Source: a virus (taxonomy: Duplodnaviria; Heunggongvirae; Uroviricota; Caudoviricetes). From it: a stretch of 19,959 bases of DNA. Within the stretch, counting starts at the first letter, position 1; the number at the start of each line of letters is the position of its first letter. The stretch covers positions 1 to 19,959 of the IMG/VR virus record IMGVR_UViG_2585427777_000028. One strand, given 5' to 3'. The notes beneath the pieces are model-generated. The model did not search any database and was not told the DNA's origin. It was given only the letters and a program-made list of their open reading frames with translations. Of this stretch, positions 1-19,959 are shown piece by piece. The translations under genes were made by a program, and so were the position numbers.

Positions 1-330
1 TCACTTCAGCGGGTAGTCATCAAACTCACCATAACGCACTTCGTTGATGATGTACGTGATCACCAAAAATATCGCATCCGGACTAGTTCCATCTTCATGC
101 GCAGGCATATGTTCATGCCTACCTGTCTGCAAACCAGTAATAAGCCATTACAGGGTGATAGTGATGCATCAACTACGTTAAGCGCAGAGAAATGATGCAG
201 TGGTGGGCGGATTGGCTTGATGAAAAGGTGGAGTGATCCACCTTAACCACTATCGAAGATCACAAAGCCTTGCAATCCAGTGCAAAGCTTTGTGTGTCTC
301 AGTTTTGTTTCATCGGTAATTATGTGTTCG

Positions 331-618
331 CTACGATGCAAGAATCCATACCAATAAGCATCCGATAATTGGGAAAGAAAAATCCATCAGGCTTGCCACA
401 TCCCAAGCGCGCGGATCAAAACCGCCCCACCACGGCATGTTAATCCGCTTGCCATGACCAAACATTTCAATCCAGCGATATTCTGCCTGGGTGTGTTCAC
501 GAGCAATGAAGAACGTACAACCGGCTATCGCACCGTAAGCCCAGTTTCCGGTAAAAATACCACCCAGTACCTGTGCGACCACAGCGCAAAGTGCGTGATG
601 AATTGGGGTTTTATCCAT
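331..618 (-). CDS. small hydrophobic (probable inner-membrane) protein, unknown function
   Basis: 95 aa ORF with two hydrophobic segments. Its ATG sits directly after the tailspike stop (TAGATG on the - strand), suggesting translational coupling. No family recognised. Confidence 0.45.
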   Translation of the reverse strand: MDKTPIHHALCAVVAQVLGGIFTGNWAYGAIAGCTFFIAREHTQAEYRWIEMFGHGKRINMPWWGGFDPRAWDVASLMDFSFPIIGCLLVWILAS

Positions 619-3213
619 CTACTCTATCTCTTTTGCTTTTTTAATTATCAATTCAAGCTCTGTTAAACGAGACTCAATGCGTTCACACCTTCTTCGCTGG
701 AATGCAGCCTCCAACCACAAACATTCATCTGGACGCAATCCCCAACGCTCACCAGCATGTACAACCAGTTCCGTGTCACCAGTATCGTATTCTTCAAAGT
801 ATTCGTGAACGATGTCTTCTCCTTCAGGGGATTTAGCTATAAATGACACCTTGCGCTGTGCCATTACAGGTTGGTACTCATCATCCCATTTATCATGACA
901 TAGCAAGCCAAATCTTGTTCCATCTATCCCCTTTGCAAGAAACGCATCTCTTACCTGCTGTGCAATTGCTCCGAAATGCCAACGAGCAGTATCCGAACCT
1001 TTAGCCTTAATATCGGACAACCACTGGTAAACGATAATATTTACGTCACCCCATGCGTCAAGAATTGCATCCTGATCCACCTCCATGATTTCTGAAAGTT
1101 GCTCTACTGTCAGTGGCTTTGTTTTCAATGTCTGGTCTGAAGTATTTATTGCCCCATTAGTTGCATATACTTGCGTCCACCGTTTAGATGATATCCCACA
1201 TGATGACGTATTATCTTTATTAGCACTTATATAGCCATTAACCTCCGCTGACTGACCGATATACAAATATGAAGATGTTGATAAGGGAGATTTAAATATC
1301 CATTGAGCATTGGTAAAGTCATAAATACCGGTATCACCTTTTTCACTAACATGAAAAGTTACATTCCGTAACGTATTCTTTGCATCATAACGGGCGGCTT
1401 GTGTTGTTGCCCTCGAAACAGTGAATCCTTTGTCATCAAGGTTTGCCTGCTCTATGACTTCACCACCAGGCATAATTTTACCAAGGCTTAACAAACCAGA
1501 GTTAGTGACAATATCATGGGTTGAATCAATGATAATACCAGGCTGATTTCTTGAGGTTGTTTTTACATGCATTACCTGTTGTGGCATTAATGTGTAAAAT
1601 GTAGTTTCTCGCCCACTATCACCATCTGGTATGCCATTTGTATTCCCCATTACAAGGTCATACCCACCTGCAATCATACGGAAAAACATTGCTTCTGGTT
1701 CATATGTAAGATTGCTAACATCTGGCGTTCCGGTATCATTTGGATCTGCTATTTCATAGGCTCTTCCTGCACCTGCCTGTATTTGCTGCACCCCAAGATA
1801 AACACCATCAAGTGTGTACTGATGCAAATATTTTCTGGTTGAAGAATATGCAGATCCAGCCTGACAAAAATAAATAGCAGTACCGTCACACGCAACTGTT
1901 TGCATATCCCTCACAAAATCGGCAATTTCAAATTCAAAAGTTGCTTCATTACGATAATCGTAATTGTACGCCTGCGGGTTAATAAATTTGCTGGTATCAA
2001 ATACTTTTACATAATAGCGAATTTGATCTGGTGTTGATGGGCTCTCACCAGGGCCAACATAACGTTTTGCTGTAGTAATCAGCCATCGACTCATAGGGTC
2101 GGTGCATAAAACATTTACCTGATTCTCGTAACCATCTTCCCATATGAGAAAAAACTCTGGTTCAATTTCACCACCATCAGTAGGGGTGAATCTGGTGATA
2201 TACTTTGCGCGATCCTCTCCTTTAGCTGTGCCAGCTAACCCCCATATCTGTAACTGGCCTCTTGTGTTACGAAAACCAACGCGCCCTATGGTTAAACCAA
2301 GACATTGATGTCCTAATTCTCTACTACCTTTAGTCTCCCAAAGAGGAGTTAACTCTTCATTCCCAAACCAATTATAAGCAACAACTTTATTAACTTCGTC
2401 ACCAGAACTAACGCTGCCACTCACATTTACCAAGCAATAAAGAACACTGTCATAATAATCAAGAACAGCACCCTGTATGACAGTATTTTTAATTGTTGCC
2501 AGTCGCAACCCTGACTTAACATGATTAGGAGTAGAAGGTCTGAAACCTGTATACATCCCCTTTTTTATAGTTTGTATTCTTTTTTCAGTAAAATCAGCAT
2601 CTGGCAGTAATCGATTCTCTGTGCGAAAATAGCCATTTATATACTTATTTCCATCAAAAACTTGATCTGTTATATATGTATTACCCCTTAGATCAACAAT
2701 CCTTCCTGTGATTTGTTTTTCTAACTCTTGAAAAGATAATGTGTCATCGGTGATGCCATCACCTTTTGCTCCCCATCCGCGAGGGTCAGCGTCATCACGC
2801 CACCGAGACATCTGCAATTCATGATATTTTTTAGCACCTTCCGGGTCTTCTAATTGTTGTCTTAATTGGTCAGGATCGTACTTAAGCACATTCGGAAAAT
2901 AGAACTGCTGCGTACCATATGCATCGTAAACAGCCATAGAATGGCCTTGCACGGTTACGAACTTGGCAATCTGTCCGTTATATACCGGATATCCAGCAGC
3001 GTTAATGATGATTGGTTGCGAAACAGGAACGTGAGAGCCATCTTCATTCTCTACATAAACCTGAATCTGGTTTTCAGGATTTACCGGGTCAGTGTCAATT
3101 TTACCGATATAAATTTTTCCATTTGCTACGGTTTTAAAAGAGCTAGCCATTGTGAAGAGTTGCGATGGCATACCTATCACAACATTTGGGGTTATATCAG
3201 GCATATTAGTCAT
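619..3213 (-). CDS. tailspike protein: P22 gp9-like N-terminal head-binding domain, pectate-lyase-like beta-helix, possible C-terminal intramolecular chaperone domain
   Basis: N-terminus [12 protein letters not shown]...[37 protein letters not shown]...[13 protein letters not shown]...VLKYDPDQ matches my recollection of the P22 tailspike head-binding domain. [12 protein letters not shown] is the usual opening of a pectate-lyase-3 beta-helix. The C-terminal region contains SDQTLK, resembling the Ser-Lys auto-cleavage motif of peptidase S74 chaperone domains. The track ORF runs to 3357 from a TTG; I take the ATG at 3211-3213 as the start (the ATG three codons further in is also possible). Confidence 0.8.
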
Positions 3214-3540
3214 CCTGTTTGAAGATTTAGATATTGAAGAAAACGGAATGACTGCAGACAAAGATGCAATTGTTTTGAAAAATAATCTTCTATTCACTTT
3301 AAAACTATGCAACATGAACAAAACAATTATTTTACAACAAACAAGAATCTTGATCAACAGACATATGCTTTATGCGTTTAATGCGTCATTTAAAAATAAC
3401 AAGTACTACTTTTATTCCTATCGTCCATGATTTTCATTTTCAAATATTATTAAATAACAATTCCTATTTATAATATCTGTCATTTAATTTGCTCCAGATA
3501 CAAGGAATCGCCGCAGCATGGCTACGGTGAATTTTGGGCA

Positions 3541-3565
3541 TAAAAAAACCCAGCCGAAGCTGGGT
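3541..3565 (-). terminator. rho-independent terminator downstream of ant
   Basis: On the - strand: ACCCAGC-TTCG-GCTGGGT hairpin followed by a run of seven U, about 19 nt after the ant stop codon. Confidence 0.6.
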
Positions 3566-3583
3566 CGTTGCGTTGGTTATCTG

Positions 3584-4462
3584 TCAGTAGTTATGAACTG
3601 AAGGAGGTAATTCTTTATTCTTAAGTCTCATCCATGCGGAAAGATTCGTTGGTCCGTCTGGCTCATTGATATCAACATCTCGTGTGTGGTTGATTAAAAC
3701 ATCTCTCGCCATATCGATAATACGGGAGAACTCATAACCGCAGTCATGACATCTGCCGGAATAGTTCGATTGAATTTGTTTTAGCGCCGGATACAGTTCG
3801 CGGAATAATGCCTGTGAGCGGTTGGCATAATCCCATAACCATACAAGGCTGTTTGCTTCTTTTGCAGAAAGCTCGTTGGTTTTCTTCTCTTGTTTGCCGA
3901 TGAACTCACCTTCAAGCACTACCCTGTGGATGTACTCTACAGCTTGCGGGATTTGTTCAATTGAAAGTTCATCAATGCTGTCAATACCAAAACGCTGATG
4001 AACCATATTGTATGCATCGTCATAGCGAAGTCCTTTCTTTCCTACCAGCATGTTTACTGCATCGCGTAGCGGTGTTCTTTCCTCAACAGTGGTTTTCTTT
4101 CCTTTAACATACTCGCCATGTTTGCGAATTGAAGGCAGAACTTCTGCTGTTACCCACTTGCGGAATTTGTGCGGGACTGAACCTTTATTGACTGCATCGC
4201 GGCAGCGCAGAACCAATGTATACATACCTGATTCGCTCACAATGCTTAGATTCTGCTCACCACCAAGGGTGTAACTTAAAGTTACTCCCTTTTCATCGTC
4301 ATCAAGTGCAGTAAGCGCCTTGCGTGAGTTAGTCAAAGCTAAAGCATCACAAACATCTTTAGCTACAAACCACGGCTCACCGCACTTGTTGATGACGCGG
4401 ATTTCACTGTCGCCGAATTTGAAGATGGTGAAATCGTTTTGTGCCTTTGCTATACTTTTCAT
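3584..4462 (-). CDS. ant: antirepressor Ant-like protein with BRO-N domain
   Basis: N-terminal [50 protein letters not shown] is a typical BRO-N motif. It lies downstream of arc on the same strand, as in P22 immI. Confidence 0.8.
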
Positions 4463-4524
4463 GTCAATATTTCCTAAGACGATTTGTTGATACCGAAGCC
4501 CTGACTGTTACCGCAGTTGGGGCT

Positions 4525-4728
4525 TCAACTTTCTGCTCTATCAGTTATATCTTTCCCTTCATATACTTCACCTATATTGCTAATGCTGGCAGAACATCCA
4601 AGATGCTTGTATCTTATGATGTCCAACACGCAGTCACTACACAGCATCCGACCTGTTTCTTTAGAGTAAATGTATGTTTGATCAGCGTCTGATTCGCTAA
4701 TGCCGCAGAAACAACATTCTTTACTCAT
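4525..4728 (-). CDS. small zinc-ribbon-like protein (CxxC...CxxC), unknown function
   Basis: 67 aa with Cys pairs (CCFCG ... CSDC). Sits between arc and ant; its start overlaps the arc stop. Confidence 0.5.
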   Translation of the reverse strand: MSKECCFCGISESDADQTYIYSKETGRMLCSDCVLDIIRYKHLGCSASISNIGEVYEGKDITDRAES

Positions 4729-4877
4729 ACCATTACCCCCTCTCTCTTCAAGCTGTCTATCAGGCGCTTGATAACCTCTGAGTTAAACGACCTGCACTCT
4801 TCCTTTGCCCTGCTACCTATAGCATCCTTTAACGACTGCGGCATCCTTACCAAAATCTTACTTATTTCTTTCTCCAT
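4725..4877 (-). CDS. arc: Arc-like ribbon-helix-helix repressor
   Basis: MPQSLKDAIGSRAKEECRSFNSEVIKRLIDSLKREG resembles P22 Arc (MPQFNLRWPREVLDLVRKVAEENGRSVNSEIYQRVMESFKKEG). Start taken at the ATG preceded by GGAGGG; the track start at 4913 is a TTG lying inside the promoter -10. Confidence 0.8.
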   Translation of the reverse strand: MEKEISKILVRMPQSLKDAIGSRAKEECRSFNSEVIKRLIDSLKREGVMV

Positions 4878-4913
4878 GTTACCCTCCACACAAACAACTC
4901 TTTTCGAATACAA

Positions 4914-4968
4914 AAGATAGCAAAGTGAGTATATCTAGTCAAAATTTTTTTGCATACACTTTGCTATC
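4914..4968. promoter_or_regulatory. divergent Pant / Pmnt control region with a 12-bp inverted repeat pair
   Basis: On the - strand, TTGACT, 17 nt, TATCTT lies upstream of arc. GATAGCAAAGTG (4916-4927) and its exact reverse complement CACTTTGCTATC (4957-4968) flank the region. Confidence 0.45.
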
Positions 4969-4991
4969 AAATTGAATACCAAAGGTGTGAT

Positions 4992-5240
4992 ATGGCAAAG
5001 GGTGTGTCAATTTCTCCAACTACGGTAAGAATCCCTGAATCTTTACGCGAGGCTCTTGCTGTCAGAGCATCAAAAAATGGTCGCTCTGTTAACTCCGAGA
5101 TCGTCATGATTTTGCAAGCCGCGATTGATGAAGATAGGTCGCCAAAGTCAGTTGAGTCATTTGCTCAGCAAGAAGCTGACAAATTCAAAGAGGCGCTGCT
5201 TGAGACGCTAAAGACCATGTATGCTAAGGATGAAAAATAA
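4992..5240 (+). CDS. mnt: Mnt-like ribbon-helix-helix repressor
   Basis: RIPESLREALAVRASKNGRSVNSEIVMILQAAIDE resembles P22 Mnt (the NGRS(V/M)NSE core is shared with Arc). ATG at 4992 is preceded by AAAGGTG. Divergent from arc. Confidence 0.8.
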   Translation: MAKGVSISPTTVRIPESLREALAVRASKNGRSVNSEIVMILQAAIDEDRSPKSVESFAQQEADKFKEALLETLKTMYAKDEK

Positions 5241-5776
5241 TGCTGCACACAATTCATTTCTTATGCCCCGTTAACACTGCCACTGTTGGGCAACTTCAGA
5301 ACCACTGTCTCACCGCATTATCTCAAGGCGCAACTGAATTAAATATCCATATATCAAGTCAGGGAGGGGAAACTGCCGCTGGCTTTACTGCGTATAACTT
5401 TCTTAAGTCACTCCCTGTTACCGTTAGAACTCACAACATAAGCAATGTTGAATCCATAGCTAATATCGTTTTCCTGGCTGGCTCAGAACGTTTCGCAAAC
5501 CCATTATCAAGATTCCTGTTACATCCTCTATTATGGTGCTTTGCCTCCCCAGCCGCCGACCATGCCAGATTGAGAGAGTACGGGAAATGCCTCGATAACG
5601 ATCTTGATCGCTTCGTTGAGACGTTCAATATCGACATCGGAACCCATATTAGGTGGGCATCCCTGATAGCAGACTCGACCATTTTGGATGCTAACAAGGC
5701 TCTTGAGCATGGCATAATTAATTCCATAAAAACTGCAAGGCTGGCATCCAATCAGGCAAACTGGTGGGTTGTTTGA
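5240..5776 (+). CDS. ClpP-fold (S14-like) serine peptidase
   Basis: IHISSQGGETAAGFTAYNFLKSLPVTVRTHNISNVESIANIVFLAGSERFANPLSRFLLHPL follows the ClpP core pattern (INSPGG...AG..IYD......V.T...GQAASMGAFLL.AG..GKR...PNSR.MIHQPL), with candidate Ser and His at the expected positions. Start overlaps the mnt stop (TAATG). Confidence 0.65.
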   Translation: MLHTIHFLCPVNTATVGQLQNHCLTALSQGATELNIHISSQGGETAAGFTAYNFLKSLPVTVRTHNISNVESIANIVFLAGSERFANPLSRFLLHPLLWCFASPAADHARLREYGKCLDNDLDRFVETFNIDIGTHIRWASLIADSTILDANKALEHGIINSIKTARLASNQANWWVV

Positions 5777-5805
5777 TGGGTAAATCATGATTACTCCTTA
5801 TAAAA

Positions 5806-5832
5806 AACCCACCTGACGGTGGGTTAATTTTT
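5806..5832 (+). terminator. rho-independent terminator after the mnt / ClpP-like operon
   Basis: AACCCACC-TGAC-GGTGGGTT hairpin followed by a T-rich run. Confidence 0.55.
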
Positions 5833-5915
5833 GCATTTACCTGGGCCATATTGACTACTTATAAAATGAGATCAATATTTAATCGCCCAATAACGGGTGT
5901 ATGTTGAGGTATATC

Positions 5916-6095
5916 ATGGCGAAAAAACCAGGTGAAAACACAGGAAAAAACGGCGGAATATACCAAGAAGTTGGCCCGCGCGGCGGTAAGAAAGACAATT
6001 TTGCCACCGTCAAGGACAACGAAAGGCTTCCACCAACAACAAAGCCAGGTCATGGCTGGGTATTAGATAAGCGAACTCCAGACAGCAAAAAGTAA
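5916..6095 (+). CDS. small Lys/Gly-rich hydrophilic protein, unknown function
   Basis: 59 aa (MAKKPGENTGKNGGIYQEVGPRGGKKDNF...) starting at the ATG preceded by GAGGT. Followed immediately by a terminator. Confidence 0.45.
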   Translation: MAKKPGENTGKNGGIYQEVGPRGGKKDNFATVKDNERLPPTTKPGHGWVLDKRTPDSKK

Positions 6096-6100
6096 TAATC

Positions 6101-6124
6101 AAGCCGGGTCACTCCGGCTTTTTG
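6101..6124. terminator. terminator hairpin between convergent genes
   Basis: AAGCCGG-GTCACT-CCGGCTT followed by TTTT on the + strand. The - strand gene's stop codon lies in the loop. Confidence 0.5.
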
Positions 6125-6474
6125 ATATGTCGCTCGCAGAACTCAACAAGCCTGCTCATTAAGTAGCAGTAAGTCTCGTTGGCTCTTCCTGGTTCAACAT
6201 CAACACCGACCCTTGAGCAGATATCGAATGCCATGTGAGCGCACTCATGGGCAATAGTAGATAGTTTGCCATTGAACACGCCTATCACATGCAAAACACC
6301 ATTCTCGCTGCTCATTGTATGAGACGCTCCGTTGGCATCCGAGTCCTGCACGTCCACACCAAGTTTTTGATGCAGGCGTTGCCATTCTGGAAAGTCTCTA
6401 CAAAACACAATTGTACCGCTCTCAAAGAGCGGAACGAGCATCTTTGGTACGTTTCCAATGTTAACTTTTTTCAT
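6109..6474 (-). CDS. small HExxH metallopeptidase-like protein (possibly ImmA/IrrE-type)
   Basis: Motif STIAHECAHMAF contains HExxH. Start taken at ATG (track M5) preceded by CAGGAT; the track start at 6486 is a GTG. Confidence 0.5.
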   Translation of the reverse strand: MKKVNIGNVPKMLVPLFESGTIVFCRDFPEWQRLHQKLGVDVQDSDANGASHTMSSENGVLHVIGVFNGKLSTIAHECAHMAFDICSRVGVDVEPGRANETYCYLMSRLVEFCERHIKKPE

Positions 6475-6504
6475 GGTATCCTGCACAAAACTAAGGAGGT
6501 TGGT

Positions 6505-6954
6505 GTGAGTGAAAAATTATCAGTTGAGATTTACAGGGATGCCAAAAAATTGATTAAAAAGGCATTGCTGATTTCCCTATCTTTGTTAGCCATTGCCATT
6601 GTTTATTTTGTGGCAGACAAAATCTATACAGAACAAAAAAATAGCAAAAAAAGCGCTGAACTGATTATGCGAGCCGAAAATGCTGTCAAGGGTACCCAAC
6701 CTAAGGTGTTCAATAGAACAGACCTTGGCGAAAGTCACTCTATTTCCATTTGGTTTATTAATGATTCAGATAAGCACATTCTTGTAGAAAAAAACGGTGA
6801 AAAATCGTTGTTTTCTACAGGAGGATATGTATCCGGTGATATCCATGCATATCATCAGGCCGGAAAGGCATGCGAAACCCTGTCTTTTTCTATGGATTCA
6901 AGTTCTGTGATATCCGCTTCTTGCGATTTTGATGATTATTACCTTAAAAAATAG
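6505..6954 (+). CDS. membrane-anchored protein of unknown function, at the position P22 uses for sieA
   Basis: GTG start 5 nt after AAGGAGG. N-terminal hydrophobic helix (ALLISLSLLAIAIVYFV) then a soluble domain. AT-rich. Divergent from the HExxH gene. The upstream 72 codons of the track ORF overlap that gene and are rejected. Confidence 0.5.
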   Translation: MSEKLSVEIYRDAKKLIKKALLISLSLLAIAIVYFVADKIYTEQKNSKKSAELIMRAENAVKGTQPKVFNRTDLGESHSISIWFINDSDKHILVEKNGEKSLFSTGGYVSGDIHAYHQAGKACETLSFSMDSSSVISASCDFDDYYLKK

Positions 6955-6971
6955 CCATCCATGGCGTCACC

Positions 6972-9140
6972 TCAATCCTGTGCCATTCCGCTTAGCGATG
7001 CCACAATCCCAGCCCTCGACAAACGCTGGAACTCTTCGTTTCCTAGTGCATCGCGAATTGCTTTTACGGCGGCCTTATTTGCCATAAATCTGCGTTCCGC
7101 CGCCGCTAATGCGCCATCACTTGCCCCAACTTTAACTGCCTTTGTCGCCTCTTGAACAGCCTTTTCAATAGCGTAACGACCACTTCTGGTTGCGGATAAT
7201 TTCGCTATCGATCCTTTTGCTATTGCATCAATTGCTCCACCTGCAGCGCCACCCACTATTGCTCCAATAACACCTCCTCCAGAGAACCCTGCGATAGCGC
7301 CAGCGGTTGGAAAAGCGCCAGACAATACGCTCTCTAAAACTGGATGAAGGCCATTCTCAAGAGTGCTAATGGCTGGCATAGAGCGCCCTGTTTGTTCAAC
7401 ATATCGAAGTGGCTTTGTTGCTGCTCTTGCAAGTTCTCCAAACCCCCTGGCAATCCTACCAAGCTCTGGAGAATATCGACTAATTGCCTTCACGTTTTGT
7501 GGGGTAAGAATAGTCGCGATATGCTTAATTCCAGCCTCTTCAGACTTACCTCCGCGTACCCCTTGCGATACCGCATCTTGTAATATTGATGCAATTGCTG
7601 GCGCGCGTTCCGACTCAGGTAGGGCGCTTATTATTTTATGGAACTGACCTGTTCCACTTTTTGCTGAACCCTGCAACGCCTTAGAGCCATTAGTTACCAA
7701 CTGATCAGTTGCAAGGTCTCTACCAAACGCTGCTTCAGCCTGTTCTTGTGCTGTAAATCTTGCTTTTGACAGATCATTAGCTTTTTGCCAGTCATCAAGA
7801 AAACCGCCATTTTGAGCCATTATGCGCATATCTTCCGTTGCTGCATCACGAAGCTCAGCCATGCGCCTTGCCGTATTTGCCTCACCAGACCTTATATACT
7901 TCTGCTCTGCGTCAGCAAGTTTACTTCGCCATGCCTTCATGGCATCAAACGTGATTCCTTTTTTACTAGTTTTAGCATAAGCAGATGCGAATTGTTTCAT
8001 CTCAGGAGTTAGCGGCATGCCGGCCAAAATATCACCCTGAATTGTAGCGTTCAGGTTTGACATTCTGGCCTTTGCGTCAGGCATCGTGGAGCGGACGCTA
8101 TCCCATGCGGCCTTTTCTGAATTTTTCATTTTATCAATACTTGCCAAAACCCTTTGTTTTATGGCTGCACTTTTTTCTGATGCAGTTCCTGCTTCAGCCC
8201 CAAACTCATCCAATGCTGAGTTAAATTTCGACTCTATTTCACTGAATGCTTTGGTGTGTGCATCCTGTGTAATTCCGGGCTTTGACGCCAGAATCCCCTC
8301 CGCCTGAGCAAGACCACGACTACCTGATCTCATGCCAGGAGTTAATGCGTTGATATCTATTCCAGCAGTATCTGCTGCTTTTGCTATTTCGTCTGACACA
8401 TTAGCTGACTGTCTGGCAATAATCTCTCTTCCTGTACCAGACTTTGCCATTTTCGAAACATCAGCAGCGGAATTTATTGCCCCGCCACCAAGAACTTGAG
8501 GTGATTTAGAGGTTAAGATCCTTCCAGCCCCAGAAAGTATCCCCTGAGCACCAATATTTATACCACCGTTAATGGCAGCATTTTGTGCAAAGTCGCCCTC
8601 CTGATTTGCAGCATCAGCAAGAGAACCTGCAATCATGTTTCCTGCGGAACCGATATCTCCAGCGAGCTTTGCTGGCGCTCCAGCAGCTTTTGCCGCTGTA
8701 CCAATTGGCAGGAGATACCCGCCAATTGTTTCACCGGCTTGCGCGTAATGGTCTGTCGGTCGATCGACTGGACGATAGACATCATCCAATACTTTTGGCC
8801 CACCAAGCCCCTGACTGATTGCATTAATCAGACTTGCGCCACCCTGTAATACGTCAAATGGTATGTTTACCAGACCACGACCAGCCTGTTCTGCAATTTG
8901 CCCTGCACTTTGACCACCTGTGAGCCAATCACCAGCTTGTTGCATCAATGATGGTTCTTCTTTCTGCTGCTGAGGTGGAGGGTATGCTGCATAAAACTGA
9001 TCTCTTGCTTCAGCCCATTTGTCACCAGCCTTAGGGGCAACAACCTCATCAAAATATTGCGCTTGAGCCTGTGCTTTCTGTTCTTCAGTTAACGCCTGAT
9101 ACTGTGGAGAAGCGATAACATCTTTCCATGCTTTAGCCAT
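6972..9140 (-). CDS. putative virion DNA-ejection (injection) protein
   Basis: 722 aa with a Gly/Ala-rich hydrophobic C-terminal segment ([36 protein letters not shown]). Lies just upstream, in transcription order, of the immI and tailspike region, where P22-like phages carry ejection genes. Assigned by position and composition, not by recognised homology. Confidence 0.5.
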
Positions 9141-9997
9141 TAATCACCCCATAAAGACGAGAAACCGGACTTATTGCTGTCGCTTCCTGATTTTCGCTCA
9201 CTAACATATGTGTCATAACCTGATGAACTATATCCCATTGATTCAGCCTCCCTTGCTGCAACCTTTTGAAATACAGAATATTGCGATCGGATTTCAGATA
9301 ACTGTTTTCTGACGACCTCTTCAGGCTGTGTTATATCGAGTTTCGCGATCAGGTTTTCCAGTTTTTGGCCTTCAGCATTGGAGAGGCTACCCATACCTCG
9401 CATAGTCTGCACGTTCTGGACAAACGCACCCGACTTTAATTCTTCTATCGCATTACGGTTTGCAAGCCCTTCAGCACTTGTGAAGCCATCTATATTTCTT
9501 CCTTCGAAGCGACCGATACCTTCAAGCTCCTTCTTACCAAGCAAAGAATCTATTTTCTCTATCCCTCGCTCACCAGTAATCAACGCATTGTTGTAATTAT
9601 TGTTGCCATCAAGCCATCTCTTAGCCTGAGACATTCTGGCTGACGTTGCAGCTTTACCGGTTAGAGGATCAATTCCCGTCGCTGCTATCTGTGAGTTAAG
9701 AGACAAAACATCCATATCCTGAAGTTGTCCTGCTCTTTCAAGGGCCGCCTGTGACTGCTTAAACACATACTTGTCGTGATTCAGTCTTGCCATTTGAGCC
9801 TTATAGGAAAGATCCTGCCCCCTAATAGCCCTCGCATTCGTCATGTCATTATTGCGAATGGTTTCGTTAATTCTTTGCTGCTCCTGCTGGCGACCAACCA
9901 TCTTGTCCTGAACAGCAAACGCCTTTTCTGGCCCAAGCGCACCGAGAGACATCGTAGTCAGCATGTGTGATAGTTGTTCATCTGACCAGATAGCCAT
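9140..9997 (-). CDS. putative virion DNA-ejection protein
   Basis: 285 aa; its stop overlaps the start of the 722-aa gene (TAATG). Gln-rich with coiled-coil-like stretches. The true start may be an internal Met because the upstream fragment overlaps it. Confidence 0.45.
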
Positions 9998-10230
9998 TGC
10001 TGACCAAGCGTTGGTGCGATTGTTGCTAACTGATTACCGGTTGCAGTGGAACCCAATCCACCTGTTGCTTCCGCTGCCGCCAGACTCTGATAGCGAGCCT
10101 GACCAGCAAGATCTTTGTACTGCTGAGAGTTGTAATACTGGTTAAGTGCCTGACCTTGCCCTTCCAGAGACGATAAGTTCTCGAGGCTGCCGACATACTT
10201 ATCAGCCAGAGGAGTATTCGATCTGTTTTC
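9958..10230 (-). pseudogene. 5'-truncated gene fragment (C-terminal ~90 codons of a virion gene) abutting the O remnant
   Basis: A - strand frame with no start codon reads ...[83 protein letters not shown]. It begins exactly where homology to O ends. Confidence 0.35.
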
Positions 10231-10424
10231 TTATTGAAGCCATATGTTTTCCGGACATAGGCCAGCATAACTTTCAACTGGCGAGCGGTTAAATCGGCAC
10301 TTGCGATAGCTTCCAGCAGCTCGTTAGCGAATCTGGTGTAACCATCATCGATATCAGCCACTCTTAGCTCCTGTTCGGCAAAGTTACCTCTGCCGAAGTT
10401 GAGTATTTTTGCTGTATTTGTCAT
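10026..10424 (-). pseudogene. O: truncated replication initiator O (N-terminal ~70 codons only)
   Basis: MTNTAKILNFGRGNFAEQELRVADIDDGYTRFANELLEAIASADLTARQLKVMLAYVRKTYGFNKKTDRI closely matches my recollection of the lambda O N-terminus. After about codon 70 the frame reads unrelated sequence to a stop. Confidence 0.7.
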
Positions 10425-10458
10425 AATGACCCCTGTGGATTGATCCAGTCTTTCTACA

Positions 10459-10737
10459 TCAGGCCTCGAAGAATTCGCCGTTCTTCGGGGCTTTTTCTTT
10501 TGTCAGCATTCTGGCTACTTTCTTAGCCAGTTCCGCCAACTCCTCGTCTTCAACACCCCATTCAAGAACAGCCAGAAGCATTCCCATTTTTGGGATGAAG
10601 CTGTCTTTCCATCGCGAAATTTGCGATTCATTAATCCCTAACGCGTCAGCAACCTTTCGCTGACCACGTACAGCAATTCGATTCAGGATGTTGCTTGTAA
10701 TTGCATTCGCTTTCTTGCGAGTACTTGTAAGTTGCAT
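10459..10737 (-). CDS. cII: CII-like transcriptional activator
   Basis: ILNRIAVRGQRKVADALGINESQISRWKDSFIPKMGMLLAVLEWGVEDEELAELAKKVARML resembles lambda CII (...SQISRWKRDWIPKFSMLLAVLEWGV...). Start taken at the ATG preceded by AAGGAAA; the longer track ORF would run through the nut site. Confidence 0.85.
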   Translation of the reverse strand: MQLTSTRKKANAITSNILNRIAVRGQRKVADALGINESQISRWKDSFIPKMGMLLAVLEWGVEDEELAELAKKVARMLTKEKAPKNGEFFEA

Positions 10738-10794
10738 ATGTAAGTATTTCCTTAACAAATAAGAAGTTATGCGCATCAACTTATGCGCGTTGTA

Positions 10795-10839
10795 TTCCCG
10801 CATTTCGGCGGGAATGAGGACCATGACTGTTAAAGAGCG
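10795..10839 (-). promoter_or_regulatory. nutR-like site (boxA + boxB) between cro and cII
   Basis: On the - strand: CGCTCTTTAACAG (boxA-like, rrn-type), a 12-nt spacer, then the hairpin TTCCCGC-CGAAAT-GCGGGAA. Confidence 0.55.
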
Positions 10840-10846
10840 GTGTTAC

Positions 10847-11074
10847 TTATGCTGCCAGAAGGTTCTTTTTGCTTATTTCAAGCATTTCGCTTGCTTGATA
10901 TTTGCCACCAGAAATCTCTTCGATTTTTGATGCGTATTTCGTTTTCCCAAAAAACTCAGTCTTAGGGAGGAAGCCGTTTTTGAGCCACTTATAGACAGCC
11001 CTTTCACTAACTCCACAAGCCTTCGCAACTTCAGGGATGCCGACACCTTTAATCGGCTCATCAAGATTTTGCAT
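10847..11074 (-). CDS. cro: Cro-like helix-turn-helix repressor
   Basis: 75 aa with HTH GIPEVAKACGVSERAVYKWLKNG. Divergent from cI, followed by nutR and cII. RBS AAGGA. Confidence 0.7.
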   Translation of the reverse strand: MQNLDEPIKGVGIPEVAKACGVSERAVYKWLKNGFLPKTEFFGKTKYASKIEEISGGKYQASEMLEISKKNLLAA

Positions 11075-11089
11075 AGGAATATCCTTTTT

Positions 11090-11152
11090 CGTACTTTCAG
11101 TACGTATTATGGTTGAACTGAAAGTTTTTGCAAGTGCTTTAGTATCGTACTC
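11090..11152. promoter_or_regulatory. cI-cro intergenic operator/promoter region (PR on the - strand; three dyad-symmetric elements)
   Basis: Dyads GTACTttcAGTAC (about 11091-11103), AACTgaaAGTT (about 11116-11126) and AGTAtcgTACT (about 11141-11151), centres roughly 24-25 bp apart. On the - strand TTGCAA, 17 nt, ATAATA fits a PR driving cro. Confidence 0.4.
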
Positions 11153-11860
11153 ATGGTTCAGAATGAAAAAGTGCGCAAAGAATTCGCCCAGCGGCTAGCG
11201 CAAGCCTGTAAAGAAGCTGGTCTTGATGAACATGGTAGGGGGATGGCCATAGCCCGTGCCCTTTCTCTTTCGTCCAAAGGCGTTAGCAAATGGTTTAATG
11301 CTGAGTCTTTACCGCGTCAGGAAAAAATGAATGCGCTTGCGAAATTTCTAAACGTTGATGTTGTTTGGCTTCAGCACGGCACTTCGTTAAATGGAGCGAA
11401 TGATGAAGATACTCTTTCATTTGTTGGCAAATTAAAAAAAGGGTTAGTGCGCGTGGTTGGTGAGGCAATTCTTGGTGTTGATGGTGCCATCGAGATGACC
11501 GAAGAGCGCGATGGGTGGCTCAAAATTTATAGCGATGATCCAGATGCCTTTGGCCTTCGTGTGAAAGGAGACAGCATGTGGCCCAGAATAAAATCAGGAG
11601 AATATGTACTCATTGAGCCTAACACCAAAGTATTCCCGGGTGATGAGGTGTTTGTCAGAACCGTTGAAGGACACAACATGATCAAAGTTCTTGGCTATGA
11701 CAGAGACGGAGAATACCAATTTACAAGCATCAACCAGGACCACAGGCCAATAACGTTGCCTTATCATCAAGTAGCAAAGGTGGAGTATGTGGCTGGTATT
11801 CTGAAGCAATCTCGCCATCTGGATGACATCGAGGCAAGGGAGTGGCTGAAAAGTTCGTGA
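11153..11860 (+). CDS. cI: CI-type prophage repressor (N-terminal HTH, C-terminal S24 LexA-like peptidase domain)
   Basis: C-terminal region contains GDSMWP (S24 catalytic serine motif). N-terminal HTH-like region. Divergent from cro. Confidence 0.85.
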   Translation: MVQNEKVRKEFAQRLAQACKEAGLDEHGRGMAIARALSLSSKGVSKWFNAESLPRQEKMNALAKFLNVDVVWLQHGTSLNGANDEDTLSFVGKLKKGLVRVVGEAILGVDGAIEMTEERDGWLKIYSDDPDAFGLRVKGDSMWPRIKSGEYVLIEPNTKVFPGDEVFVRTVEGHNMIKVLGYDRDGEYQFTSINQDHRPITLPYHQVAKVEYVAGILKQSRHLDDIEAREWLKSS

Positions 11861-11996
11861 CTTCATCGTCACATAGCTGGTAACCAGTGGCCTGAAGAGA
11901 CGTTTGGGTGATGTACATAGCATTTCTGGATAAAAATACAGATTCCCTTTATGGGAAATGAATCTATAATTCCCAAAGAGGGAACAAAATCGGATT

Positions 11997-12284
11997 ATGA
12001 AGGTCTTAAACGTAGAGAAGCTTCACAGTTTTAGCCGGAAGCACAATCAGGCCAAGGGGGCTTTAGACTCTTGGTATGATGAAGTGATAAGAGAAAACTG
12101 GAAAACGACTCAAGACATACGGAATAGATTTAATTCTGCCGACTTCCTTCCTAACAACAGGGTAATTTTTAATATAAAAGGCAATAACTATCGGCTCGTT
12201 GTCCAAGTTGTTTACCAGGCAGGAATGGTCATAGTTGAAAGAGTTGGAACTCATGCAGAGTACGACAAGTGGAGGCTTAAATGA
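11997..12284 (+). CDS. higB: HigB-family toxin (RelE-fold mRNA interferase)
   Basis: NRVIFNIKGNNYRLVVQVVYQAGMVIVERVGTHAEYD parallels E. coli HigB/YgjN (HYVFNVGGNELRVVAMVFFESQKCYIREVMTHKEYD). The toxin is encoded first, as in higBA. Confidence 0.8.
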   Translation: MKVLNVEKLHSFSRKHNQAKGALDSWYDEVIRENWKTTQDIRNRFNSADFLPNNRVIFNIKGNNYRLVVQVVYQAGMVIVERVGTHAEYDKWRLK

Positions 12285-12937
12285 ATCGAACTAGCTGGCG
12301 CATCATTAAAAATAGTGAAGAGCATGCTGCAGCTATGGAAAGGCTCATTGAACTTGCGTCTAGTGATTTACAACCTGGAACTGAAGATTTTGATGAGTTT
12401 GAACTACTAGGCTTGCTTATCGAGCACTATGAGTCACGCGAGTTCCCTATGGACAAGCCAGATCCCATAGAAGCAATCAAGTTCCGTATGGATCAACAAG
12501 GCCTCTCTTATGCCGATATGAAACAATACATTGGCTCAGCATCTAAAGTATCTGAGGTCTTAAATCGTAAGCGTCCATTAAGTCTTTCAATGATCCGTAG
12601 ACTACATGACGGACTTGGAATTCCTGCAGATATCTTAATTCAAGATATGAGCGCAATTGAATGGAGCCTAGTTGACGCAGAGGAAGAAGAAACAGCCATG
12701 ACTAGCGTCATTGCTCGGTGTGAGTCAGCCGTCACATCACCTTCTGCTTATTTCGCTGAAAAGGCTACAGAATCTTACTTTTCAAAAATGTTGTTCAGCG
12801 CAGTAAGGGGTAATGGCAAATGCAAAGAAAAACGGAATGTTTTTTCTTTGATAAGTAACTTGTCATCAAGTTTCACAGCGGCTAGCAACCTGAATGACGA
12901 AATGACTTCTGACGGAAATTACTTATTATTACCATGA
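12281..12937 (+). CDS. higA: HigA-like antitoxin (HTH) with a ~90 aa C-terminal extension, candidate chaperone-addiction region
   Basis: HTH segment LSYADMKQYIGSASKVSEVLNRKRPLSLSMIRRLHDGLGIPADILI is typical of HigA. Start overlaps the higB stop. At 218 aa it is much longer than usual HigA; the tail is Ser-rich and low-complexity. Confidence 0.75.
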   Translation: MNRTSWRIIKNSEEHAAAMERLIELASSDLQPGTEDFDEFELLGLLIEHYESREFPMDKPDPIEAIKFRMDQQGLSYADMKQYIGSASKVSEVLNRKRPLSLSMIRRLHDGLGIPADILIQDMSAIEWSLVDAEEEETAMTSVIARCESAVTSPSAYFAEKATESYFSKMLFSAVRGNGKCKEKRNVFSLISNLSSSFTAASNLNDEMTSDGNYLLLP

Positions 12938-13338
12938 AAATTGAACTCATTAGCAAAAAAGTTGAACGCTTGGTTATGACACGGCTAGAAGGCGATTCAA
13001 CAGCAAAAAAAGCCATAAAAACAACCGTTAATCTAAATAATGAACTCTACACTAATGTGAAGGATTCAAAGCTATTTAGAGTGAGATATTTTGCCTCCGT
13101 AACTATTGAAGGCAGGCTTGAGATGGACATCACATACGACTTTGACTTCCGGTCAGAAGATGATTTTTCTCATGAAATGGCAAAATCATATGAGGTAAGG
13201 TCCATTGCTCCCAATATGGCATATCCCTATATAAAAACATATGCCGAGCAAATTATCCTCATGTCAAACCTTGGTAGGTTCACTCTGCCTTATTTTGATT
13301 TCTTGGCCAATCCCATGGAAACGAACAGTAATAAGTGA
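12934..13338 (+). CDS. SecB-like chaperone, proposed third component of a TAC module
   Basis: APNMAYPYIKTYAEQIILMSNLGRFTLPYFDFLAN parallels the E. coli SecB segment [36 protein letters not shown] (shared PN..(F/Y)PY.(R/K) and hydrophobic pattern). Start overlaps the higA stop (ATGA). Confidence 0.55.
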   Translation: MKIELISKKVERLVMTRLEGDSTAKKAIKTTVNLNNELYTNVKDSKLFRVRYFASVTIEGRLEMDITYDFDFRSEDDFSHEMAKSYEVRSIAPNMAYPYIKTYAEQIILMSNLGRFTLPYFDFLANPMETNSNK

Positions 13339-13344
13339 AATTCC

Positions 13345-13373
13345 CCCCCCGGCCTCAGCGCCGGGTTTTCTTT
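13345..13373 (+). terminator. rho-independent terminator ending the cI-higB-higA-chaperone transcript
   Basis: CCCGGC-CTCAGC-GCCGGG hairpin followed by TTTTCTTT, directly after the chaperone stop. Confidence 0.55.
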
Positions 13374-13548
13374 GCCTCACGATCCCCACACCTAAAAACA
13401 CATAACCAATTGTATTTGTTGATGTAACTTGCTAAACCATGCAGTTCTGATCCCTGCCGCATAACCTTCATCAGCCACATTTTCAAAAATAAATTTCCTT
13501 ATATATCAGAATCATACTTCGTATAGTTAATAAATCACCAAAATTCGT

Positions 13549-13588
13549 ACCAATAGTTCTTGATAATGTCGAACTATTGGTTCATTAT
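13549..13588 (+). promoter_or_regulatory. candidate PL/OL region
   Basis: ACCAATAGTT and its reverse complement AACTATTGGT flank TTGATA, 17 nt, CATTAT. The arms resemble the AACTnnnAGTT dyad in the cI-cro region. Confidence 0.3.
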
Positions 13589-13634
13589 TGTCGCATCAGC
13601 AGGACGCTGGTAGCCAAACGGAACAGATTGGCAG

Positions 13635-13676
13635 GCTCTTTAACATTGATGGGATTGTCCCGCCGAAATGCGGGAA
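13635..13676 (+). promoter_or_regulatory. nutL-like site (boxA + boxB)
   Basis: GCTCTTTAACA (boxA-like), a 12-nt spacer, then hairpin TCCCGC-CGAAAT-GCGGGA. This is 19 of 20 identical to the nutR hairpin on the other strand. Confidence 0.55.
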
Positions 13677-13782
13677 CCAAAGAGTAGTTGGCTTTGGGGT
13701 GACGTGAAGTGCAGCTGCACGACGGCAACCGGAAGATAAGCACCCGGCGCGTCACCGCCAAAGTCAATCATCGGAGGTCAAC

Positions 13783-14082
13783 ATGACAGTAGTCATTACA
13801 TATCTTGCTGACGATAACGCCAGAAATCGCCGCAGAGCACGCAGACAGGCTCAACGTGAACAGGCAATGCAAGAGCAGCGACTGGCGCGAAAAATTGCGC
13901 TAAAGCTCTCTGGTTGCGTCAGAGCAGACAAAGCAGCATCACTAGGAAGCCTTCGCTGCAAGAAGGCAGAAGAAGTTGAGCGTAAACAGAACCGTATTTA
14001 CTACCGCAAGCCACGCAGTGAAATGGGTGTGACTTGTGTTGGTCGCCAGAAAATGAAATTAGGCAGCAAACCACTTATTTGA
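13783..14082 (+). CDS. N: N-like transcription antiterminator
   Basis: Arginine-rich motif near the N-terminus (DNARNRRRARRQAQREQ). First gene downstream of nutL, transcribed away from cI. RBS GGAGG. Confidence 0.6.
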   Translation: MTVVITYLADDNARNRRRARRQAQREQAMQEQRLARKIALKLSGCVRADKAASLGSLRCKKAEEVERKQNRIYYRKPRSEMGVTCVGRQKMKLGSKPLI

Positions 14083-14090
14083 GGTGAGAT

Positions 14091-14561
14091 ATGACAAAAT
14101 CATGGAGCGTACCTTTTCCTGAATCAGAAACTGAACATGATGGAATGCCTGTTTTCTGGAGATTCCAGGCGACAGTTGAAGAAGATGGGATAAAAATATT
14201 CGCACTTCAATATATAGCTTTTCATCAGACAGAGCATTATGCATGGTTGGTTCCTGCGCATTGGATTGTTAATTTTAAACCAGCACCAAATCAGTGGTTA
14301 CAGGAATGGAAACAAAGGAGAAATAGATATGCAATTAAGAAAGTAGCAAAAAATGCAGAAAGATCTTTTGCATTCCCAACGAAGAAACTTGCCATTGAGA
14401 GTTTATTGCGCCGGAAGAAATACCATTTAATGAGAATCAAACAAGATTTGGCTGTTGTATCAACTCTTGTTGATGGGATGAAGAATATTGATACATCAAC
14501 ACCAGATATTGAATATAACTTTGGGCACAACCAAGAAACAGAAAATTGGGTATTTTATTAG
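14091..14561 (+). CDS. hypothetical protein, first gene after N in the leftward early operon
   Basis: 156 aa with RBS GAGGTGAG. No family recognised. Confidence 0.5.
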   Translation: MTKSWSVPFPESETEHDGMPVFWRFQATVEEDGIKIFALQYIAFHQTEHYAWLVPAHWIVNFKPAPNQWLQEWKQRRNRYAIKKVAKNAERSFAFPTKKLAIESLLRRKKYHLMRIKQDLAVVSTLVDGMKNIDTSTPDIEYNFGHNQETENWVFY

Positions 14562-14665
14562 TACGAGTAAGCACTGTGTATTCATTCCAACGAGTGAATA
14601 CACGGAGCAATGTCGCTCGTAACTAAACAGGAGCCGACTTGTTCTGATTATTGGAAATCTTCTTT

Positions 14666-14690
14666 GCCCTCCAGTGTGAGGGCCTTTTTA
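14666..14690 (+). terminator. rho-independent terminator (tL-like) upstream of cIII
   Basis: GCCCTC-CAGTGT-GAGGGC followed by CTTTTTAT. Preceded at about 14574-14605 by a separate 9-bp-stem hairpin (GTGTATTCA ... TGAATACAC). Confidence 0.5.
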
Positions 14691-14752
14691 TATGCATAAC
14701 AATAACGCTTCACTCGAGGCGTTTTTCGTTATGTATAAATAAGGAGCACACC

Positions 14753-14893
14753 ATGCAATATGCCATTGCAGGGTGGCCTGTTGCTGGCTGCCCTTCCGAA
14801 TCTTTACTTGAACGAATCACCCGTAAATTACGTGACGGATGGAAACGACTCATCGACGTACTTAATCAGCCAGGAGTTCCCAAAAATGGATAA
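14753..14893 (+). CDS. cIII: CIII-like protein (protects CII from FtsH)
   Basis: MQYAIAGWPVAGCPSESLLERITRKLRDGWKRLIDVLNQPGVPKNG is near-identical to my recollection of lambda CIII, but shorter at the C-terminus. RBS AAGGAG. Confidence 0.8.
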   Translation: MQYAIAGWPVAGCPSESLLERITRKLRDGWKRLIDVLNQPGVPKNG

Positions 14894-14999
14894 AACACTT
14901 ATGGCTATCCAGACTAAATTCACTATCGCCGCTTTTATTGGCGATGAAAAGATGTTTCGTGAGGCCGTCGAAGCCTACAGAAAATGGAGGTCAAAATGA
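14886..14999 (+). CDS. kil: Kil-like protein (host cell-division inhibitor)
   Basis: MDKTLMAIQTKFTIAAFIGDEKMFREAVEAYRKW matches my recollection of the lambda Kil N-terminus. Overlaps the cIII stop. Confidence 0.65.
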   Translation: MDKTLMAIQTKFTIAAFIGDEKMFREAVEAYRKWRSK

Positions 15000-15184
15000 T
15001 TCCGGTAGAACTGGCGAAAACCACAGAGTTAAGTCGATTAAAAAGAGAATATCACATTGCTGAGGCTCGTTACTGGCGTAAAGCGGGAGATAAATCAAAG
15101 AAACAATTTTGCTTATGGCAGGCACAAAGAGAGCGCATGAATGAGCGCGAATTTCTTTCCGCCCCATCCGAATTACCATTCTGA
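14996..15184 (+). CDS. hypothetical small basic protein
   Basis: 62 aa from the ATG preceded by GGAGG. Overlaps the kil stop (ATGA). Confidence 0.4.
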   Translation: MIPVELAKTTELSRLKREYHIAEARYWRKAGDKSKKQFCLWQAQRERMNEREFLSAPSELPF

Positions 15185-15192
15185 GGTGAATT

Positions 15193-15873
15193 ATGGGAAC
15201 TGCGACATTAATACTCGGTGAGTCTGGCACCGGAAAATCAACCAGCATGAGAAATATCAATCCAGAGGAAGCAATACTTATAAAACCAATAGGCAAGCCG
15301 CTACCATTTAAATCAAAAGACTGGCTTGCATGGGATGCCAGAGCAAAAAAAGGAACCGTAGTTACCACTGACAAATGGGACGTAATAGTTGCTGCAATTA
15401 AGCGTGCTCACGAATACGGAAAAAGAATCGTTATTGTTGATGACTTCCAGTATGTGATGAGCAATGAGTTTATGCGCCGCTCAGAAGAAAAATCGTTTGA
15501 TAAATTTACTGAGATAGGCCGCCACGCATGGGAGGTGATTAAGGCTGCACAGGATGCACCTGATGACCTGAGAGTCTATTTTCTTGCACATACCGAAGAA
15601 ACCCCTATGGGGCGCGTGAAAATGAAAACTATCGGCAAAATGCTGGACGAGAAAATCACTGTCGAAGGCATGTTTACTATAGTTCTTCGCACTCTTACCC
15701 GCGATGACCAGTTCTTTTTCACCACGAAAAACAACGGTGCAGACACTGTCAAATCCCCAATGGGAATGTTTGATTCCAATGAGATTGATAACGATCTCTC
15801 TTTCGTCGATGCCACTGTTTGTGATTACTACGGCATCAATAATGTTCATCAAATTAAGGAAAGCGCCGCATGA
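15193..15873 (+). CDS. Sak4-like RecA-fold ATPase (phage recombination protein)
   Basis: Walker A GESGTGKST and Walker B-like IVIVDD. About 226 aa, sitting where lambdoid phages carry recombination genes. Confidence 0.55.
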   Translation: MGTATLILGESGTGKSTSMRNINPEEAILIKPIGKPLPFKSKDWLAWDARAKKGTVVTTDKWDVIVAAIKRAHEYGKRIVIVDDFQYVMSNEFMRRSEEKSFDKFTEIGRHAWEVIKAAQDAPDDLRVYFLAHTEETPMGRVKMKTIGKMLDEKITVEGMFTIVLRTLTRDDQFFFTTKNNGADTVKSPMGMFDSNEIDNDLSFVDATVCDYYGINNVHQIKESAA

Positions 15874-16457
15874 GCAACGTAATTTTTACTTATAACGAAG
15901 AAGCAGCACTGACCGCAGGGCAAGGTGGTTTTATTAACGAAACTGGCGCTCATATCATTACCATTACTGAAGCAGAACTAAAGCAATCAGAAAAAGGAGC
16001 CAAATTTATTGAGTTTTCTGGCGAATCCGACGACGGACGTAAAATCCAATATCTTAGCGTCTGTGTTCAGAAAAATGACGGAACGGAAAACAAATTTGGC
16101 GCAAATGTCGTTCACGCCATGATGGGGTGTGCCGGGATTGGACAATTAACGCAACATATGGTTTCCGCCAGTAAATTTGTTGCTCCTGAGTTTCATGGAA
16201 AGAAAATCGGGTTAGTGCTCCAGAAAGTATTAACCACAAACAAAAAGACTGGCGCAGACAGCTACCAGATGGAAATACGCATCCCGTTTATTGCACAAAC
16301 AGGTCAAACCCTTAAAGAAAAGGCGGAAGGCAAGCAACCAGAAACTATCGCCAACATGGTTGCCAGCCTCAAAGATAAAGACAATCGCTCTAAAAACGTA
16401 AGCCAGAATCATGCAGATGATTATGGTTACAACCAGAACGATTACCCTCCTTTCTGA
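15870..16457 (+). CDS. hypothetical protein, possible ssDNA-binding partner of the Sak4-like ATPase
   Basis: Translationally coupled to the ATPase gene (ATGA). C-terminal ...DYPPF is reminiscent of the SSB C-terminal tip (DDDIPF). No canonical OB-fold motif recognised. Confidence 0.35.
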   Translation: MSNVIFTYNEEAALTAGQGGFINETGAHIITITEAELKQSEKGAKFIEFSGESDDGRKIQYLSVCVQKNDGTENKFGANVVHAMMGCAGIGQLTQHMVSASKFVAPEFHGKKIGLVLQKVLTTNKKTGADSYQMEIRIPFIAQTGQTLKEKAEGKQPETIANMVASLKDKDNRSKNVSQNHADDYGYNQNDYPPF

Positions 16458-16480
16458 TTATTGAAAATAAGTCTCCCATT

Positions 16481-16777
16481 ATGCCAGCGCCTCTGTATGG
16501 TGCGGATGACCCGCGCAATTGCTCCGGTAGCTCCAAGGCGGAGGTGCTGGAAAATATCAAAAACAATTTCGACGCGTTTCTTGCTCTGACACCAGAAACA
16601 AAAGCAGAACGGATGTACCGACGCGATATACAACTCGCGCTAAAACAGGAGAAGGACCGAACAAACGAAACAGCAATGAGACCGTTGCGAAAAGCGACAA
16701 TAGACAAATTCCCTGAATATATCGACCCGCGCCTGCGTAATTACCGCTCTCGTTATGGCGCTATCAGTAATGACTGA
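16481..16777 (+). CDS. hypothetical protein
   Basis: 98 aa ORF in the same orientation as the early-left operon. Weak RBS; no family recognised. Confidence 0.35.
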
Positions 16778-16787
16778 GGAATTTACC

Positions 16788-16955
16788 ATGAGAGGACTTG
16801 CATACAATCCCGGCATTCTTCCGGCAGAAATGATTATTCGCCAACGCGTAAAGCCAATGCCATCGAGAGAGGAATTGCTTAAGAGAAATTCTTTTCCGTC
16901 AGTGAATCAAAACAAATATCTGAATGCGATGTGGCGCAAAGGAGGCAACCAGTGA
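16788..16955 (+). CDS. hypothetical small protein
   Basis: About 55 aa from the ATG preceded by GAGGA. Its stop overlaps the next gene's GTG start. Confidence 0.3.
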
Positions 16956-17692
16956 GCAAGATTGACTATCAGGCACTGCGTGAAAAGGCAGAGAAAGCAA
17001 CTAAAGGAAGCTACATCGTAGGGCATACATCTGTTAACCAGCACGGCAATTTAACAGGAGTTTTTGTTTGTCAAAAATGGAAAGGAGAACCCGGTGGCGT
17101 GATTGCAGAATGTCATGTTAACTGCCTGGTTGAAACAGATGTTCAGGCTTATGCAAACGCTGAATTTATTGCTGCTTTTAATCCAAATGTTGCGCTGGCA
17201 TTGTTGGATGAGATCAACGCATTAGAGGAAACGCGTATCAACGATGTTTGCCGTATTGCGGAACTAACAAAACAACTGGAGTTGGCAAAATCAAAACTCA
17301 ACGAGCAGCGTGAATATTACGAAGGTGTTATCTCGGATGGAAGTAAGCGTATTGCTGAACTGGAGAAAAGCGAAGAGCAACTCATTAACGAGCGTGACCA
17401 TGCTGAGTCTGCTTTAGCTGATATGTATTTTGCAGCAACCGGGGATAGGCCTGAGTGGAGTAACTGGTTCGGTTTTTCAGATGCAGTAGATGCCGTAGTT
17501 GACAGAATTGCTGATTTAGAAGCTAAACAGCCATCGCCAGTAGTACCTGAAGGACTGATTAAAGCGGTGCGTTTTTATGAGCAGGTAAAACGTGAGAACC
17601 CGCCAGTCGAAACCGGAGCATGGAAAGACGCTGTTGACTGGGTGCTCAAAGAGGCTTGCCAAGCTGTAAACATTGGCATCAAAGGAGAGTGA
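16952..17692 (+). CDS. hypothetical coiled-coil protein (possibly Ea22-like)
   Basis: GTG start 6 nt after AAAGGAGG. Central region has a coiled-coil character ([35 protein letters not shown]...[18 protein letters not shown]). Confidence 0.45.
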
Positions 17693-17693
17693 T

Positions 17694-18776
17694 ATGACCA
17701 CTATAACCGATAAGAAACAGTATCCAGGCGAGCAATATCTTAATGAGCTAATCACCAACATAGAGTTTGCTGCAAGGGCACCAGTTGAAGTCGTGAGAGC
17801 GATGGCAGCAGAGCTACAGAAGCGGCGCGAAGCTGATAGTGCAGAACCTGTAAGCCAAACTTACAAGTTAACTTTTGAGCAATGGCTGGAACAGCAGCAC
17901 GGCAAAATTGATATTGATTGCGGCTGTGTGAGCACTGAAACGCTTATGCACTGGATGCGTGTGGCGTATGAGGCTGGCAACTCTCCGGTAATTCCAGGGG
18001 AGGTGCTGTCAGCAATTATGAAGGTTGCCAGGGCTCGTGCCGATTTCGATGATTTTGACGGTGACAGGCGAGGTATCGGTGATTGTCTGGATGAGGCTGA
18101 GCAAGAGCTTATCGTTACCATTAACAAATATGCCAGTCAGTTGGCAGCAGAACCGATAGCGACTAATGACGTTCGAGAGCAGCAGACAGCCGTTCCGCCA
18201 ATACAGGCTGATGTCGCGCAAGCAATTGAAAATCTCAAGCAGAAGTTAGTGGAATGCAATCGCTATAACTACTGCGCAGATGCAGTTAAGGGCGTAGAGG
18301 ATGCCTGCCACGCTGCCATGCTTCAGGGTAGCCAACCTGTAAGCCAAACTTACAAGTTGCCAGTTAATACACCTTGCCAAGATGCGCCAGCCCATATCTG
18401 GCTGCAAACAGCTGGAGTATGGCCAGAAGATGGCGAGTTAAGCGAATTAACGTGGTGCAGCCACAATCAGCACCATGATGACACGCTATATGTTCGAGCT
18501 GACTTGGTAAATGGCAACTCTCCGGTAACTCCGGATGGTTGGATAAGCTGTAGTGAGCGAATGCCAGAAATGGGAGAGCGACAATGCTATGTGTTAGCAG
18601 CTGACTTTAAAAACAACTACCCACCAAACATCCCCAACACTCAGGTCGGCGTATATGGCGACTGGTTTAATGATGGCAATCCAACTTGGGATGACGGTGA
18701 TGGCGAAGACCTGTATCTCAAAGAGGTAACCCACTGGATGCCTCTACCAGAACCGCCTCGATTAAAGGAGCTATAA
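17694..18776 (+). CDS. phage protein with DUF551-like C-terminal domain
   Basis: C-terminal WISCSERMPE...YVLAAD...THWMPLPEPP resembles the DUF551 signature as I recall it. RBS AAAGGAGAG. Contains an internal 23-bp direct repeat. Confidence 0.5.
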   Translation: MTTITDKKQYPGEQYLNELITNIEFAARAPVEVVRAMAAELQKRREADSAEPVSQTYKLTFEQWLEQQHGKIDIDCGCVSTETLMHWMRVAYEAGNSPVIPGEVLSAIMKVARARADFDDFDGDRRGIGDCLDEAEQELIVTINKYASQLAAEPIATNDVREQQTAVPPIQADVAQAIENLKQKLVECNRYNYCADAVKGVEDACHAAMLQGSQPVSQTYKLPVNTPCQDAPAHIWLQTAGVWPEDGELSELTWCSHNQHHDDTLYVRADLVNGNSPVTPDGWISCSERMPEMGERQCYVLAADFKNNYPPNIPNTQVGVYGDWFNDGNPTWDDGDGEDLYLKEVTHWMPLPEPPRLKEL

Positions 18777-18890
18777 TAGTGAACTATTATATCTATTTGT
18801 ATTAAAAGAGTTTTTATAAAATAAATCTTCCAAAGCATGTAAAAACACTGTTAATCTTAACGTGTGTGAAACGTGAAGAGAGGTGTTGAA

Positions 18891-19172
18891 ATGAGCATTC
18901 ATGATTTGTGTGAAGATCAAGAGCAATGGGCTATGCAGACCCTTATGGGATCAGGAATTCTTGCAAGGTGCAGAATCCATAACGATGTAATTTTAGACAG
19001 CGGAAGTGATGCTTCTTCTGCTTATAAATTAGGAACTTACCTATATCAAAAAGATAATAGCTGCAACTTATTCAATACTCTTACTGAAGCCCGCGACGCA
19101 ATAAAGGATGCATATGAATCGTATTGTGGGATTGATGATTGCCCACAATGCTCAAAATACATTGACGATTAA
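18891..19172 (+). CDS. hypothetical protein
   Basis: 93 aa from the ATG preceded by AGAGGTG. Cys-containing C-terminal region (CGIDDCPQC). Confidence 0.4.
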   Translation: MSIHDLCEDQEQWAMQTLMGSGILARCRIHNDVILDSGSDASSAYKLGTYLYQKDNSCNLFNTLTEARDAIKDAYESYCGIDDCPQCSKYIDD

Positions 19173-19260
19173 TAATATGAACAAGTAACTATCCTCGCAC
19201 TCGCGGGGATTTCTTTTATCTGAACTCGCTACGGCGGGGTTTGTTTTTTTGAGATGATAA

Positions 19261-19428
19261 ATGCACTTTCGAGTCACAGGTGAATGGAATGGAGAGCCAT
19301 TCAACAGAGTTATCGAAGCAGAGAACATCAATGACTGCTATGACCACTGGATGCTATGGGCGCAGATAGCACATGCAGACATAACCAATATTCGAATTGA
19401 AGAACTGAAAGAACACCAAGCCGCCTGA
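19261..19428 (+). CDS. hypothetical small protein (55 aa)
   Basis: MHFRVTGEWNGEPFNRVIEAENINDCYDHWMLWAQIAHADITNIRIEELKEHQAA. Its stop codon lies inside a strong terminator hairpin. Weak RBS; below the ORF-track length cutoff. Confidence 0.3.
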   Translation: MHFRVTGEWNGEPFNRVIEAENINDCYDHWMLWAQIAHADITNIRIEELKEHQAA

Positions 19429-19440
19429 TGGCGGTTTTTT
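19418..19440 (+). terminator. rho-independent terminator
   Basis: GCCGCC-TGAT-GGCGG followed by seven T. Confidence 0.55.
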
Positions 19441-19451
19441 TGGGGTAGTAG

Positions 19452-19667
19452 ATGGCTGAAATTCACATTATATCAATAACTTGTAATGCAATTCAGATAG
19501 TTGCTTGCATTATCTTTATTTTCTCAATCCTTCGCTCCAGACGATATTCTCCAGCAATTAACCGACATCCTGCACAAGTTGAAGCCGTCAGGATGGCTAT
19601 AGAGTTACGAAATGAGATGAATAAGGCATTAATGGAGATGGGGAAACCATTCACTGACAAACATTAA
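19452..19667 (+). CDS. hypothetical small protein with N-terminal hydrophobic segment
   Basis: 71 aa ORF starting just after the terminator. No recognisable family; coding status uncertain. Confidence 0.25.
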   Translation: MAEIHIISITCNAIQIVACIIFIFSILRSRRYSPAINRHPAQVEAVRMAIELRNEMNKALMEMGKPFTDKH

Positions 19668-19767
19668 GAGTGGAAATAAAGAAATCACACCGCCTCACAC
19701 TCGATGAGGCCTGTTCATATCTGATAGAGCTGCTATATGGCGGTTTCTTTTTGCCTGGAGAATTAAG

Positions 19768-19959
19768 ATGACCGATACCATCCTGATTCCTGAGAAAGAA
19801 GTGATGAACAAGCTCGGTGTTTCATCACGTCAGACAATCTGGAACTATACCAAACGGCACGGATTTCCGAAGCCAGTCAGAACCCACCCCAAATCATACC
19901 TTCGTGAAGCTGTTGAAGGGTGGATTCTTAACGGTGGCGTTAATCAGAAATGCTCCTGA
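19768..19959 (+). CDS. AlpA/excisionase-family DNA-binding protein (probable excisionase)
   Basis: ILIPEKEVMNKLGVSSRQTIWNYTKRHGFPKPV fits the AlpA/Xis-type HTH pattern. RBS GGAGA. Its position at the end of the early-left operon implies an integrase just beyond the window. Confidence 0.6.
   Translation: MTDTILIPEKEVMNKLGVSSRQTIWNYTKRHGFPKPVRTHPKSYLREAVEGWILNGGVNQKCS

Follow-up and report, generated by a model that had tools for sequence, protein, structure and literature searches.

The minus-strand locus at positions 331-3213 of the window (the whole 20-kb stretch of phage DNA analysed here, 19,959 nt) probably combines a modular tailspike of the CUS-3 style with a separately mobile membrane-protein cassette, both working as outlined here. 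We propose that a head-binding N-terminus docks the tailspike trimer onto the tail, and that an endosialidase-type neck leads into a polysaccharide-recognising, perhaps cleaving, beta-propeller. A C-terminal S74 chaperone domain would assist folding of the trimeric stalk and then cut itself off at Ser689, with a 688-aa mature spike and a released 173-aa fragment as the predicted products. The membrane protein of 95 aa encoded next would most likely be an accessory ('moron'-type) envelope protein that targets some conserved component of the host, with superinfection exclusion as one example. Every feature that the initial annotation placed in this interval is present, although not always with the character it was given (Table 1).

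Table 1 Features of the tailspike locus, in window coordinates
Feature	Position	Strand	Details
Weak terminator-like hairpin (tentative)	221..242	-	GGTGGA-TCAC-TCCACC followed by TTTT, found by eye
Gene for 95-aa small hydrophobic protein	331..618	-	PHROG 1443 family; ATG abuts tailspike stop
Tailspike gene	619-3204	-	861 aa; coding 3204 to 622, stop codon TAG 621-619
S74 intramolecular chaperone/autoprotease domain, aa 689-861	622..1140	-	PF13884, PDB 3gw6
Beta-rich stalk, aa ~575-688	1141..1482	-	Model strands and position analogous to endosialidase stalk
Beta-propeller receptor-binding domain, aa ~190-574	1483..2637	-	Boundaries approximate
Linker and probable endosialidase 'N-terminal extension'-type neck, aa ~118-189	2638..2853	-	CUS-3 identity, sub-threshold PF12218
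P22/Sf6-type head-binding (tail-adaptor) domain, aa 1-117	2854..3204	-	PF09008, PDB 7sg7
Likely tailspike start codon	3204-3202	-	AGGA at 3216-3213, 8 nt upstream
Intrinsic terminator on 3' side of antirepressor gene	3547..3566	-	Scan: 8 stem pairs, then T-run

Upstream of the tailspike and on its strand come genes for Ant, Arc-family proteins, a gp20-like protein and a gp16-like DNA transfer protein. The tailspike gene follows ejection-protein genes and an immI (arc/mnt/ant) region, the arrangement of a P22-like prophage, and E. coli A3 and JEP4 have this same order. The antirepressor-side terminator is situated upstream of an AT-rich 379-nt spacer (GC 31.9%) that precedes the tailspike, and the hairpin at the other end, ~90 nt 3' of the 95-aa gene, was left uncalled by the consensus terminator scan. 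The prophage in the window seems to have lost its Q, lysis and head genes by deletion, which makes expression at the locus uncertain. Within the open frame around the tailspike (619..3357), the start was initially assigned to an ATG at 3213, which is in frame, but the likely start lies three codons further in. Because the ATG equivalent to 3204 is the PGAP start of the 98%-identical E. coli A3 gene (2586 nt), the Sf6 and P22 proteins align from the Met at 3204, and AGGA is suitably spaced from it, the tailspike most likely starts there and is 861 aa long.

The head-binding N-terminus of P22 gp9 type recognised in the initial annotation is well supported. Pfam identifies Head_binding (PF09008, E 1.1e-63) at aa 4-116 in the numbering of the 864-aa reading, the sequence is near-identical to aa 1-118 of Sf6 gp14 (PDB 7sg7, E 1e-63), and the matching structures 7sg7, 2vky, 2xc1 and 1lkt, P22 gp9 included, range from E 1e-63 to 2e-42. 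P22 gp9 and Sf6 gp14 are alike in head-binding domain (E 1e-63 to 1e-42), virion role and gene position, but unlike the protein described here they have parallel beta-helix receptor domains and no terminal S74 chaperone. Similarity to the CUS-3 endosialidase tailspike extends through the neck, with 74% identity over aa 1-197; PF12218 (End_N_terminal) reaches E 3e-37 in CUS-3 and, on the neck in the window, 24.3 bits, short of the 26.3-bit cut-off. This stretch also matches the tailspikes in PDB 9vvr and 28lx, and it contains a 12-residue motif with GDG..DDT (aa 144-155, window 2775-2740).

The middle of the tailspike had been annotated as a pectate-lyase-like beta-helix, a call that did not survive. 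Pfam beta-helix and pectate-lyase families gave zero matches to the tailspike even at E<=1, and the receptor domain carries neither PF12708 nor PF13229 as a parallel beta-helix would. An AlphaFold model of the central domain, based on a 59-sequence alignment, is a propeller with a pLDDT of 89.4, for which a full-length run with a 7-sequence alignment (pLDDT 42.8) was set aside. Three fold searches with the central-domain model matched propellers only; their 50-60 best matches include no beta-helix. Conserved positions in the domain include GHQ (298-300), ACDG (438-441) and YEPE (501-504).

The fold matches lean to five-bladed propellers, and Pfam detected no match in the tailspike to PF12217, PF12195 or PF12219, the set expected of the endosialidase six-bladed propeller with beta-barrel and stalk, which argues that the substrate is almost certainly not polysialic acid. 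The propeller would recognise, and perhaps cleave, a surface polysaccharide. The structurally closest protein is the receptor-binding protein of Staphylococcus phage phi11, Gp45 (PDB 5efv), to which those of 80alpha, NF5 and P68 are related. The predicted monomer reproduces the propeller 'platform' on a stem of the Gp45 type, a stem that would be trimeric here. Sequence identity to this group is 12-15%; its members belong to the baseplates of siphoviruses and podoviruses that infect Gram-positive hosts, and their entries have no P22-type head-binding adaptor and showed no S74 relationship. Gp45 of phi11 binds teichoic-acid GlcNAc and is not known to be an enzyme.

Between propeller and chaperone, the monomer model contains short beta-strands (pLDDT 76-95) that would form a stalk, presumed to be trimeric, at the position of the endosialidase stalk. 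The C-terminal region was initially likened to S74 auto-cleaving chaperones from its SDQTLK motif, and both profile and structure matches bear this out: Peptidase_S74 (PF13884) is found there by Pfam at E 4.4e-10, aa 653-854 (864 numbering) align with the chaperone of the K1F endosialidase (PDB 3gw6, E 1e-32), and 9vvr, 3gud, 7y5s and 4uw8 match as well. SDQTLK occupies aa 689-694 (Ser689 codon 1140-1138, Lys694 codon 1125-1123) and supplies, at the start of the domain, the catalytic Ser and Lys five residues apart (Ser-x4-Lys) that are characteristic of S74. In the alignment, S689 falls on the Ser that is replaced by Ala in 3gw6, and K694 on the Lys of that structure; a Ser/Lys catalytic dyad has been described for the endosialidase chaperone (PMC3742443). 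The K1F domain (MEROPS/Pfam Peptidase_S74) thus corresponds in full-domain alignment, Ser/Lys spacing and location after a stalk, but differs by insertions and deletions mid-domain, and cleavage of the tailspike in the window is a prediction from sequence. We infer cleavage, trimer geometry and enzymatic activity for this tailspike, with self-cleavage placed at Ser689 through a putative Ser689/Lys694 dyad.

The closest overall parallel is the tailspike of CUS-3, a P22-like K1 prophage with the siaK1 endosialidase (GenBank CP000711, citing PMID 16689790). The domain order is identical (Head_binding, a neck probably of End_N_terminal type, propeller, stalk, S74 chaperone), identity over the chaperone domain is 35%, and the genomic position, after ant and before the att/int region, matches. 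In contrast, propeller and stalk of CUS-3 have no detectable sequence homology to those in the window, and the gene downstream is neuO, not the 95-aa gene. Mosaicism of this kind recurs among seven related clusters, which keep propeller and S74 at 60-70% identity while their N-termini carry PF09008, PF18668, PF03906 or no recognised domain. The tailspike is accordingly chimeric, as first annotated, with its receptor module found behind three different N-terminal anchors. These comparisons indicate that neck, propeller, stalk and chaperone form one exchange unit, placed behind P22-type, T7-type and Vi-like anchors.

Conservation across many genomes indicates that the 95-aa ORF is a real gene. 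Its product matches the PHROG 1443 profile at E 9.8e-54 over positions 1-94 of 97, and homologous clusters number 554 with a single query and 1929 with a profile. It bears the conserved core of this family (REHTQAEYRWI...NMPWWGGFD), for which family alignments give the invariant form AREHTQAEYRWI...GKRxNMPWWGGFDxRxW. Hydropathy resolves two hydrophobic segments, an N-terminal stretch at ~aa 5-39 and a C-terminal helix at 76-95, on either side of a polar core (40-75), in agreement with the two-helix membrane protein of the initial annotation. The positive-inside rule places the conserved loop in the cytoplasm, in disagreement with the TMHMM topology in the phage 21 record (N-in/C-in). Of 5426 E. 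coli genomes, 1881 carry the gene, frequently more than once, and the suggested search of prophage tail loci did recover the family in P22-like, lambda-like and P2-like settings. Identity of 45-60% is kept across alpha-, beta-, gamma- and deltaproteobacteria and in chromosomes without phage genes; an Aeromonas copy between pirin and RIO1 kinase genes and a sphingomonad copy beside ligA are apparently non-phage. Pfam, NCBIfam and PADLOC searches and a profile search of the PDB returned no relatives, none of the 1929 clusters has a Pfam domain or a name, and a literature search by accession and name found nothing on the family. Phage 21 gp24, a 'putative membrane protein' (OL657228), belongs to the family with 82% identity and likewise ends a fibre gene cluster, but there the preceding genes encode a side tail fibre and a PHROG 1361 protein of 92 aa, and the gene has its own ribosome-binding site.

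In the window, the 95-aa ORF follows the tailspike stop without a gap (gag ata gag TAG ATG gat aaa). The initial annotation read this TAGATG as coupling of the two genes; they do adjoin, but such coupling is not conserved. Gaps of 34-240 nt separate tailspike and 95-aa gene in other P22-like loci, where a strong AAAGGAGG-type Shine-Dalgarno sequence is present and, in three of them, a terminator lies just upstream of the gene. When the locus was compared by blastn with JEP4, Gally, 611R6, PEC011, phage 21 and the Qin prophage of BL21, homology started within a few bases of the ATG, at ~90% nucleotide identity. GC content rises at the same point from ~44% to 49% (95-aa gene 49.3%, tailspike 39-44%). 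Lambda-type side fibres, a P2-like fibre-assembly gene and a GpJ-like tip protein are also followed by the gene, and sequence comparison thus marks it as a separate, mobile cassette. The cassette would lie at the boundary between the late operon and the attachment/integrase region. Since the recombination joint in this tailspike allele falls exactly at stop and start, re-initiation after the tailspike is the probable route of translation, and the protein would play no part in tailspike maturation. A scan for an internal promoter of the 95-aa gene gave eight sites against 10.5 expected by chance.

Neighbouring genes were surveyed with PHROGs on adjacent ORFs, in preference to a Pfam survey of the largest ORFs found upstream in 60 loci, which was swamped by flanking host genes; S74 near the 95-aa gene was sought with Pfam and an improved HMM. 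S74 was found upstream only in the locus type described here, Escherichia lambdoid prophages, 611R6 (as a remnant) and one Desulfovibrio MAG, and the proposition that the gene always follows S74 fibres was rejected as a general rule.

The slot between tailspike and integrase is used for lysogenic conversion elsewhere, by neuO in CUS-3, an O-acetylase in 611R6, and gtrABC of P22 and oac of Sf6 (PMC8787464). By analogy, a role in lysogenic conversion or exclusion, as initially suggested, would fit the slot of the 95-aa gene, though this is a guess. In contrast to those conversion genes, which are much larger and have no sequence relationship to it, the 95-aa protein does not vary with receptor specificity, and it belongs to none of the described conversion, exclusion or defence families (Gtr, Oac, PADLOC). 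As a tentative reading, more doubtful than likely, this undescribed family of small membrane proteins, with its 1929 clusters, may have been captured repeatedly from bacterial chromosomes by temperate podo-, sipho- and myoviruses, which would keep it last in their receptor-binding gene clusters, and may target a conserved part of the envelope so as to block superinfection or to remodel the surface independently of the receptor specificity of the phage. The Aeromonas and sphingomonad contexts argue for a housekeeping-type activity over a dedicated anti-phage role. Kapi1 'hyp24', a gene between tailspike and integrase that was tested experimentally for O-antigen conversion (PMC8787464), proved to be an unrelated ORF of 34 aa in the opposite orientation, and its negative conversion result is therefore not applicable to the 95-aa gene.

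The combination put forward initially, a depolymerase with a pectate-lyase-like right-handed beta-helix and a conversion gene matched to the receptor, is very improbable. GDG..DDT is typical of the N-terminal cap in PF12708 pectate-lyase-like tailspikes, and PF12708 does cover this motif in two other proteins, a further P22-like tailspike and the Desulfovibrio fibre; in the window, however, the motif falls within the neck, and both the Pfam result and the confident propeller model speak against a helix. The 95-aa gene does occupy a conversion-gene slot, yet its copies next to unrelated tailspikes and side fibres share ~90% identity and therefore do not co-vary with receptor specificity, and its product is without similarity to Gtr, Oac or Wzy families. 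Alternatively, the 95-aa protein could have a function connected with S74 fibres: anchored in the membrane, it might help or receive the chaperone fragment once this is released, or it might serve in assembly or quality control, with TAGATG setting the stoichiometry. An S74 fibre gene is indeed directly upstream in three unrelated settings, namely the locus in the window, with 14 close relatives, the Escherichia lambdoid prophages (S74 fibre proteins of 234-346 aa) and the Desulfovibrio MAG (a zero-base gap), and a residual S74 fibre 3' end accompanies the gene in 611R6. We nevertheless regard such a role as improbable, given that S74 is lacking by Pfam from five P22-like tailspikes that immediately precede the gene, from the side fibre of phage 21 and from the neighbours in phiHAP-1 and Comamonas, that ~55 of 70 genomic loci show no nearby S74, that the Aeromonas and sphingomonad copies have no fibre gene at all, and that the endosialidase chaperone, in the established view, needs no partner (PMC3742443).

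A holin-like or lysis-timing protein, or another membrane factor of the lytic cycle co-expressed with the tail genes, would account for the small size and two hydrophobic segments, for its invariable place last in the tail module, oriented as the late genes are, and for the frequent abutment or overlap with the upstream gene (0-15 nt or an ATGA overlap). A Phage_holin_8 match in one of 33 members (E 0.042) is not significant, and the protein falls in no holin family. Its 36-residue, near-invariant polar loop and the near absence of a charged C-terminal tail are unlike holins, identity persists across four proteobacterial classes and phage-free chromosomes, and P22-like and lambda-like phages such as Kapi1 have a complete lysis cassette elsewhere, all of which makes a lytic function improbable as well. 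An accessory envelope protein is the reading that we retain for the 95-aa gene.

If the modular reading of the tailspike is correct, the CUS-3 design of P22 anchor, propeller and self-cleaving chaperone would extend beyond the K1 endosialidases. The GDG..DDT motif alone is no proof of a beta-helix, which calls for caution in motif-based assignments. A rare and little-studied propeller module would move among P22-like, T7-like and Vi-like phages, which may be useful for host-range prediction and for the engineering of receptor-binding proteins. The strongly conserved small membrane protein, present in about one third of complete E. coli genomes, would be an inexpensive and clearly delimited target for a screen of prophage accessory genes.

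The tailspike is numbered here as an 861-residue protein starting at the ATG at 3204, since this codon is preceded by AGGA (3216-3213) 8 nt upstream, is equivalent to the PGAP start of the 98%-identical gene in E. coli strain A3, and encodes the Met at which alignments with the Sf6 and P22 tailspikes begin. The initial annotation had used the in-frame ATG at 3213, three codons upstream, but its ORFs, its two motifs (the 12-residue GDG..DDT at residues 144-155 and SDQTLK at residues 689-694) and the TAGATG junction are all present. At this junction (...gag ata gag TAG ATG gat aaa...) the second ORF begins with the very next base after the tailspike stop. Between the ant terminator and the tailspike lies a very AT-rich spacer of 379 nt (3205-3583; 31.9% GC), in which the tailspike frame reaches upstream to a TTG at 3357; this extension is most likely not translated.

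Coordinates of features in the window, in the 95-residue protein and in comparison loci.
Feature	Position	Strand	Remarks
Tailspike ORF	3204..622	minus	861 aa; long ORF ending at 619
95-codon ORF	618 to 331	minus	directly after tailspike stop
95-aa protein, hydrophobic N-terminal stretch	aa ~5-39
95-aa protein, polar core	aa 40-75		AREHTQAEYRWI...GKRxNMPWWGGFDxRxW; near-invariant across Escherichia, Sphingomonas and Desulfovibrio
95-aa protein, C-terminal hydrophobic helix	after aa 75
Arc/FitA-like ribbon-helix-helix gene	4950-5240	+	immI region; stop overlaps start of next gene
ClpP-like protease gene	5240-5776	+	178 aa; PF00574, E 2e-11
221-aa ORF after ClpP-like gene	6289-6954		without family match
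gp20-like ejection protein gene	9143-9997	minus	N-terminally truncated; profile positions 171-420 of 435
O-like replication-initiator fragment	10029-10424	minus	profile positions 1-76 of 232 only
PHROG 1361 ORF	L003 (phage 21) 4710-4988; L076 (BL21) 4000-4281; L006 5710-5988

Both ends of the tailspike proved to be as originally described. A P22 gp9-type head-binding N-terminus is supported by the Pfam family Head_binding (E 1.1e-63), and the first ~118 residues are near-identical to Sf6 gp14 (PDB 7sg7), with P22 gp9 as another close relative. The gene order upstream on the same strand is P22-like, comprising a gp16-like DNA-transfer protein, a gp20-like protein, Arc-family proteins and the Ant antirepressor. 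The C-terminus matches Peptidase_S74 (E 4.4e-10), and the chaperone domain of the K1F endosialidase (PDB 3gw6) aligns with the whole of the last ~200 residues (E 1e-32). The documented catalytic pair of S74 chaperone domains is a Ser/Lys dyad five residues apart (PMC3742443); in the 3gw6 alignment, Ser689 occupies the position mutated to Ala in the crystal construct and Lys694 that of its Lys. Self-cleavage would yield a 688-residue spike and 173 released residues.

The middle domain, proposed to be a pectate-lyase-like beta-helix, turns out to be a propeller instead. No beta-helix or pectate-lyase Pfam family matched the tailspike even at E<=1, and the sole additional Pfam match was an endosialidase 'N-terminal extension' slightly below the cut-off. 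An exhaustive HMMER search of residues 135-690 against 1.84 billion representatives recovered 175 relatives, ~60 of which span the greater part of the domain (24-41% identity). A full-length AlphaFold run with seven sequences was useless (pLDDT 42.8), whereas the model from a 59-sequence alignment reached a pLDDT of 89.4 and a pTM of 0.87. Its top Foldseek matches in the PDB were receptor-binding proteins of the Staphylococcus phages phi11, 80alpha, NF5 and P68 and the K1F and phi92 endosialidases (E 1e-11 to 1e-9), with WD40 proteins and sialidases ranking behind them; BFVD returned propeller-type fibres and endosialidases, and no list contained a beta-helix structure. The GDG..DDT motif, read initially as part of the beta-helix, sits in the neck, in the stretch corresponding to End_N_terminal of CUS-3, a P22-like K1 prophage with an endosialidase tailspike. 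Residues Q244, H299, Q300, Q435, D440, E502 and E504 are conserved across the 59 relatives and are candidates for a binding or active site.

Residues 1-197, including the neck that represents the CUS-3 End_N_terminal domain, are 74% identical to that endosialidase. The tailspike as a whole thus joins the known CUS-3-type architecture, with the same order of head-binding domain, neck, propeller, stalk and S74 chaperone. The propeller differs from that of CUS-3, since the endosialidase propeller, barrel and stalk families give no match here. The propeller is rare: 5.8 billion proteins yielded just seven clusters sharing it at >=60% identity. S74 is present in six of the seven, whereas their N-termini are Head_binding, Tail_spike_N, Phage_T7_tail or none recognised. 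Neck, propeller, stalk and chaperone are thus exchanged as one unit grafted onto different anchors. DNA-level similarity with other P22-like phages is confined to the head-binding part, and 14 of 5426 complete E. coli genomes carry the entire locus at ~98% identity, annotated 'phage tailspike protein | hypothetical protein'.

The 95-residue protein belongs to PHROG 1443, of unknown function (E 1e-53). Its related clusters (554 with a single query, 1929 with a profile) include none with a Pfam domain or informative name, and searches of NCBIfam, PADLOC and the PDB returned zero relatives. The loop contains 5-6 Lys/Arg residues versus fewer than 1.2 at each end, which favours a cytoplasmic loop, unlike the TMHMM N-in/C-in topology recorded for the family member of phage 21.

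Comparison of loci shows that this gene is a separate, independent cassette, very common and wholly uncharacterised. In blastn, P22-like loci (including JEP4, Gally, 611R6 and PEC011) and lambda-like loci (phage 21 and the BL21 Qin prophage) match at ~90% identity, beginning no more than a few bases from its ATG; in the P22-like loci, homology extends ~155 nt downstream, toward the integrase. The tailspike has a GC content of 39-44%, and the value rises to 49% for the cassette. The proposed coupling of the two genes holds as adjacency in this locus, but other P22-like loci have gaps of 34-240 nt, a strong AAAGGAGG-type Shine-Dalgarno sequence before the small gene and preceding tailspikes that lack S74; three also have a rho-independent terminator directly upstream. 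The gene lies 3' of side tail fibre genes in lambda-like phages, of a fibre-assembly gene in the P2-like Halomonas phage phiHAP-1 and of a GpJ-like tip protein gene in Comamonas; tail and tail-fibre PHROGs predominate among 91 ORFs adjacent upstream. Chromosomal, non-phage settings are found in several Aeromonas species (polB, pirin, the homologue, then RIO1 and lipid A acyltransferase genes) and in sphingomonads, next to ligA. At a nucleotide identity of at least ~85%, the gene is present in 1881 of 5426 E. coli genomes (median two copies, maximum seven). Immediately upstream S74 ORFs are limited to this locus type, Escherichia lambdoid prophages, the 611R6 remnant and one Desulfovibrio MAG; the TAGATG coupling is therefore a trait of this recombinant and not of the family.

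Other loci carry further related arrangements. In 611R6 (L084 4345-4458), a terminator and a 38-residue ORF annotated 'tail fiber protein', near-identical to the 3' end of an S74 fibre gene in a lambda-like prophage (L007), precede the cassette; this ORF is a recombination scar of cassette movement from a siphovirus-type to a podovirus-type genome. The Desulfovibrio MAG (L067 3112-6207) reproduces the window's arrangement in a deltaproteobacterium, with a 935-residue fibre (pectate-lyase-type cap plus S74) followed at zero gap by a 96-residue family member. In Escherichia lambdoid prophages, the lambda-type side tail fibre gene is regularly separated from the S74 fibre protein or the cassette by a second small conserved ORF of ~92 residues (PHROG 1361, function unknown).

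The window appears to carry a defective prophage. After a cro-like gene and cII on the minus strand comes an O-like fragment running straight into the truncated gp20-like gene (9143-10424), and Q, lysis, terminase, portal and coat genes are absent from the 20-kb window. This implies that a ~20 kb deletion fused the early-right operon to the ejection genes. Unlike this prophage, E. coli A3 retains three intact ejection genes. It is therefore uncertain whether the source strain expresses the tailspike and the small gene. The Arc/FitA-like and ClpP-like pair, unusual cargo oriented opposite to the structural genes, is possibly a toxin-antitoxin-like or defence module. Downstream of the cassette, positions 176-314 and 1-175 are ~90% identical to a stretch running into the intS 3' end in argW-integrated P22-like prophages; the equivalent flank in E. 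coli E100341 is an annotated S24-peptidase pseudogene adjoining dacD, and in A3 the locus terminates beside ybhB/bioA, the lambda att region. These differing flanks indicate one right-end module at different integration sites.

Conversion genes are located between tailspike and att/int (PMC8787464), a slot occupied in CUS-3 by neuO and in 611R6 by an O-acetylase. The Kapi1 ORF hyp24, tested elsewhere for O-antigen conversion, was set aside, since it is unrelated and has no bearing on this gene. A role in S74-fibre maturation would fit the junction seen here, but is less likely given the tailspikes lacking S74 elsewhere; a role in lysis is also less likely. Indifference to the type of receptor-binding protein, together with the invariant loop, argues that the protein acts on a conserved host target instead of masking one specific receptor, and its relatives on chromosomes point to a membrane activity that is cell-autonomous. 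With low confidence, we favour a moron-type envelope or exclusion factor as the best guess.

Follow-up and report, generated by a model that had tools for sequence, protein, structure and literature searches.

The immI region of phage P22, with its two repressors Arc and Mnt, provides textbook models of beta-sheet DNA recognition. P22 Arc shuts off both overlapping promoters of the region via one operator. The Mnt operator Omnt is one compact, two-fold symmetric 17-bp element at the Pant start (AGGTCCACGGTGGACCT) in the format of a 7-bp half-site, a central base and a second 7-bp half-site, and it lies beside one 21-bp Oarc between the -35 and -10 elements. P22 Mnt acts as a tetramer on a symmetric site with the half-site GTGGACC (PMC2726951). 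Other loci of the P22 family carry xCCAC-N-GTGGx palindromes at the Pant start. Multi-site arrays of ribbon-helix-helix proteins are usually regular, with a spacing of about one helical turn or less. ParG, CopG, omega, MetJ and AmrZ (amrZ1, amrZ2) use several short direct or inverted repeats across the promoter, occupied by several dimers (PMC3413123, PMC3325190). For the immI switch, the P22 version is the only one studied (PMC2629481). The Mnt of the Gally prophage of E. coli LF82 (PMC9928086) belongs to the 720R6/P22 operator type, unlike the type described here, and a literature search for experiments on the latter variant found none.

The window, i.e. the whole stretch of 19,959 bp which was analysed, belongs to a Lederbergvirus-like prophage and contains its immI region, which is of the P22 type. 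The nearest phage records were EC.P3, phiv205-1 and vB_EcoP-611R6; the closest records are Lederbergvirus. The minus strand carries ant, a small ORF and an arc-like gene, while the mnt-like gene is transcribed divergently from the plus strand. The antirepressor gene ant (3584-4462, minus strand) was recognized by the Pfam domains Bro-N and P22_AR_C, and opposite its 5' end lies the sar antisense RNA gene (4464-4530, plus strand; Rfam RF00262, 74.5 bits versus a gathering score of 43, E 2e-15). The arc-like gene (4725-4877, minus strand) encodes a ribbon-helix-helix protein of 50 aa (Pfam Arc, E 4e-12), whose top solved-structure matches were Arc repressor chains. The mnt-like gene (4992-5240, plus strand) encodes 82 aa with a ribbon-helix-helix domain and a C-terminal helix region (Pfam Arc, E 1e-10); its top solved structure was P22 Mnt (1mnt, E 2e-6, residues 12-73), in an alignment which takes in both parts. 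Thus, the gene content of a P22-type immI region was found, with two ribbon-helix-helix repressors, an antirepressor and sar at its usual place. The region lies between the DNA transfer genes (6972-9997, minus strand) and the tailspike gene (619-3357, minus strand), both assigned by PHROG matches, which is the late-operon location expected of P22-type immI.

Some features of the surroundings deviate from P22. A 67-aa Cys-rich ORF (CCFCG...CSDC; 4525-4728, minus strand) occupies the interval from arc to sar/ant, which is empty in P22; the stop region of this ORF is overlapped by the sar 3' end. It matched phrog_7150, a family with no assigned function, and gave no Pfam match; phage 611R6 carries an unrelated 73-aa ORF in the same slot (locus L001, 1579-1800). 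Downstream of mnt lies a ClpP-like ORF (5240-5776, plus strand; Pfam CLP_protease, E 2e-11), whose start overlaps the stop codon of mnt (TAATG) and which is therefore probably co-transcribed with mnt in the lysogen. Database entries name it "head maturation protease" or "Clp protease proteolytic subunit", a PADLOC search gave no match for it, and a ClpP-like gene is also found 3' of the type-C mnt genes introduced below (L040, L043). In the region 10900-11860, within about 1 kb of the minus-strand DNA-transfer block, a CI-like repressor gene was found (11153-11860, plus strand, phrog_4). The gene order of P22 is different, which points to a prophage that carries a deletion or is mosaic. The arc-mnt block was present in 119 of 5426 complete E. 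coli genomes (about 2%), where the copies are annotated just as "Arc family DNA-binding protein".

The 114-bp intergenic region between arc and mnt contains two arms of 12 nt, a left arm L (GATAGCAAAGTG, 4916-4927) and a right arm R1 (CACTTTGCTATC, 4957-4968), found by reading the sequence and by a repeat finder. An earlier note on this DNA had described them as exact inverted repeats 29 bp apart, and the recount agreed, with 100% complementarity and 29 nt between the arms. This was the sole perfect inverted repeat of at least 12 bp with a loop of at most 60 nt in the window. When the whole window was shuffled 300 times with its dinucleotides preserved, 9% of the shuffles contained at least one comparable repeat, so that the repeat by itself is weakly significant window-wide; in 20,000 shuffles of the intergenic region a comparable repeat appeared in 0.04%. 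The 11-mer ATAGCAAAGTG had no further exact copy in the 20-kb window beyond the two arms. The 9-mer ATASCAAAG was found four times in the window versus 0.52 times expected (none of 200 shuffles reached four), and three of these copies, at 4917, 4959 and 4976, lie inside 68 bp. A window-wide search for the arm motif yielded nothing outside the immI region except ATAGCAAAG in ant, a fourth exact copy at 4445-4453 (minus strand) within codons 4-6 (S-I-A-K), which is probably a coding coincidence. The second-longest short-range inverted repeat of the window is a perfect 11-bp repeat (ACCAATAGTTC at 13549-13559, GAACTATTGGT at 13571-13581) with an 11-nt loop, located in the long non-coding stretch 13339-14090.

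The symmetry of the arms had been noted as differing from the P22 operators, and this is correct, as P22 has no such distant pair. Aligned to P22, the region showed no palindrome at the position of Omnt and was asymmetric at that of Oarc; in addition, it had an A+T insertion of 12 nt and a second arm, both absent from P22. At 4890-4913, the place that corresponds to Omnt, a search for a compact palindrome of the P22 kind found just CTTTT...AAAAG and TTCGAA, both not conserved in Serratia.

A promoter scan reported one sigma-70-like promoter, the homologue of Pant, which drives the arc-ant operon, on the minus strand (4914-4942), with a -35 element TTGACT (4942-4937), a 17-bp spacer and a TG-extended -10 element TATCTT (4919-4914). 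It aligned column for column with the 29-bp Pant/Pmnt and arcO element annotated in phage epsilon34; P22 has the identical element (TTGACA-17-TATATT). Relative to the predicted Pant transcription start at about 4907, the left arm covers approximately -9 to -20, overlapping 4 nt of the -10 element and 8 nt of the spacer, and the right arm lies at approximately -50 to -61, in the promoter or leader region of mnt and 24 nt upstream of the mnt ATG. The earlier note had assigned the left arm both to the Pant -10 element and to the arc leader. The first assignment is right; the second has to be given up, since an arm upstream of the predicted start is promoter DNA and not arc leader RNA. The arms also do not bracket two divergent promoters, as had been proposed, but flank the Pant -35 element and an A+T tract, with the left arm on the Pant -10 element. 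This A4T7 tract (CAAAATTTTTTTG, 4940-4952) is located just upstream of the Pant -35 element, is missing in P22 and is nearly invariant in the operator types A, B and C described below. It may represent an UP-like element or a bent spacer.

Pmnt was sought by sequence and none was placed: the -10 element at the P22 position reads TATCTA here, the candidate TTGCAT at 4950 has no acceptable -10 element at 16-18 bp, and the candidate TGnTATCAA in the right arm misses the final T. The latter candidate bears on an alternative explanation, namely that the repeat is a by-product of back-to-back divergent promoters, by promoter duplication or by chance, with no shared repressor involved. In types A, B1 and B2 the motif TGnTATC, which resembles an extended -10 element, indeed closes both arms; the Pant copy is TGCTATCTT, and TGCTATCAA would belong to a possible Pmnt. 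We nevertheless regard this explanation as very unlikely, since the right-hand TATCAA lacks the conserved final T, the promoter scan was silent on it, and the low frequency of such repeats in shuffles of the intergenic region speaks against chance. It also leaves unexplained why the inner bases change in concert from type to type (CAAAG versus CAC-N-G), along with the Mnt N-terminus. As operators commonly overlap -10 elements, a promoter-like end of the arms is compatible with repressor sites.

The positions of the arms are also relevant for an RNA structure element in both leaders, the other possibility raised by the earlier note. Such a hairpin might act as a terminator, a processing site or a translational block in one of two forms. 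In the first, late read-through RNA of the minus strand would fold into a stem of 12 bp that closes a 29-nt loop and has UUUUGUAUU behind it; in the second, R1 would pair within the mnt leader with a copy over the mnt start codon. The two strands folded with -17.3 and -16.1 kcal/mol (z -3.9 and -2.9), and the leader fold burying the mnt start with -19.2 kcal/mol (z -3.0). However, any inverted pair of protein sites would fold likewise. With the predicted Pant start lying downstream of the left arm, the Pant and Pmnt transcripts hold at most one arm each, and the two arms co-occur only on read-through RNA. The stem is A+U-rich (5 G-C pairs of 12) for a loop of 29 nt, no Rfam match covered the arms, with sar elsewhere as the sole match, and a scan of 4400-5400 for terminator-like sites found none. 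Together with the comparative data given next, this makes an RNA hairpin highly improbable.

About 100 loci were collected with the Mnt-like protein, the Arc-like protein and the conserved core as queries, and they fall into few types. The core GTCAAAATTTTTTTGNNTACAC, scanned across viral and metagenome collections, retrieved types A, B and C only, plus unrelated matches; an Mnt-alignment scan of genome contigs gave 13 loci, with those of Serratia, Providencia, Xenorhabdus and Tatumella as the informative ones. Type A comprises the window, 33 IMG/VR contigs and Serratia marcescens, with the Arc ribbon SK[IT]L[VI]RMP, the Mnt N-terminus MAKG[VA]SISPTT[VI]RIP and the arms GATA[G/T]CAAAGTG (L) and CACTTTG[C/A]TATC (R1). 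Type B1 (611R6 and others) combines the Arc ribbon SRILVR[MI]P with the Mnt N-terminus MTKVRDIAPYSVRMP and the sites [A/G]TATCA[C/T][C/T]GTG (L), CACTGTGATATC (R1) and TTATCACGGTG (R2). Type B2 (L038) has the Arc ribbon VVDCIVRMSP, the Mnt N-terminus MPKIKVRDISPYGVRMP and the sites GTATCATCGTG (L) and CACTGTGATATC (R1). In type B3 (L168/L177) the Arc ribbon is SRIVVRMP and the Mnt N-terminus MTKIKVRDISPYGVRMP, with a B2-like intergenic region and L and R1 as in B2. Comparing L168/L177 with L038 and L001, the intergenic region and the mnt N-terminus recombine as one block, apart from arc. Providencia carries an unrelated left-hand gene, a B-type Mnt ribbon, a degenerate L (GTATCAACGTA) and R1 as TTGTGATATC. 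Type C (E. coli, Tatumella) has the Arc ribbon RDIAPLGIR, the Mnt ribbon RDISP[ML]GIR and four sites, all centred on ACAC-N-GTGT, of which the one at R1 is CTACACTGTGTAG.

The 29-bp spacing was identical in all operator types. Among the 33 IMG/VR contigs of type A, 7 carried perfect 12/12 arms and the rest 11/12, as position 5 is G or T and varies independently in either arm. For an analysis of covariation 17 distinct 61-mers of types A, B1, B2, C and Xenorhabdus were employed. Arm positions were complementary in 84% of the cells, and two-sided change was seen at 5 of the 12 positions (20 cells). Covariation scored 0.299 versus 0.137 in shuffles (0 of 500 reached the observed value) and at most 0.113 with the pairing slid; since the sequences are related and represent about four lineages, we take these figures as supportive and not as a probability. 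The concerted two-sided changes indicate that the inverted repeat is kept while its sequence changes. The arms do not stand out as changed segments within otherwise conserved surroundings: in the segment-wise comparison of the window with 611R6, identity ranged from 67 to 78% overall and only the centre reached 90%. Therefore, the argument rests on concerted change and not on mosaicism. Complementarity kept by changes on both sides would also suit the RNA hairpin. Against it, the one position inside the supposed stem that corresponds to the central base of the Omnt format was non-complementary in 8 of the 17 sequences, as expected of an uncontacted central base and not of a helix, most type-A relatives have a G/T mismatch in one arm, and a hairpin does not account for L0 and R2, the additional directly oriented copies of types B and C.

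With positions and spacing conserved in four types, concerted change of the arms and, as outlined below, their tracking of the Mnt N-terminus, the paired repressor site which the earlier note had offered as one option is supported. Most likely the arms are a rearranged version of the classic P22 immI switch and not a new kind of element. As to the protein involved, we consider it fairly probable from sequence comparison that the arms are twin sites for the Mnt-like repressor of the prophage itself, mirrored around the Pant -35 element and the A+T tract. Types A, B, C and Xenorhabdus each combine a distinct Mnt N-terminus with a distinct arm, independently of the Arc type. Beside three Arc ribbons (SRILVRMP in 611R6, VDCIVRMS in L038, SRIVVRMP in L168), the right arm CACTGTGATATC is accompanied by the Mnt ribbon VRDI[AS]PY[SG]VRMP. 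In the Serratia relative, whose Mnt is 78% identical with the same ribbon (SISPTTIRIP), GATAGCAAAGTG is retained exactly in diverged flanks. Hence, the arms track the Mnt type and not the Arc type, which points to the Mnt-like protein as the reader. For type A this assignment is drawn from positional homology with type B and from the one diverged relative. The left arm, over the predicted -10 element and spacer, has the placement for Pant occlusion expected of an Mnt-type operator. Binding by Mnt, its stoichiometry, the sign of its effect on mnt and the position of Pmnt are what we infer from these comparisons.

Alternatively, the arms could be sites of the Arc-like repressor, the left one as the retained -10-proximal half of Oarc and the right one as a copy for a displaced Pmnt. 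The left arm lies at the position of this half inside the Pant spacer, aligns with it in 9 of 11 bases (ATAGCAAAGTG versus ATAGTAGAGTG), and an Arc homologue is encoded next door. Moreover, a search of the intergenic region in types A and B yielded no operator that could be assigned to the Arc-like protein alone, so that this protein may use the arm sites too. We hold this alternative to be unlikely. The B-type arms are unchanged across three very different Arc ribbons that share one Mnt ribbon, and the right arm of Providencia is closely similar although its left-hand gene is not arc. Conversely, the Arc ribbons of types A and B1 are nearly identical, with one conservative K/R change, yet their arms differ (CAAAGTG versus CAC-N-GTG), as do their Mnt N-termini throughout. 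Two adjacent near-symmetric halves from -35 to -10, to which two dimers bind cooperatively in an Arc-type operator, were not found: the left arm alone fits the position, neither arm is adjoined by a partner half-site (ATAGCAAAGT versus TAGATATACT match in 3 of 10 bases), and compared to P22 Oarc the TAGA boxes are lacking. The 10 bp adjoining the left arm track neither Arc type in the relatives. The 10-mer AGTATATCTA, reaching from the left arm to the Pant -35 element, was tried as an Arc operator, since it had seemed to go with the Arc type, and rejected, as L168/L177 pair an A/B1-like Arc with a B2-type 10-mer.

Taking the Mnt-like protein as the reader, each arm can be written in the Omnt format as CAC-T-TTGCTAT-C, with the left arm read on the minus strand. 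We propose that this corresponds to the last three bases of a weak inner half, the central base and the strong outer half TTGCTAT. In types B and C, CAC-N-GTG forms the centre of the sites at L, R1 and R2, as in Mnt operators of the P22 family. Based on the P22 half-site and these type B and C sites, the putative left operator O_L (4917-4931) reads ATAGCAA-A-GTGAGTA, where the outer half is strong and the inner half retains GTG alone. On the same basis, and with the type-C palindrome in addition, the putative operator O_R1 (4953-4967) reads CATACAC-T-TTGCTAT. Type C carries a perfect 13-bp palindrome at the R1 position. The two-fold symmetry expected of an Mnt-type operator is thus present in type C (CTACAC-T-GTGTAG), partial in type B and absent in the window, where TTGCTAT shares TG alone with GTGAGTA and GTGTATG. 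With such asymmetric 15-bp units, the reading in P22 format is weaker for type A than for types B and C.

Further copies of the motif were found near the arms. A third, imperfect copy, R2 (GAATACCAAAGGTG, 4974-4987, plus strand), contains the half-site ATACCAA at 4976-4982 and overlaps the Shine-Dalgarno region of mnt. The distance between its box and that of R1 is 20 bp, the same as in type B1. R2 is conserved in the Serratia relative of type A, and types B and C have equivalent sites. A weak fourth copy (ATGGCAAAGGGT, 4992-5003, plus strand) over the start codon and codons 2-4 of mnt may be a coding coincidence. The repeat finder also reported GAATACAAAAG (4906-4916, plus strand), a direct repeat of the R2 start abutting the left arm, which spans the predicted Pant start and -10 element and is conserved in Serratia. 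In total, there are two or more putative operator copies in type A and four in types B and C.

From this arrangement we propose the following mechanism. The Mnt-like repressor bound to the left operator (4917-4931) would cover the Pant -10 element and the spacer and exclude RNA polymerase; with polymerase kept off Pant, the lysogen would make neither Arc nor antirepressor (Ant). At the right operator (4953-4967), repressor aided by the copy at 4974-4987 would sit over the mnt promoter or leader, resulting in negative autoregulation of mnt, added occupancy near Pant, or both. Autoregulation is a guess here. P22 achieves the shut-off of Pant with one operator at the start site; here the site would be multiplied. 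Compared to Omnt, the window has two full-strength mirrored copies, 41 bp apart from centre to centre, together with partial copies; of the two, the left one covers the -10 element and spacer instead of the start site, and the units are asymmetric. The operators of ParG, CopG, omega, MetJ and AmrZ resemble this arrangement in having multiple short repeats over one promoter, in contrast to which the strong copies of the window are four turns apart with the conserved A+T tract and the -35 element between them. One might go further and consider the mirrored pair a single unit, in which Mnt tetramers bridge the 41 bp (about four turns) across the A4T7 tract as a repressor clamp on the Pant -35/UP region. 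To our knowledge, such a clamp or loop architecture has not been described for repressors of the Arc/Mnt family, and we rate it as quite unlikely. If true, types A to C would be a natural series of ribbon-to-half-site specificity switches, including an Mnt without an Arg2 equivalent which reads TTG and not GTG.

The likeness to P22 Mnt and Omnt extends from the homologous protein and the predicted Pant-occluding site to the way in which the site sequence changes with the N-terminal ribbon. In the 1mnt alignment (R13 corresponds to P22 R10), the Mnt-like protein of the window has Val-Ser in place of Arg2-Asp3 of P22 Mnt and Pro in place of His6. Arg2 and His6 of P22 Mnt presumably contact the DNA. 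The half-sites share the grammar [G/T]TG plus 4 bases on each side of a central base (PMC2726951). A series of Mnt N-terminal segments with their half-sites was compiled from L004, L044-L049, L105-L106, L001, L038, L039 and the window: RDDPHFNFR with GTGGACC, RDDPQFNLR with GTGGTCT, REDPQFKLR with GTGGTTC, REEPQINIR with GTTATAC, RDIAPYSVR with GTGATAT, RDISPMGIR with GTGTAGC and VSISPTTVR with TTGCTAT. Types which keep the Arg have half-sites that start with G, and type A starts with TTG; a connection between the two is suggested as a lead only.

In summary of the comparisons, this is a real, conserved regulatory repeat with predicted operators, which on the sequence evidence adds to the immI switch an operator layout and a specificity class that are both new. 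If the operators are read correctly, the layout of immI operators is not fixed: an Mnt-type site was multiplied, moved to the Pant -10 element and shifted in sequence together with the repressor N-terminus. The understanding of how immI-type switches work is unchanged by this. The natural pairs of repressor and half-site could serve as a test set for a ribbon-helix-helix recognition code and for orthogonal repressor parts.

Two observations concern type C. In these loci (L039-L043, L113, L125) the N-terminal segments of the Arc-like and the Mnt-like protein are almost the same (MKVRDIAPLGIR versus MKGARDISPMGIR), and both repressors probably compete for the same four ACAC-N-GTGT operators. In L043 a second, different Mnt-like gene (MSDRKYKNPQVNLRLP...; 1740-1991) is located between mnt and the ClpP-like gene, and its product is the protein which serves as mnt of the loci L100-L104.

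Follow-up and report, generated by a model that had tools for sequence, protein, structure and literature searches.

A short ClpP paralog gene coupled to mnt in a P22-type immI region, and its phage-borne relatives

Introduction

Why would a prophage carry a gene for a ClpP-like peptidase directly behind mnt, the gene of its immI maintenance repressor, and what might such a peptidase do there? These questions are raised by a 19,959-nucleotide stretch of DNA from a virus of the Caudoviricetes (IMG/VR record IMGVR_UViG_2585427777_000028, positions 1 to 19,959), hereafter the window. A first-pass annotation of its sequence described a ClpP-fold serine peptidase that is translationally coupled to Mnt and suggested that it could function in superinfection exclusion, abortive infection, or repressor turnover. 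To our knowledge, work on ClpP paralogs that alter ClpXP has until now regarded them as a chromosomal peculiarity of a small number of bacteria.

Organization of the immI Region

The neighborhood of the gene has the P22-type immI layout, with mnt divergent from arc and ant and an intergenic promoter and putative operator region between them, in agreement with the location assigned in the first-pass annotation. On the plus strand, positions 4992..5240 encode an 82-aa Mnt homolog with a ribbon-helix-helix (RHH) domain (Pfam Arc, E 9.5e-11) and a C-terminal coiled-coil tail; it is 36% identical to P22 Mnt across 74 of 82 residues, the tail included. Divergent from mnt on the minus strand is an arc homolog of 50 aa (4725..4877; Pfam Arc, E 8.5e-12), a length counted from the ATG annotated by RefSeq in identical prophages (L033 and L011). 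The antirepressor gene ant (3584..4462, minus strand) encodes Bro-N and P22_AR_C domains (Pfam and PHROG), and the interval between arc and ant holds an ORF for a Cys-rich protein of 67 aa (4525..4728, minus strand) that matches PHROG 7150, a group with no assigned function. In the unstranded arc-mnt intergenic control region (4916..4968), a perfect 12-nt inverted repeat (4916-4927 and 4957-4968) flanks a promoter-like site on the minus strand that resembles Pant (4942-4914). Based on the layout of P22 immI, this repeat is a candidate operator pair.

The clpP-like gene (5240..5776, plus strand) encodes a short ClpP paralog of 178 aa, as identified by its ORF, Pfam CLP_protease, AlphaFold2 (AF2), Foldseek, and phmmer; the window sequence contains no in-frame start further upstream. 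Its ATG and the TAA of mnt share one base (aaaTAATGctg), so that the start on the mnt stop codon described in the first-pass annotation is borne out, and an AAGGA Shine-Dalgarno sequence is present 9 nt 5' of the ATG, within the end of mnt. At a distance of 30 nt from the end of the ORF, a bidirectional intrinsic terminator (5806..5825, both strands), formed by an 8-bp stem, 5 pairs of which are GC, with T-runs on either strand, closes the mnt-clpP-like operon. A terminator had been noted there previously, and the interval, drawn to 5832, takes in the stem-loop. The clpP-like gene lies between mnt and the injection-protein genes. In P22, the slot downstream of mnt is occupied by orf59a and sieA, and immI runs without a clpP-like gene.

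Fold and Family Assignment

The 178-aa protein matched Pfam CLP_protease with an E-value of 2.2e-11 and a score of 44.4 bits, above the cutoff of 20.2. An AF2 model of the single chain, built from a 25-sequence family alignment, had a pLDDT of 91.7 and a pTM of 0.88. When this model was compared to the PDB with Foldseek, 9UXT was the clear top match (TM 0.91, rmsd 2.0 Å, 38% identity), and the canonical ClpPs of E. coli, Listeria, and S. aureus were recovered with TM scores of 0.74-0.79, a probability of 1.00, and ~22% identity. The modeled structure is a ClpP alpha/beta fold with a handle region, a likeness well beyond chance, and the fold proposed for this gene at the outset thus holds for the model. 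A phmmer search matched 9UXT over residues 3-175 (E 1.6e-35), and a profile search did so with an E-value of 2.9e-51.

All NCBIfam equivalog and subfamily models of ClpP scored far below their cutoffs (19-40 bits versus 228-361), as did the ClpP-related head-maturation model NF045542 (49.3 bits versus a cutoff of 120). The top PHROG match was PHROG 94, ‘head maturation protease’ (E 7e-21), and one phage record annotates the clpP-like protein as a head maturation protease; its identity to phage head proteases is at most 32%. Screening against the defense models of PADLOC-DB 2.0 returned no match at E-values up to 0.1. The clpP-like protein is therefore neither a canonical ClpP, nor a head protease, nor a known defense protein. 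Rather, it is a member of the family of truncated ClpP paralogs that resemble PpClpP1 of Pseudomonas plecoglossicida and for which PDB 9UXT is the type.

Active Site and N-Terminus

Ser72 and His95 of the window protein align with Ser97 and His122 of E. coli ClpP, and G42-G43 align with the oxyanion-hole glycines. The triad is incomplete in alignments that include E. coli ClpP, since the column of ClpP Asp171 is occupied by Ser146. The first-pass annotation had pointed to candidate catalytic Ser and His residues and had held that a predicted structure with no Ser-His-Asp triad would speak against its proposal. The Ser and His are present and invariant, and the Asp is replaced; taken literally, no such triad is placed.

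To place these residues in a family context, we draw on a HMMER scan of 1.84 billion representative proteins, which yielded 236 clusters at E-values up to 1e-30, and on residue conservation counted over 139 full-length family representatives. Ser72, His95, Arg84, and Gly43 are kept in all 139 and Asn66 in 135, and an Asp or Glu directly precedes the catalytic Ser in 111. Across the same 139 representatives the Asp171 column is filled by Gly, Ala, Pro, Arg, or Ser; members of the Pseudomonas clade have Pro there, and those of the phage clade have Ser or Ala. D145 and D150 were considered as substitutes for the missing Asp and were ruled out, neither being conserved in the family.

The N-terminus is likewise distinct. 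The first beta-strand of the window protein begins at residue 2, and nothing in it corresponds to the first ~26 residues of E. coli ClpP. The N-terminal axial loop and helix A, which gate the pore and contact ClpX/ClpA, are consequently absent. Among family members the N-terminal overhang has a median of 8 residues, compared to 26 in E. coli ClpP. Over the 139 representatives, the Ser-His dyad and the loss of the gate are thus what defines the family, and the window protein is, as judged from its sequence, a typical member. The missing Asp need not mean that the protein is inactive, since in the characterized homolog described below the Ser and His are enough for a low level of peptidase activity.

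Comparison to Characterized Proteins

The closest characterized relative is P. plecoglossicida ClpP1, which is without more than 15 N-terminal residues and has a Ser73-His96-Pro site (PLoS Pathog 2026; PMC12900304). PpClpP1 forms a homotetradecamer with an axial pore of 42.7 Å, and its peptidase efficiency is 13-fold below that of the canonical paralog; substitution of Ala for the Ser or His abolishes activity, whereas ~60% is left when the Pro is changed (PMC12900304). It does not bind ClpX and, alone, degrades neither casein nor GFP-ssrA. Together with canonical ClpP it assembles into a stable heterotetradecamer, in which peptidase activity is raised and ClpX-dependent degradation slightly so, and deletion of PpClpP1 impairs growth and motility (PMC12900304). 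Phages are nowhere mentioned in that report.

PpClpP1 and the phage protein are similar in length (183 and 178 aa), both have lost the axial loop and helix A, and both combine the catalytic Ser and His with a residue other than Asp at the third triad position. They also have in common the handle-region motifs W99, D107-H108, E113, and D121. [quoted passage not shown]

Other known proteins are more distant. P. aeruginosa ClpP2, a second ClpP of an atypical kind, does not by itself work with ClpX but forms mixed tetradecamers with canonical ClpP1 that modulate ClpXP assembly and output (PMC13056064). It is also chromosomal, is absent among the sequence and structure matches listed, and provides a functional analogy. 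Canonical E. coli ClpP (MEROPS S14) has the fold (TM ~0.75), the catalytic Ser and His, and the Gly-Gly motif in common with the phage protein, but the two are only ~23% identical, and the phage protein lacks ~26 N-terminal residues and Asp171. The head-maturation proteases of PHROG 94 and NF045542 are likewise phage-encoded and have the ClpP fold; the clpP-like gene differs from theirs in not being beside portal, scaffold, or capsid genes and in having no scaffold or capsid fusion. The orf59a and sieA genes of P22 occupy the identical genomic slot in a lysogen-expressed neighborhood, and SieA is a superinfection-exclusion protein (PMC10883804). There is no sequence or fold relation to the phage protein; SieA is a membrane protein whose gene stands by itself, whereas the product here is a predicted soluble subunit coupled to mnt.

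Distribution and Genomic Slots of Homologs

Of 5426 complete E. coli genomes, 128 have the window gene at a nucleotide identity of at least 95%, and a further 48 have more divergent copies. All copies are chromosomal, and roughly 2-3% of these complete genomes carry the phage-borne branch. The gene is also carried by the sequenced phages phiv205-1, EC.P3, E212, and PhiR12_1/4/5.

Relatives with 50-60% identity are prophage genes whose strand is opposite to that of the lytic genes on either side. Those from Klebsiella and E. coli are in the interval between Rz/Rz1 and terminase, which is the bor slot of lambda (iss in locus L036), a Proteus relative adjoins the N gene, and a Chromobacterium relative lies between lysis and tail genes of a P2-like prophage. 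At locus L034, the prophage with the clpP-like relative also carries a KAP NTPase. Enterobacterales members of the family sit in prophage moron slots. Members from Pseudomonas and Azotobacter, which include the PpClpP1 clade, are stand-alone chromosomal genes beside genes for KGG/CsbD-type stress proteins, and the chromosomal members from Massilia adjoin purine-catabolism genes and a porin gene. A Pfam search of the neighbors of stand-alone homologs, including a recurrent 182-aa upstream protein, identified no domains. We also considered a prophage origin for the characterized Pseudomonas homolog and rejected it, the gene being outside any prophage. The contrast between the Pseudomonas, Azotobacter, and Massilia locations and those in prophages shows that the family comprises chromosomal lineages and one phage-borne lineage.

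The dN/dS of the gene was ~0.08 when compared to relatives that are 80% and 69% identical, and near-identical alleles vary at only ten positions, none of them catalytic. Together with the invariant catalytic residues, this shows that the gene is functional and maintained. The window prophage itself is a product of deletion and no longer has genes for replication, lysis, packaging, or the head; the clpP-like module is still intact in this defective prophage.

Recurrence of the Coupling to Mnt

We located the clpP-like gene and its upstream neighbor in 121 loci, a survey of the kind that the first-pass annotation had called for, and the pairing with mnt recurs widely. Among the 48 loci with a protein identity of at least 95%, 46 have the one-base overlap between the stop codon of an RHH gene and the clpP-like ATG, and the same overlap is present in an 80%-identical relative (L077). 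No overlapping RHH partner was found in relatives with 69-75% identity, which are outside immI, or upstream of the gene in any of the 67 loci with less than 60% identity. The sole overlap among those 67 distant loci, in a high-GC genome (L024), is with an upstream ORF of 277 aa that is not of the RHH type.

By their N-terminal, DNA-binding part the partner Mnt proteins can be sorted into at least six types, and one of these types is all but P22 Mnt. The C-terminal ~12 residues are common to 14 Mnt variants, with the consensus ETLK(T/K)(M/I)Y(A/G)KD(E/D/N)K, and the corresponding ~12 last codons of mnt contain the Shine-Dalgarno sequence of the clpP-like gene and always travel with it. The combination of varied N-termini and a common tail indicates that the mnt/clpP-like junction is inherited as a unit while the part that determines operator specificity is exchanged. 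A nearly identical clpP-like protein is also paired with different arc and ant alleles, and the complete ant-arc-mnt-clpP-like cassette also occurs in lambda-like phages and prophages, as an insertion that separates tail genes L and K. One lineage of the phage-borne branch is thus hard-wired to the immI maintenance repressor. The ‘Gally’ prophage of LF82, in which mnt is induced 40-fold in macrophages according to the paper describing it, was considered as an example of the pairing and set aside because it has no clpP-like gene beside mnt.

Proposed Function and Alternative Explanations

The reading that we favor, and to which we assign somewhat less than an even chance, is that the gene encodes a lysogen-expressed ClpP paralog, which alters the output of ClpXP/ClpAP by joining host ClpP in mixed tetradecamers. 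By analogy with P22 genetics, the lysogen-active promoter Pmnt would transcribe the clpP-like gene together with mnt, and translation would proceed by coupling to mnt, aided by the gene's own Shine-Dalgarno sequence. Such transcription and coupling would be expected to give low, steady synthesis in lysogens. The product would assemble into a ClpP-type barrel without axial gating loops, as does the 38%-identical homolog, and, as in that homolog, a phage ring alone would not dock ClpX/ClpA and would probably be a weak peptidase because its Ser72-His95 dyad is without an Asp. A heptameric phage ring could instead stack on a host ClpP ring, and the mixed complex may change the amount or the choice of host ClpXP/ClpAP substrates in the lysogen, two steps modeled on the behavior of PpClpP1. 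The pay-off, guessed from the position of the gene, may be a shift in proteolysis that benefits the prophage through superinfection protection or the tuning of a regulator. The role of PpClpP1 need not transfer to the phage gene, since the Pseudomonas gene is chromosomal and outside any prophage. Two observations count against a partnership with host ClpP: the identity to PpClpP1 is only 38%, and the effect of the heterocomplex on ClpX-dependent degradation is small. A fuller account, in which the gene is a moron that was captured by Enterobacterales phages, became wired to Mnt in P22-like and some lambda-like phages, and docks host ClpP so as to redirect ClpXP/ClpAP toward superinfection exclusion or control of the phage's own switch, is conceivable but on the whole rather unlikely.

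The same gene could encode an anti-phage effector that works without host ClpP, the gateless barrel itself cleaving a protein of an incoming phage or of the host. Superinfection exclusion or abortive infection, as raised in the first-pass annotation, is a plausible guess from gene position: the gene occupies defense and conversion positions (the P22 sieA slot, the bor/iss slot, and an N-proximal slot), lies on the strand opposite to flanking lytic genes, is under strong purifying selection, and in L034 has a KAP NTPase in the same prophage. Yet the protein matches no PADLOC model, PpClpP1 is a poor peptidase that did not degrade casein or GFP-ssrA on its own (PMC12900304), the Pseudomonas, Azotobacter, and Massilia members are chromosomal and outside defense islands, and our literature search found no phage-challenge experiment; we consider autonomous action of this kind unlikely. 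The assembly step invoked for the favored reading could also lead to the opposite outcome, with the phage protein as a poison or decoy subunit that caps host ClpP, lowers ClpXP/ClpAP capacity, and stabilizes Clp substrates of the phage or prophage. The absence of the N-terminal loops and helix A used for unfoldase docking fits such a subunit, as does the failure of PpClpP1 to bind ClpX (PMC12900304) and the fact that mixed tetradecamers could be capped on one side only. In the one case measured, though, the mixed complex was more rather than less active (PMC12900304), and the fact that not one of the 139 representatives has lost Ser72 or His95 argues that catalysis, which a pure decoy would not need, matters. 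Inhibition of host ClpP is, in our estimation, decidedly unlikely.

The tight linkage to mnt invites the idea that the peptidase serves immI as an accessory, turning over Ant, Arc, or Mnt and fine-tuning the antirepressor switch, and both the one-base overlap (46 of 48 near-identical loci and the 80%-identical relative) and the movement of the ant-arc-mnt-clpP-like cassette as a block into lambda-like tail regions are consistent with it. The idea is weakened by the range of partners that a nearly invariant protein has, namely Mnt proteins of at least six specificities and varied arc and ant alleles. Distant homologs also do without immI: neither the 67 loci with less than 60% identity nor the 69-75% group lies in immI or has an RHH partner. 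P22 immI, moreover, works without a clpP-like gene. We regard this role as very improbable, and the repressor turnover suggested in the first-pass annotation is unlikely to be the core function, given that 50-60%-identical homologs stand alone in prophages with no immI at that place. An RHH gene followed by a second gene that overlaps its stop is also the typical layout of a toxin-antitoxin system, which would make the peptidase a type II toxin and the Mnt-like protein its antitoxin. Here, however, the RHH protein is a full-length Mnt homolog with divergent arc and ant, most family members have no upstream partner, no toxin-antitoxin or defense model was matched, and chromosomal homologs are needed for normal growth and are not toxic. 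We rejected a toxin-antitoxin pair on the grounds that the homologs are unpaired, and give it next to no credence. Equally hard to credit is a relic or paralog of a ClpP-type prohead protease without a present function, despite the match to PHROG 94 and the annotation in one phage record. The NF045542 score is below cutoff, the gene is outside the head module, and its product resembles 9UXT much more than it does any phage protease. The dN/dS of ~0.08 and the invariant catalytic residues likewise argue against a relic, as does the retention of the gene in a defective prophage without head genes. P22-type heads use a scaffold and need no prohead protease. A head-protease origin was accordingly rejected on its sub-cutoff score, its context, and its nearest relatives, in keeping with the first-pass annotation, which had set the gene apart from the head region.

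Implications for Prophage Biology

The first-pass annotation knew of no described system that matches this gene. That stands for the phage gene, which is undescribed in the literature that we found, and does not stand for the protein family, which was characterized in 2026 (PMC12900304). Our literature search returned no description of the phage-borne branch, of its placement in moron slots, or of the fusion to the mnt operon, and the paper on P22 SieA (PMC10883804) does not mention a clpP-like gene.

Collectively, our findings show that a family of short ClpP proteins, without the Asp and without the gate, has a phage-borne branch in positions associated with prophage defense and conversion. 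If the phage protein is paired with host ClpP, prophages could change the degradation of host and phage proteins in the lysogen, with RpoS, ssrA-tagged proteins, LexA and repressor fragments, and lambda O as candidate substrates. Were this the case, there would be consequences for the outcome of superinfection, for prophage stability, and for host physiology, and the ClpP core, rather than an adaptor or unfoldase, would be the point at which a virus takes over the regulated proteolysis of its host. It would also represent a previously unrecognized prophage route to superinfection exclusion or to control of the prophage's own switch. Among the sequenced phages that encode the gene, PhiR12_1 is a viable phage that carries the cassette and plates on E. 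coli K-12.

Conserved residues around the catalytic Ser and organization of stand-alone relatives

In the family alignment of truncated ClpP paralogues, Asn66 (window numbering) is present in 135 of the 139 representatives, and the residue immediately preceding the catalytic Ser (window residue 71) is Asp or Glu in 111/139. The positions corresponding to window residues 66 and 71 are occupied by Cys and Ala, respectively, in E. coli ClpP. Asn66 and the acidic residue before Ser are thus specific to the family and may make up for the absent triad Asp.

One sub-clade of stand-alone clpP-like genes, with about 52% identity, occupies the bor/iss slot (loci L034 and L107-L114). A conserved 182-aa protein is encoded 78 nt upstream of these genes on the same strand (4275-4823 in L034; also in L107-L114), and it is a possible partner of the stand-alone clpP-like gene; a Pfam search gave no domain for this protein. 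The L034 prophage also encodes a KAP-family NTPase, placed between the holin and Q genes. The Klebsiella homolog P0027 (loci L003-L006) is annotated at 238 aa, with a conserved MIHTVHF start located 52 codons downstream. Its sister proteins start at this conserved MIHTVHF, and the upstream start in the 238-aa annotation is probably wrong.

Gene content and deletion structure of the prophage

Within immI, arc is separated from ant by a 67-aa Cys-rich ORF (CCFC...CSDC; 4525-4728, minus strand) with a full-length match to PHROG 7150. This ORF overlaps the stop codon of arc, and P22 has no gene at this position. The arc-mnt spacer contains a perfect 12-nt inverted repeat (GATAGCAAAGTG at 4916-4927 and CACTTTGCTATC at 4957-4968), the arms of which are 29 nt apart and flank a Pant-like promoter; this repeat is a candidate operator pair for the Mnt/Arc specificity type of the window. 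In the slot of P22 orf59a and sieA, the window instead carries three different small genes (5859-6954). These encode a 64-aa YjzC-like protein (5901-6095, plus strand; PHROG 3202), a 125-aa protein (6109-6486, minus strand; PHROG 1365), and a protein of ~109 aa (about 6625-6954, plus strand). This last protein has a hydrophobic segment at its N-terminus and may act in exclusion in the manner of SieA.

The prophage has arisen by deletion. Part of a gene-20-type injection protein (9140-9997, minus strand) abuts a truncated replication protein O (10026-10424, minus strand), beyond which follow cII, a c2-type S24 repressor (11153-11860, plus strand), an N-like gene, abc2, and homologs of ea22 and ea8.5 (to 19172). 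The prophage lacks the genes for replication, lysis, terminase, and the head. A comparable arrangement is present in E92 and E94, E. coli strains from a bovine source.

Directly downstream of the c2 repressor gene are overlapping genes (11997-12937, plus strand) for a 95-aa HigB-type RelE-like toxin (Pfam HigB_toxin, E 4.5e-30) and a 218-aa HigA-like HTH protein, and this location places a toxin-antitoxin pair within the immC region. The tailspike (619-3357, minus strand) unites a P22 head-binding domain, an endosialidase N-terminal extension, and an S74 intramolecular chaperone domain, and this combination suggests a P22-like phage specific for polysialic-acid (K1-type) capsule.

Follow-up and report, generated by a model that had tools for sequence, protein, structure and literature searches.

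We have examined, by sequence comparison and structure prediction, positions 5916-6954 of a 19,959-nt window (the whole stretch of DNA that was analysed) belonging to a defective P22-like prophage. The comparisons indicate that the three genes present there form two independently assorting units, and not one module. Unit 1 (5802-6504), which carries the convergent genes orf59a and hkcC, is P22's own DNA, and Unit 2 (6505-6954) is a cassette, bearing a 149-aa gene, that recombined in at the start codon of sieA or within 1-2 bases of it, and that lies under the conserved PsieA/Shine-Dalgarno (SD) element. The explanation that we favour as a whole, and hold to be somewhat probable, is a mosaic in which a coupled orf59a/hkcC pair and an exclusion cassette sit side by side in the hypervariable 'ant moron' region of this prophage. 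The initial annotation had proposed instead one acquired exclusion or regulatory module, with a possibly ImmA/IrrE-like protein; in such a module, this protease and the divergent membrane protein would act together. The features discussed are collected in Table 1.

Table 1. Features of the interval and its borders (positions in the window)
Feature	Position	Strand	Remarks
Hairpin with T-runs on both strands	5806-5825	.	3' of the mnt/ClpP-like operon
Candidate sigma-70-type orf59a promoter, TTGACT-17 nt-AATATT	5851-5879	+	sequence-level prediction
Short stem-loop, CGCCC-AATAA-CGGGTG	5884-5899	+	predicted 5' end of the orf59a mRNA; by eye
orf59a (P22 orf59a = HK620 HkcD), 59 aa, pI 9.9, Lys/Gly-rich	5916-6095	+	98% identical to P22 orf59a
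Intrinsic terminator for the orf59a/mnt transcript (P22 't mnt')	6101-6120	+ only	overlaps the last hkcC codons
hkcC, 121 aa, putative minimal zincin-like metalloenzyme, H76-E77-x-x-H80 ... N99-E100-T101-Y	6109-6474	-	100% identical to HK620 hkcC
Conserved 5' boundary of the sieA slot, TGGTATCCTGCACAAAACTAAGGAGGTTGGTGTG	6474-6507	+	possible extended -10, 5' UTR, Shine-Dalgarno, GTG start
149-aa sieA-slot cassette gene	6505-6954	+	GTG start; sequence, AF2 model, family alignment
Short 3' junction, GCCATCCATGGC	6955-6966	.	cassette stop to gene 16-homolog stop; P22 counterpart GCCGTCCTTGGC
722-aa gene 16-type ejection ('DNA transfer') protein	6972-9140	-	phrog_770, E 3.7e-216; convergent with the 149-aa gene; context, outside the cassette

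Mosaic structure of the interval beside gene 16

The three ORFs lie where they had been annotated, and they are genuine conserved genes, as purifying selection acts on all of them (pS 0.63-0.95 against pN 0.11-0.39, with relatives at 45-81% identity). The description of all three as AT-rich holds for the 149-aa gene (36.7% GC) but not for orf59a (47.2%) or the 121-aa ORF (46.7%), in a window of 43.6% GC; likewise, terminators of their own had been assigned to each, and orf59a does have one, a hairpin followed by a T-run, whereas that hairpin lacks a T-run on the minus strand and none follows the 149-aa gene. The divergent starts, put at about 30 bp apart, are separated by exactly 30 bp (6475-6504), and the expected overlap of promoter and coding sequence was found as well, since PsieA, as annotated in P22 at positions equivalent to 6444-6474, falls inside the 121-aa ORF.

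Comparison with P22 places the border between the two units. Window positions 5802-6509 are 99.4% identical to P22; the identity begins at 5802, just 5' of the 5806-5825 hairpin, and stops with the GTG that opens the 149-aa gene or immediately behind it. Only the 149-aa gene stands where P22 carries sieA; the other two belong to P22 as well, where they lie between mnt and sieA. Both are resident genes of P22 and HK620, listed as P22 genes of unknown function in the hypervariable 'ant moron' region (PMC2629481; Villafane et al. 2008), which contradicts the acquisition of all three as a single module; in the P22 reference NC_002371, orf59a corresponds to 14,240-14,419 (- strand) and hkcC to 13,861-14,223 (+ strand), where no CDS is annotated. 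The broader proposal of accessory, horizontally exchanged DNA between gene 16 and immI is supported.

The notion of one module does have in its favour the divergent starts 30 bp apart with overlapping control regions, and the HExxH motif of the 121-aa protein. Against it stand not only the prior residence of hkcC and orf59a in P22 and HK620, but also the company that the cassettes keep. Of the viral contigs, 108 extend far enough upstream; in these, hkcC lies upstream of the slot in 31 and precedes 10 of 12 cassette families (among the matches listed), and the 149-aa gene is also found with Panacea-domain, P63C or YafO genes in the place of hkcC, or directly after mnt. Furthermore, none of 19 hkcC family members matches Peptidase_M78 at E<=10, and no HTH gene is adjacent in any context examined. 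Because cassette and hkcC assort independently, the one-module reading is largely refuted, and we consider it very improbable.

Searches for other elements added little. Rfam recognises no known RNA inside 5916-6954; it places the sar RNA at 4464-4530, outside the interval. Apart from chance-level matches, a repeat search found a single inverted repeat, which lies within the 149-aa gene and is not conserved in the 90%-identical homolog. NCBIfam returned noise only, and PADLOC matched none of the three proteins to a defence system.

The orf59a-hkcC pair

The linkage that is conserved is that of hkcC with orf59a, and not that of hkcC with the membrane protein gene. In all five distant contexts (Klebsiella, Rosenbergiella and metagenomes), hkcC is followed 12-30 bp on by a convergent 59/60-aa orf59a homolog, with hkcC 45-64% identical and the orf59a homolog 61-81% (orf59a/hkcC, locus by locus: 78/58, 76/60, 61/45, 81/64 and 75/57%), and at least four of these contexts belong to tail-gene regions of siphoviruses. 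Among the matches listed, orf59a accompanies hkcC in 27 of 31 P22-like contigs and four contigs have hkcC alone. By these comparisons, hkcC and orf59a are a conserved convergent pair that moves between phage types. Relative to PMC2629481, it is new that the pair is conserved beyond the P22-like phages, that the HExxH family reaches lytic phages, and that orf59a has its own conserved, predicted promoter and terminator. Our literature search on hkcC, orf59a and YjzC retrieved no functional study.

orf59a (pN 0.11-0.28 against pS 0.78-0.95) would be a self-contained moron, with its own sigma-70 promoter, 5' hairpin and intrinsic terminator. Of the seven loci compared, six have the TTGACT-17-AATATT sequence upstream of the 59-aa gene, the Klebsiella and Rosenbergiella siphovirus prophages among them, and the remaining one (L009) has a looser candidate only. 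The 5' stem varies in sequence among loci with its pairing mostly kept (GCCC/GGGT, GCC/GGC, GCTC/GAGC, TTCC/GGAA; by eye), and is weak at one of them (L008). A hairpin equivalent to the terminator occurs at all seven loci, and at all seven it overlaps the stop region of hkcC. As is typical of morons, then, the gene combines a predicted promoter (6/7) and terminator (7/7) of its own with insertion into the late operons of two phage types. orf59a runs antisense to the late operon and would therefore presumably be made in the lysogen.

From its sequence, Orf59a is a divergent YjzC-like protein. It scores 19.4 bits (E 0.0013) against the Pfam YjzC family (PF14168), below the cut-off of 25, and its homologs score 17.6-18.1 bits; in tblastn it aligns with phiCT9441A_43 of a Clostridium phage (E 4e-4, 43% identity over 45-47 aligned residues), a protein that itself reaches 48.7 bits on PF14168, above the threshold. 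We know of no function for the YjzC family.

hkcC lies on the strand of the late operon (genes 16 and 9), with no promoter 5' of it shared among the seven loci, so that it is presumably made by late read-through; in the prophage of the window such read-through is impossible because the late promoter region is deleted. We propose that hkcC and orf59a are functionally coupled in a 'non-contiguous operon' layout, in which the activity or abundance of Orf59a, expressed in lysogeny, would be countered in the lytic cycle both by antisense late transcription and by the late metalloprotease HkcC. Alternatively, HkcC alone could be a lytic-cycle enzyme of host takeover or anti-defence, its linkage to orf59a merely physical, and the pair would then move as one piece because the orf59a terminator is embedded in the hkcC 3' end. 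The overlap of terminator and stop region at 7/7 loci agrees with this, as do remote homologs, 29-40% identical, that are without an orf59a partner in N4-like (phCDa, KP8), T7-like (Lolek) and lambdoid (mEp554; ST64T/L orf129) phages; since such homologs occur in strictly lytic phages, and given ST64T/L orf129, HkcC probably has a role independent of Orf59a, a point against the proposed coupling. However, the pair has been kept through parallel divergence of both genes and moves between unrelated phage types, and the linkage outlasts what is expected of purely physical linkage, though the four contigs with hkcC minus orf59a show that separation can happen. We regard the solitary role as possible but doubtful as the full account of the pair, and retain functional coupling. 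The ST64T/L orf129 homolog lies at another P22-like locus. hkcC is not pid: this P22 ORFan encodes 86 aa and has its transcription start at nt 40,880 of NC_002371, at a different locus (PMC8835761).

Is HkcC a metalloenzyme? The AHECAH motif singled out by the initial annotation is indeed there, at residues 75-80 of the 121-aa protein. An HExxH alone is weak evidence, because 1.9% of shuffles of this protein carry one by chance; the weight is carried by its invariance in the family. hkcC matches phrog_1365, 32 homologs were found, and T73, H76, E77, H80, G90 and Y104 are invariant, with E100 nearly so, down to 29% identity, across N4-like, T7-like and lambdoid phages. In gluzincins, the HExxH motif is followed by a Glu that lies 20 residues past the second His and opens the next helix (H142, H146 and E166 in thermolysin). 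The AF2 model of HkcC (pLDDT 83; two of five models confident) has strands at 52-56 and 59-65, a helix at 74-88 with the HExxH, and a helix at 100-116 that opens at E100. HkcC is a putative metal-dependent protease, and the order of these elements would fit a zincin fold; Foldseek with the model against the PDB gave nothing significant, and a PDB profile search with the hkcC family gave 0 matches.

The HExxH might also bind metal for another chemistry (e.g. iron, as in an HExxH-type hydroxylase), or the conserved cysteines might form a structural zinc site. The lack of a significant zincin-fold match would suit such a non-peptidase, as would the invariance of C25, C78, C86 and C103 inside the hkcC clade and a weak match of the phage L homolog to TIGR04267, an aKG-HExxH-type peptide hydroxylase (E 0.007, 16 bits against a cut-off of 40). 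That match is far under the threshold and spans the motif only, C78 is not kept in the remote homologs, and the spacing of HExxH and Glu is the gluzincin arrangement; we think this alternative improbable.

As for the ImmA/IrrE-like assignment, it did not survive: PF06114 (Peptidase_M78) is unmatched at E<=1 by the protein of the window, and the remote homologs do not match it either. No Xre/ImmR-type HTH repressor gene is adjacent; the neighbours are orf59a and the sieA-slot gene, and tail genes in the siphovirus contexts. Membership in that family is rejected.

The sieA slot and its 149-aa cassette gene

The 5' side of the slot is its constant part. The same 26-nt PsieA/SD element plus GTG precedes P22 sieA and every E. 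coli copy of the 149-aa gene, and in at least 119 IMG/VR contigs the element stands in front of no fewer than 12 unrelated genes for small proteins, mostly of the envelope; among the matches listed, GTG stands at the same offset from it in 112 of 116 contigs. The 3' junction of the GCCATCCATGGC type was found in only 27 of 115 sampled loci. The 85 bp upstream of sieA have been reported to be sufficient for its function, in work in which sieA was placed in single copy at galK (PMC10883804). On these alignments, the 149-aa gene has replaced sieA at a recombination hot spot. One slot family, cyt140, has no obvious hydrophobic or signal segment (by eye). Variability of this region had already been described, and findings of this kind are not in themselves surprising.

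The 149-aa protein is N-terminally anchored, as had been annotated, by a single hydrophobic segment (residues 20-37). Its AF2 model (pLDDT 88) comprises a Lys-rich N-terminus, this TM helix, a helical stalk to about residue 60 and an 8-stranded beta-barrel at 67-147. The family has a WFIxDxDxH motif and, in its 13 core members, exactly two cysteines after the TM helix, both invariant (C123 and C140). The N-terminal flank of the helix is more positive than the C-terminal one in 11 of the 13, the bias being modest in the protein of the window (5 against 4 positive residues). The model and these features suggest a bitopic inner-membrane protein with its N-terminus in the cytoplasm, its C-terminus out, and a disulfide-bonded periplasmic barrel. 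Family members, 23-64% identical, are all encoded next to, and convergently with, the last ejection-protein gene, a gene 16 homolog whose type differs, downstream of mnt, in P22-like prophages, and the gene is intact here in a prophage that lost its replication-to-head genes. Further searches added no relatives: tblastn against 50,697 phage records yielded no real match, 185,579 species-representative genomes gave no confirmed locus (the full alignment being too divergent for search patterns), a PDB profile search with the family returned designed TM helices only, and no PHROG family matched below E 0.087. Judged by these comparisons, the 149-aa protein represents a new family of membrane-anchored proteins.

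What does it do? An exclusion role is the best guess because a membrane-anchored protein occupies the sieA slot, and most likely the 149-aa protein is, by analogy, an exclusion protein of the SieA kind: made by the prophage, it would block DNA delivery by incoming P22-like phages. It speaks against this that the protein has no SieA-type sequence, motif or topology, and that the cassettes of the slot need not all be exclusion genes. Homology with SieA is rejected, P22 SieA (type A) giving no BLASTP alignment at E<=100 and the 149-aa protein no match to phrog_7745.

Instead of the ejection conduit, the protein might have another target and be an envelope protein of lysogenic conversion, either a PliC/MliC-like inhibitor of a peptidoglycan hydrolase or a ToxS/VtrC-like partner of a host membrane protein. 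T4 Sp inhibits the gp5 lysozyme, and ToxS and VtrC are ligand-binding partners of host membrane proteins. In agreement with a hydrolase target, hydrolase domains can occur in ejection proteins of the P22-like type: an SLT domain is present in the gene adjoining one family member, and the 722-aa protein of the window matches a transglycosylase PHROG in its N-terminal region. Nevertheless, the adjacent gene 16 homologs are of several types, some of which have such domains and others not, and neither sequence nor profile comparison relates the 149-aa protein to PliC or MliC, whose SxSGAxY and YxxxTKG motifs it lacks. The two readings also overlap if the inhibited hydrolase is that of the incoming phage, the outcome being exclusion still. 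We deem a target other than the conduit unlikely, if worth keeping in mind. Far less plausible is a Cap15-like abortive-infection effector that disrupts the membrane, with a cytoplasmic barrel sensing a signal: the loci examined have no adjacent cyclase or signalling gene, PADLOC gave no match, and from the two invariant cysteines and the positive-inside bias the barrel would be periplasmic. Exclusion is the role that we continue to prefer.

A wider proposal may be put forward, tentatively and as a joint statement about both units. The approximately 34-nt PsieA/SD/GTG sequence might be a fixed 'landing pad' on which P22-like prophages exchange at least a dozen small envelope proteins that are unrelated to each other, among them SieA and the 149-aa family, each a distinct exclusion device against the fast-evolving ejection conduit; and hkcC/orf59a might be a new mobile pair, made of a YjzC-like effector of lysogeny and a late minimal metalloprotease that removes it. 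To our knowledge, SieA, which recognises very different ejection proteins, is the only characterised product of the slot. If the unrelated envelope proteins also exclude P22-like phages, they would be independent handles on the periplasmic DNA-delivery conduit and a ready-made panel for the arms race between exclusion and ejection proteins. hkcC and orf59a, in turn, have been in the P22 and HK620 genomes for more than 20 years without a function; now that they are a conserved pair that moves between phage types, and hkcC a member of a widespread group of small HExxH proteins in phages, both can be put to the test in the best available genetic system.

Comparison with known systems

HkcC shares an HExxH plus a downstream Glu with ImmA/IrrE and with minimal gluzincins, a trait of all gluzincins and not specific to M78, but it differs from ImmA/IrrE in the absence of an M78 profile match and of a partner HTH repressor, and its structural matches are only weak. 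With the 'minigluzincins' it has in common its small size and, as predicted, a beta-sheet followed by the HExxH helix and then the Glu helix. Orf59a has the length of the YjzC-like proteins (PF14168) and their GxYxEVGPRGG...LPPT...W signature, though it stays under the Pfam threshold; the true YjzC member of the Clostridium phage phiCT9441A is likewise antisense within a late operon.

The layout of a non-contiguous operon is present in the pair, with orf59a on the opposite strand inside the operon and adjoining hkcC on the operon strand. A like arrangement is that of Tai/Ati of phi80 (PMC11364771), in which one gene, with its own promoter, runs against the late operon and its neighbour is read with it. 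The likeness is of layout alone: identity with Tai/Ati is rejected, as these have 204 and 76 aa, tblastn gave no meaningful match and there is no homology, and in our pair the late-strand gene encodes a putative enzyme, and the pair has no known defence phenotype.

The 8-stranded beta-barrel predicted for the 149-aa protein is that of PliC/MliC, yet identity is 6-10% with PliC/MliC and 4-7% with VtrC/ToxS, and there is no Pfam or PDB profile match. T4 Sp and Imm, HK97 gp15, T5 Llp, phi80 Cor and TP-J34 Ltp are small single-pass or lipid-anchored envelope exclusion proteins, which halt the entry of DNA from incoming phages at the inner membrane or periplasm or close by, T4 Sp being described as acting on a phage lysozyme. 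The 149-aa protein is likened to exclusion proteins of the T4 Sp/Imm type by description, having no detected homology to anything annotated.

The SieA proteins of types A-C have three or four TM helices and a cytoplasmic FxRYPxEAxxFNK motif (PMC10883804), which is present in P22 SieA (phrog_7745), whereas the 149-aa protein lacks this motif and has one TM helix and mostly a predicted periplasmic beta-barrel. Nonetheless, P22 SieA and the SieA types A-C (Leavitt et al. 2024, PMC10883804) share its slot in P22-like prophages: their genes lie downstream of mnt, converge with gene 16, are flanked by the homologs of genes 16 and 9, and follow the same 26-nt PsieA/SD element and GTG; and SieA and the 149-aa protein are both small, predicted to lie in the inner membrane, and presumably expressed from the prophage.

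The P22-type segment and its prophage setting

Our results show that the three open reading frames between the ejection genes and the mnt side of the prophage lie in a mosaic, in which a conserved gene pair stands beside a cassette exchanged at a fixed boundary; this reading is well supported. The initial annotation had described three AT-rich genes with their own terminators at the place of the P22 superinfection-exclusion gene sieA, and had suggested that they form a horizontally acquired exclusion or regulatory module; what it observed is confirmed in part, and its interpretation is partly supported. The ORFs were recovered at the same coordinates, with 30 bp between the divergent starts of hkcC and the 149-aa gene. 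Low GC content holds for the 149-aa gene (36.7%, against 43.6% for the window), but not for orf59a and hkcC (each about 47%), and a convincing terminator was found for orf59a alone, since the hairpin between orf59a and hkcC has a T-run on the plus strand only and no terminator-like structure was found 3' of the 149-aa gene. All three ORFs are genuine genes: when they are compared with relatives at 45–81% protein identity, synonymous differences are almost saturated (pS 0.63–0.95), whereas pN is 0.11–0.39.

Features of the region (window coordinates)
Feature	Position	Strand	Basis or remark
sar RNA	4464-4530	+	Rfam, 74.5 bits
mnt-like gene	4950-5240
ClpP-like serine protease gene, 178 aa	5240-5776	+	Pfam CLP_protease, E 2e-11
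Segment matching P22	5802-6509		99.4% identical; megablast and pairwise alignment
Stem-loop after orf59a promoter	5884-5899
orf59a, 59 aa	5916-6095	+
Hairpin	6101-6120		T-run on + strand only
hkcC, 121 aa, HExxH	6109-6474	-
Equivalent of PsieA	6444-6474		Promoter annotated in P22
PsieA/Shine-Dalgarno element plus GTG	6474-6507		TGGTATCCTGCNCAAAACTAAGGAGG
149-aa gene	6505-6954	+	GTG start behind AAGGAGG Shine-Dalgarno sequence
Inverted repeat, 17 nt	6780-6822		88% complementary, 9-nt loop; inside 149-aa coding sequence
Gene 16-type ejection protein, 722 aa	6972-9140	-
Prophage deletion scar	9140-10424
Gene 20 homolog	9140-9997
Truncated O-like replication gene	10026-10424
Lambda cIII thermoregulator element	14740-14798	+	Rfam, 88.5 bits

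Besides orf59a, the segment matching P22 takes in the hairpin terminator that follows mnt, the 't mnt' terminator, the complete 121-aa ORF on the opposite strand, the annotated PsieA promoter, and the Shine-Dalgarno sequence and GTG start of sieA. Identity ends at this GTG or at most two bases past it, and the DNA beyond has no similarity to SieA, nor to anything among 50,697 phage records. The 121-aa ORF and hkcC of phage HK620 are 100% identical, although no CDS is annotated for it in the P22 reference records, and the 59-aa protein is HK620 HkcD, or P22 orf59a. Villafane et al. (2008, PMC2629481) had already listed both among the P22 genes without a known function that lie in the 'ant moron', the hypervariable stretch from gene 16 to gene 9. 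Thus hkcC and orf59a are resident P22-type genes, and only the 149-aa gene stands at the position of P22 sieA.

The window is a defective P22-like prophage. Its minus-strand order is tailspike gene, ant with sar RNA, the orf59a/hkcC/149-aa region and the gene 16-type ejection protein, and the two Rfam matches confirm the lambdoid early-left and P22-type immI regions. At the deletion scar, the gene 20 homolog, which lacks about 170 N-terminal residues and matches only positions 171–420 of a 435-position PHROG profile, abuts the O-like gene, of which the first 76 residues remain, followed by cII and cI. The prophage no longer has the late promoter, the nin and lysis genes, the terminase, portal and head genes or the remaining upstream late genes.

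Two neighbouring genes have features of their own. Residues ~19–223 of the 722-aa ejection protein also match phrog_29864 (transglycosylase) and phrog_21143 (lytic tail fiber protein), and its 894-aa counterpart in the compared locus L018 has an SLT domain. The ClpP-like gene, at a position where P22 has nothing, shares one base of its start with the mnt stop, so the two genes probably form one transcript in the lysogen. By eye it seems to have kept the Ser (VESIAN) and His (LLHP) positions of the ClpP motif; it would be a prophage gene of the ClpP type that stands alone, under Mnt control.

The sieA slot as a cassette site

Alignment of the window, P22 and three E. coli loci left a common element, TGGTATCCTGCNCAAAACTAAGGAGGTTGGTGTG, with unrelated DNA on both sides. 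A scan of IMG/VR with its first 26 nt returned at least 119 contigs (L030–L148). Among the matches listed, the GTG stands at the same offset in 112 of the 116 usable contigs, a convergent ORF of at least 300 aa lies no more than 200 nt downstream in 83 of the 106 with enough downstream DNA, and hkcC lies upstream in 31 of 108, across 10 of the 12 cassette families. The ORFs starting at the GTG belong to at least 12 unrelated families of small proteins, mostly membrane or secreted, these labels, like that of coiled coil, coming from reading the sequences by eye. Among the contigs listed, a 129-aa secreted protein (phrog_2651) is the most frequent, with 29 of 119, followed by two families with a TM segment and a coiled coil (cc109B, 109/107 aa, 21 contigs; cc109A, 109 aa, 15), membrane proteins of 62 aa (13) and 75 aa (8), SieA type A (6), a 116-aa multi-TM protein, a 99-aa secreted protein and a 140-aa protein in which neither a hydrophobic nor a signal segment is obvious (5 each), the 149-aa family (4), a 106/103-aa protein with an N-terminal TM segment (3) and a 68-aa secreted protein (2). 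In PHROGs and Pfam, all these families except SieA are labelled 'unknown function' or are absent.

The DNA 5' of the element is unrelated between contexts, so the promoter determinants would lie either within the element, perhaps as an extended -10 (TGgTATCCT), or separately in each of the contexts. In previous work, 85 bp of upstream DNA were enough for sieA function (Leavitt et al., PMC10883804).

The hkcC–orf59a pair

A large protein collection holds 32 detectable homologs of hkcC. We inspected the contigs of five, at 45–64% identity (one each from Klebsiella oxytoca and Rosenbergiella, three from metagenomic or assembly data), and in all five a convergent gene of 59 or 60 aa, 61–81% identical to orf59a, follows 12–30 bp after hkcC. 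At least four of these contexts are siphovirus tail-gene regions, the fifth being a short contig; hkcC is co-oriented with the tail genes, and in three the pair has tail tube or chaperone genes on one side and the tape measure gene on the other. Among the matches listed, orf59a is present in 27 of 31 hkcC-bearing P22-like viral contigs. In the most divergent context (L009 and L010, hkcC 45% identical), the gene next to the pair encodes a second putative metallopeptidase, a 212-aa PF18894 'PhageMetallopep' protein (1330–1968 and 1229–1867, respectively).

Six of seven loci have a TTGACT-17-AATATT promoter ahead of the 59-aa gene, L009 having a looser candidate only, and a GC-rich hairpin with a T-run, overlapping the final hkcC codons, ends it in all seven. 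No promoter common to these loci was found upstream of hkcC, which in P22 is on the strand of genes 16 and 9. By these predicted signals, orf59a is a classic moron transcribed in opposition to the late operon, and hkcC is a late-strand gene. Directly after the orf59a promoter lies a short stem-loop, with equivalents in L006, L008, L009, L012, L014 and L017, whose stems vary by locus with pairing mostly kept as judged by eye (GCCC/GGGT, GCC/GGC, GCTC/GAGC, TTCC/GGAA; weak in L008); it could be an mRNA 5'-end stabiliser or a regulatory site. Orf59a itself reads as a divergent YjzC-like protein: its score is under the Pfam YjzC threshold, and tblastn ties it to a bona fide YjzC member of a Clostridium phage, likewise antisense inside a late operon.

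Is HkcC an enzyme? The initial annotation had suggested an ImmA/IrrE-like protein, an assignment we reject, as there is neither a match to the family profile nor a partner HTH gene. Profile searches of Pfam, NCBIfam and PDB with the family, and a Foldseek search of PDB with the model, found nothing. Because a single HExxH arises in 1.9% of shuffles of the sequence, the weight rests on invariance of the motif across the family. The hkcC clade has 27 invariant positions, including H76, E77, H80, N99, E100 and T101; with a remote set at 29–41% identity (ST64T/L orf129, mEp554 gp72, N4-like phages phCDa and KP8, a T7-like Aeromonas phage), there is still no variation at T73, H76, E77, H80, G90 and Y104, and almost none at E100. 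In the AF2 model (mean pLDDT 83, two of five models confident), HExxH lies on helix 74–88 after a beta-hairpin and E100 begins helix 100–116. This is the order seen in gluzincins, whose fold is a candidate for HkcC.

A paralogous branch, 29–39% identical, includes phage L/ST64T orf129, in the late operon after lysis genes Rz/Rz1 (L021, 2501–2890), and members in L022, L023, L024 and L026, from N4-like and lambdoid phages, lytic or temperate; no orf59a partner was found beside these remote relatives. Given such partner-less homologs in lytic phages, HkcC may also act on its own in the lytic cycle. We favour functional coupling of hkcC and orf59a: Orf59a would be made in the lysogen and countered during the lytic cycle by antisense late transcription and HkcC. 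The layout is like that of Tai/Ati of phi80, a defence and counter-defence pair in a 'non-contiguous operon' (PMC11364771), but no homology to it was found.

The 149-aa protein and its possible role in exclusion

The 149-aa protein has no sequence similarity to P22 SieA. A word-indexed search gave three relatives, and an exhaustive profile search of 1.84 billion representatives gave 15, about 12 of them full length at 23–36% identity. Contexts could be read in five genomes of E. coli, one of Salmonella, and three contigs from metagenomic or assembly data (24–32% identity); in every one the gene lies in a P22-like prophage, downstream of mnt, and converges on the last of the ejection-protein genes. 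The neighbouring gene 16 homologs differ (P22_gp16-type, 603–615 aa; 730-aa type; 894-aa type with an SLT domain), and the upstream side varies as well, with hkcC and orf59a at some loci and, at others, genes for Panacea-domain proteins, P63C or a YafO toxin, or mnt immediately adjacent. The 149-aa family has one predicted TM helix, whose N-terminal flank is more positive than the C-terminal one in 11 of 13 core members, a WFIxDxDxH motif, and exactly two cysteines after the helix, both invariant. The inverted repeat in the coding sequence is probably due to chance, since E. coli homologs with 90% identity carry changes in its second arm.

We propose that the 149-aa protein is a prophage-expressed inner-membrane protein with a periplasmic barrel, and that it interferes with DNA delivery by incoming P22-like phages. 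The slot, the shared expression signals and the strict position beside ejection genes, together with the envelope location and the retention in a decayed prophage, point to an exclusion protein, and we think that it is a functional analogue of SieA and not a family member. Since no terminator follows the gene, its transcript should also continue past the stop (6954–6972 and beyond) and be antisense to the 3' end of the gene 16 homolog; in phage BTP1, the antisense RNA STnc6030 over an injection gene 3' end alone gives exclusion (PMC7067206), and a similar RNA effect may add to that of the protein here. The ant moron and exclusion genes are of a kind already known; this analysis adds a family of sieA-slot proteins not noticed before, a cassette boundary that is defined and has many alternative cargoes, and the conserved hkcC–orf59a pair.

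Follow-up and report, generated by a model that had tools for sequence, protein, structure and literature searches.

Two near-homology-free joints in an apparently defective P22-like prophage in the sbcB gene of Escherichia coli

The stretch of DNA analysed here (19,959 nucleotides of IMG/VR record IMGVR_UViG_2585427777_000028, referred to below as the window) most probably represents the central part of a defective prophage of the P22-like (Lederbergvirus) type, which is 21.4 kb long and occupies the 5' end of the sbcB gene of E. coli GCA_000713855.1. According to this reading, to which we assign a probability of about 0.9, an ancestor of about 40 kb lost some 19.4 kb at two joints, J1 and J2, that were formed without homology. 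The window was 100% identical to contig JOST01000172.1 of this strain, a 49.8-kb contig of a short-read draft assembly. As expected of a defective prophage, the element is collinear with intact relatives to the left and to the right of the gap, and both breaks lie inside open reading frames (ORFs) and shift the frame. A sequence-only reading of the same DNA had proposed a scar left by one large internal deletion, and behind it a replication-defective prophage that retains its immunity, tailspike and cargo modules. The scar and the retained modules were borne out, and the defect is deduced from the gene content; the single deletion was not, since the second joint, J2, sits within the very interval that had been assigned to the scar and gene 20 is cut as well. 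The result is a crippled prophage of an ordinary kind. That prophages decay by deletion has been amply documented (PMC6379469), and the present element adds one more instance and little that is new. The comparisons described below indicate that the deletion is recent and private to the strain: the retained genes are 97-99% identical to those of active phages and of full length, and no insertion sequence (IS) was present, so that the event appears to be a recent one.

Table 1. Features in and around the joints, in window positions (the genes of the scar region lie on the minus strand, cI on the plus strand).
Feature	Position	Strand	Evidence
Tailspike gene, 861 aa, P22 head-binding domain, retained	619..3204	-	PF09008, PDB comparison
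Gene 16, ejection protein, 722 aa, full length	6972..9140	-	Same length in HK620; PF26808; own ribosome-binding site
3' part of ejection-protein gene 20, codons 173-449 (277 codons, 3' 62%)	9140..9973	-	HK620 98.8%, PF16928
Junction J2, gene 7 codon 141 / gene 20 codon 173	9971..9973	-	Base-level alignment
Internal fragment of ejection-protein gene 7, codons 61 to ~141 of 230	9971..10216	-	Alignment to HK620
Continuation of the O' ORF out of frame, 62 nonsense codons in the gene 7 fragment	10026..10214	-	Stop at 10026-10028
Truncated O (codons 1-70, N7-type replication initiator)	10215..10424	-	N7 BLAST, base-by-base alignment, PHROG profiles, PF04492
Junction J1, O codon 70 / gene 7 codon 60/61	10215..10216	-	Base-by-base alignment
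cII, 92 aa, Phage_CII, intact	10459..10737	-	Domain match
cro-position gene, 75 aa, first of the rightward operon	10847..11074	-	Gene call
cI-type repressor, 235 aa, HTH_3/Peptidase_S24, full length	11153..11860	+	Identical-size product in many intact prophages

As shown in Table 1, joint J1 separates a truncated replication initiator gene, O, from a piece of a virion gene. The similarity to O runs from the ATG at 10424, which is preceded by a good ribosome-binding site (aggggt), to exactly 10215. Up to this base, the segment comprising cII and the first 210 nt of O was 99.2% identical to phage N7 in BLAST, and the O-like PHROG profiles (232-346 positions) matched only residues 1-70/76 of the 132-aa ORF. 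The earlier statement that the O homology ends after about 70 codons near 10215 thus proved exact. A full-length O protein consists of an N-terminal iteron-binding part and a C-terminal part that recruits the helicase loader, and only residues 1-70 of it are left here. At the joint, N7-type O sequence up to ...GATCGAATA is followed directly by HK620 gene 7 sequence from ...TACTCCTCTGG. The dinucleotide TA is common to both parents, no filler is present, and the joint is out of frame. Because the frames of O and gene 7 differ at J1, the truncated O ORF continues through 62 nonsense codons to its stop. The BLAST E-values of the matches flanking the junctions ranged from 1e-121 to 0, so the similarity is not due to chance.

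From 10216 downward the DNA is that of HK620 gene 7, which agrees with the earlier impression of a protein-like segment in a different frame and devoid of a start codon. This segment had been taken for the 3' end of a virion gene, fused to O, and for a C-terminal fragment running into the ejection genes. Both descriptions need correction: the partner of O comes from the interior of gene 7, and gene 7 is itself one of the three ejection-protein genes.

The J1 deletion corresponds to 18,588 bp in the coordinates of phage N7; its content was derived from mosaic relatives (N7 at the left break, HK620 at the right break) and not from the true ancestor, as no parental phage with both arms was found. 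In the annotations of HK620 and N7 the canonical gene order is cII-O-loader-nin-Q-lysis-terminase-portal-scaffold-coat-4-10-26-14-7-20-16. On this basis, J1 removes the rest of O, the ATP-binding helicase-loader gene, the nin genes, Q, and the holin, lysin and spanin genes. It also removes the terminase, portal, scaffold and coat genes, the head-completion genes 4, 10, 26 and 14, and the first 180 nt of gene 7. In the Pfam lists of the genes called between the att repeats, no replication, nin, Q, lysis or head gene was found. The previously suspected absence of the ori-containing part of O, of P, here a helicase-loader gene, and of nin, Q, lysis and head genes is borne out by this result. Without any of the P22-type head genes from terminase to gene 14, the element is a remnant and not a complete member of its group. 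Past the J1 break, at codons 120-148, the O gene of N7 contains four iterons of 19 nt (TGTCTCGAAGTTAGAGACA). When these iterons were sought in the window with up to 3 mismatches, no match was obtained; the origin is therefore gone.

The gene 7 remnant between the two joints measures 246-249 bp. It matches HK620 gene 7 at 97.6% of nucleotides and differs from it in 1 amino acid; a start codon is lacking, and its reading frame ends 3 codons past J2. At J2 the bases CTA are common to the parents and lie within an imperfect 9-of-12 match (GAACAACTACCA in gene 7, GAGCAGCTATCA in gene 20). Compared with HK620, 796 bp are missing at this joint, which is out of frame and 243 bp from J1. When the J2 cut was made in the HK620 sequence, the reconstruction differed from the window at 9 of 447 nt. 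Another gene 7 allele did not provide a longer microhomology at J2: E. coli 55989 has the same CTACCA as HK620.

Downstream of J2, the gene 20 remnant matched phrog_2534 positions 171-420 of 435. The 285-aa ORF called at 9140-9997 starts at a fortuitous ATG in gene-7-derived bases that are read in the gene 20 frame, and this ATG has no ribosome-binding site. Gene 16 matched phrog_770 positions 2-666 of 668. The block of genes 7, 20 and 16 keeps the HK620 order with 97.6-98.8% identity and is followed by arc/ant and the tailspike gene. For annotation, this means that the ORF of 132 aa called "replication protein O" and that of 285 aa called "phage DNA ejection protein" (WP_432757499.1) are debris left by the deletions. 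Pseudogene would be the best label for all three remnants, the O'-gene 7 ORF and the fragments of genes 7 and 20.

Both joints were placed by BLAST and base-by-base alignment against N7 and HK620, as the sequence-only reading had recommended, and were then sought in other genomes. In a megablast search with positions 9700-10700 against 50,697 phage records and 5,426 complete E. coli genomes, the matches covered either half of the query and never both, with the break at 10215/10216. A similar search with positions 9880-10080, around J2, gave no spanning match in the complete E. coli genomes. Neither joint occurred in the two collections, nor was O adjacent to the ejection genes in any of their records, an arrangement that had been named beforehand as evidence against a deletion. 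Exact 24-mers of J1 and J2 were absent from the species-representative genomes, IMG/VR and the JGI metagenomes. By exact-protein and cluster look-up, the fusion ORF formed a singleton cluster among about 15 billion proteins. It was found on one other contig only, in the Logan assembly of SRR1191670, which carries both joints and has 1 base different in 13.5 kb; the NCBI and Logan assemblies may derive from the same reads and are not fully independent. As the joints were found nowhere beyond the source strain, the scars appear to be private to it. In all 18 of the examined loci with an identical cII or cro, cII is followed by complete replication, nin and Q genes, and then by lysis and terminase genes where the 10-kb flank reaches them. 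One of the compared loci, in CP148518.1, occupies sbcB, shares the integrase and the left arm of this prophage, and appears intact from replication through lysis within its 10-kb flank.

These searches also bear on the suspicion that the joints are artefacts, chimeric joins made by the assembler or contained in chimeric reads, and that the real prophage is intact. The contig does come from a short-read draft, and the junctions are seen in one strain only. However, both joints are present in JOST01000172.1 as well as in the nearly identical Logan contig. An overlap of 2-3 nt cannot produce a false de Bruijn join, so that k-mers spanning the joints must exist in the reads. Two artefacts 243 bp apart would moreover be needed, and the contig is continuous from sbcB to dacD with matching att repeats. 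Such an artefact is thus extremely improbable.

The ends of the prophage are marked by the att core, a 13-nt direct repeat (TTTCACGATTACG) whose copies are 21,431 bp apart. One copy is found beside dacD, 98 nt ahead of the start of the window, and the other is inside sbcB just past the integrase gene, at JOST01000172.1 position 27466. The rebuilt empty site, sbcB-dacD, was contiguous in 4,839 of the 5,426 complete E. coli genomes, in one of them at 100%. The gene sbcB is a published insertion site of lambdoid prophages (PMC8309913). The attachment site lies in this gene, and no tRNA was found for it in the window. The prophage supplies a replacement 5' end of sbcB, by which the SbcB N-terminus changes from MMNDGKQQSTFLFHDYE to MTDTDKQPTFLFHDYE; owing to this swap the host gene stays open. 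A literature search for papers naming assembly JOST00000000, or a P22-like phage at sbcB, found none. HK620 and N7 measure 38.3 kb and 38.8 kb, respectively, and intact relatives about 39-40 kb; adding the missing 19.4 kb to the retained 21.4 kb gives about 40.8 kb, slightly above HK620 and N7.

Just inside the right end, at window positions 179-272, a 94-nt remnant was observed. It corresponds, at 96.8% identity, to the final 58 nt of the N7 integrase gene and the 36 nt that follow them in N7. The prophage's own integrase, of 392 aa, is different from this N7-type remnant and has the opposite orientation. The remnant looks like the scar of an earlier exchange of integrase modules.

The arms on the two sides of the gap might alternatively stem from two P22-like prophages, a tandem double lysogen at sbcB or an incoming and a resident phage, whose recombination would have joined a left arm from int to O' with a right arm from gene 7' to the tailspike. 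The product would still be a defective deletion, with another history and more DNA lost. In keeping with this, O matches N7 at 99%, and N7 gene 7 is only 95.9% identical to the fragment, against 97.6% for HK620; the search for a parental phage with the whole window gave a best coverage of 36% in any single genome; and the N7-type integrase remnant near the right att shows that modules were exchanged before. Mosaicism of this kind is, however, normal for single P22-like genomes. On either side of the gap, the genes have exactly the order and orientation of a single prophage that has lost an internal part, a second element is not required, and the sum of retained and missing DNA exceeds the size of the relatives only slightly. 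We therefore regard a two-prophage origin as improbable and retain the loss of DNA from a single prophage.

For the formation of the scar from a single prophage, the following steps are proposed. J1 would have joined O codon 70 to gene 7 codon 61, deleting everything from the origin through the start of gene 7, and J2 would have taken out the 796 bp between the middle of gene 7 and codon 173 of gene 20. Since both joints shift the frame, have no filler and share only 2-3 bases between their parents, they were presumably formed by RecA-independent illegitimate recombination, either end joining or replication slippage and template switching. There may have been two successive deletions, or one complex event with two template switches that left a 246-bp island. 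The microhomology that was to be looked for at the junction is present, and it is minimal: 2 nt (TA) at J1 and 3 nt (CTA) at J2. By simple probability, an overlap of 2 nt or more is expected in 16% of random joints, and one of 3 nt or more in 5%. The microhomologies are at most weakly above chance, so they are weak evidence and do not identify the mechanism.

Other modes of rearrangement were considered and rejected. No IS sequences and no extra bases are found at J1 or J2, which rules out an IS-mediated deletion. Homologous recombination between repeats is excluded by the parents sharing only 2-3 nt, and an inversion or translocation by both flanks keeping their orientation and canonical order. 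Aberrant excision of lambda in E. coli proceeds by illegitimate recombination that has been likened to microhomology-mediated end joining (PMC11372144). The products described in such studies (PMC11372144, PMC3375238) resemble the present joints, with unrelated sequences, 0 to a few shared bases, no filler and no mobile element. In contrast to those studies, only products were read here, and a dependence on RecQ, SSB or RecJ cannot be inferred from sequence.

It is conceivable, at a rather low probability, that the history differs from plain deletional decay in one of two ways. Either a single template-switching event of the MMBIR/FoSTeS type grounded the prophage in one step, the gene 7 piece being a templated island captured between two jumps, or the remnant is already a selected immunity or defence island. 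The former would provide a case of such a complex rearrangement from nature, in a bacterium.

Outside the scar, the genes appear to have kept their full length, among them int, cI, the HigB-type module, gene 16 and the tailspike gene. Beyond cI, a gene for a HigB-type toxin is accompanied by two partner ORFs; next come N, cIII, kil, genes for recombination and against RecBCD, and ea-type genes. Past gene 16, towards the tailspike gene, is an immI-type region with Arc-family genes, the Ant antirepressor and a Clp-protease-like gene; its assignment to immI is based on Arc and Bro-N/P22_AR_C domains and on the sar RNA. This content raises the question of whether the reduced element is a selected functional unit, as a domesticated defence or immunity island (repressor, HigB-type module, immI, Clp-like protease) or as a helper-dependent satellite. 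Grounded prophages have been argued to be favoured, as they give immunity without the risk of lysis (PMC6379469), and the full length of all retained genes outside the scar would suit such a role. Intact retained genes are, however, equally expected after a very recent deletion. The singleton status of the fusion ORF and its absence from all DNA collections searched give no indication that the configuration has spread or been conserved; what remains at the joints are frame-shifted fragments and not tidy gene boundaries; and with the terminase region the P22-type packaging site has gone, leaving no evident route to packaging by a helper. Selection for such a unit is hence very unlikely, and a recent deletion that crippled the prophage is the preferred reading.

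Several properties can be predicted for a prophage with this gene content. It should still make repressor, stay silent and confer immunity, as cI is intact. Upon SOS induction, judging from established lambda and P22 biology, the leftward and rightward operons would be expressed, with N, kil, the recombination genes, cro, cII and the O' stub. No replication, Q-dependent late transcription, lysis or particles would be expected to follow. With int and the two att copies still in place, the prophage may be able to excise, which would cure the cell. The prophage should accordingly be scored as defective and not as an inducible phage.

The closest phages for comparison are the Lederbergvirus members HK620 (AF335538) and N7 (MH717096), which share with this prophage the immI region (arc, ant and sar RNA), the P22 head-binding domain of the tailspike and the flanking gene order. 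They differ from it in possessing the 18.6 kb from O codon 70 to gene 7 codon 61 and the 796 bp from gene 7 to gene 20. The present prophage in turn has a different integrase and the sbcB attachment site, a HigB-type module in the cI-N interval, and a tailspike centre unrelated to solved tailspikes. In the state reached, it resembles the cryptic lambdoid prophages Rac, DLP12, Qin and e14 of K-12 (PMC6379469), in which essential modules were likewise lost by internal deletion and regulatory and accessory genes were kept between att sites. Unlike these, it is P22-like and not lambda-like in its virion genes, occurs in one strain and is not fixed in a lineage, and appears very young, judging from the 97-99% identity, the presence of int and both att copies, and the absence of IS. 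The case is thus a clean, base-resolved and apparently very recent one of a temperate phage grounded by near-homology-free joints. Such snapshots help to estimate the rates and mechanisms of prophage decay, a phenomenon that is itself well known.

In laboratory recombineering strains, the lambda prophage carries cI857 and a deletion from cro to bioA and retains the pL operon. There, as in the present prophage, the repressor and the leftward recombination operon are kept, whereas the genes for replication, lysis and virion structure have been taken out; the resulting element is non-lethal and non-productive. The prophage described here differs in being natural and in keeping cro, cII, the O stub, gene 16, the tailspike gene and kil.

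The tailspike gene was also compared with known domains and structures. Its N-terminal head-binding domain matched PF09008 with E=1e-63, and residues 1-118 matched the N-domains of the Sf6 and P22 tailspikes in the PDB. For the central ~520 residues, no sequence relative was found among solved structures. The C-terminus carries an intramolecular chaperone domain of the endosialidase type (PF13884; PDB 3gw6).

Further observations were made in the retained regions. An oop-like antisense RNA unit at 10399-10505 (+) survives the deletion. Its promoter-like site, TTGAGT-17-CATAAT with an upstream TG, overlaps the O start codon, and a 14-bp hairpin with a U-run at 10461-10493 is antisense to the 3' end of cII. 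The fold has a predicted energy of -27.9 kcal/mol (z = -4.8), and the unit has 1 nt different from phage N7; it gave no match in Rfam. Two other RNA elements were recognized by Rfam, the sar antisense RNA of P22 immI at 4464-4530 (+), with 74.5 bits (gathering score, 43), and the lambda cIII thermoregulator element at 14740-14798 (+), with 88.5 bits, above the gathering score.

In the interval between cI and N, at the position of lambda rexAB, three co-oriented overlapping ORFs are located at 11997-13338 (+). They encode a HigB-family toxin of 95 aa (PF09907, E=5e-30), a 218-aa HTH protein (phrog_11202) and a 134-aa protein (phrog_10298), and may represent a toxin-antitoxin or defence cargo module. 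In the immI region, at 4950-5776 (+), an Arc/Mnt-like ribbon-helix-helix gene is directly followed by a 178-aa gene product of the Clp-protease family, which is an unusual partner for a repressor in the Mnt position. Moreover, the recombination module at 15193-16457 (+) consists of a 226-aa AAA_24-type ATPase and a 195-aa protein matching the SSB-type phrog_743, and it replaces the Erf, RecT or Rad52-type annealases found in relatives that share the same cII.

Follow-up and report, generated by a model that had tools for sequence, protein, structure and literature searches.

A three-gene prophage module in the rexAB slot matches the Escherichia coli HigBAC toxin-antitoxin-chaperone system of phage defense

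In a 19,959-nt stretch of tailed-phage DNA (here, the window), we identified a module of three genes that is very probably the HigBAC toxin-antitoxin-chaperone (TAC) anti-phage system of Escherichia coli, carried by a lambdoid/P22-like prophage in the slot taken up in lambda by rexAB. The system itself is already known: where it lies, how it depends on its chaperone, what triggers it, and what its toxin does were all published in 2024 for a near-identical allele from a lambdoid prophage of E. coli NT1F31, where it lies downstream of cI in the position of RexAB in classical lambda (Mets et al. 2024, Cell Host & Microbe; bioRxiv 10.1101/2024.02.24.581848). An earlier note, made from the sequence alone, had read the segment as a TAC module and a strong candidate for an anti-phage function; this reading proves right but not new, as what it describes is the published HigBAC (Mets et al. 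2024).

The features of the locus are collected in Table 1. The three genes follow the cI-like repressor on the same strand and end at a terminator, just as the earlier note had described: both the higB/higA and the higA/higC junctions are 4-bp ATGA overlaps, the higB start lies 136 nt past the stop of the cI-like gene, and a hairpin followed by a T-run closes the unit. The slot is defined as the equivalent of that of rexAB by the cI-like repressor directly upstream, and the module indeed lies in the rexAB position in which the note had placed it, between cI and the pL/N region. The terminator stem recovered in a terminator scan (positions 13348 to 13365) consists of 6 bp, all GC, and begins 10 nt beyond higC. 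The energy of this hairpin (−12.4 kcal/mol; z = −1.06 against shuffles) is by itself unexceptional, and the terminator was called because of the canonical architecture of stem and U-tract and because published constructs use the site as a "native terminator"; the site pairs with their primer MT16_terminator_rev at all but 1 of 20 positions. The AT richness pointed out in the earlier note is present in mild form, its strength having been overstated, with a GC content of 40.2% in the module and 37.5% in higC versus 43.6% in the window. A search for known RNA families in and around the module recovered none, the sole match with an E value below 1 being to a snoRNA model at 21 bits versus a gathering score of 60, as expected by chance.

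Table 1. Features of the higBAC locus (positions in the window)
Feature	Positions	Strand	Description
cI-like repressor	11153-11860	+	Peptidase_S24 (4.4e-16) and HTH_3; context, outside the module
putative higBAC promoter-operator	11943-11984	+	two palindromes around TATAAT
higB	11997-12284	+	95 aa; HigB toxin of the RelE superfamily, translation inhibitor
higA	12281-12937	+	218 aa; antitoxin, helical HTH domain (about 1-121) and ChAD extension (122-218)
higC	12934-13338	+	134 aa; SecB-like TA chaperone
intrinsic terminator	13348-13373	+	stem CCCGGC / GCCGGG, then TTTTCTTT; closes the operon

The assignment to HigBAC is carried by a residue-level comparison with the NT1F31 system, in which HigA has 218 aa and a C-terminal ChAD (residues 122 to 218) with the aromatic anchors W128, F158, F188, and Y214, and in which the pocket of HigC comprises Y39, N41, R49, and D71, with R49 being essential (bioRxiv 10.1101/2024.02.24.581848). 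The window proteins carry all eight of these functional residues, the four anchors of HigA at the same positions as published and the four pocket residues of HigC likewise present. Against the NT1F31 fragment given in Dataset S1 of Mets et al., higB differs at 1 of 288 nt (I31 here, R31 in NT1F31) and the region upstream at 7 of 150 nt. For higA and higC, identity with NT1F31 was assessed through published primer footprints, covering less than half of each gene, together with residue numbering. Within this scope, the 24 footprints over higA, higC, and the terminator show 0 or 1 nt differences in their locus-specific part, and one primer (oKE89) gives Q185 in the HigA of NT1F31 where the window has R185. 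The two loci accordingly share gene order, gene sizes, the eight mapped residues, and the position downstream of cI; they differ in the two residues and the upstream nucleotides just mentioned and in the host element, which here is a deleted P22-like prophage.

From these comparisons we infer that the window allele would behave like that of NT1F31. In the latter, for which the assays called for in the earlier note have been published, HigBA is toxic on its own and supplying HigC relieves the toxicity, a HigA deprived of residues 122 to 218 becomes chaperone independent, the inactivation of HigA is independent of ClpXP and Lon, and constitutive expression of the cassette from Ptet on a plasmid confers protection from lambda-vir and Bas25 (bioRxiv 10.1101/2024.02.24.581848). 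The trigger is the lambda major tail protein gpV, for which direct binding to HigC and a single-residue escape mutant, S54P, have been reported (bioRxiv 10.1101/2024.02.24.581848). With lambda-vir at a multiplicity of infection (MOI) of 10, the HigBAC culture still collapses, more slowly (bioRxiv 10.1101/2024.02.24.581848), and therefore classic abortive infection by HigBAC is not clearly established. The published mechanism, carried over to the window allele, is as follows. In the uninfected cell, tetrameric HigC, with its SecB fold, would bind the disordered, aggregation-prone ChAD of HigA via the four aromatic anchors, and HigA so bound would stay soluble, allowing its N-terminal domain to neutralize the HigB ribonuclease. 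Upon infection, for example by lambda, newly made gpV, which has a similar aromatic pattern (W36, W67), would compete for HigC; HigA left without its chaperone would fail, and HigB would then shut down translation and restrict phage production. Triggering by the resident phage itself was considered and set aside, as the major tail protein of phage BP-4795 shows no similarity to the trigger region of gpV, a weak negative in that the gpV query was matched only to the residue numbering and primers of the published work.

Type II toxin-antitoxin modules are classically linked to maintenance, and the module might instead serve mainly as an addiction or stabilization cassette that kills cells losing the prophage (here a defective remnant), with defense as a by-product of overexpression from plasmids. 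Such a role would accommodate both the state of the host prophage, a defective, deleted P22-like element in which the genes for replication, lysis, and the head are gone but HigBAC is intact, and the use of Ptet-driven plasmids in the published defense assays. However, neither the gpV trigger nor the S54P escape mutant nor the direct binding of HigC to gpV is predicted by a pure addiction role, and in many intact phages the module occupies the known variable defense slot that follows cI. We consider it improbable that addiction is the main function, and the two roles are in any case mutually compatible.

Turning to the individual proteins, the identification of HigB as a toxin in the earlier note is borne out by a match to Pfam PF09907 (HigB_toxin; 4.5e-30, 104.2 bits versus a cut-off of 27, profile positions 2 to 74 of 74) and by a distant relation to the solved HigB structures of E. 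coli K-12 (PDB code 5ifg, 1.3e-4), the HigB entries 5ycl/5ifg being matched at about 1e-4. Residues 53 to 119 of HigA match the HigA of PDB codes 5ycl/5ifg at about 6e-5, and an HTH_3 match is also present. The strongest PADLOC matches of both proteins are to the profiles PD-Lambda-2_A (HigB; 2.5e-42) and PD-Lambda-2_B (HigA; 3.8e-50), and the module could on this account be taken for a member of PD-lambda-2, which has a homologous HigB-like toxin and a HigA HTH and, as HigBAC does, protects against lambda-vir (Vassallo et al. 2022). In that system, component B is a HigA-type HTH fused to a C-terminal ImmA/IrrE-type peptidase, and the third protein is related to the P4 phage antitoxin (Vassallo et al. 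2022). Both of these elements are absent here: the match to component B is confined to profile positions 3 to 125 of 402, that is, the HTH part, the C terminus of HigA being a predicted disordered ChAD with no peptidase domain match, whereas the third protein is predicted to fold like SecB and is matched by the PD-T4-9_C profile instead of PD-Lambda-2_C. Membership in PD-lambda-2 was rejected on this domain content and appears exceedingly improbable, the common ground being only the "warhead" of HigB plus the HTH of HigA.

The Ser-rich extension that the earlier note had recognized on a HigA-like antitoxin comprises the C-terminal 97 residues of the protein, with 16.5% Ser versus 9.1% in the N-terminal domain. 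In the AF2 model of HigA, pLDDT exceeds 90 for most of residues 1 to 126 and falls below 50, without secondary structure, over residues 127 to 218; this tail is predicted to be unstructured, which agrees with the disorder suspected from about residue 125 onward. Full-length relatives of 218 to 229 aa are found in Klebsiella, Salmonella, Serratia, and Citrobacter, and across five genera the length of the extension is kept and its aromatic anchors are largely kept, whereas canonical HigA relatives of about 126 to 132 aa end at the HTH domain, without the ChAD extension. At least 1,000 public contigs encode the exact 218-aa protein. Its abundance, together with the conservation across genera, rules out the possibility raised in the earlier note that the tail is a sequencing or frameshift artifact.

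The core of the third protein had been likened to the client-binding region of SecB, a claim that stands for the fold and falls for the sequence. Searches with the HigC sequence against Pfam, NCBIfam, and the PDB (phmmer) recovered no SecB match, with the best PDB match being to an RNA polymerase subunit at a chance-level E value of 0.09. Membership at the sequence level was dropped on these grounds, and the relation to SecB is drawn via the fold and a whole-length match to the PADLOC profile of CmdC (PD-T4-9_C; 3.2e-11) only. The AF2 model of HigC (pLDDT 88.3, pTM 0.81) comprises four strands plus one long helix and allows a confident prediction of the SecB fold: Foldseek searches of the PDB aligned it with 5mtw and with SecB itself (1qyn and 1fx3) at TM scores of 0.72 to 0.77 and a probability of 1.00, and the top 19 matches are all to SecB or the Mycobacterium tuberculosis (Mtb) SecB-like chaperone (TM 0.61 to 0.77, probability 1.00). 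The closest structure is 5mtw, the M. tuberculosis TAC chaperone Rv1957 with a ChAD peptide, to which HigC aligns at a TM score of 0.72 to 0.75 with a sequence identity of just 16 to 17%. Across 21 HigC homologs, pocket residues N41, R49, and D71 do not vary, and Y39 reaches at least 90% conservation. An ordinary two-gene higBA followed by an unrelated phage gene, with a HigA tail arising as an annotation or frameshift artifact, would fit the labels in RefSeq/GenBank ("hypothetical protein" for the third gene and "helix-turn-helix domain-containing protein" for HigA) and the lack of a Pfam or NCBIfam match for the third protein, but this reading is exceedingly improbable and is refuted by the conservation of tail length and most aromatic anchors in five genera, the confident SecB fold, the published genetics of chaperone dependence, and the three-gene units of Klebsiella and Serratia, in which the 4-bp overlaps persist and the proteins remain 95, about 220, and 134 aa long.

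HigBAC can be set beside three further known systems. With the M. tuberculosis TAC system (HigB1-HigA1-Rv1957), it shares the gene order, the SecB-fold chaperone, and an antitoxin whose HTH domain is followed by a C-terminal ChAD, and the mycobacterial architecture proposed in the earlier note is thereby upheld, 5mtw being also the best structural match. The E. coli ChAD differs in being more than twice as long (96 to 97 aa), with four aromatic motifs about 30 residues apart; independence of ClpXP/Lon is a feature of the E. coli HigA, unlike the Mtb HigA1; and the role of HigBAC is phage defense with a tail protein as the trigger. The longer four-motif ChAD and the independence of ClpXP and Lon, both contrasting with the mycobacterial paradigm, have already been published (bioRxiv 10.1101/2024.02.24.581848). 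CmdTAC (PD-T4-9; Vassallo et al. 2022, 2024) is likewise a prophage-borne TAC defense system, with CmdC homologous to HigC, but it acts on T-even phages and not on lambda-like siphoviruses; in place of a HigB RNase, it has an mRNA ADP-ribosyltransferase as the toxin, paired with an unrelated antitoxin that ClpXP degrades. With lambda RexAB, the module shares the slot, which runs on the cI strand from cI to the terminator before pL/N, and a prophage-encoded role in exclusion, but there is no sequence or mechanistic relation between the two. RexAB is the membrane-depolarizing two-protein system of lambda.

Reading of the sequence upstream of higB, followed by a separate check, revealed a perfect TATAAT (positions 11965 to 11970), 27 nt upstream of the higB ATG, with a TTCCC-N5-GGGAA palindrome on either side (positions 11943 to 11957 and 11970 to 11984). 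These are the only two copies of the palindrome in the whole window, versus 0 expected from 200 shuffles. Both palindromes and the TATAAT are kept in the loci of BP-4795, E. coli O26:H11 11368, XJ23PTE1, Klebsiella, and Serratia, but the flanks diverge. A sigma-70 scan flagged no promoter upstream of higB, because the −35 element is weak. By analogy with the known autoregulation of higBA, the palindromes are putative HigA operators; the double palindrome is not discussed in the HigBAC preprint (bioRxiv 10.1101/2024.02.24.581848). Expression of higBAC in the lysogen would come from cI transcripts running on into the module, from a promoter of its own, or from both, the immunity region of the resident defective prophage being assumed to be transcribed.

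The HigB, HigA, and HigC proteins of the window are identical to ORF22, ORF21, and ORF20 of phage BP-4795, respectively (HigB also to WP_000866443.1); by this identity, the window allele is the common one of Stx phages. Of 5,426 complete E. coli genomes, 88 carry the module, and Shiga toxin-producing (STEC) strains account for many of these. As a three-gene unit after cI, the module also occurs in BP-4795, E. coli O26:H11, XJ23PTE1, and Klebsiella, and in Serratia, the three higBAC genes lie together but in another phage context. Comparison of the window with an allele of 95% identity gave an omega of 0.45 for the ChAD and 0.25 for HigC, values that led us to reject positive selection on either and that point to elevated divergence only, in which the HigA tail and HigC appear to diverge jointly. 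Between the window allele and that of XJ23PTE1, there are 14 substitutions in the ChAD and 16 in HigC.

These observations may be brought together in a three-part reading, which we put forward tentatively and judge, taken as a whole, to be somewhat short of an even chance. First, the two operators around the TATAAT would keep higBAC expressed apart from the cI transcript, even in decayed prophages like the present one, from a promoter autoregulated by HigA. Second, HigBAC in the Stx-converting prophages of STEC would exclude, at its native level of expression, superinfecting siphoviruses with gpV-type tail tubes. Third, the ChAD and HigC would form a sensor unit that is exchangeable and whose two parts diversify in concert.

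As a discovery, the present analysis adds little, and its practical gain lies in annotation: in public records, HigC is still a "hypothetical protein" and HigA bears a generic HTH-regulator label, and the cassette is found, protein for protein, in medically important Stx1 and Stx2 phages. The operator-like palindromes, the survival of the module in a prophage that has suffered deletions, and the way in which the ChAD and HigC diverge together may be useful for understanding the native regulation of the system and the evolution of its sensor. If the three-part reading is true, native exclusion by HigBAC would shape which phages, other Stx phages included, spread in STEC pathogens.

The three genes of the higBAC module follow the cI-like gene on the same strand, with 136 nt between the cI-like stop codon and the start of higB. 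They are joined to one another by ATGA overlaps at both junctions and end at a 6-bp all-GC stem with TTTTCTTT, located 10 nt past the higC stop. Divergent cro-like and cII-like genes lie on the minus strand, and a weak N-like open reading frame (ORF) lies downstream. This order of cI, three genes, terminator, and pL-N region is that of the rexAB position of lambda; thus, both the gene arrangement and the slot proposed in the earlier note are borne out by the coordinates. Its description of the segment as AT rich holds only mildly, the GC content of the module being 40.2% versus 43.6% for the window.

Features of the window discussed in the text
Feature	Positions	Strand	Details
Tailspike	619-3357	-	912 aa
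Clp-protease domain ORF	5240-5776	+	178 aa
Defective junction	9140-10424 (join ~10205-10231)	-	O-like joined out of frame to gp20-like
cI-like repressor	11153-11860	+	Peptidase_S24 (4.4e-16) + HTH_3
Palindrome 1	11943-11957		TTCCC-N5-GGGAA
TATAAT	11965-11970		perfect match
Palindrome 2	11970-11984		TTCCC-N5-GGGAA
ORF1 (higB)	11997-12284	+	95 aa
ORF2 (higA)	12281-12937	+	218 aa
ORF3 (higC)	12934-13338	+	134 aa
N-like ORF (weak)	13783-14082	+	downstream of module

The product of the first gene matched PF09907 over the whole domain (4.5e-30), as expected of the proposed HigB-family toxin, and is a distant relative of solved HigB structures. The second has a HigA-type helix-turn-helix (HTH) domain and then a 97-residue stretch in which Ser makes up 16.5%, in agreement with the proposed antitoxin bearing a Ser-rich C-terminal extension. 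An AlphaFold2 model built with 24 homologs gave a pLDDT of >90 for most of residues 1 to 126 and <50, without secondary structure, for residues 127 to 218, so that the tail is predicted to be disordered, as had been anticipated. Canonical HigA (~130 aa) ends at the HTH domain; relatives of 218 to 229 aa with the extension are encoded in Klebsiella, Salmonella, Serratia, and Citrobacter, which establishes that the tail is real and rules out a frameshift artifact. The third protein recovered no match in Pfam, NCBIfam, or the PDB sequences, and the earlier claim of a SecB match therefore fails at the sequence level but stands for the fold. Its AlphaFold2 model (pLDDT, 88.3; pTM, 0.81) comprises four strands and a long helix, and the best 19 Foldseek matches in the PDB were all SecB or the Mycobacterium tuberculosis SecB-like toxin-antitoxin-chaperone (TAC) protein (TM, 0.61 to 0.77), headed by 5mtw, the M. 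tuberculosis chaperone with a bound chaperone-addiction (ChAD) peptide. A plain higBA pair beside an unrelated gene is excluded by this fold and by the conservation of the three-gene unit.

The defense profiles of PADLOC gave a mixed verdict, with PD-Lambda-2 A matching ORF1, PD-Lambda-2 B matching ORF2 over its first 125 positions, and PD-T4-9_C, the profile of the CmdTAC chaperone CmdC, matching ORF3 over its full length (3.2e-11). Despite the first two matches, membership in PD-lambda-2 fails on two defining features, namely, a peptidase domain in component B, which is absent from ORF2, and a P4-antitoxin-like component C, which ORF3 is not; HigBAC has neither. The mixed picture was settled through the literature, where HigBAC is described from a lambdoid prophage of Escherichia coli NT1F31 (Mets et al., bioRxiv 10.1101/2024.02.24.581848; given in a reference list as later published in Cell Host & Microbe, 2024). 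NT1F31 HigA has 218 aa, with a ChAD extension at 122 to 218 anchored by W128, F158, F188, and Y214, and the HigC pocket consists of Y39, N41, R49, and D71 (10.1101/2024.02.24.581848); all eight residues are found in the window proteins. Dataset S1 of that study provides an NT1F31 higB fragment covering the first ~400 nt of the TAC region, together with primers. Against these, higB has a single mismatch in 288 nt (NT1F31, R31; window, I31), the 150-bp upstream region has 7 mismatched positions, and the locus-specific parts of 24 primer footprints over higA, higC, and the terminator have 0 or 1 mismatch each, one of which implies Q185 in NT1F31 HigA versus R185 in the window. From this agreement in sequence, the window holds a near-identical HigBAC allele, i.e., an already published system: the observation is confirmed, and its interpretation as a chaperone-dependent phage defense TAC module is supported.

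For the NT1F31 allele, HigBA is toxic without HigC, which relieves the toxicity, and HigB acts specifically by blocking protein synthesis. HigA lacking residues 122 to 218 no longer needs the chaperone, and rescue is lost with a triple aromatic ChAD mutant or with HigC R49A. HigBA remains toxic in clpP, clpX, and lon mutants (10.1101/2024.02.24.581848), which means that HigA fails by aggregation or instability, whereas the antitoxin of the M. tuberculosis TAC system is lost by ClpXP degradation. Lambda-vir escape mutants carry gpV S54P; gpV binds HigC in vitro, copurifies with it, and causes toxicity on coexpression, its W67 mimicking the ChAD aromatic anchors, and in the authors' model gpV and ChAD compete for HigC (10.1101/2024.02.24.581848). 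Defense against lambda-vir and Bas25 was reported for HigBAC on a Ptet-driven plasmid (10.1101/2024.02.24.581848); at native expression the role could be primarily addictive, but this leaves the gpV trigger and the escape mutant unexplained. By inference, the published defense mechanism would carry over to the window allele. The experiments that the earlier note proposed are published for essentially the same sequence at the same locus.

The promoter region offers one addition. Just 5' of higB, a pair of TTCCC-N5-GGGAA palindromes spaced at 27 bp encloses the TATAAT; none is expected by chance, and both persist in loci of E. coli, Klebsiella, and Serratia whose flanks have diverged. As higBA operons are autoregulated via promoter palindromes, these are probably HigA operators, of which the HigBAC preprint makes no mention (10.1101/2024.02.24.581848).

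At ≥99% identity, the 1,377-nt module recurs in 30 phage records, almost all of which belong to Stx1- or Stx2-converting phages, together with BP-4795 and ST2-8624. Among 5,426 complete E. coli genomes, 88 have it, in every case chromosomally. Each exact protein occurs in at least 1,000 public contigs. In annotations, HigC is still labeled "hypothetical protein" and HigA a generic HTH protein. The three window proteins recur without a single difference as ORF22/21/20 in BP-4795 and as WP_000866443.1, WP_001082382.1, and WP_000687675.1 in O26:H11 strain 11368. Across the module, the window differs from BP-4795 at only 2 nt, 13047 (silent, HigC codon 38) and 13347 (A to C in a C-run ahead of the terminator stem); NT1F31 has the BP-4795 base at both. 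A cI-like gene precedes the module in all lambdoid loci inspected, and in Serratia the three genes stay together in a different phage context.

The resident prophage is defective. Of its O-like gene, only the N-terminal ~70 codons remain, joined out of frame to a gp20-like DNA transfer gene whose first ~165 codons are gone; relative to the P22-like phage JEP4, the replication/helicase, nin, Q, lysis, terminase/packaging, portal, and capsid/head genes that should separate the two are missing. In the tailspike, a P22 head-binding domain (1.2e-63) is accompanied by an endosialidase N-terminal extension and by a Peptidase_S74 intramolecular-chaperone domain, an indication of a P22-like podovirus whose spike degrades a K1-type or other polysaccharide. 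The Clp-protease domain ORF (2.2e-11) is situated between the DNA transfer genes and the antirepressor, adjoining unannotated ORFs (4950-5240 and 6289-6954), and may be further accessory or defense cargo of an immI-like region.

The cI gene is a hybrid of two halves. The C-terminal S24 part (from ~11407), contiguous with HigBAC, is >99% identical to the BP-4795 and O26:H11 cI, and the N-terminal DNA-binding part bears no relation to these and is shared with E. coli XJ23PTE1, placing a recombination point inside cI and indicating that the cassette moves with the cI C-terminal domain. Comparison with the XJ23PTE1 allele (95% identity; window 12644-13338 versus 3648-4342 of that record) gave 2 amino acid changes in HigB, none in HigA 1 to 121, 14 in ChAD (residues 139 to 218), and 16 in HigC. 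With dS climbing from 0.04 (higB) to 0.23 (higC), omega at 0.25 to 0.45, and no segment above 0.45, this pattern suggests that ChAD and HigC were exchanged as one unit rather than diversified by positive selection. The long-tailed BP-4795, with identical HigBAC proteins, encodes its own major tail subunit (22188-23033 of its record). In a tentative comparison, this protein had no similarity to the lambda gpV trigger region (residues 36 to 78), the sole alignment (25 aa; E = 0.003) falling elsewhere in the protein, which fits a carrier phage that would not trigger its own system.

Follow-up and report, generated by a model that had tools for sequence, protein, structure and literature searches.

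A covarying hairpin at the 5′ edge of a predicted PreS small RNA, and a catalogued but uncharacterized gene, in the early-left region of a lambdoid phage

The window, a 19,959-nucleotide (nt) stretch of viral DNA (IMGVR_UViG_2585427777_000028), very probably covers the promoter-proximal part of a lambdoid phage's leftward early (pL) operon. The RNA elements that follow the first gene after N belong to an already known system: the small RNA (sRNA) PreS with its terminator tL2a, a second terminator that is presumably tL2b, and the cIII thermosensor. Two findings are new, namely a hairpin at the 5′ edge of PreS whose pairing is supported by covariation, and a confident predicted fold, with no solved relative, for the superfamily of HK97 gp45, to which the 156-amino-acid (aa) product of that first gene belongs. 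The gene itself is not novel: it is already catalogued as HK97 gp45 and 933W ST933Wp19, and its function is uncharacterized.

On the + strand of the window, the elements follow one another in the order pL, nutL, N, the 156-aa gene, the hairpin, PreS/tL2a, the second terminator, the cIII thermosensor and cIII, with kil downstream of cIII. A consensus scan placed a pL-like promoter (TTGATA-17-CATTAT, 9 of 12 matches) at 13560–13588, between the cI-side terminator (13348–13365) and N, and from this position we infer that it is pL. A putative nutL (13635–13674) was identified by eye and consists of a boxA-like GCTCTTTAAC at 13635–13644 and a boxB-like hairpin, CCCGC-CGAAAT-GCGGG, at 13659–13674. 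The antiterminator N (99 aa, 13783–14082) matches phrog_271, 'anti-termination protein N-like', with an E-value of 4.8e-37, and Pfam N_peptide with an E-value of 8e-4, which is below the gathering score. The 156-aa open reading frame (ORF; 14091–14561, ATG start) begins 8 nt past the N stop codon, which its Shine–Dalgarno sequence, GAGGTGA, overlaps. The hairpin (14574–14605), the predicted PreS homologue (14605–14690, with its 3′ end near 14690) and cIII (46 aa, 14753–14893; Pfam Lambda_CIII, E = 3.1e-30) lie downstream. The sequence-only reading of this DNA had missed two further elements in front of cIII: a second terminator-like site (14704–14728, with its stem at 14704–14723), and the cIII mRNA thermoregulator at 14740–14798, which matches Rfam RF01804 (Lambda_thermo) with 88.5 bits against a gathering score of 50 (E = 9.4e-21).

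A comparison with lambda places the hairpin and the first terminator in a known spacer. Positions 14571–14693 align with lambda 34045–33923, between ral and ea10, at 97.6% identity, and positions 14694–14988 align with lambda 33522–33228, the region just upstream of cIII and onward, at 95.3% identity. The ea10 gene is missing here although the flanks are lambda-like, and the junction (14693/14694) lies directly past the U tract of the terminator. The gene for LPR1, an Hfq-bound sRNA since renamed PreS, lies in this spacer in lambda; the RNA is seen at about 88 nt and, more strongly, as a processed species of about 68 nt, and the terminator tL2a forms its 3′ end (bioRxiv 10.1101/2024.10.31.621285). 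PreS production is limited to the lytic cycle; the sRNA pairs upstream of the dnaN start codon, exposes the ribosome-binding site and raises β-clamp synthesis, and it also represses alaS and assists the replication of phage DNA (bioRxiv 10.1101/2024.10.31.621285). Its deletion lowers phage yield two- to four-fold and reduces phage DNA, all of these functions having been tested solely in lambda infection of K-12 and described in a preprint (bioRxiv 10.1101/2024.10.31.621285), the findings of which are restated in a 2025 review (PMC12197685).

We rebuilt the lambda PreS sequence from the authors' primers P1103 and P1104; it begins with GAGCAATGTCGC and ends with GAGGGCGATTTTTTA. Positions 14605–14683 of the window are identical to it, through the terminator stem and with the seed included. 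The seed region corresponds to about 14640–14656, the processed 68-nt species would have its 5′ end near 14623, and the bases altered in the lambda M1 and M2 mutants (M1: CTG, 14644–14646), as well as the deleted-seed bases, are all present here. The tail differs, being CCUUUUUAU here and CGAUUUUUUA in lambda, and has five U rather than six because the junction directly follows the U tract. At least 18 IMG/VR loci carry precisely the same allele as the window. On this sequence identity, we assign 14605 to about 14690 to a PreS homologue and 14666–14689 to tL2a, an assignment that, taken together with the operon anatomy, is very probably correct, and the activities of lambda PreS may carry over to the present phage. 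The two loci share the place in the pL operon, the GC-rich stem with its U tail and the hairpin immediately upstream. However, lambda has ral upstream and ea10 downstream of PreS, whereas here the 156-aa ORF stands upstream and ea10 is missing. At the gathering threshold, Rfam returned no sRNA family (such as AgvB or AsxR) for 14560–14740, and PreS is evidently absent from Rfam 15. HnrS (EcOnc10-12) was considered as a candidate and set aside, as it is a separate sRNA from the late region.

The sequence-only reading had described the 156-aa gene together with the hairpin and the terminator that follow it. Since the spacer that holds them is the lambda ral–ea10 spacer, they are not features of that gene, and the 104-nt spacer 3′ of the ORF occurs in 410 phage records, far above the number that carry the ORF. 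The same reading had proposed a processing site or small regulatory RNA at the hairpin. A small RNA is indeed predicted here, but it is PreS, which runs from the hairpin to the end of the terminator, and not the hairpin itself.

The hairpin contains a perfect 9-base-pair (bp) DNA stem, GTGTATTCA/TGAATACAC, as the sequence-only reading had noticed. In the + strand RNA, G·U pairs extend the stem to 14 bp (14574–14587 with 14592–14605) around a CAAC loop. Within its 66-nt context it folds at −28.4 kcal/mol, compared with −12.5 ± 2.6 kcal/mol for dinucleotide shuffles (z = −6.1; 0 of 200 as good), whereas the − strand of the same context folds less well (z = −3.4). The element is not a terminator, as it has no U run. 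Its last paired base, G14605, is nucleotide +1 of PreS. The PreS 5′ end used here is the cloned end and not a mapped one, and the abutment may thus partly reflect the authors' choice of boundary; the homology breakpoint with P22-type phages coincides with this cloned end at the same base.

Comparison across phages revealed that the position of the hairpin is retained while its sequence is exchanged. Homology to mEp043 (100%) and to P22, epsilon34 and SE1 (80–85%) starts exactly at 14605, and in mEp043 and the P22-like phages a different hairpin occupies the place, ending one base before the start of PreS. Among 311 PreS loci in IMG/VR and phage records, 309 have a hairpin that ends at the PreS 5′ position. 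The stems fall into four unrelated sequence types, which amount to only about three or four independent events: a lambda type (CUGUGUAUUCAUUC/GAGUGAAUACACGG), a P22/mEp043 type (UAUAGCAGAUU/AGUCUGCUAUG), an epsilon34 type (UAAUGACCAUU/AGUGGUCAUUG) and a fourth type (UAAUGCGGAUUC/GAUUCCGCAUUG). An apical AUU/AGU is common to three of them and may reflect common ancestry. In an alignment of 15 sequences (A3), 94.6% of the cells are paired, compared with 26–51% when the partners are slid by 1–3 columns, and both partners are altered in 8 of the 14 pairs. None of 500 shuffles (0.171 ± 0.029) reached the covariation score of 0.607. A clean double substitution, GCAGA/TCTGC to GCTGA/TCAGC, was found within the P22 type. 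A scan of genome contigs for the non-lambda hairpin types gave 0 matches.

The hairpin edges are also breakpoints of homology, at 14571 against lambda and at 14605 against the P22-type phages, and lambdoid mosaics typically have short conserved sequences at their module boundaries. The hairpin could accordingly be a mere DNA palindrome at a recombination boundary between mosaic modules, with no function as RNA. We consider this improbable: the stems have been replaced wholesale, yet their pairing is kept, with one double substitution confined to a single pair; the U·G wobbles, which are conserved, can pair in RNA of the + strand alone, which folds better than the − strand; and the position relative to PreS is fixed to the nucleotide in nearly all of the loci. 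Because pairing is maintained, the paired columns covary and the wobbles fit the + strand only, the hairpin is, as judged from comparative sequence evidence, an RNA structure under selection.

The hairpin most likely fixes, marks or insulates the 5′ boundary of PreS, although we regard this reading as evenly balanced between right and wrong. It would mark the site at which the mRNA is cleaved to release PreS; left behind, it may protect the 3′ end of the upstream mRNA; and it may insulate the folding of PreS from the variable gene upstream. A boundary role would suit an sRNA that sits at a mosaic junction behind changing genes, which include ral, orf87, mEp043 gp45 and the 156-aa ORF. Working analogies for the hairpin are the RNase III hairpins of the T7 early mRNA (R1.1) and Hfq-binding sRNAs derived from 3′ untranslated regions, such as CpxQ and SroC: an sRNA shares the terminator of the mRNA in front of it and is released by processing, and a stem-loop at the cut would be retained by the upstream RNA at its 3′ end. 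The PreS paper makes no mention of RNase E or RNase III, and the full PreS deletion made in lambda leaves the hairpin in place (bioRxiv 10.1101/2024.10.31.621285). The sequence at the junction of hairpin and PreS is unlike the RNase E motif. Compared with a classical RNase III site of about 20 bp (two helical turns), the conserved stem is short, at 11–14 bp. The minimum-free-energy fold of 14556–14752 does contain an outer helix (14562–14568 with 14616–14622) that, together with the inner stem, gives about 22 bp, and on this basis the two helices might serve as an RNase III target through which the stability of the upstream gene is set, in a lambda sib-like retroregulation. However, this extension is not conserved: the 5′ strand of the outer helix reads TACGAA in the majority of sequences and TACAAA or TATGAA in others, with no compensation, and lambda has unrelated sequence at this place. 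The sib-like model was rejected for this lack of conservation, and we regard it as extremely improbable.

The arrangement of terminators suggests where PreS stands in the transcription programme. The first terminator, GCCCTC-CAGTGT-GAGGGC at 14666–14683 followed by C-TTTTT, had been correctly recognized as an intrinsic terminator before cIII in the sequence-only reading. Between 13300 and 15300, the + strand has just two terminator-like sites downstream of pL, this one and that at 14704, which has an 8-pair stem (14704–14723) followed by TTTTCGTT. The region holds four terminator-like sites, compared with 2.5 ± 1.9 in shuffles, a count that alone is not significant, and the call at 14666 is supported by its identity to lambda tL2a, the PreS terminator. 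The second site, 14704–14728, presumably corresponds to tL2b (Luk and Szybalski, 1983). Thus, as in the lambda tL2 cluster, two intrinsic terminators precede cIII at homologous positions; in lambda they are separated by ea10, which is missing here.

The scan found no terminator-like site between pL and 14666, including the interval between N and the 156-aa ORF, and the first, N-independent transcript should therefore span N, the 156-aa gene and PreS. This transcript would carry PreS as its 3′ end, and N-modified polymerase would pass both terminators into cIII. For the lambda tL2 cluster, N readthrough has been established. Lambda has tL1 directly behind N, and PreS there should therefore depend on N; unlike its lambda counterpart, PreS in the present phage appears to be N-independent. 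Rho-dependent termination between pL and 14666 is possible. The sequence-only reading had proposed that the terminator gates expression of the genes beyond it. It does precede cIII, but it is also the predicted Hfq-binding 3′ end of PreS and not merely a gate.

Conservation and purifying selection identify the 156-aa ORF as a real gene, as the sequence-only reading had called it: where synonymous sites are measurable, dN/dS is 0.17 and 0.04, synonymous sites being saturated in most comparisons. The product matches phrog_1636 ('unknown function') over residues 1–156 of 156 with an E-value of 2.7e-112. It is identical in amino-acid sequence to 933W ST933Wp19, phi24B vb_24B_11c, BP-4795 ORF18 and Min27 ORF20, and 99.4% identical to HK97 gp45 and to the copy in H-19B. 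The gene was found in 83 phage records and, by megablast, in 598 of 5,426 complete Escherichia coli genomes (11%), in which it is always annotated as 'hypothetical protein'. Homologues of 55–85% identity occur in Pectobacterium, Brenneria, Cronobacter, Rosenbergiella and metagenomes. Scanning the protein against Pfam, NCBIfam and PADLOC yielded no meaningful match, the sole PADLOC match being Cas1_II (E = 0.018, 12 bits), which we judged to be due to chance. The earlier statement that the ORF matches no recognized family holds in this respect, with the qualification that it has a PHROG of its own, phrog_1636. A literature search under HK97 gp45, NP_049479, ST933Wp19, AAF31125, vb_24B_11c, ADN68407, PBV4795_ORF18 and phrog_1636 returned nothing relevant.

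The genomic contexts are consistent with an early-operon gene. It is the first gene after N in five of eight inspected phage contexts (the window, L002, L007, L008 and L009) and the first annotated coding sequence past N in 933W, HK97, phi24B and BP-4795, a position held regardless of the N allele. In phi367 the homologue follows ral, and in Pectobacterium and Brenneria prophages it immediately precedes xis–int. In lambdoid contexts it is always in the sense orientation to pL, within the early-left operon; the metagenomic contig L006 is an exception, in which the homologue heads an operon in non-lambdoid surroundings. A promoter scan found no + strand site for the 156-aa ORF or for PreS, and a weak − strand match at 14580–14552 is within chance expectation.

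The gene moves together with about 60 nt of upstream sequence. HK97, 933W, phi24B and BP-4795 share with the window both the downstream neighbours and this leader of about 60 nt. However, N in the 933W/HK97-type phages is a 127-aa protein of the H-19B type, whereas in the window it is a different, 99-aa protein. Here, the travelling upstream bases encode the last 18 codons of the 99-aa N, whereas in the 933W/HK97-type phages they are a 58-nt non-coding spacer between N and the ORF, with the stop codon of the other N allele at the junction. In a few phages, a terminator-like GGCCGCATAGTCGGCC with a T run lies directly after or before the ORF instead. Mosaicism also extends into PreS itself, as the Lederbergvirus 611R6 and five contigs carry a chimeric PreS whose 5′ part and seed are of the lambda type and whose terminator is of the P22 type.

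The profile and structure searches that the sequence-only reading had recommended were carried out. An exhaustive profile search (E ≤ 1e-3) delineated a superfamily of 87 representative clusters of 130–165 aa, with members in lambdoid, N4-like and other phages. An AlphaFold2 model built from 72 superfamily sequences (alignment A2) was confident (pLDDT 95.6, pTM 0.82) and superseded an earlier, poor model from 20 close sequences (pLDDT 59.5). In the model, three long antiparallel strands (residues 19–30, 33–46 and 50–55) are accompanied by two short helices, a short strand (residues 83–86), a 33-residue helix (residues 98–130) and an ordered C-terminal tail. Foldseek found no match to this model in the PDB (best E = 0.85), and sequence-profile searches of the PDB with alignments A1 and A2 returned nothing below an E-value of 0.5 (best 0.55). 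By contrast with the PDB, the BFVD gave 11 Foldseek matches below 1e-3, all of them uncharacterized phage proteins, including those of Erwinia phiEa2809, Achromobacter phiAxp-3, Delftia RG-2014, Sinorhizobium ort11, and Tenacibaculum and Cellulophaga phages. When the 72 aligned members were each scanned against Pfam and PHROG, the only matches were PHROGs of unknown function.

The charge of the protein is distributed in three parts, with isoelectric points of 5.0 (residues 1–60), 11.1 (residues 61–125) and 4.1 (residues 126–156). Ten columns of the superfamily alignment are at least 60% Lys or Arg, with K87 being 97% conserved; conservation extends to A101, G33, T47 and an acidic side chain at position 46. 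The alignment contains no conserved set of catalytic-looking residues. The protein would accordingly consist of an acidic three-stranded β-domain, a strongly basic middle part ending in the 33-residue helix, and an acidic tail. The motif RFAFxTKEEA prompted a comparison with the AP2 or integrase-arm DNA-binding domain, which was rejected: alignment A2 against the AtERF1 AP2 domain aligned the expected segment with an hhalign probability of 0.6%, Pfam gave no AP2 match, and no such fold was among the Foldseek results. We infer that the 156-aa protein, whose superfamily is confined to phages, is a genuine accessory protein of the immediate-early class, and we predict it to be non-enzymatic. By the generic reasoning that a basic patch tends to bind nucleic acid, the Lys/Arg patch may contact nucleic acid or, alternatively, an acidic host or defence protein, in the manner of a host-takeover or counter-defence factor; we advance this proposal tentatively, as the balance lies somewhat against it.

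That the protein acts specifically against restriction or other host defences was the suggestion of the sequence-only reading; on this view it would be made first to disarm host immunity. The gene fills the sieB–orf28–ral slot of lambda, between N and the PreS hairpin; its homologue stands directly behind ral in phi367; it is predicted to lie on the N-independent first transcript; and it shifts, as a mosaic cassette, from one N allele to another, unrelated one. Relatives are found in lytic phages too, and one lies two genes downstream of a DNA methyltransferase in a 74.7-kb phage contig. However, the early-left position also holds other functions (kil, cIII, gam and recombination), and the occupants of the lambda slot, ral and sieB, have neither sequence nor fold similarity to the 156-aa protein, although ral co-occurs with the gene in phi367. 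Neither Ral nor ArdA/Ocr nor ArdB/KlcA resembled it in sequence or fold, at the Pfam threshold, in Foldseek against the PDB or in PDB profile searches, and it matches no PADLOC or Pfam family. The protein is basic and not an acidic DNA mimic, and the gene is absent from the leading regions of conjugative plasmids, the only 'plasmids' that carry it being 11 non-mobilizable, phage-like ones. We therefore hold a dedicated anti-defence role to be doubtful.

The lambda sieB position would also fit a moron, that is, a sieB-like exclusion or defence gene expressed from the prophage by its own promoter; the G+C content of the gene (about 35–40%, against about 51–54% for N) and the co-travel of about 60 nt of upstream sequence point the same way. 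However, the interval between pL and the ORF holds no + strand promoter-like site, the Shine–Dalgarno sequence overlaps the N stop codon, and in other genera the gene precedes xis–int in the same operon. The protein has no PADLOC match, and neither SieB nor any other family passes the Pfam threshold. A moron is thus highly unlikely, and the reading that we prefer is that of an immediate-early accessory gene of the pL operon. A bolder, joint proposition, in which the superfamily is a new class of immediate-early effector and the hairpin is a structure-specified signal that releases PreS from the N mRNA, is conceivable, but we think it rather unlikely to be right in both parts.

Collectively, these findings do not overturn current understanding; they mainly reassign a 'hairpin plus terminator' to a known element. 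The conserved hairpin provides a testable handle on the excision of PreS from the early mRNA. Since an intact PreS is present here as well as in HK97- and 933W-type phages, the increase that it brings to the host replication clamp in lambda infection probably occurs in Shiga-toxin phages too. The 156-aa gene is carried by clinically important phages of this group, including 933W, phi24B, BP-4795, and Stx1a and Stx2a phages, and its product is predicted to be among the earliest proteins made after induction; with a confident model and a superfamily at hand, it is a tractable target. The importance of these observations would rise if the 156-aa protein proved to be a new kind of early effector.

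The Hfq-dependent sRNA PreS, whose homologue lies downstream of the 156-aa gene, occurs in several forms among the related phages. Relative to lambda, the window carries a recombination or deletion junction at 14693/14694, where lambda positions 33923 and 33522 are joined. The junction is placed directly 3′ of the PreS U tract, with the loss of ea10/ssb and a U tail of five rather than six residues. In P22-like Salmonella phages, orf87/gp40 and gene 17/c3 flank a divergent, ~100-nt PreS-like RNA (716–850 in P22, X15637, and about 1470–1603 in the epsilon34 locus), in which two seed positions are changed (CUCGUUCUGGUUAUUGG) and the terminator also differs; conservation of PreS has been reported at at least 92% identity only (10.1101/2024.10.31.621285). 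Phage vB_EcoP-611R6 (3805–3910) and five IMG/VR loci contain a chimeric PreS, consisting of a lambda-type 5′ half with the seed and a P22-type 3′ half with the terminator, joined at the position corresponding to window 14665. Recombination therefore took place within the sRNA.

At 4464–4530 (+), an Rfam search identified sar RNA (RF00262; score 74.5 bits, gathering threshold 43), the antisense RNA that controls the antirepressor region of P22 immI; thus, a P22-type immI and a lambda/HK97-type early-left region are combined in one phage. The recombination module 3′ of kil (15193–16777, +) is not Red-type, and comprises an AAA_24 (Sak4-like) ATPase (15193–15873, +), a 195-aa ORF without a family (15870–16457, +) and a P22-type Abc2 anti-RecBCD protein (16481–16777, +; E 1.5e-35). 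Three plus-strand ORFs are found in 11997–13365, between the cI-like repressor (11153–11860) and a strong terminator upstream of pL (13348–13365), in the slot that is occupied by rexAB in lambda. These ORFs, of 95 aa (11997–12284, +), 218 aa (12281–12937, +; weak HTH_3 match) and 134 aa (12934–13338, +; without a family), overlap their neighbours by 4 nt and are candidates for lysogen-expressed toxin–antitoxin or defence cargo.

A conserved boundary element resembling a terminator, GGCCGCATA(G/A)(T/G)CGGCC followed by a T run, borders the 156-aa gene in some phages and is located immediately 3′ of the stop codon or immediately upstream of the gene. It is present in loci L007 (4472–4495) and L009 (4481–4505) and in several IMG/VR loci; lambda has a degenerate copy after ral. 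P0046, a distant relative within the 156-aa family, sits among a run of small unknown ORFs on a 74.7-kb viral contig (region 2441–3956), two genes 3′ of a DNA methyltransferase. Immediately upstream of the 156-aa gene (14029–14090), the last 18 codons of the window N allele are homologous to the spacer that separates N from this gene in 933W/HK97-type phages, which have a different N allele and in which the homologous bases form a 58-nt spacer (2443–2500 in the 933W locus). Because this spacer is homologous to N codons, the sequence comparison suggests that the cassette with the 156-aa gene originally spread jointly with the window-type N.
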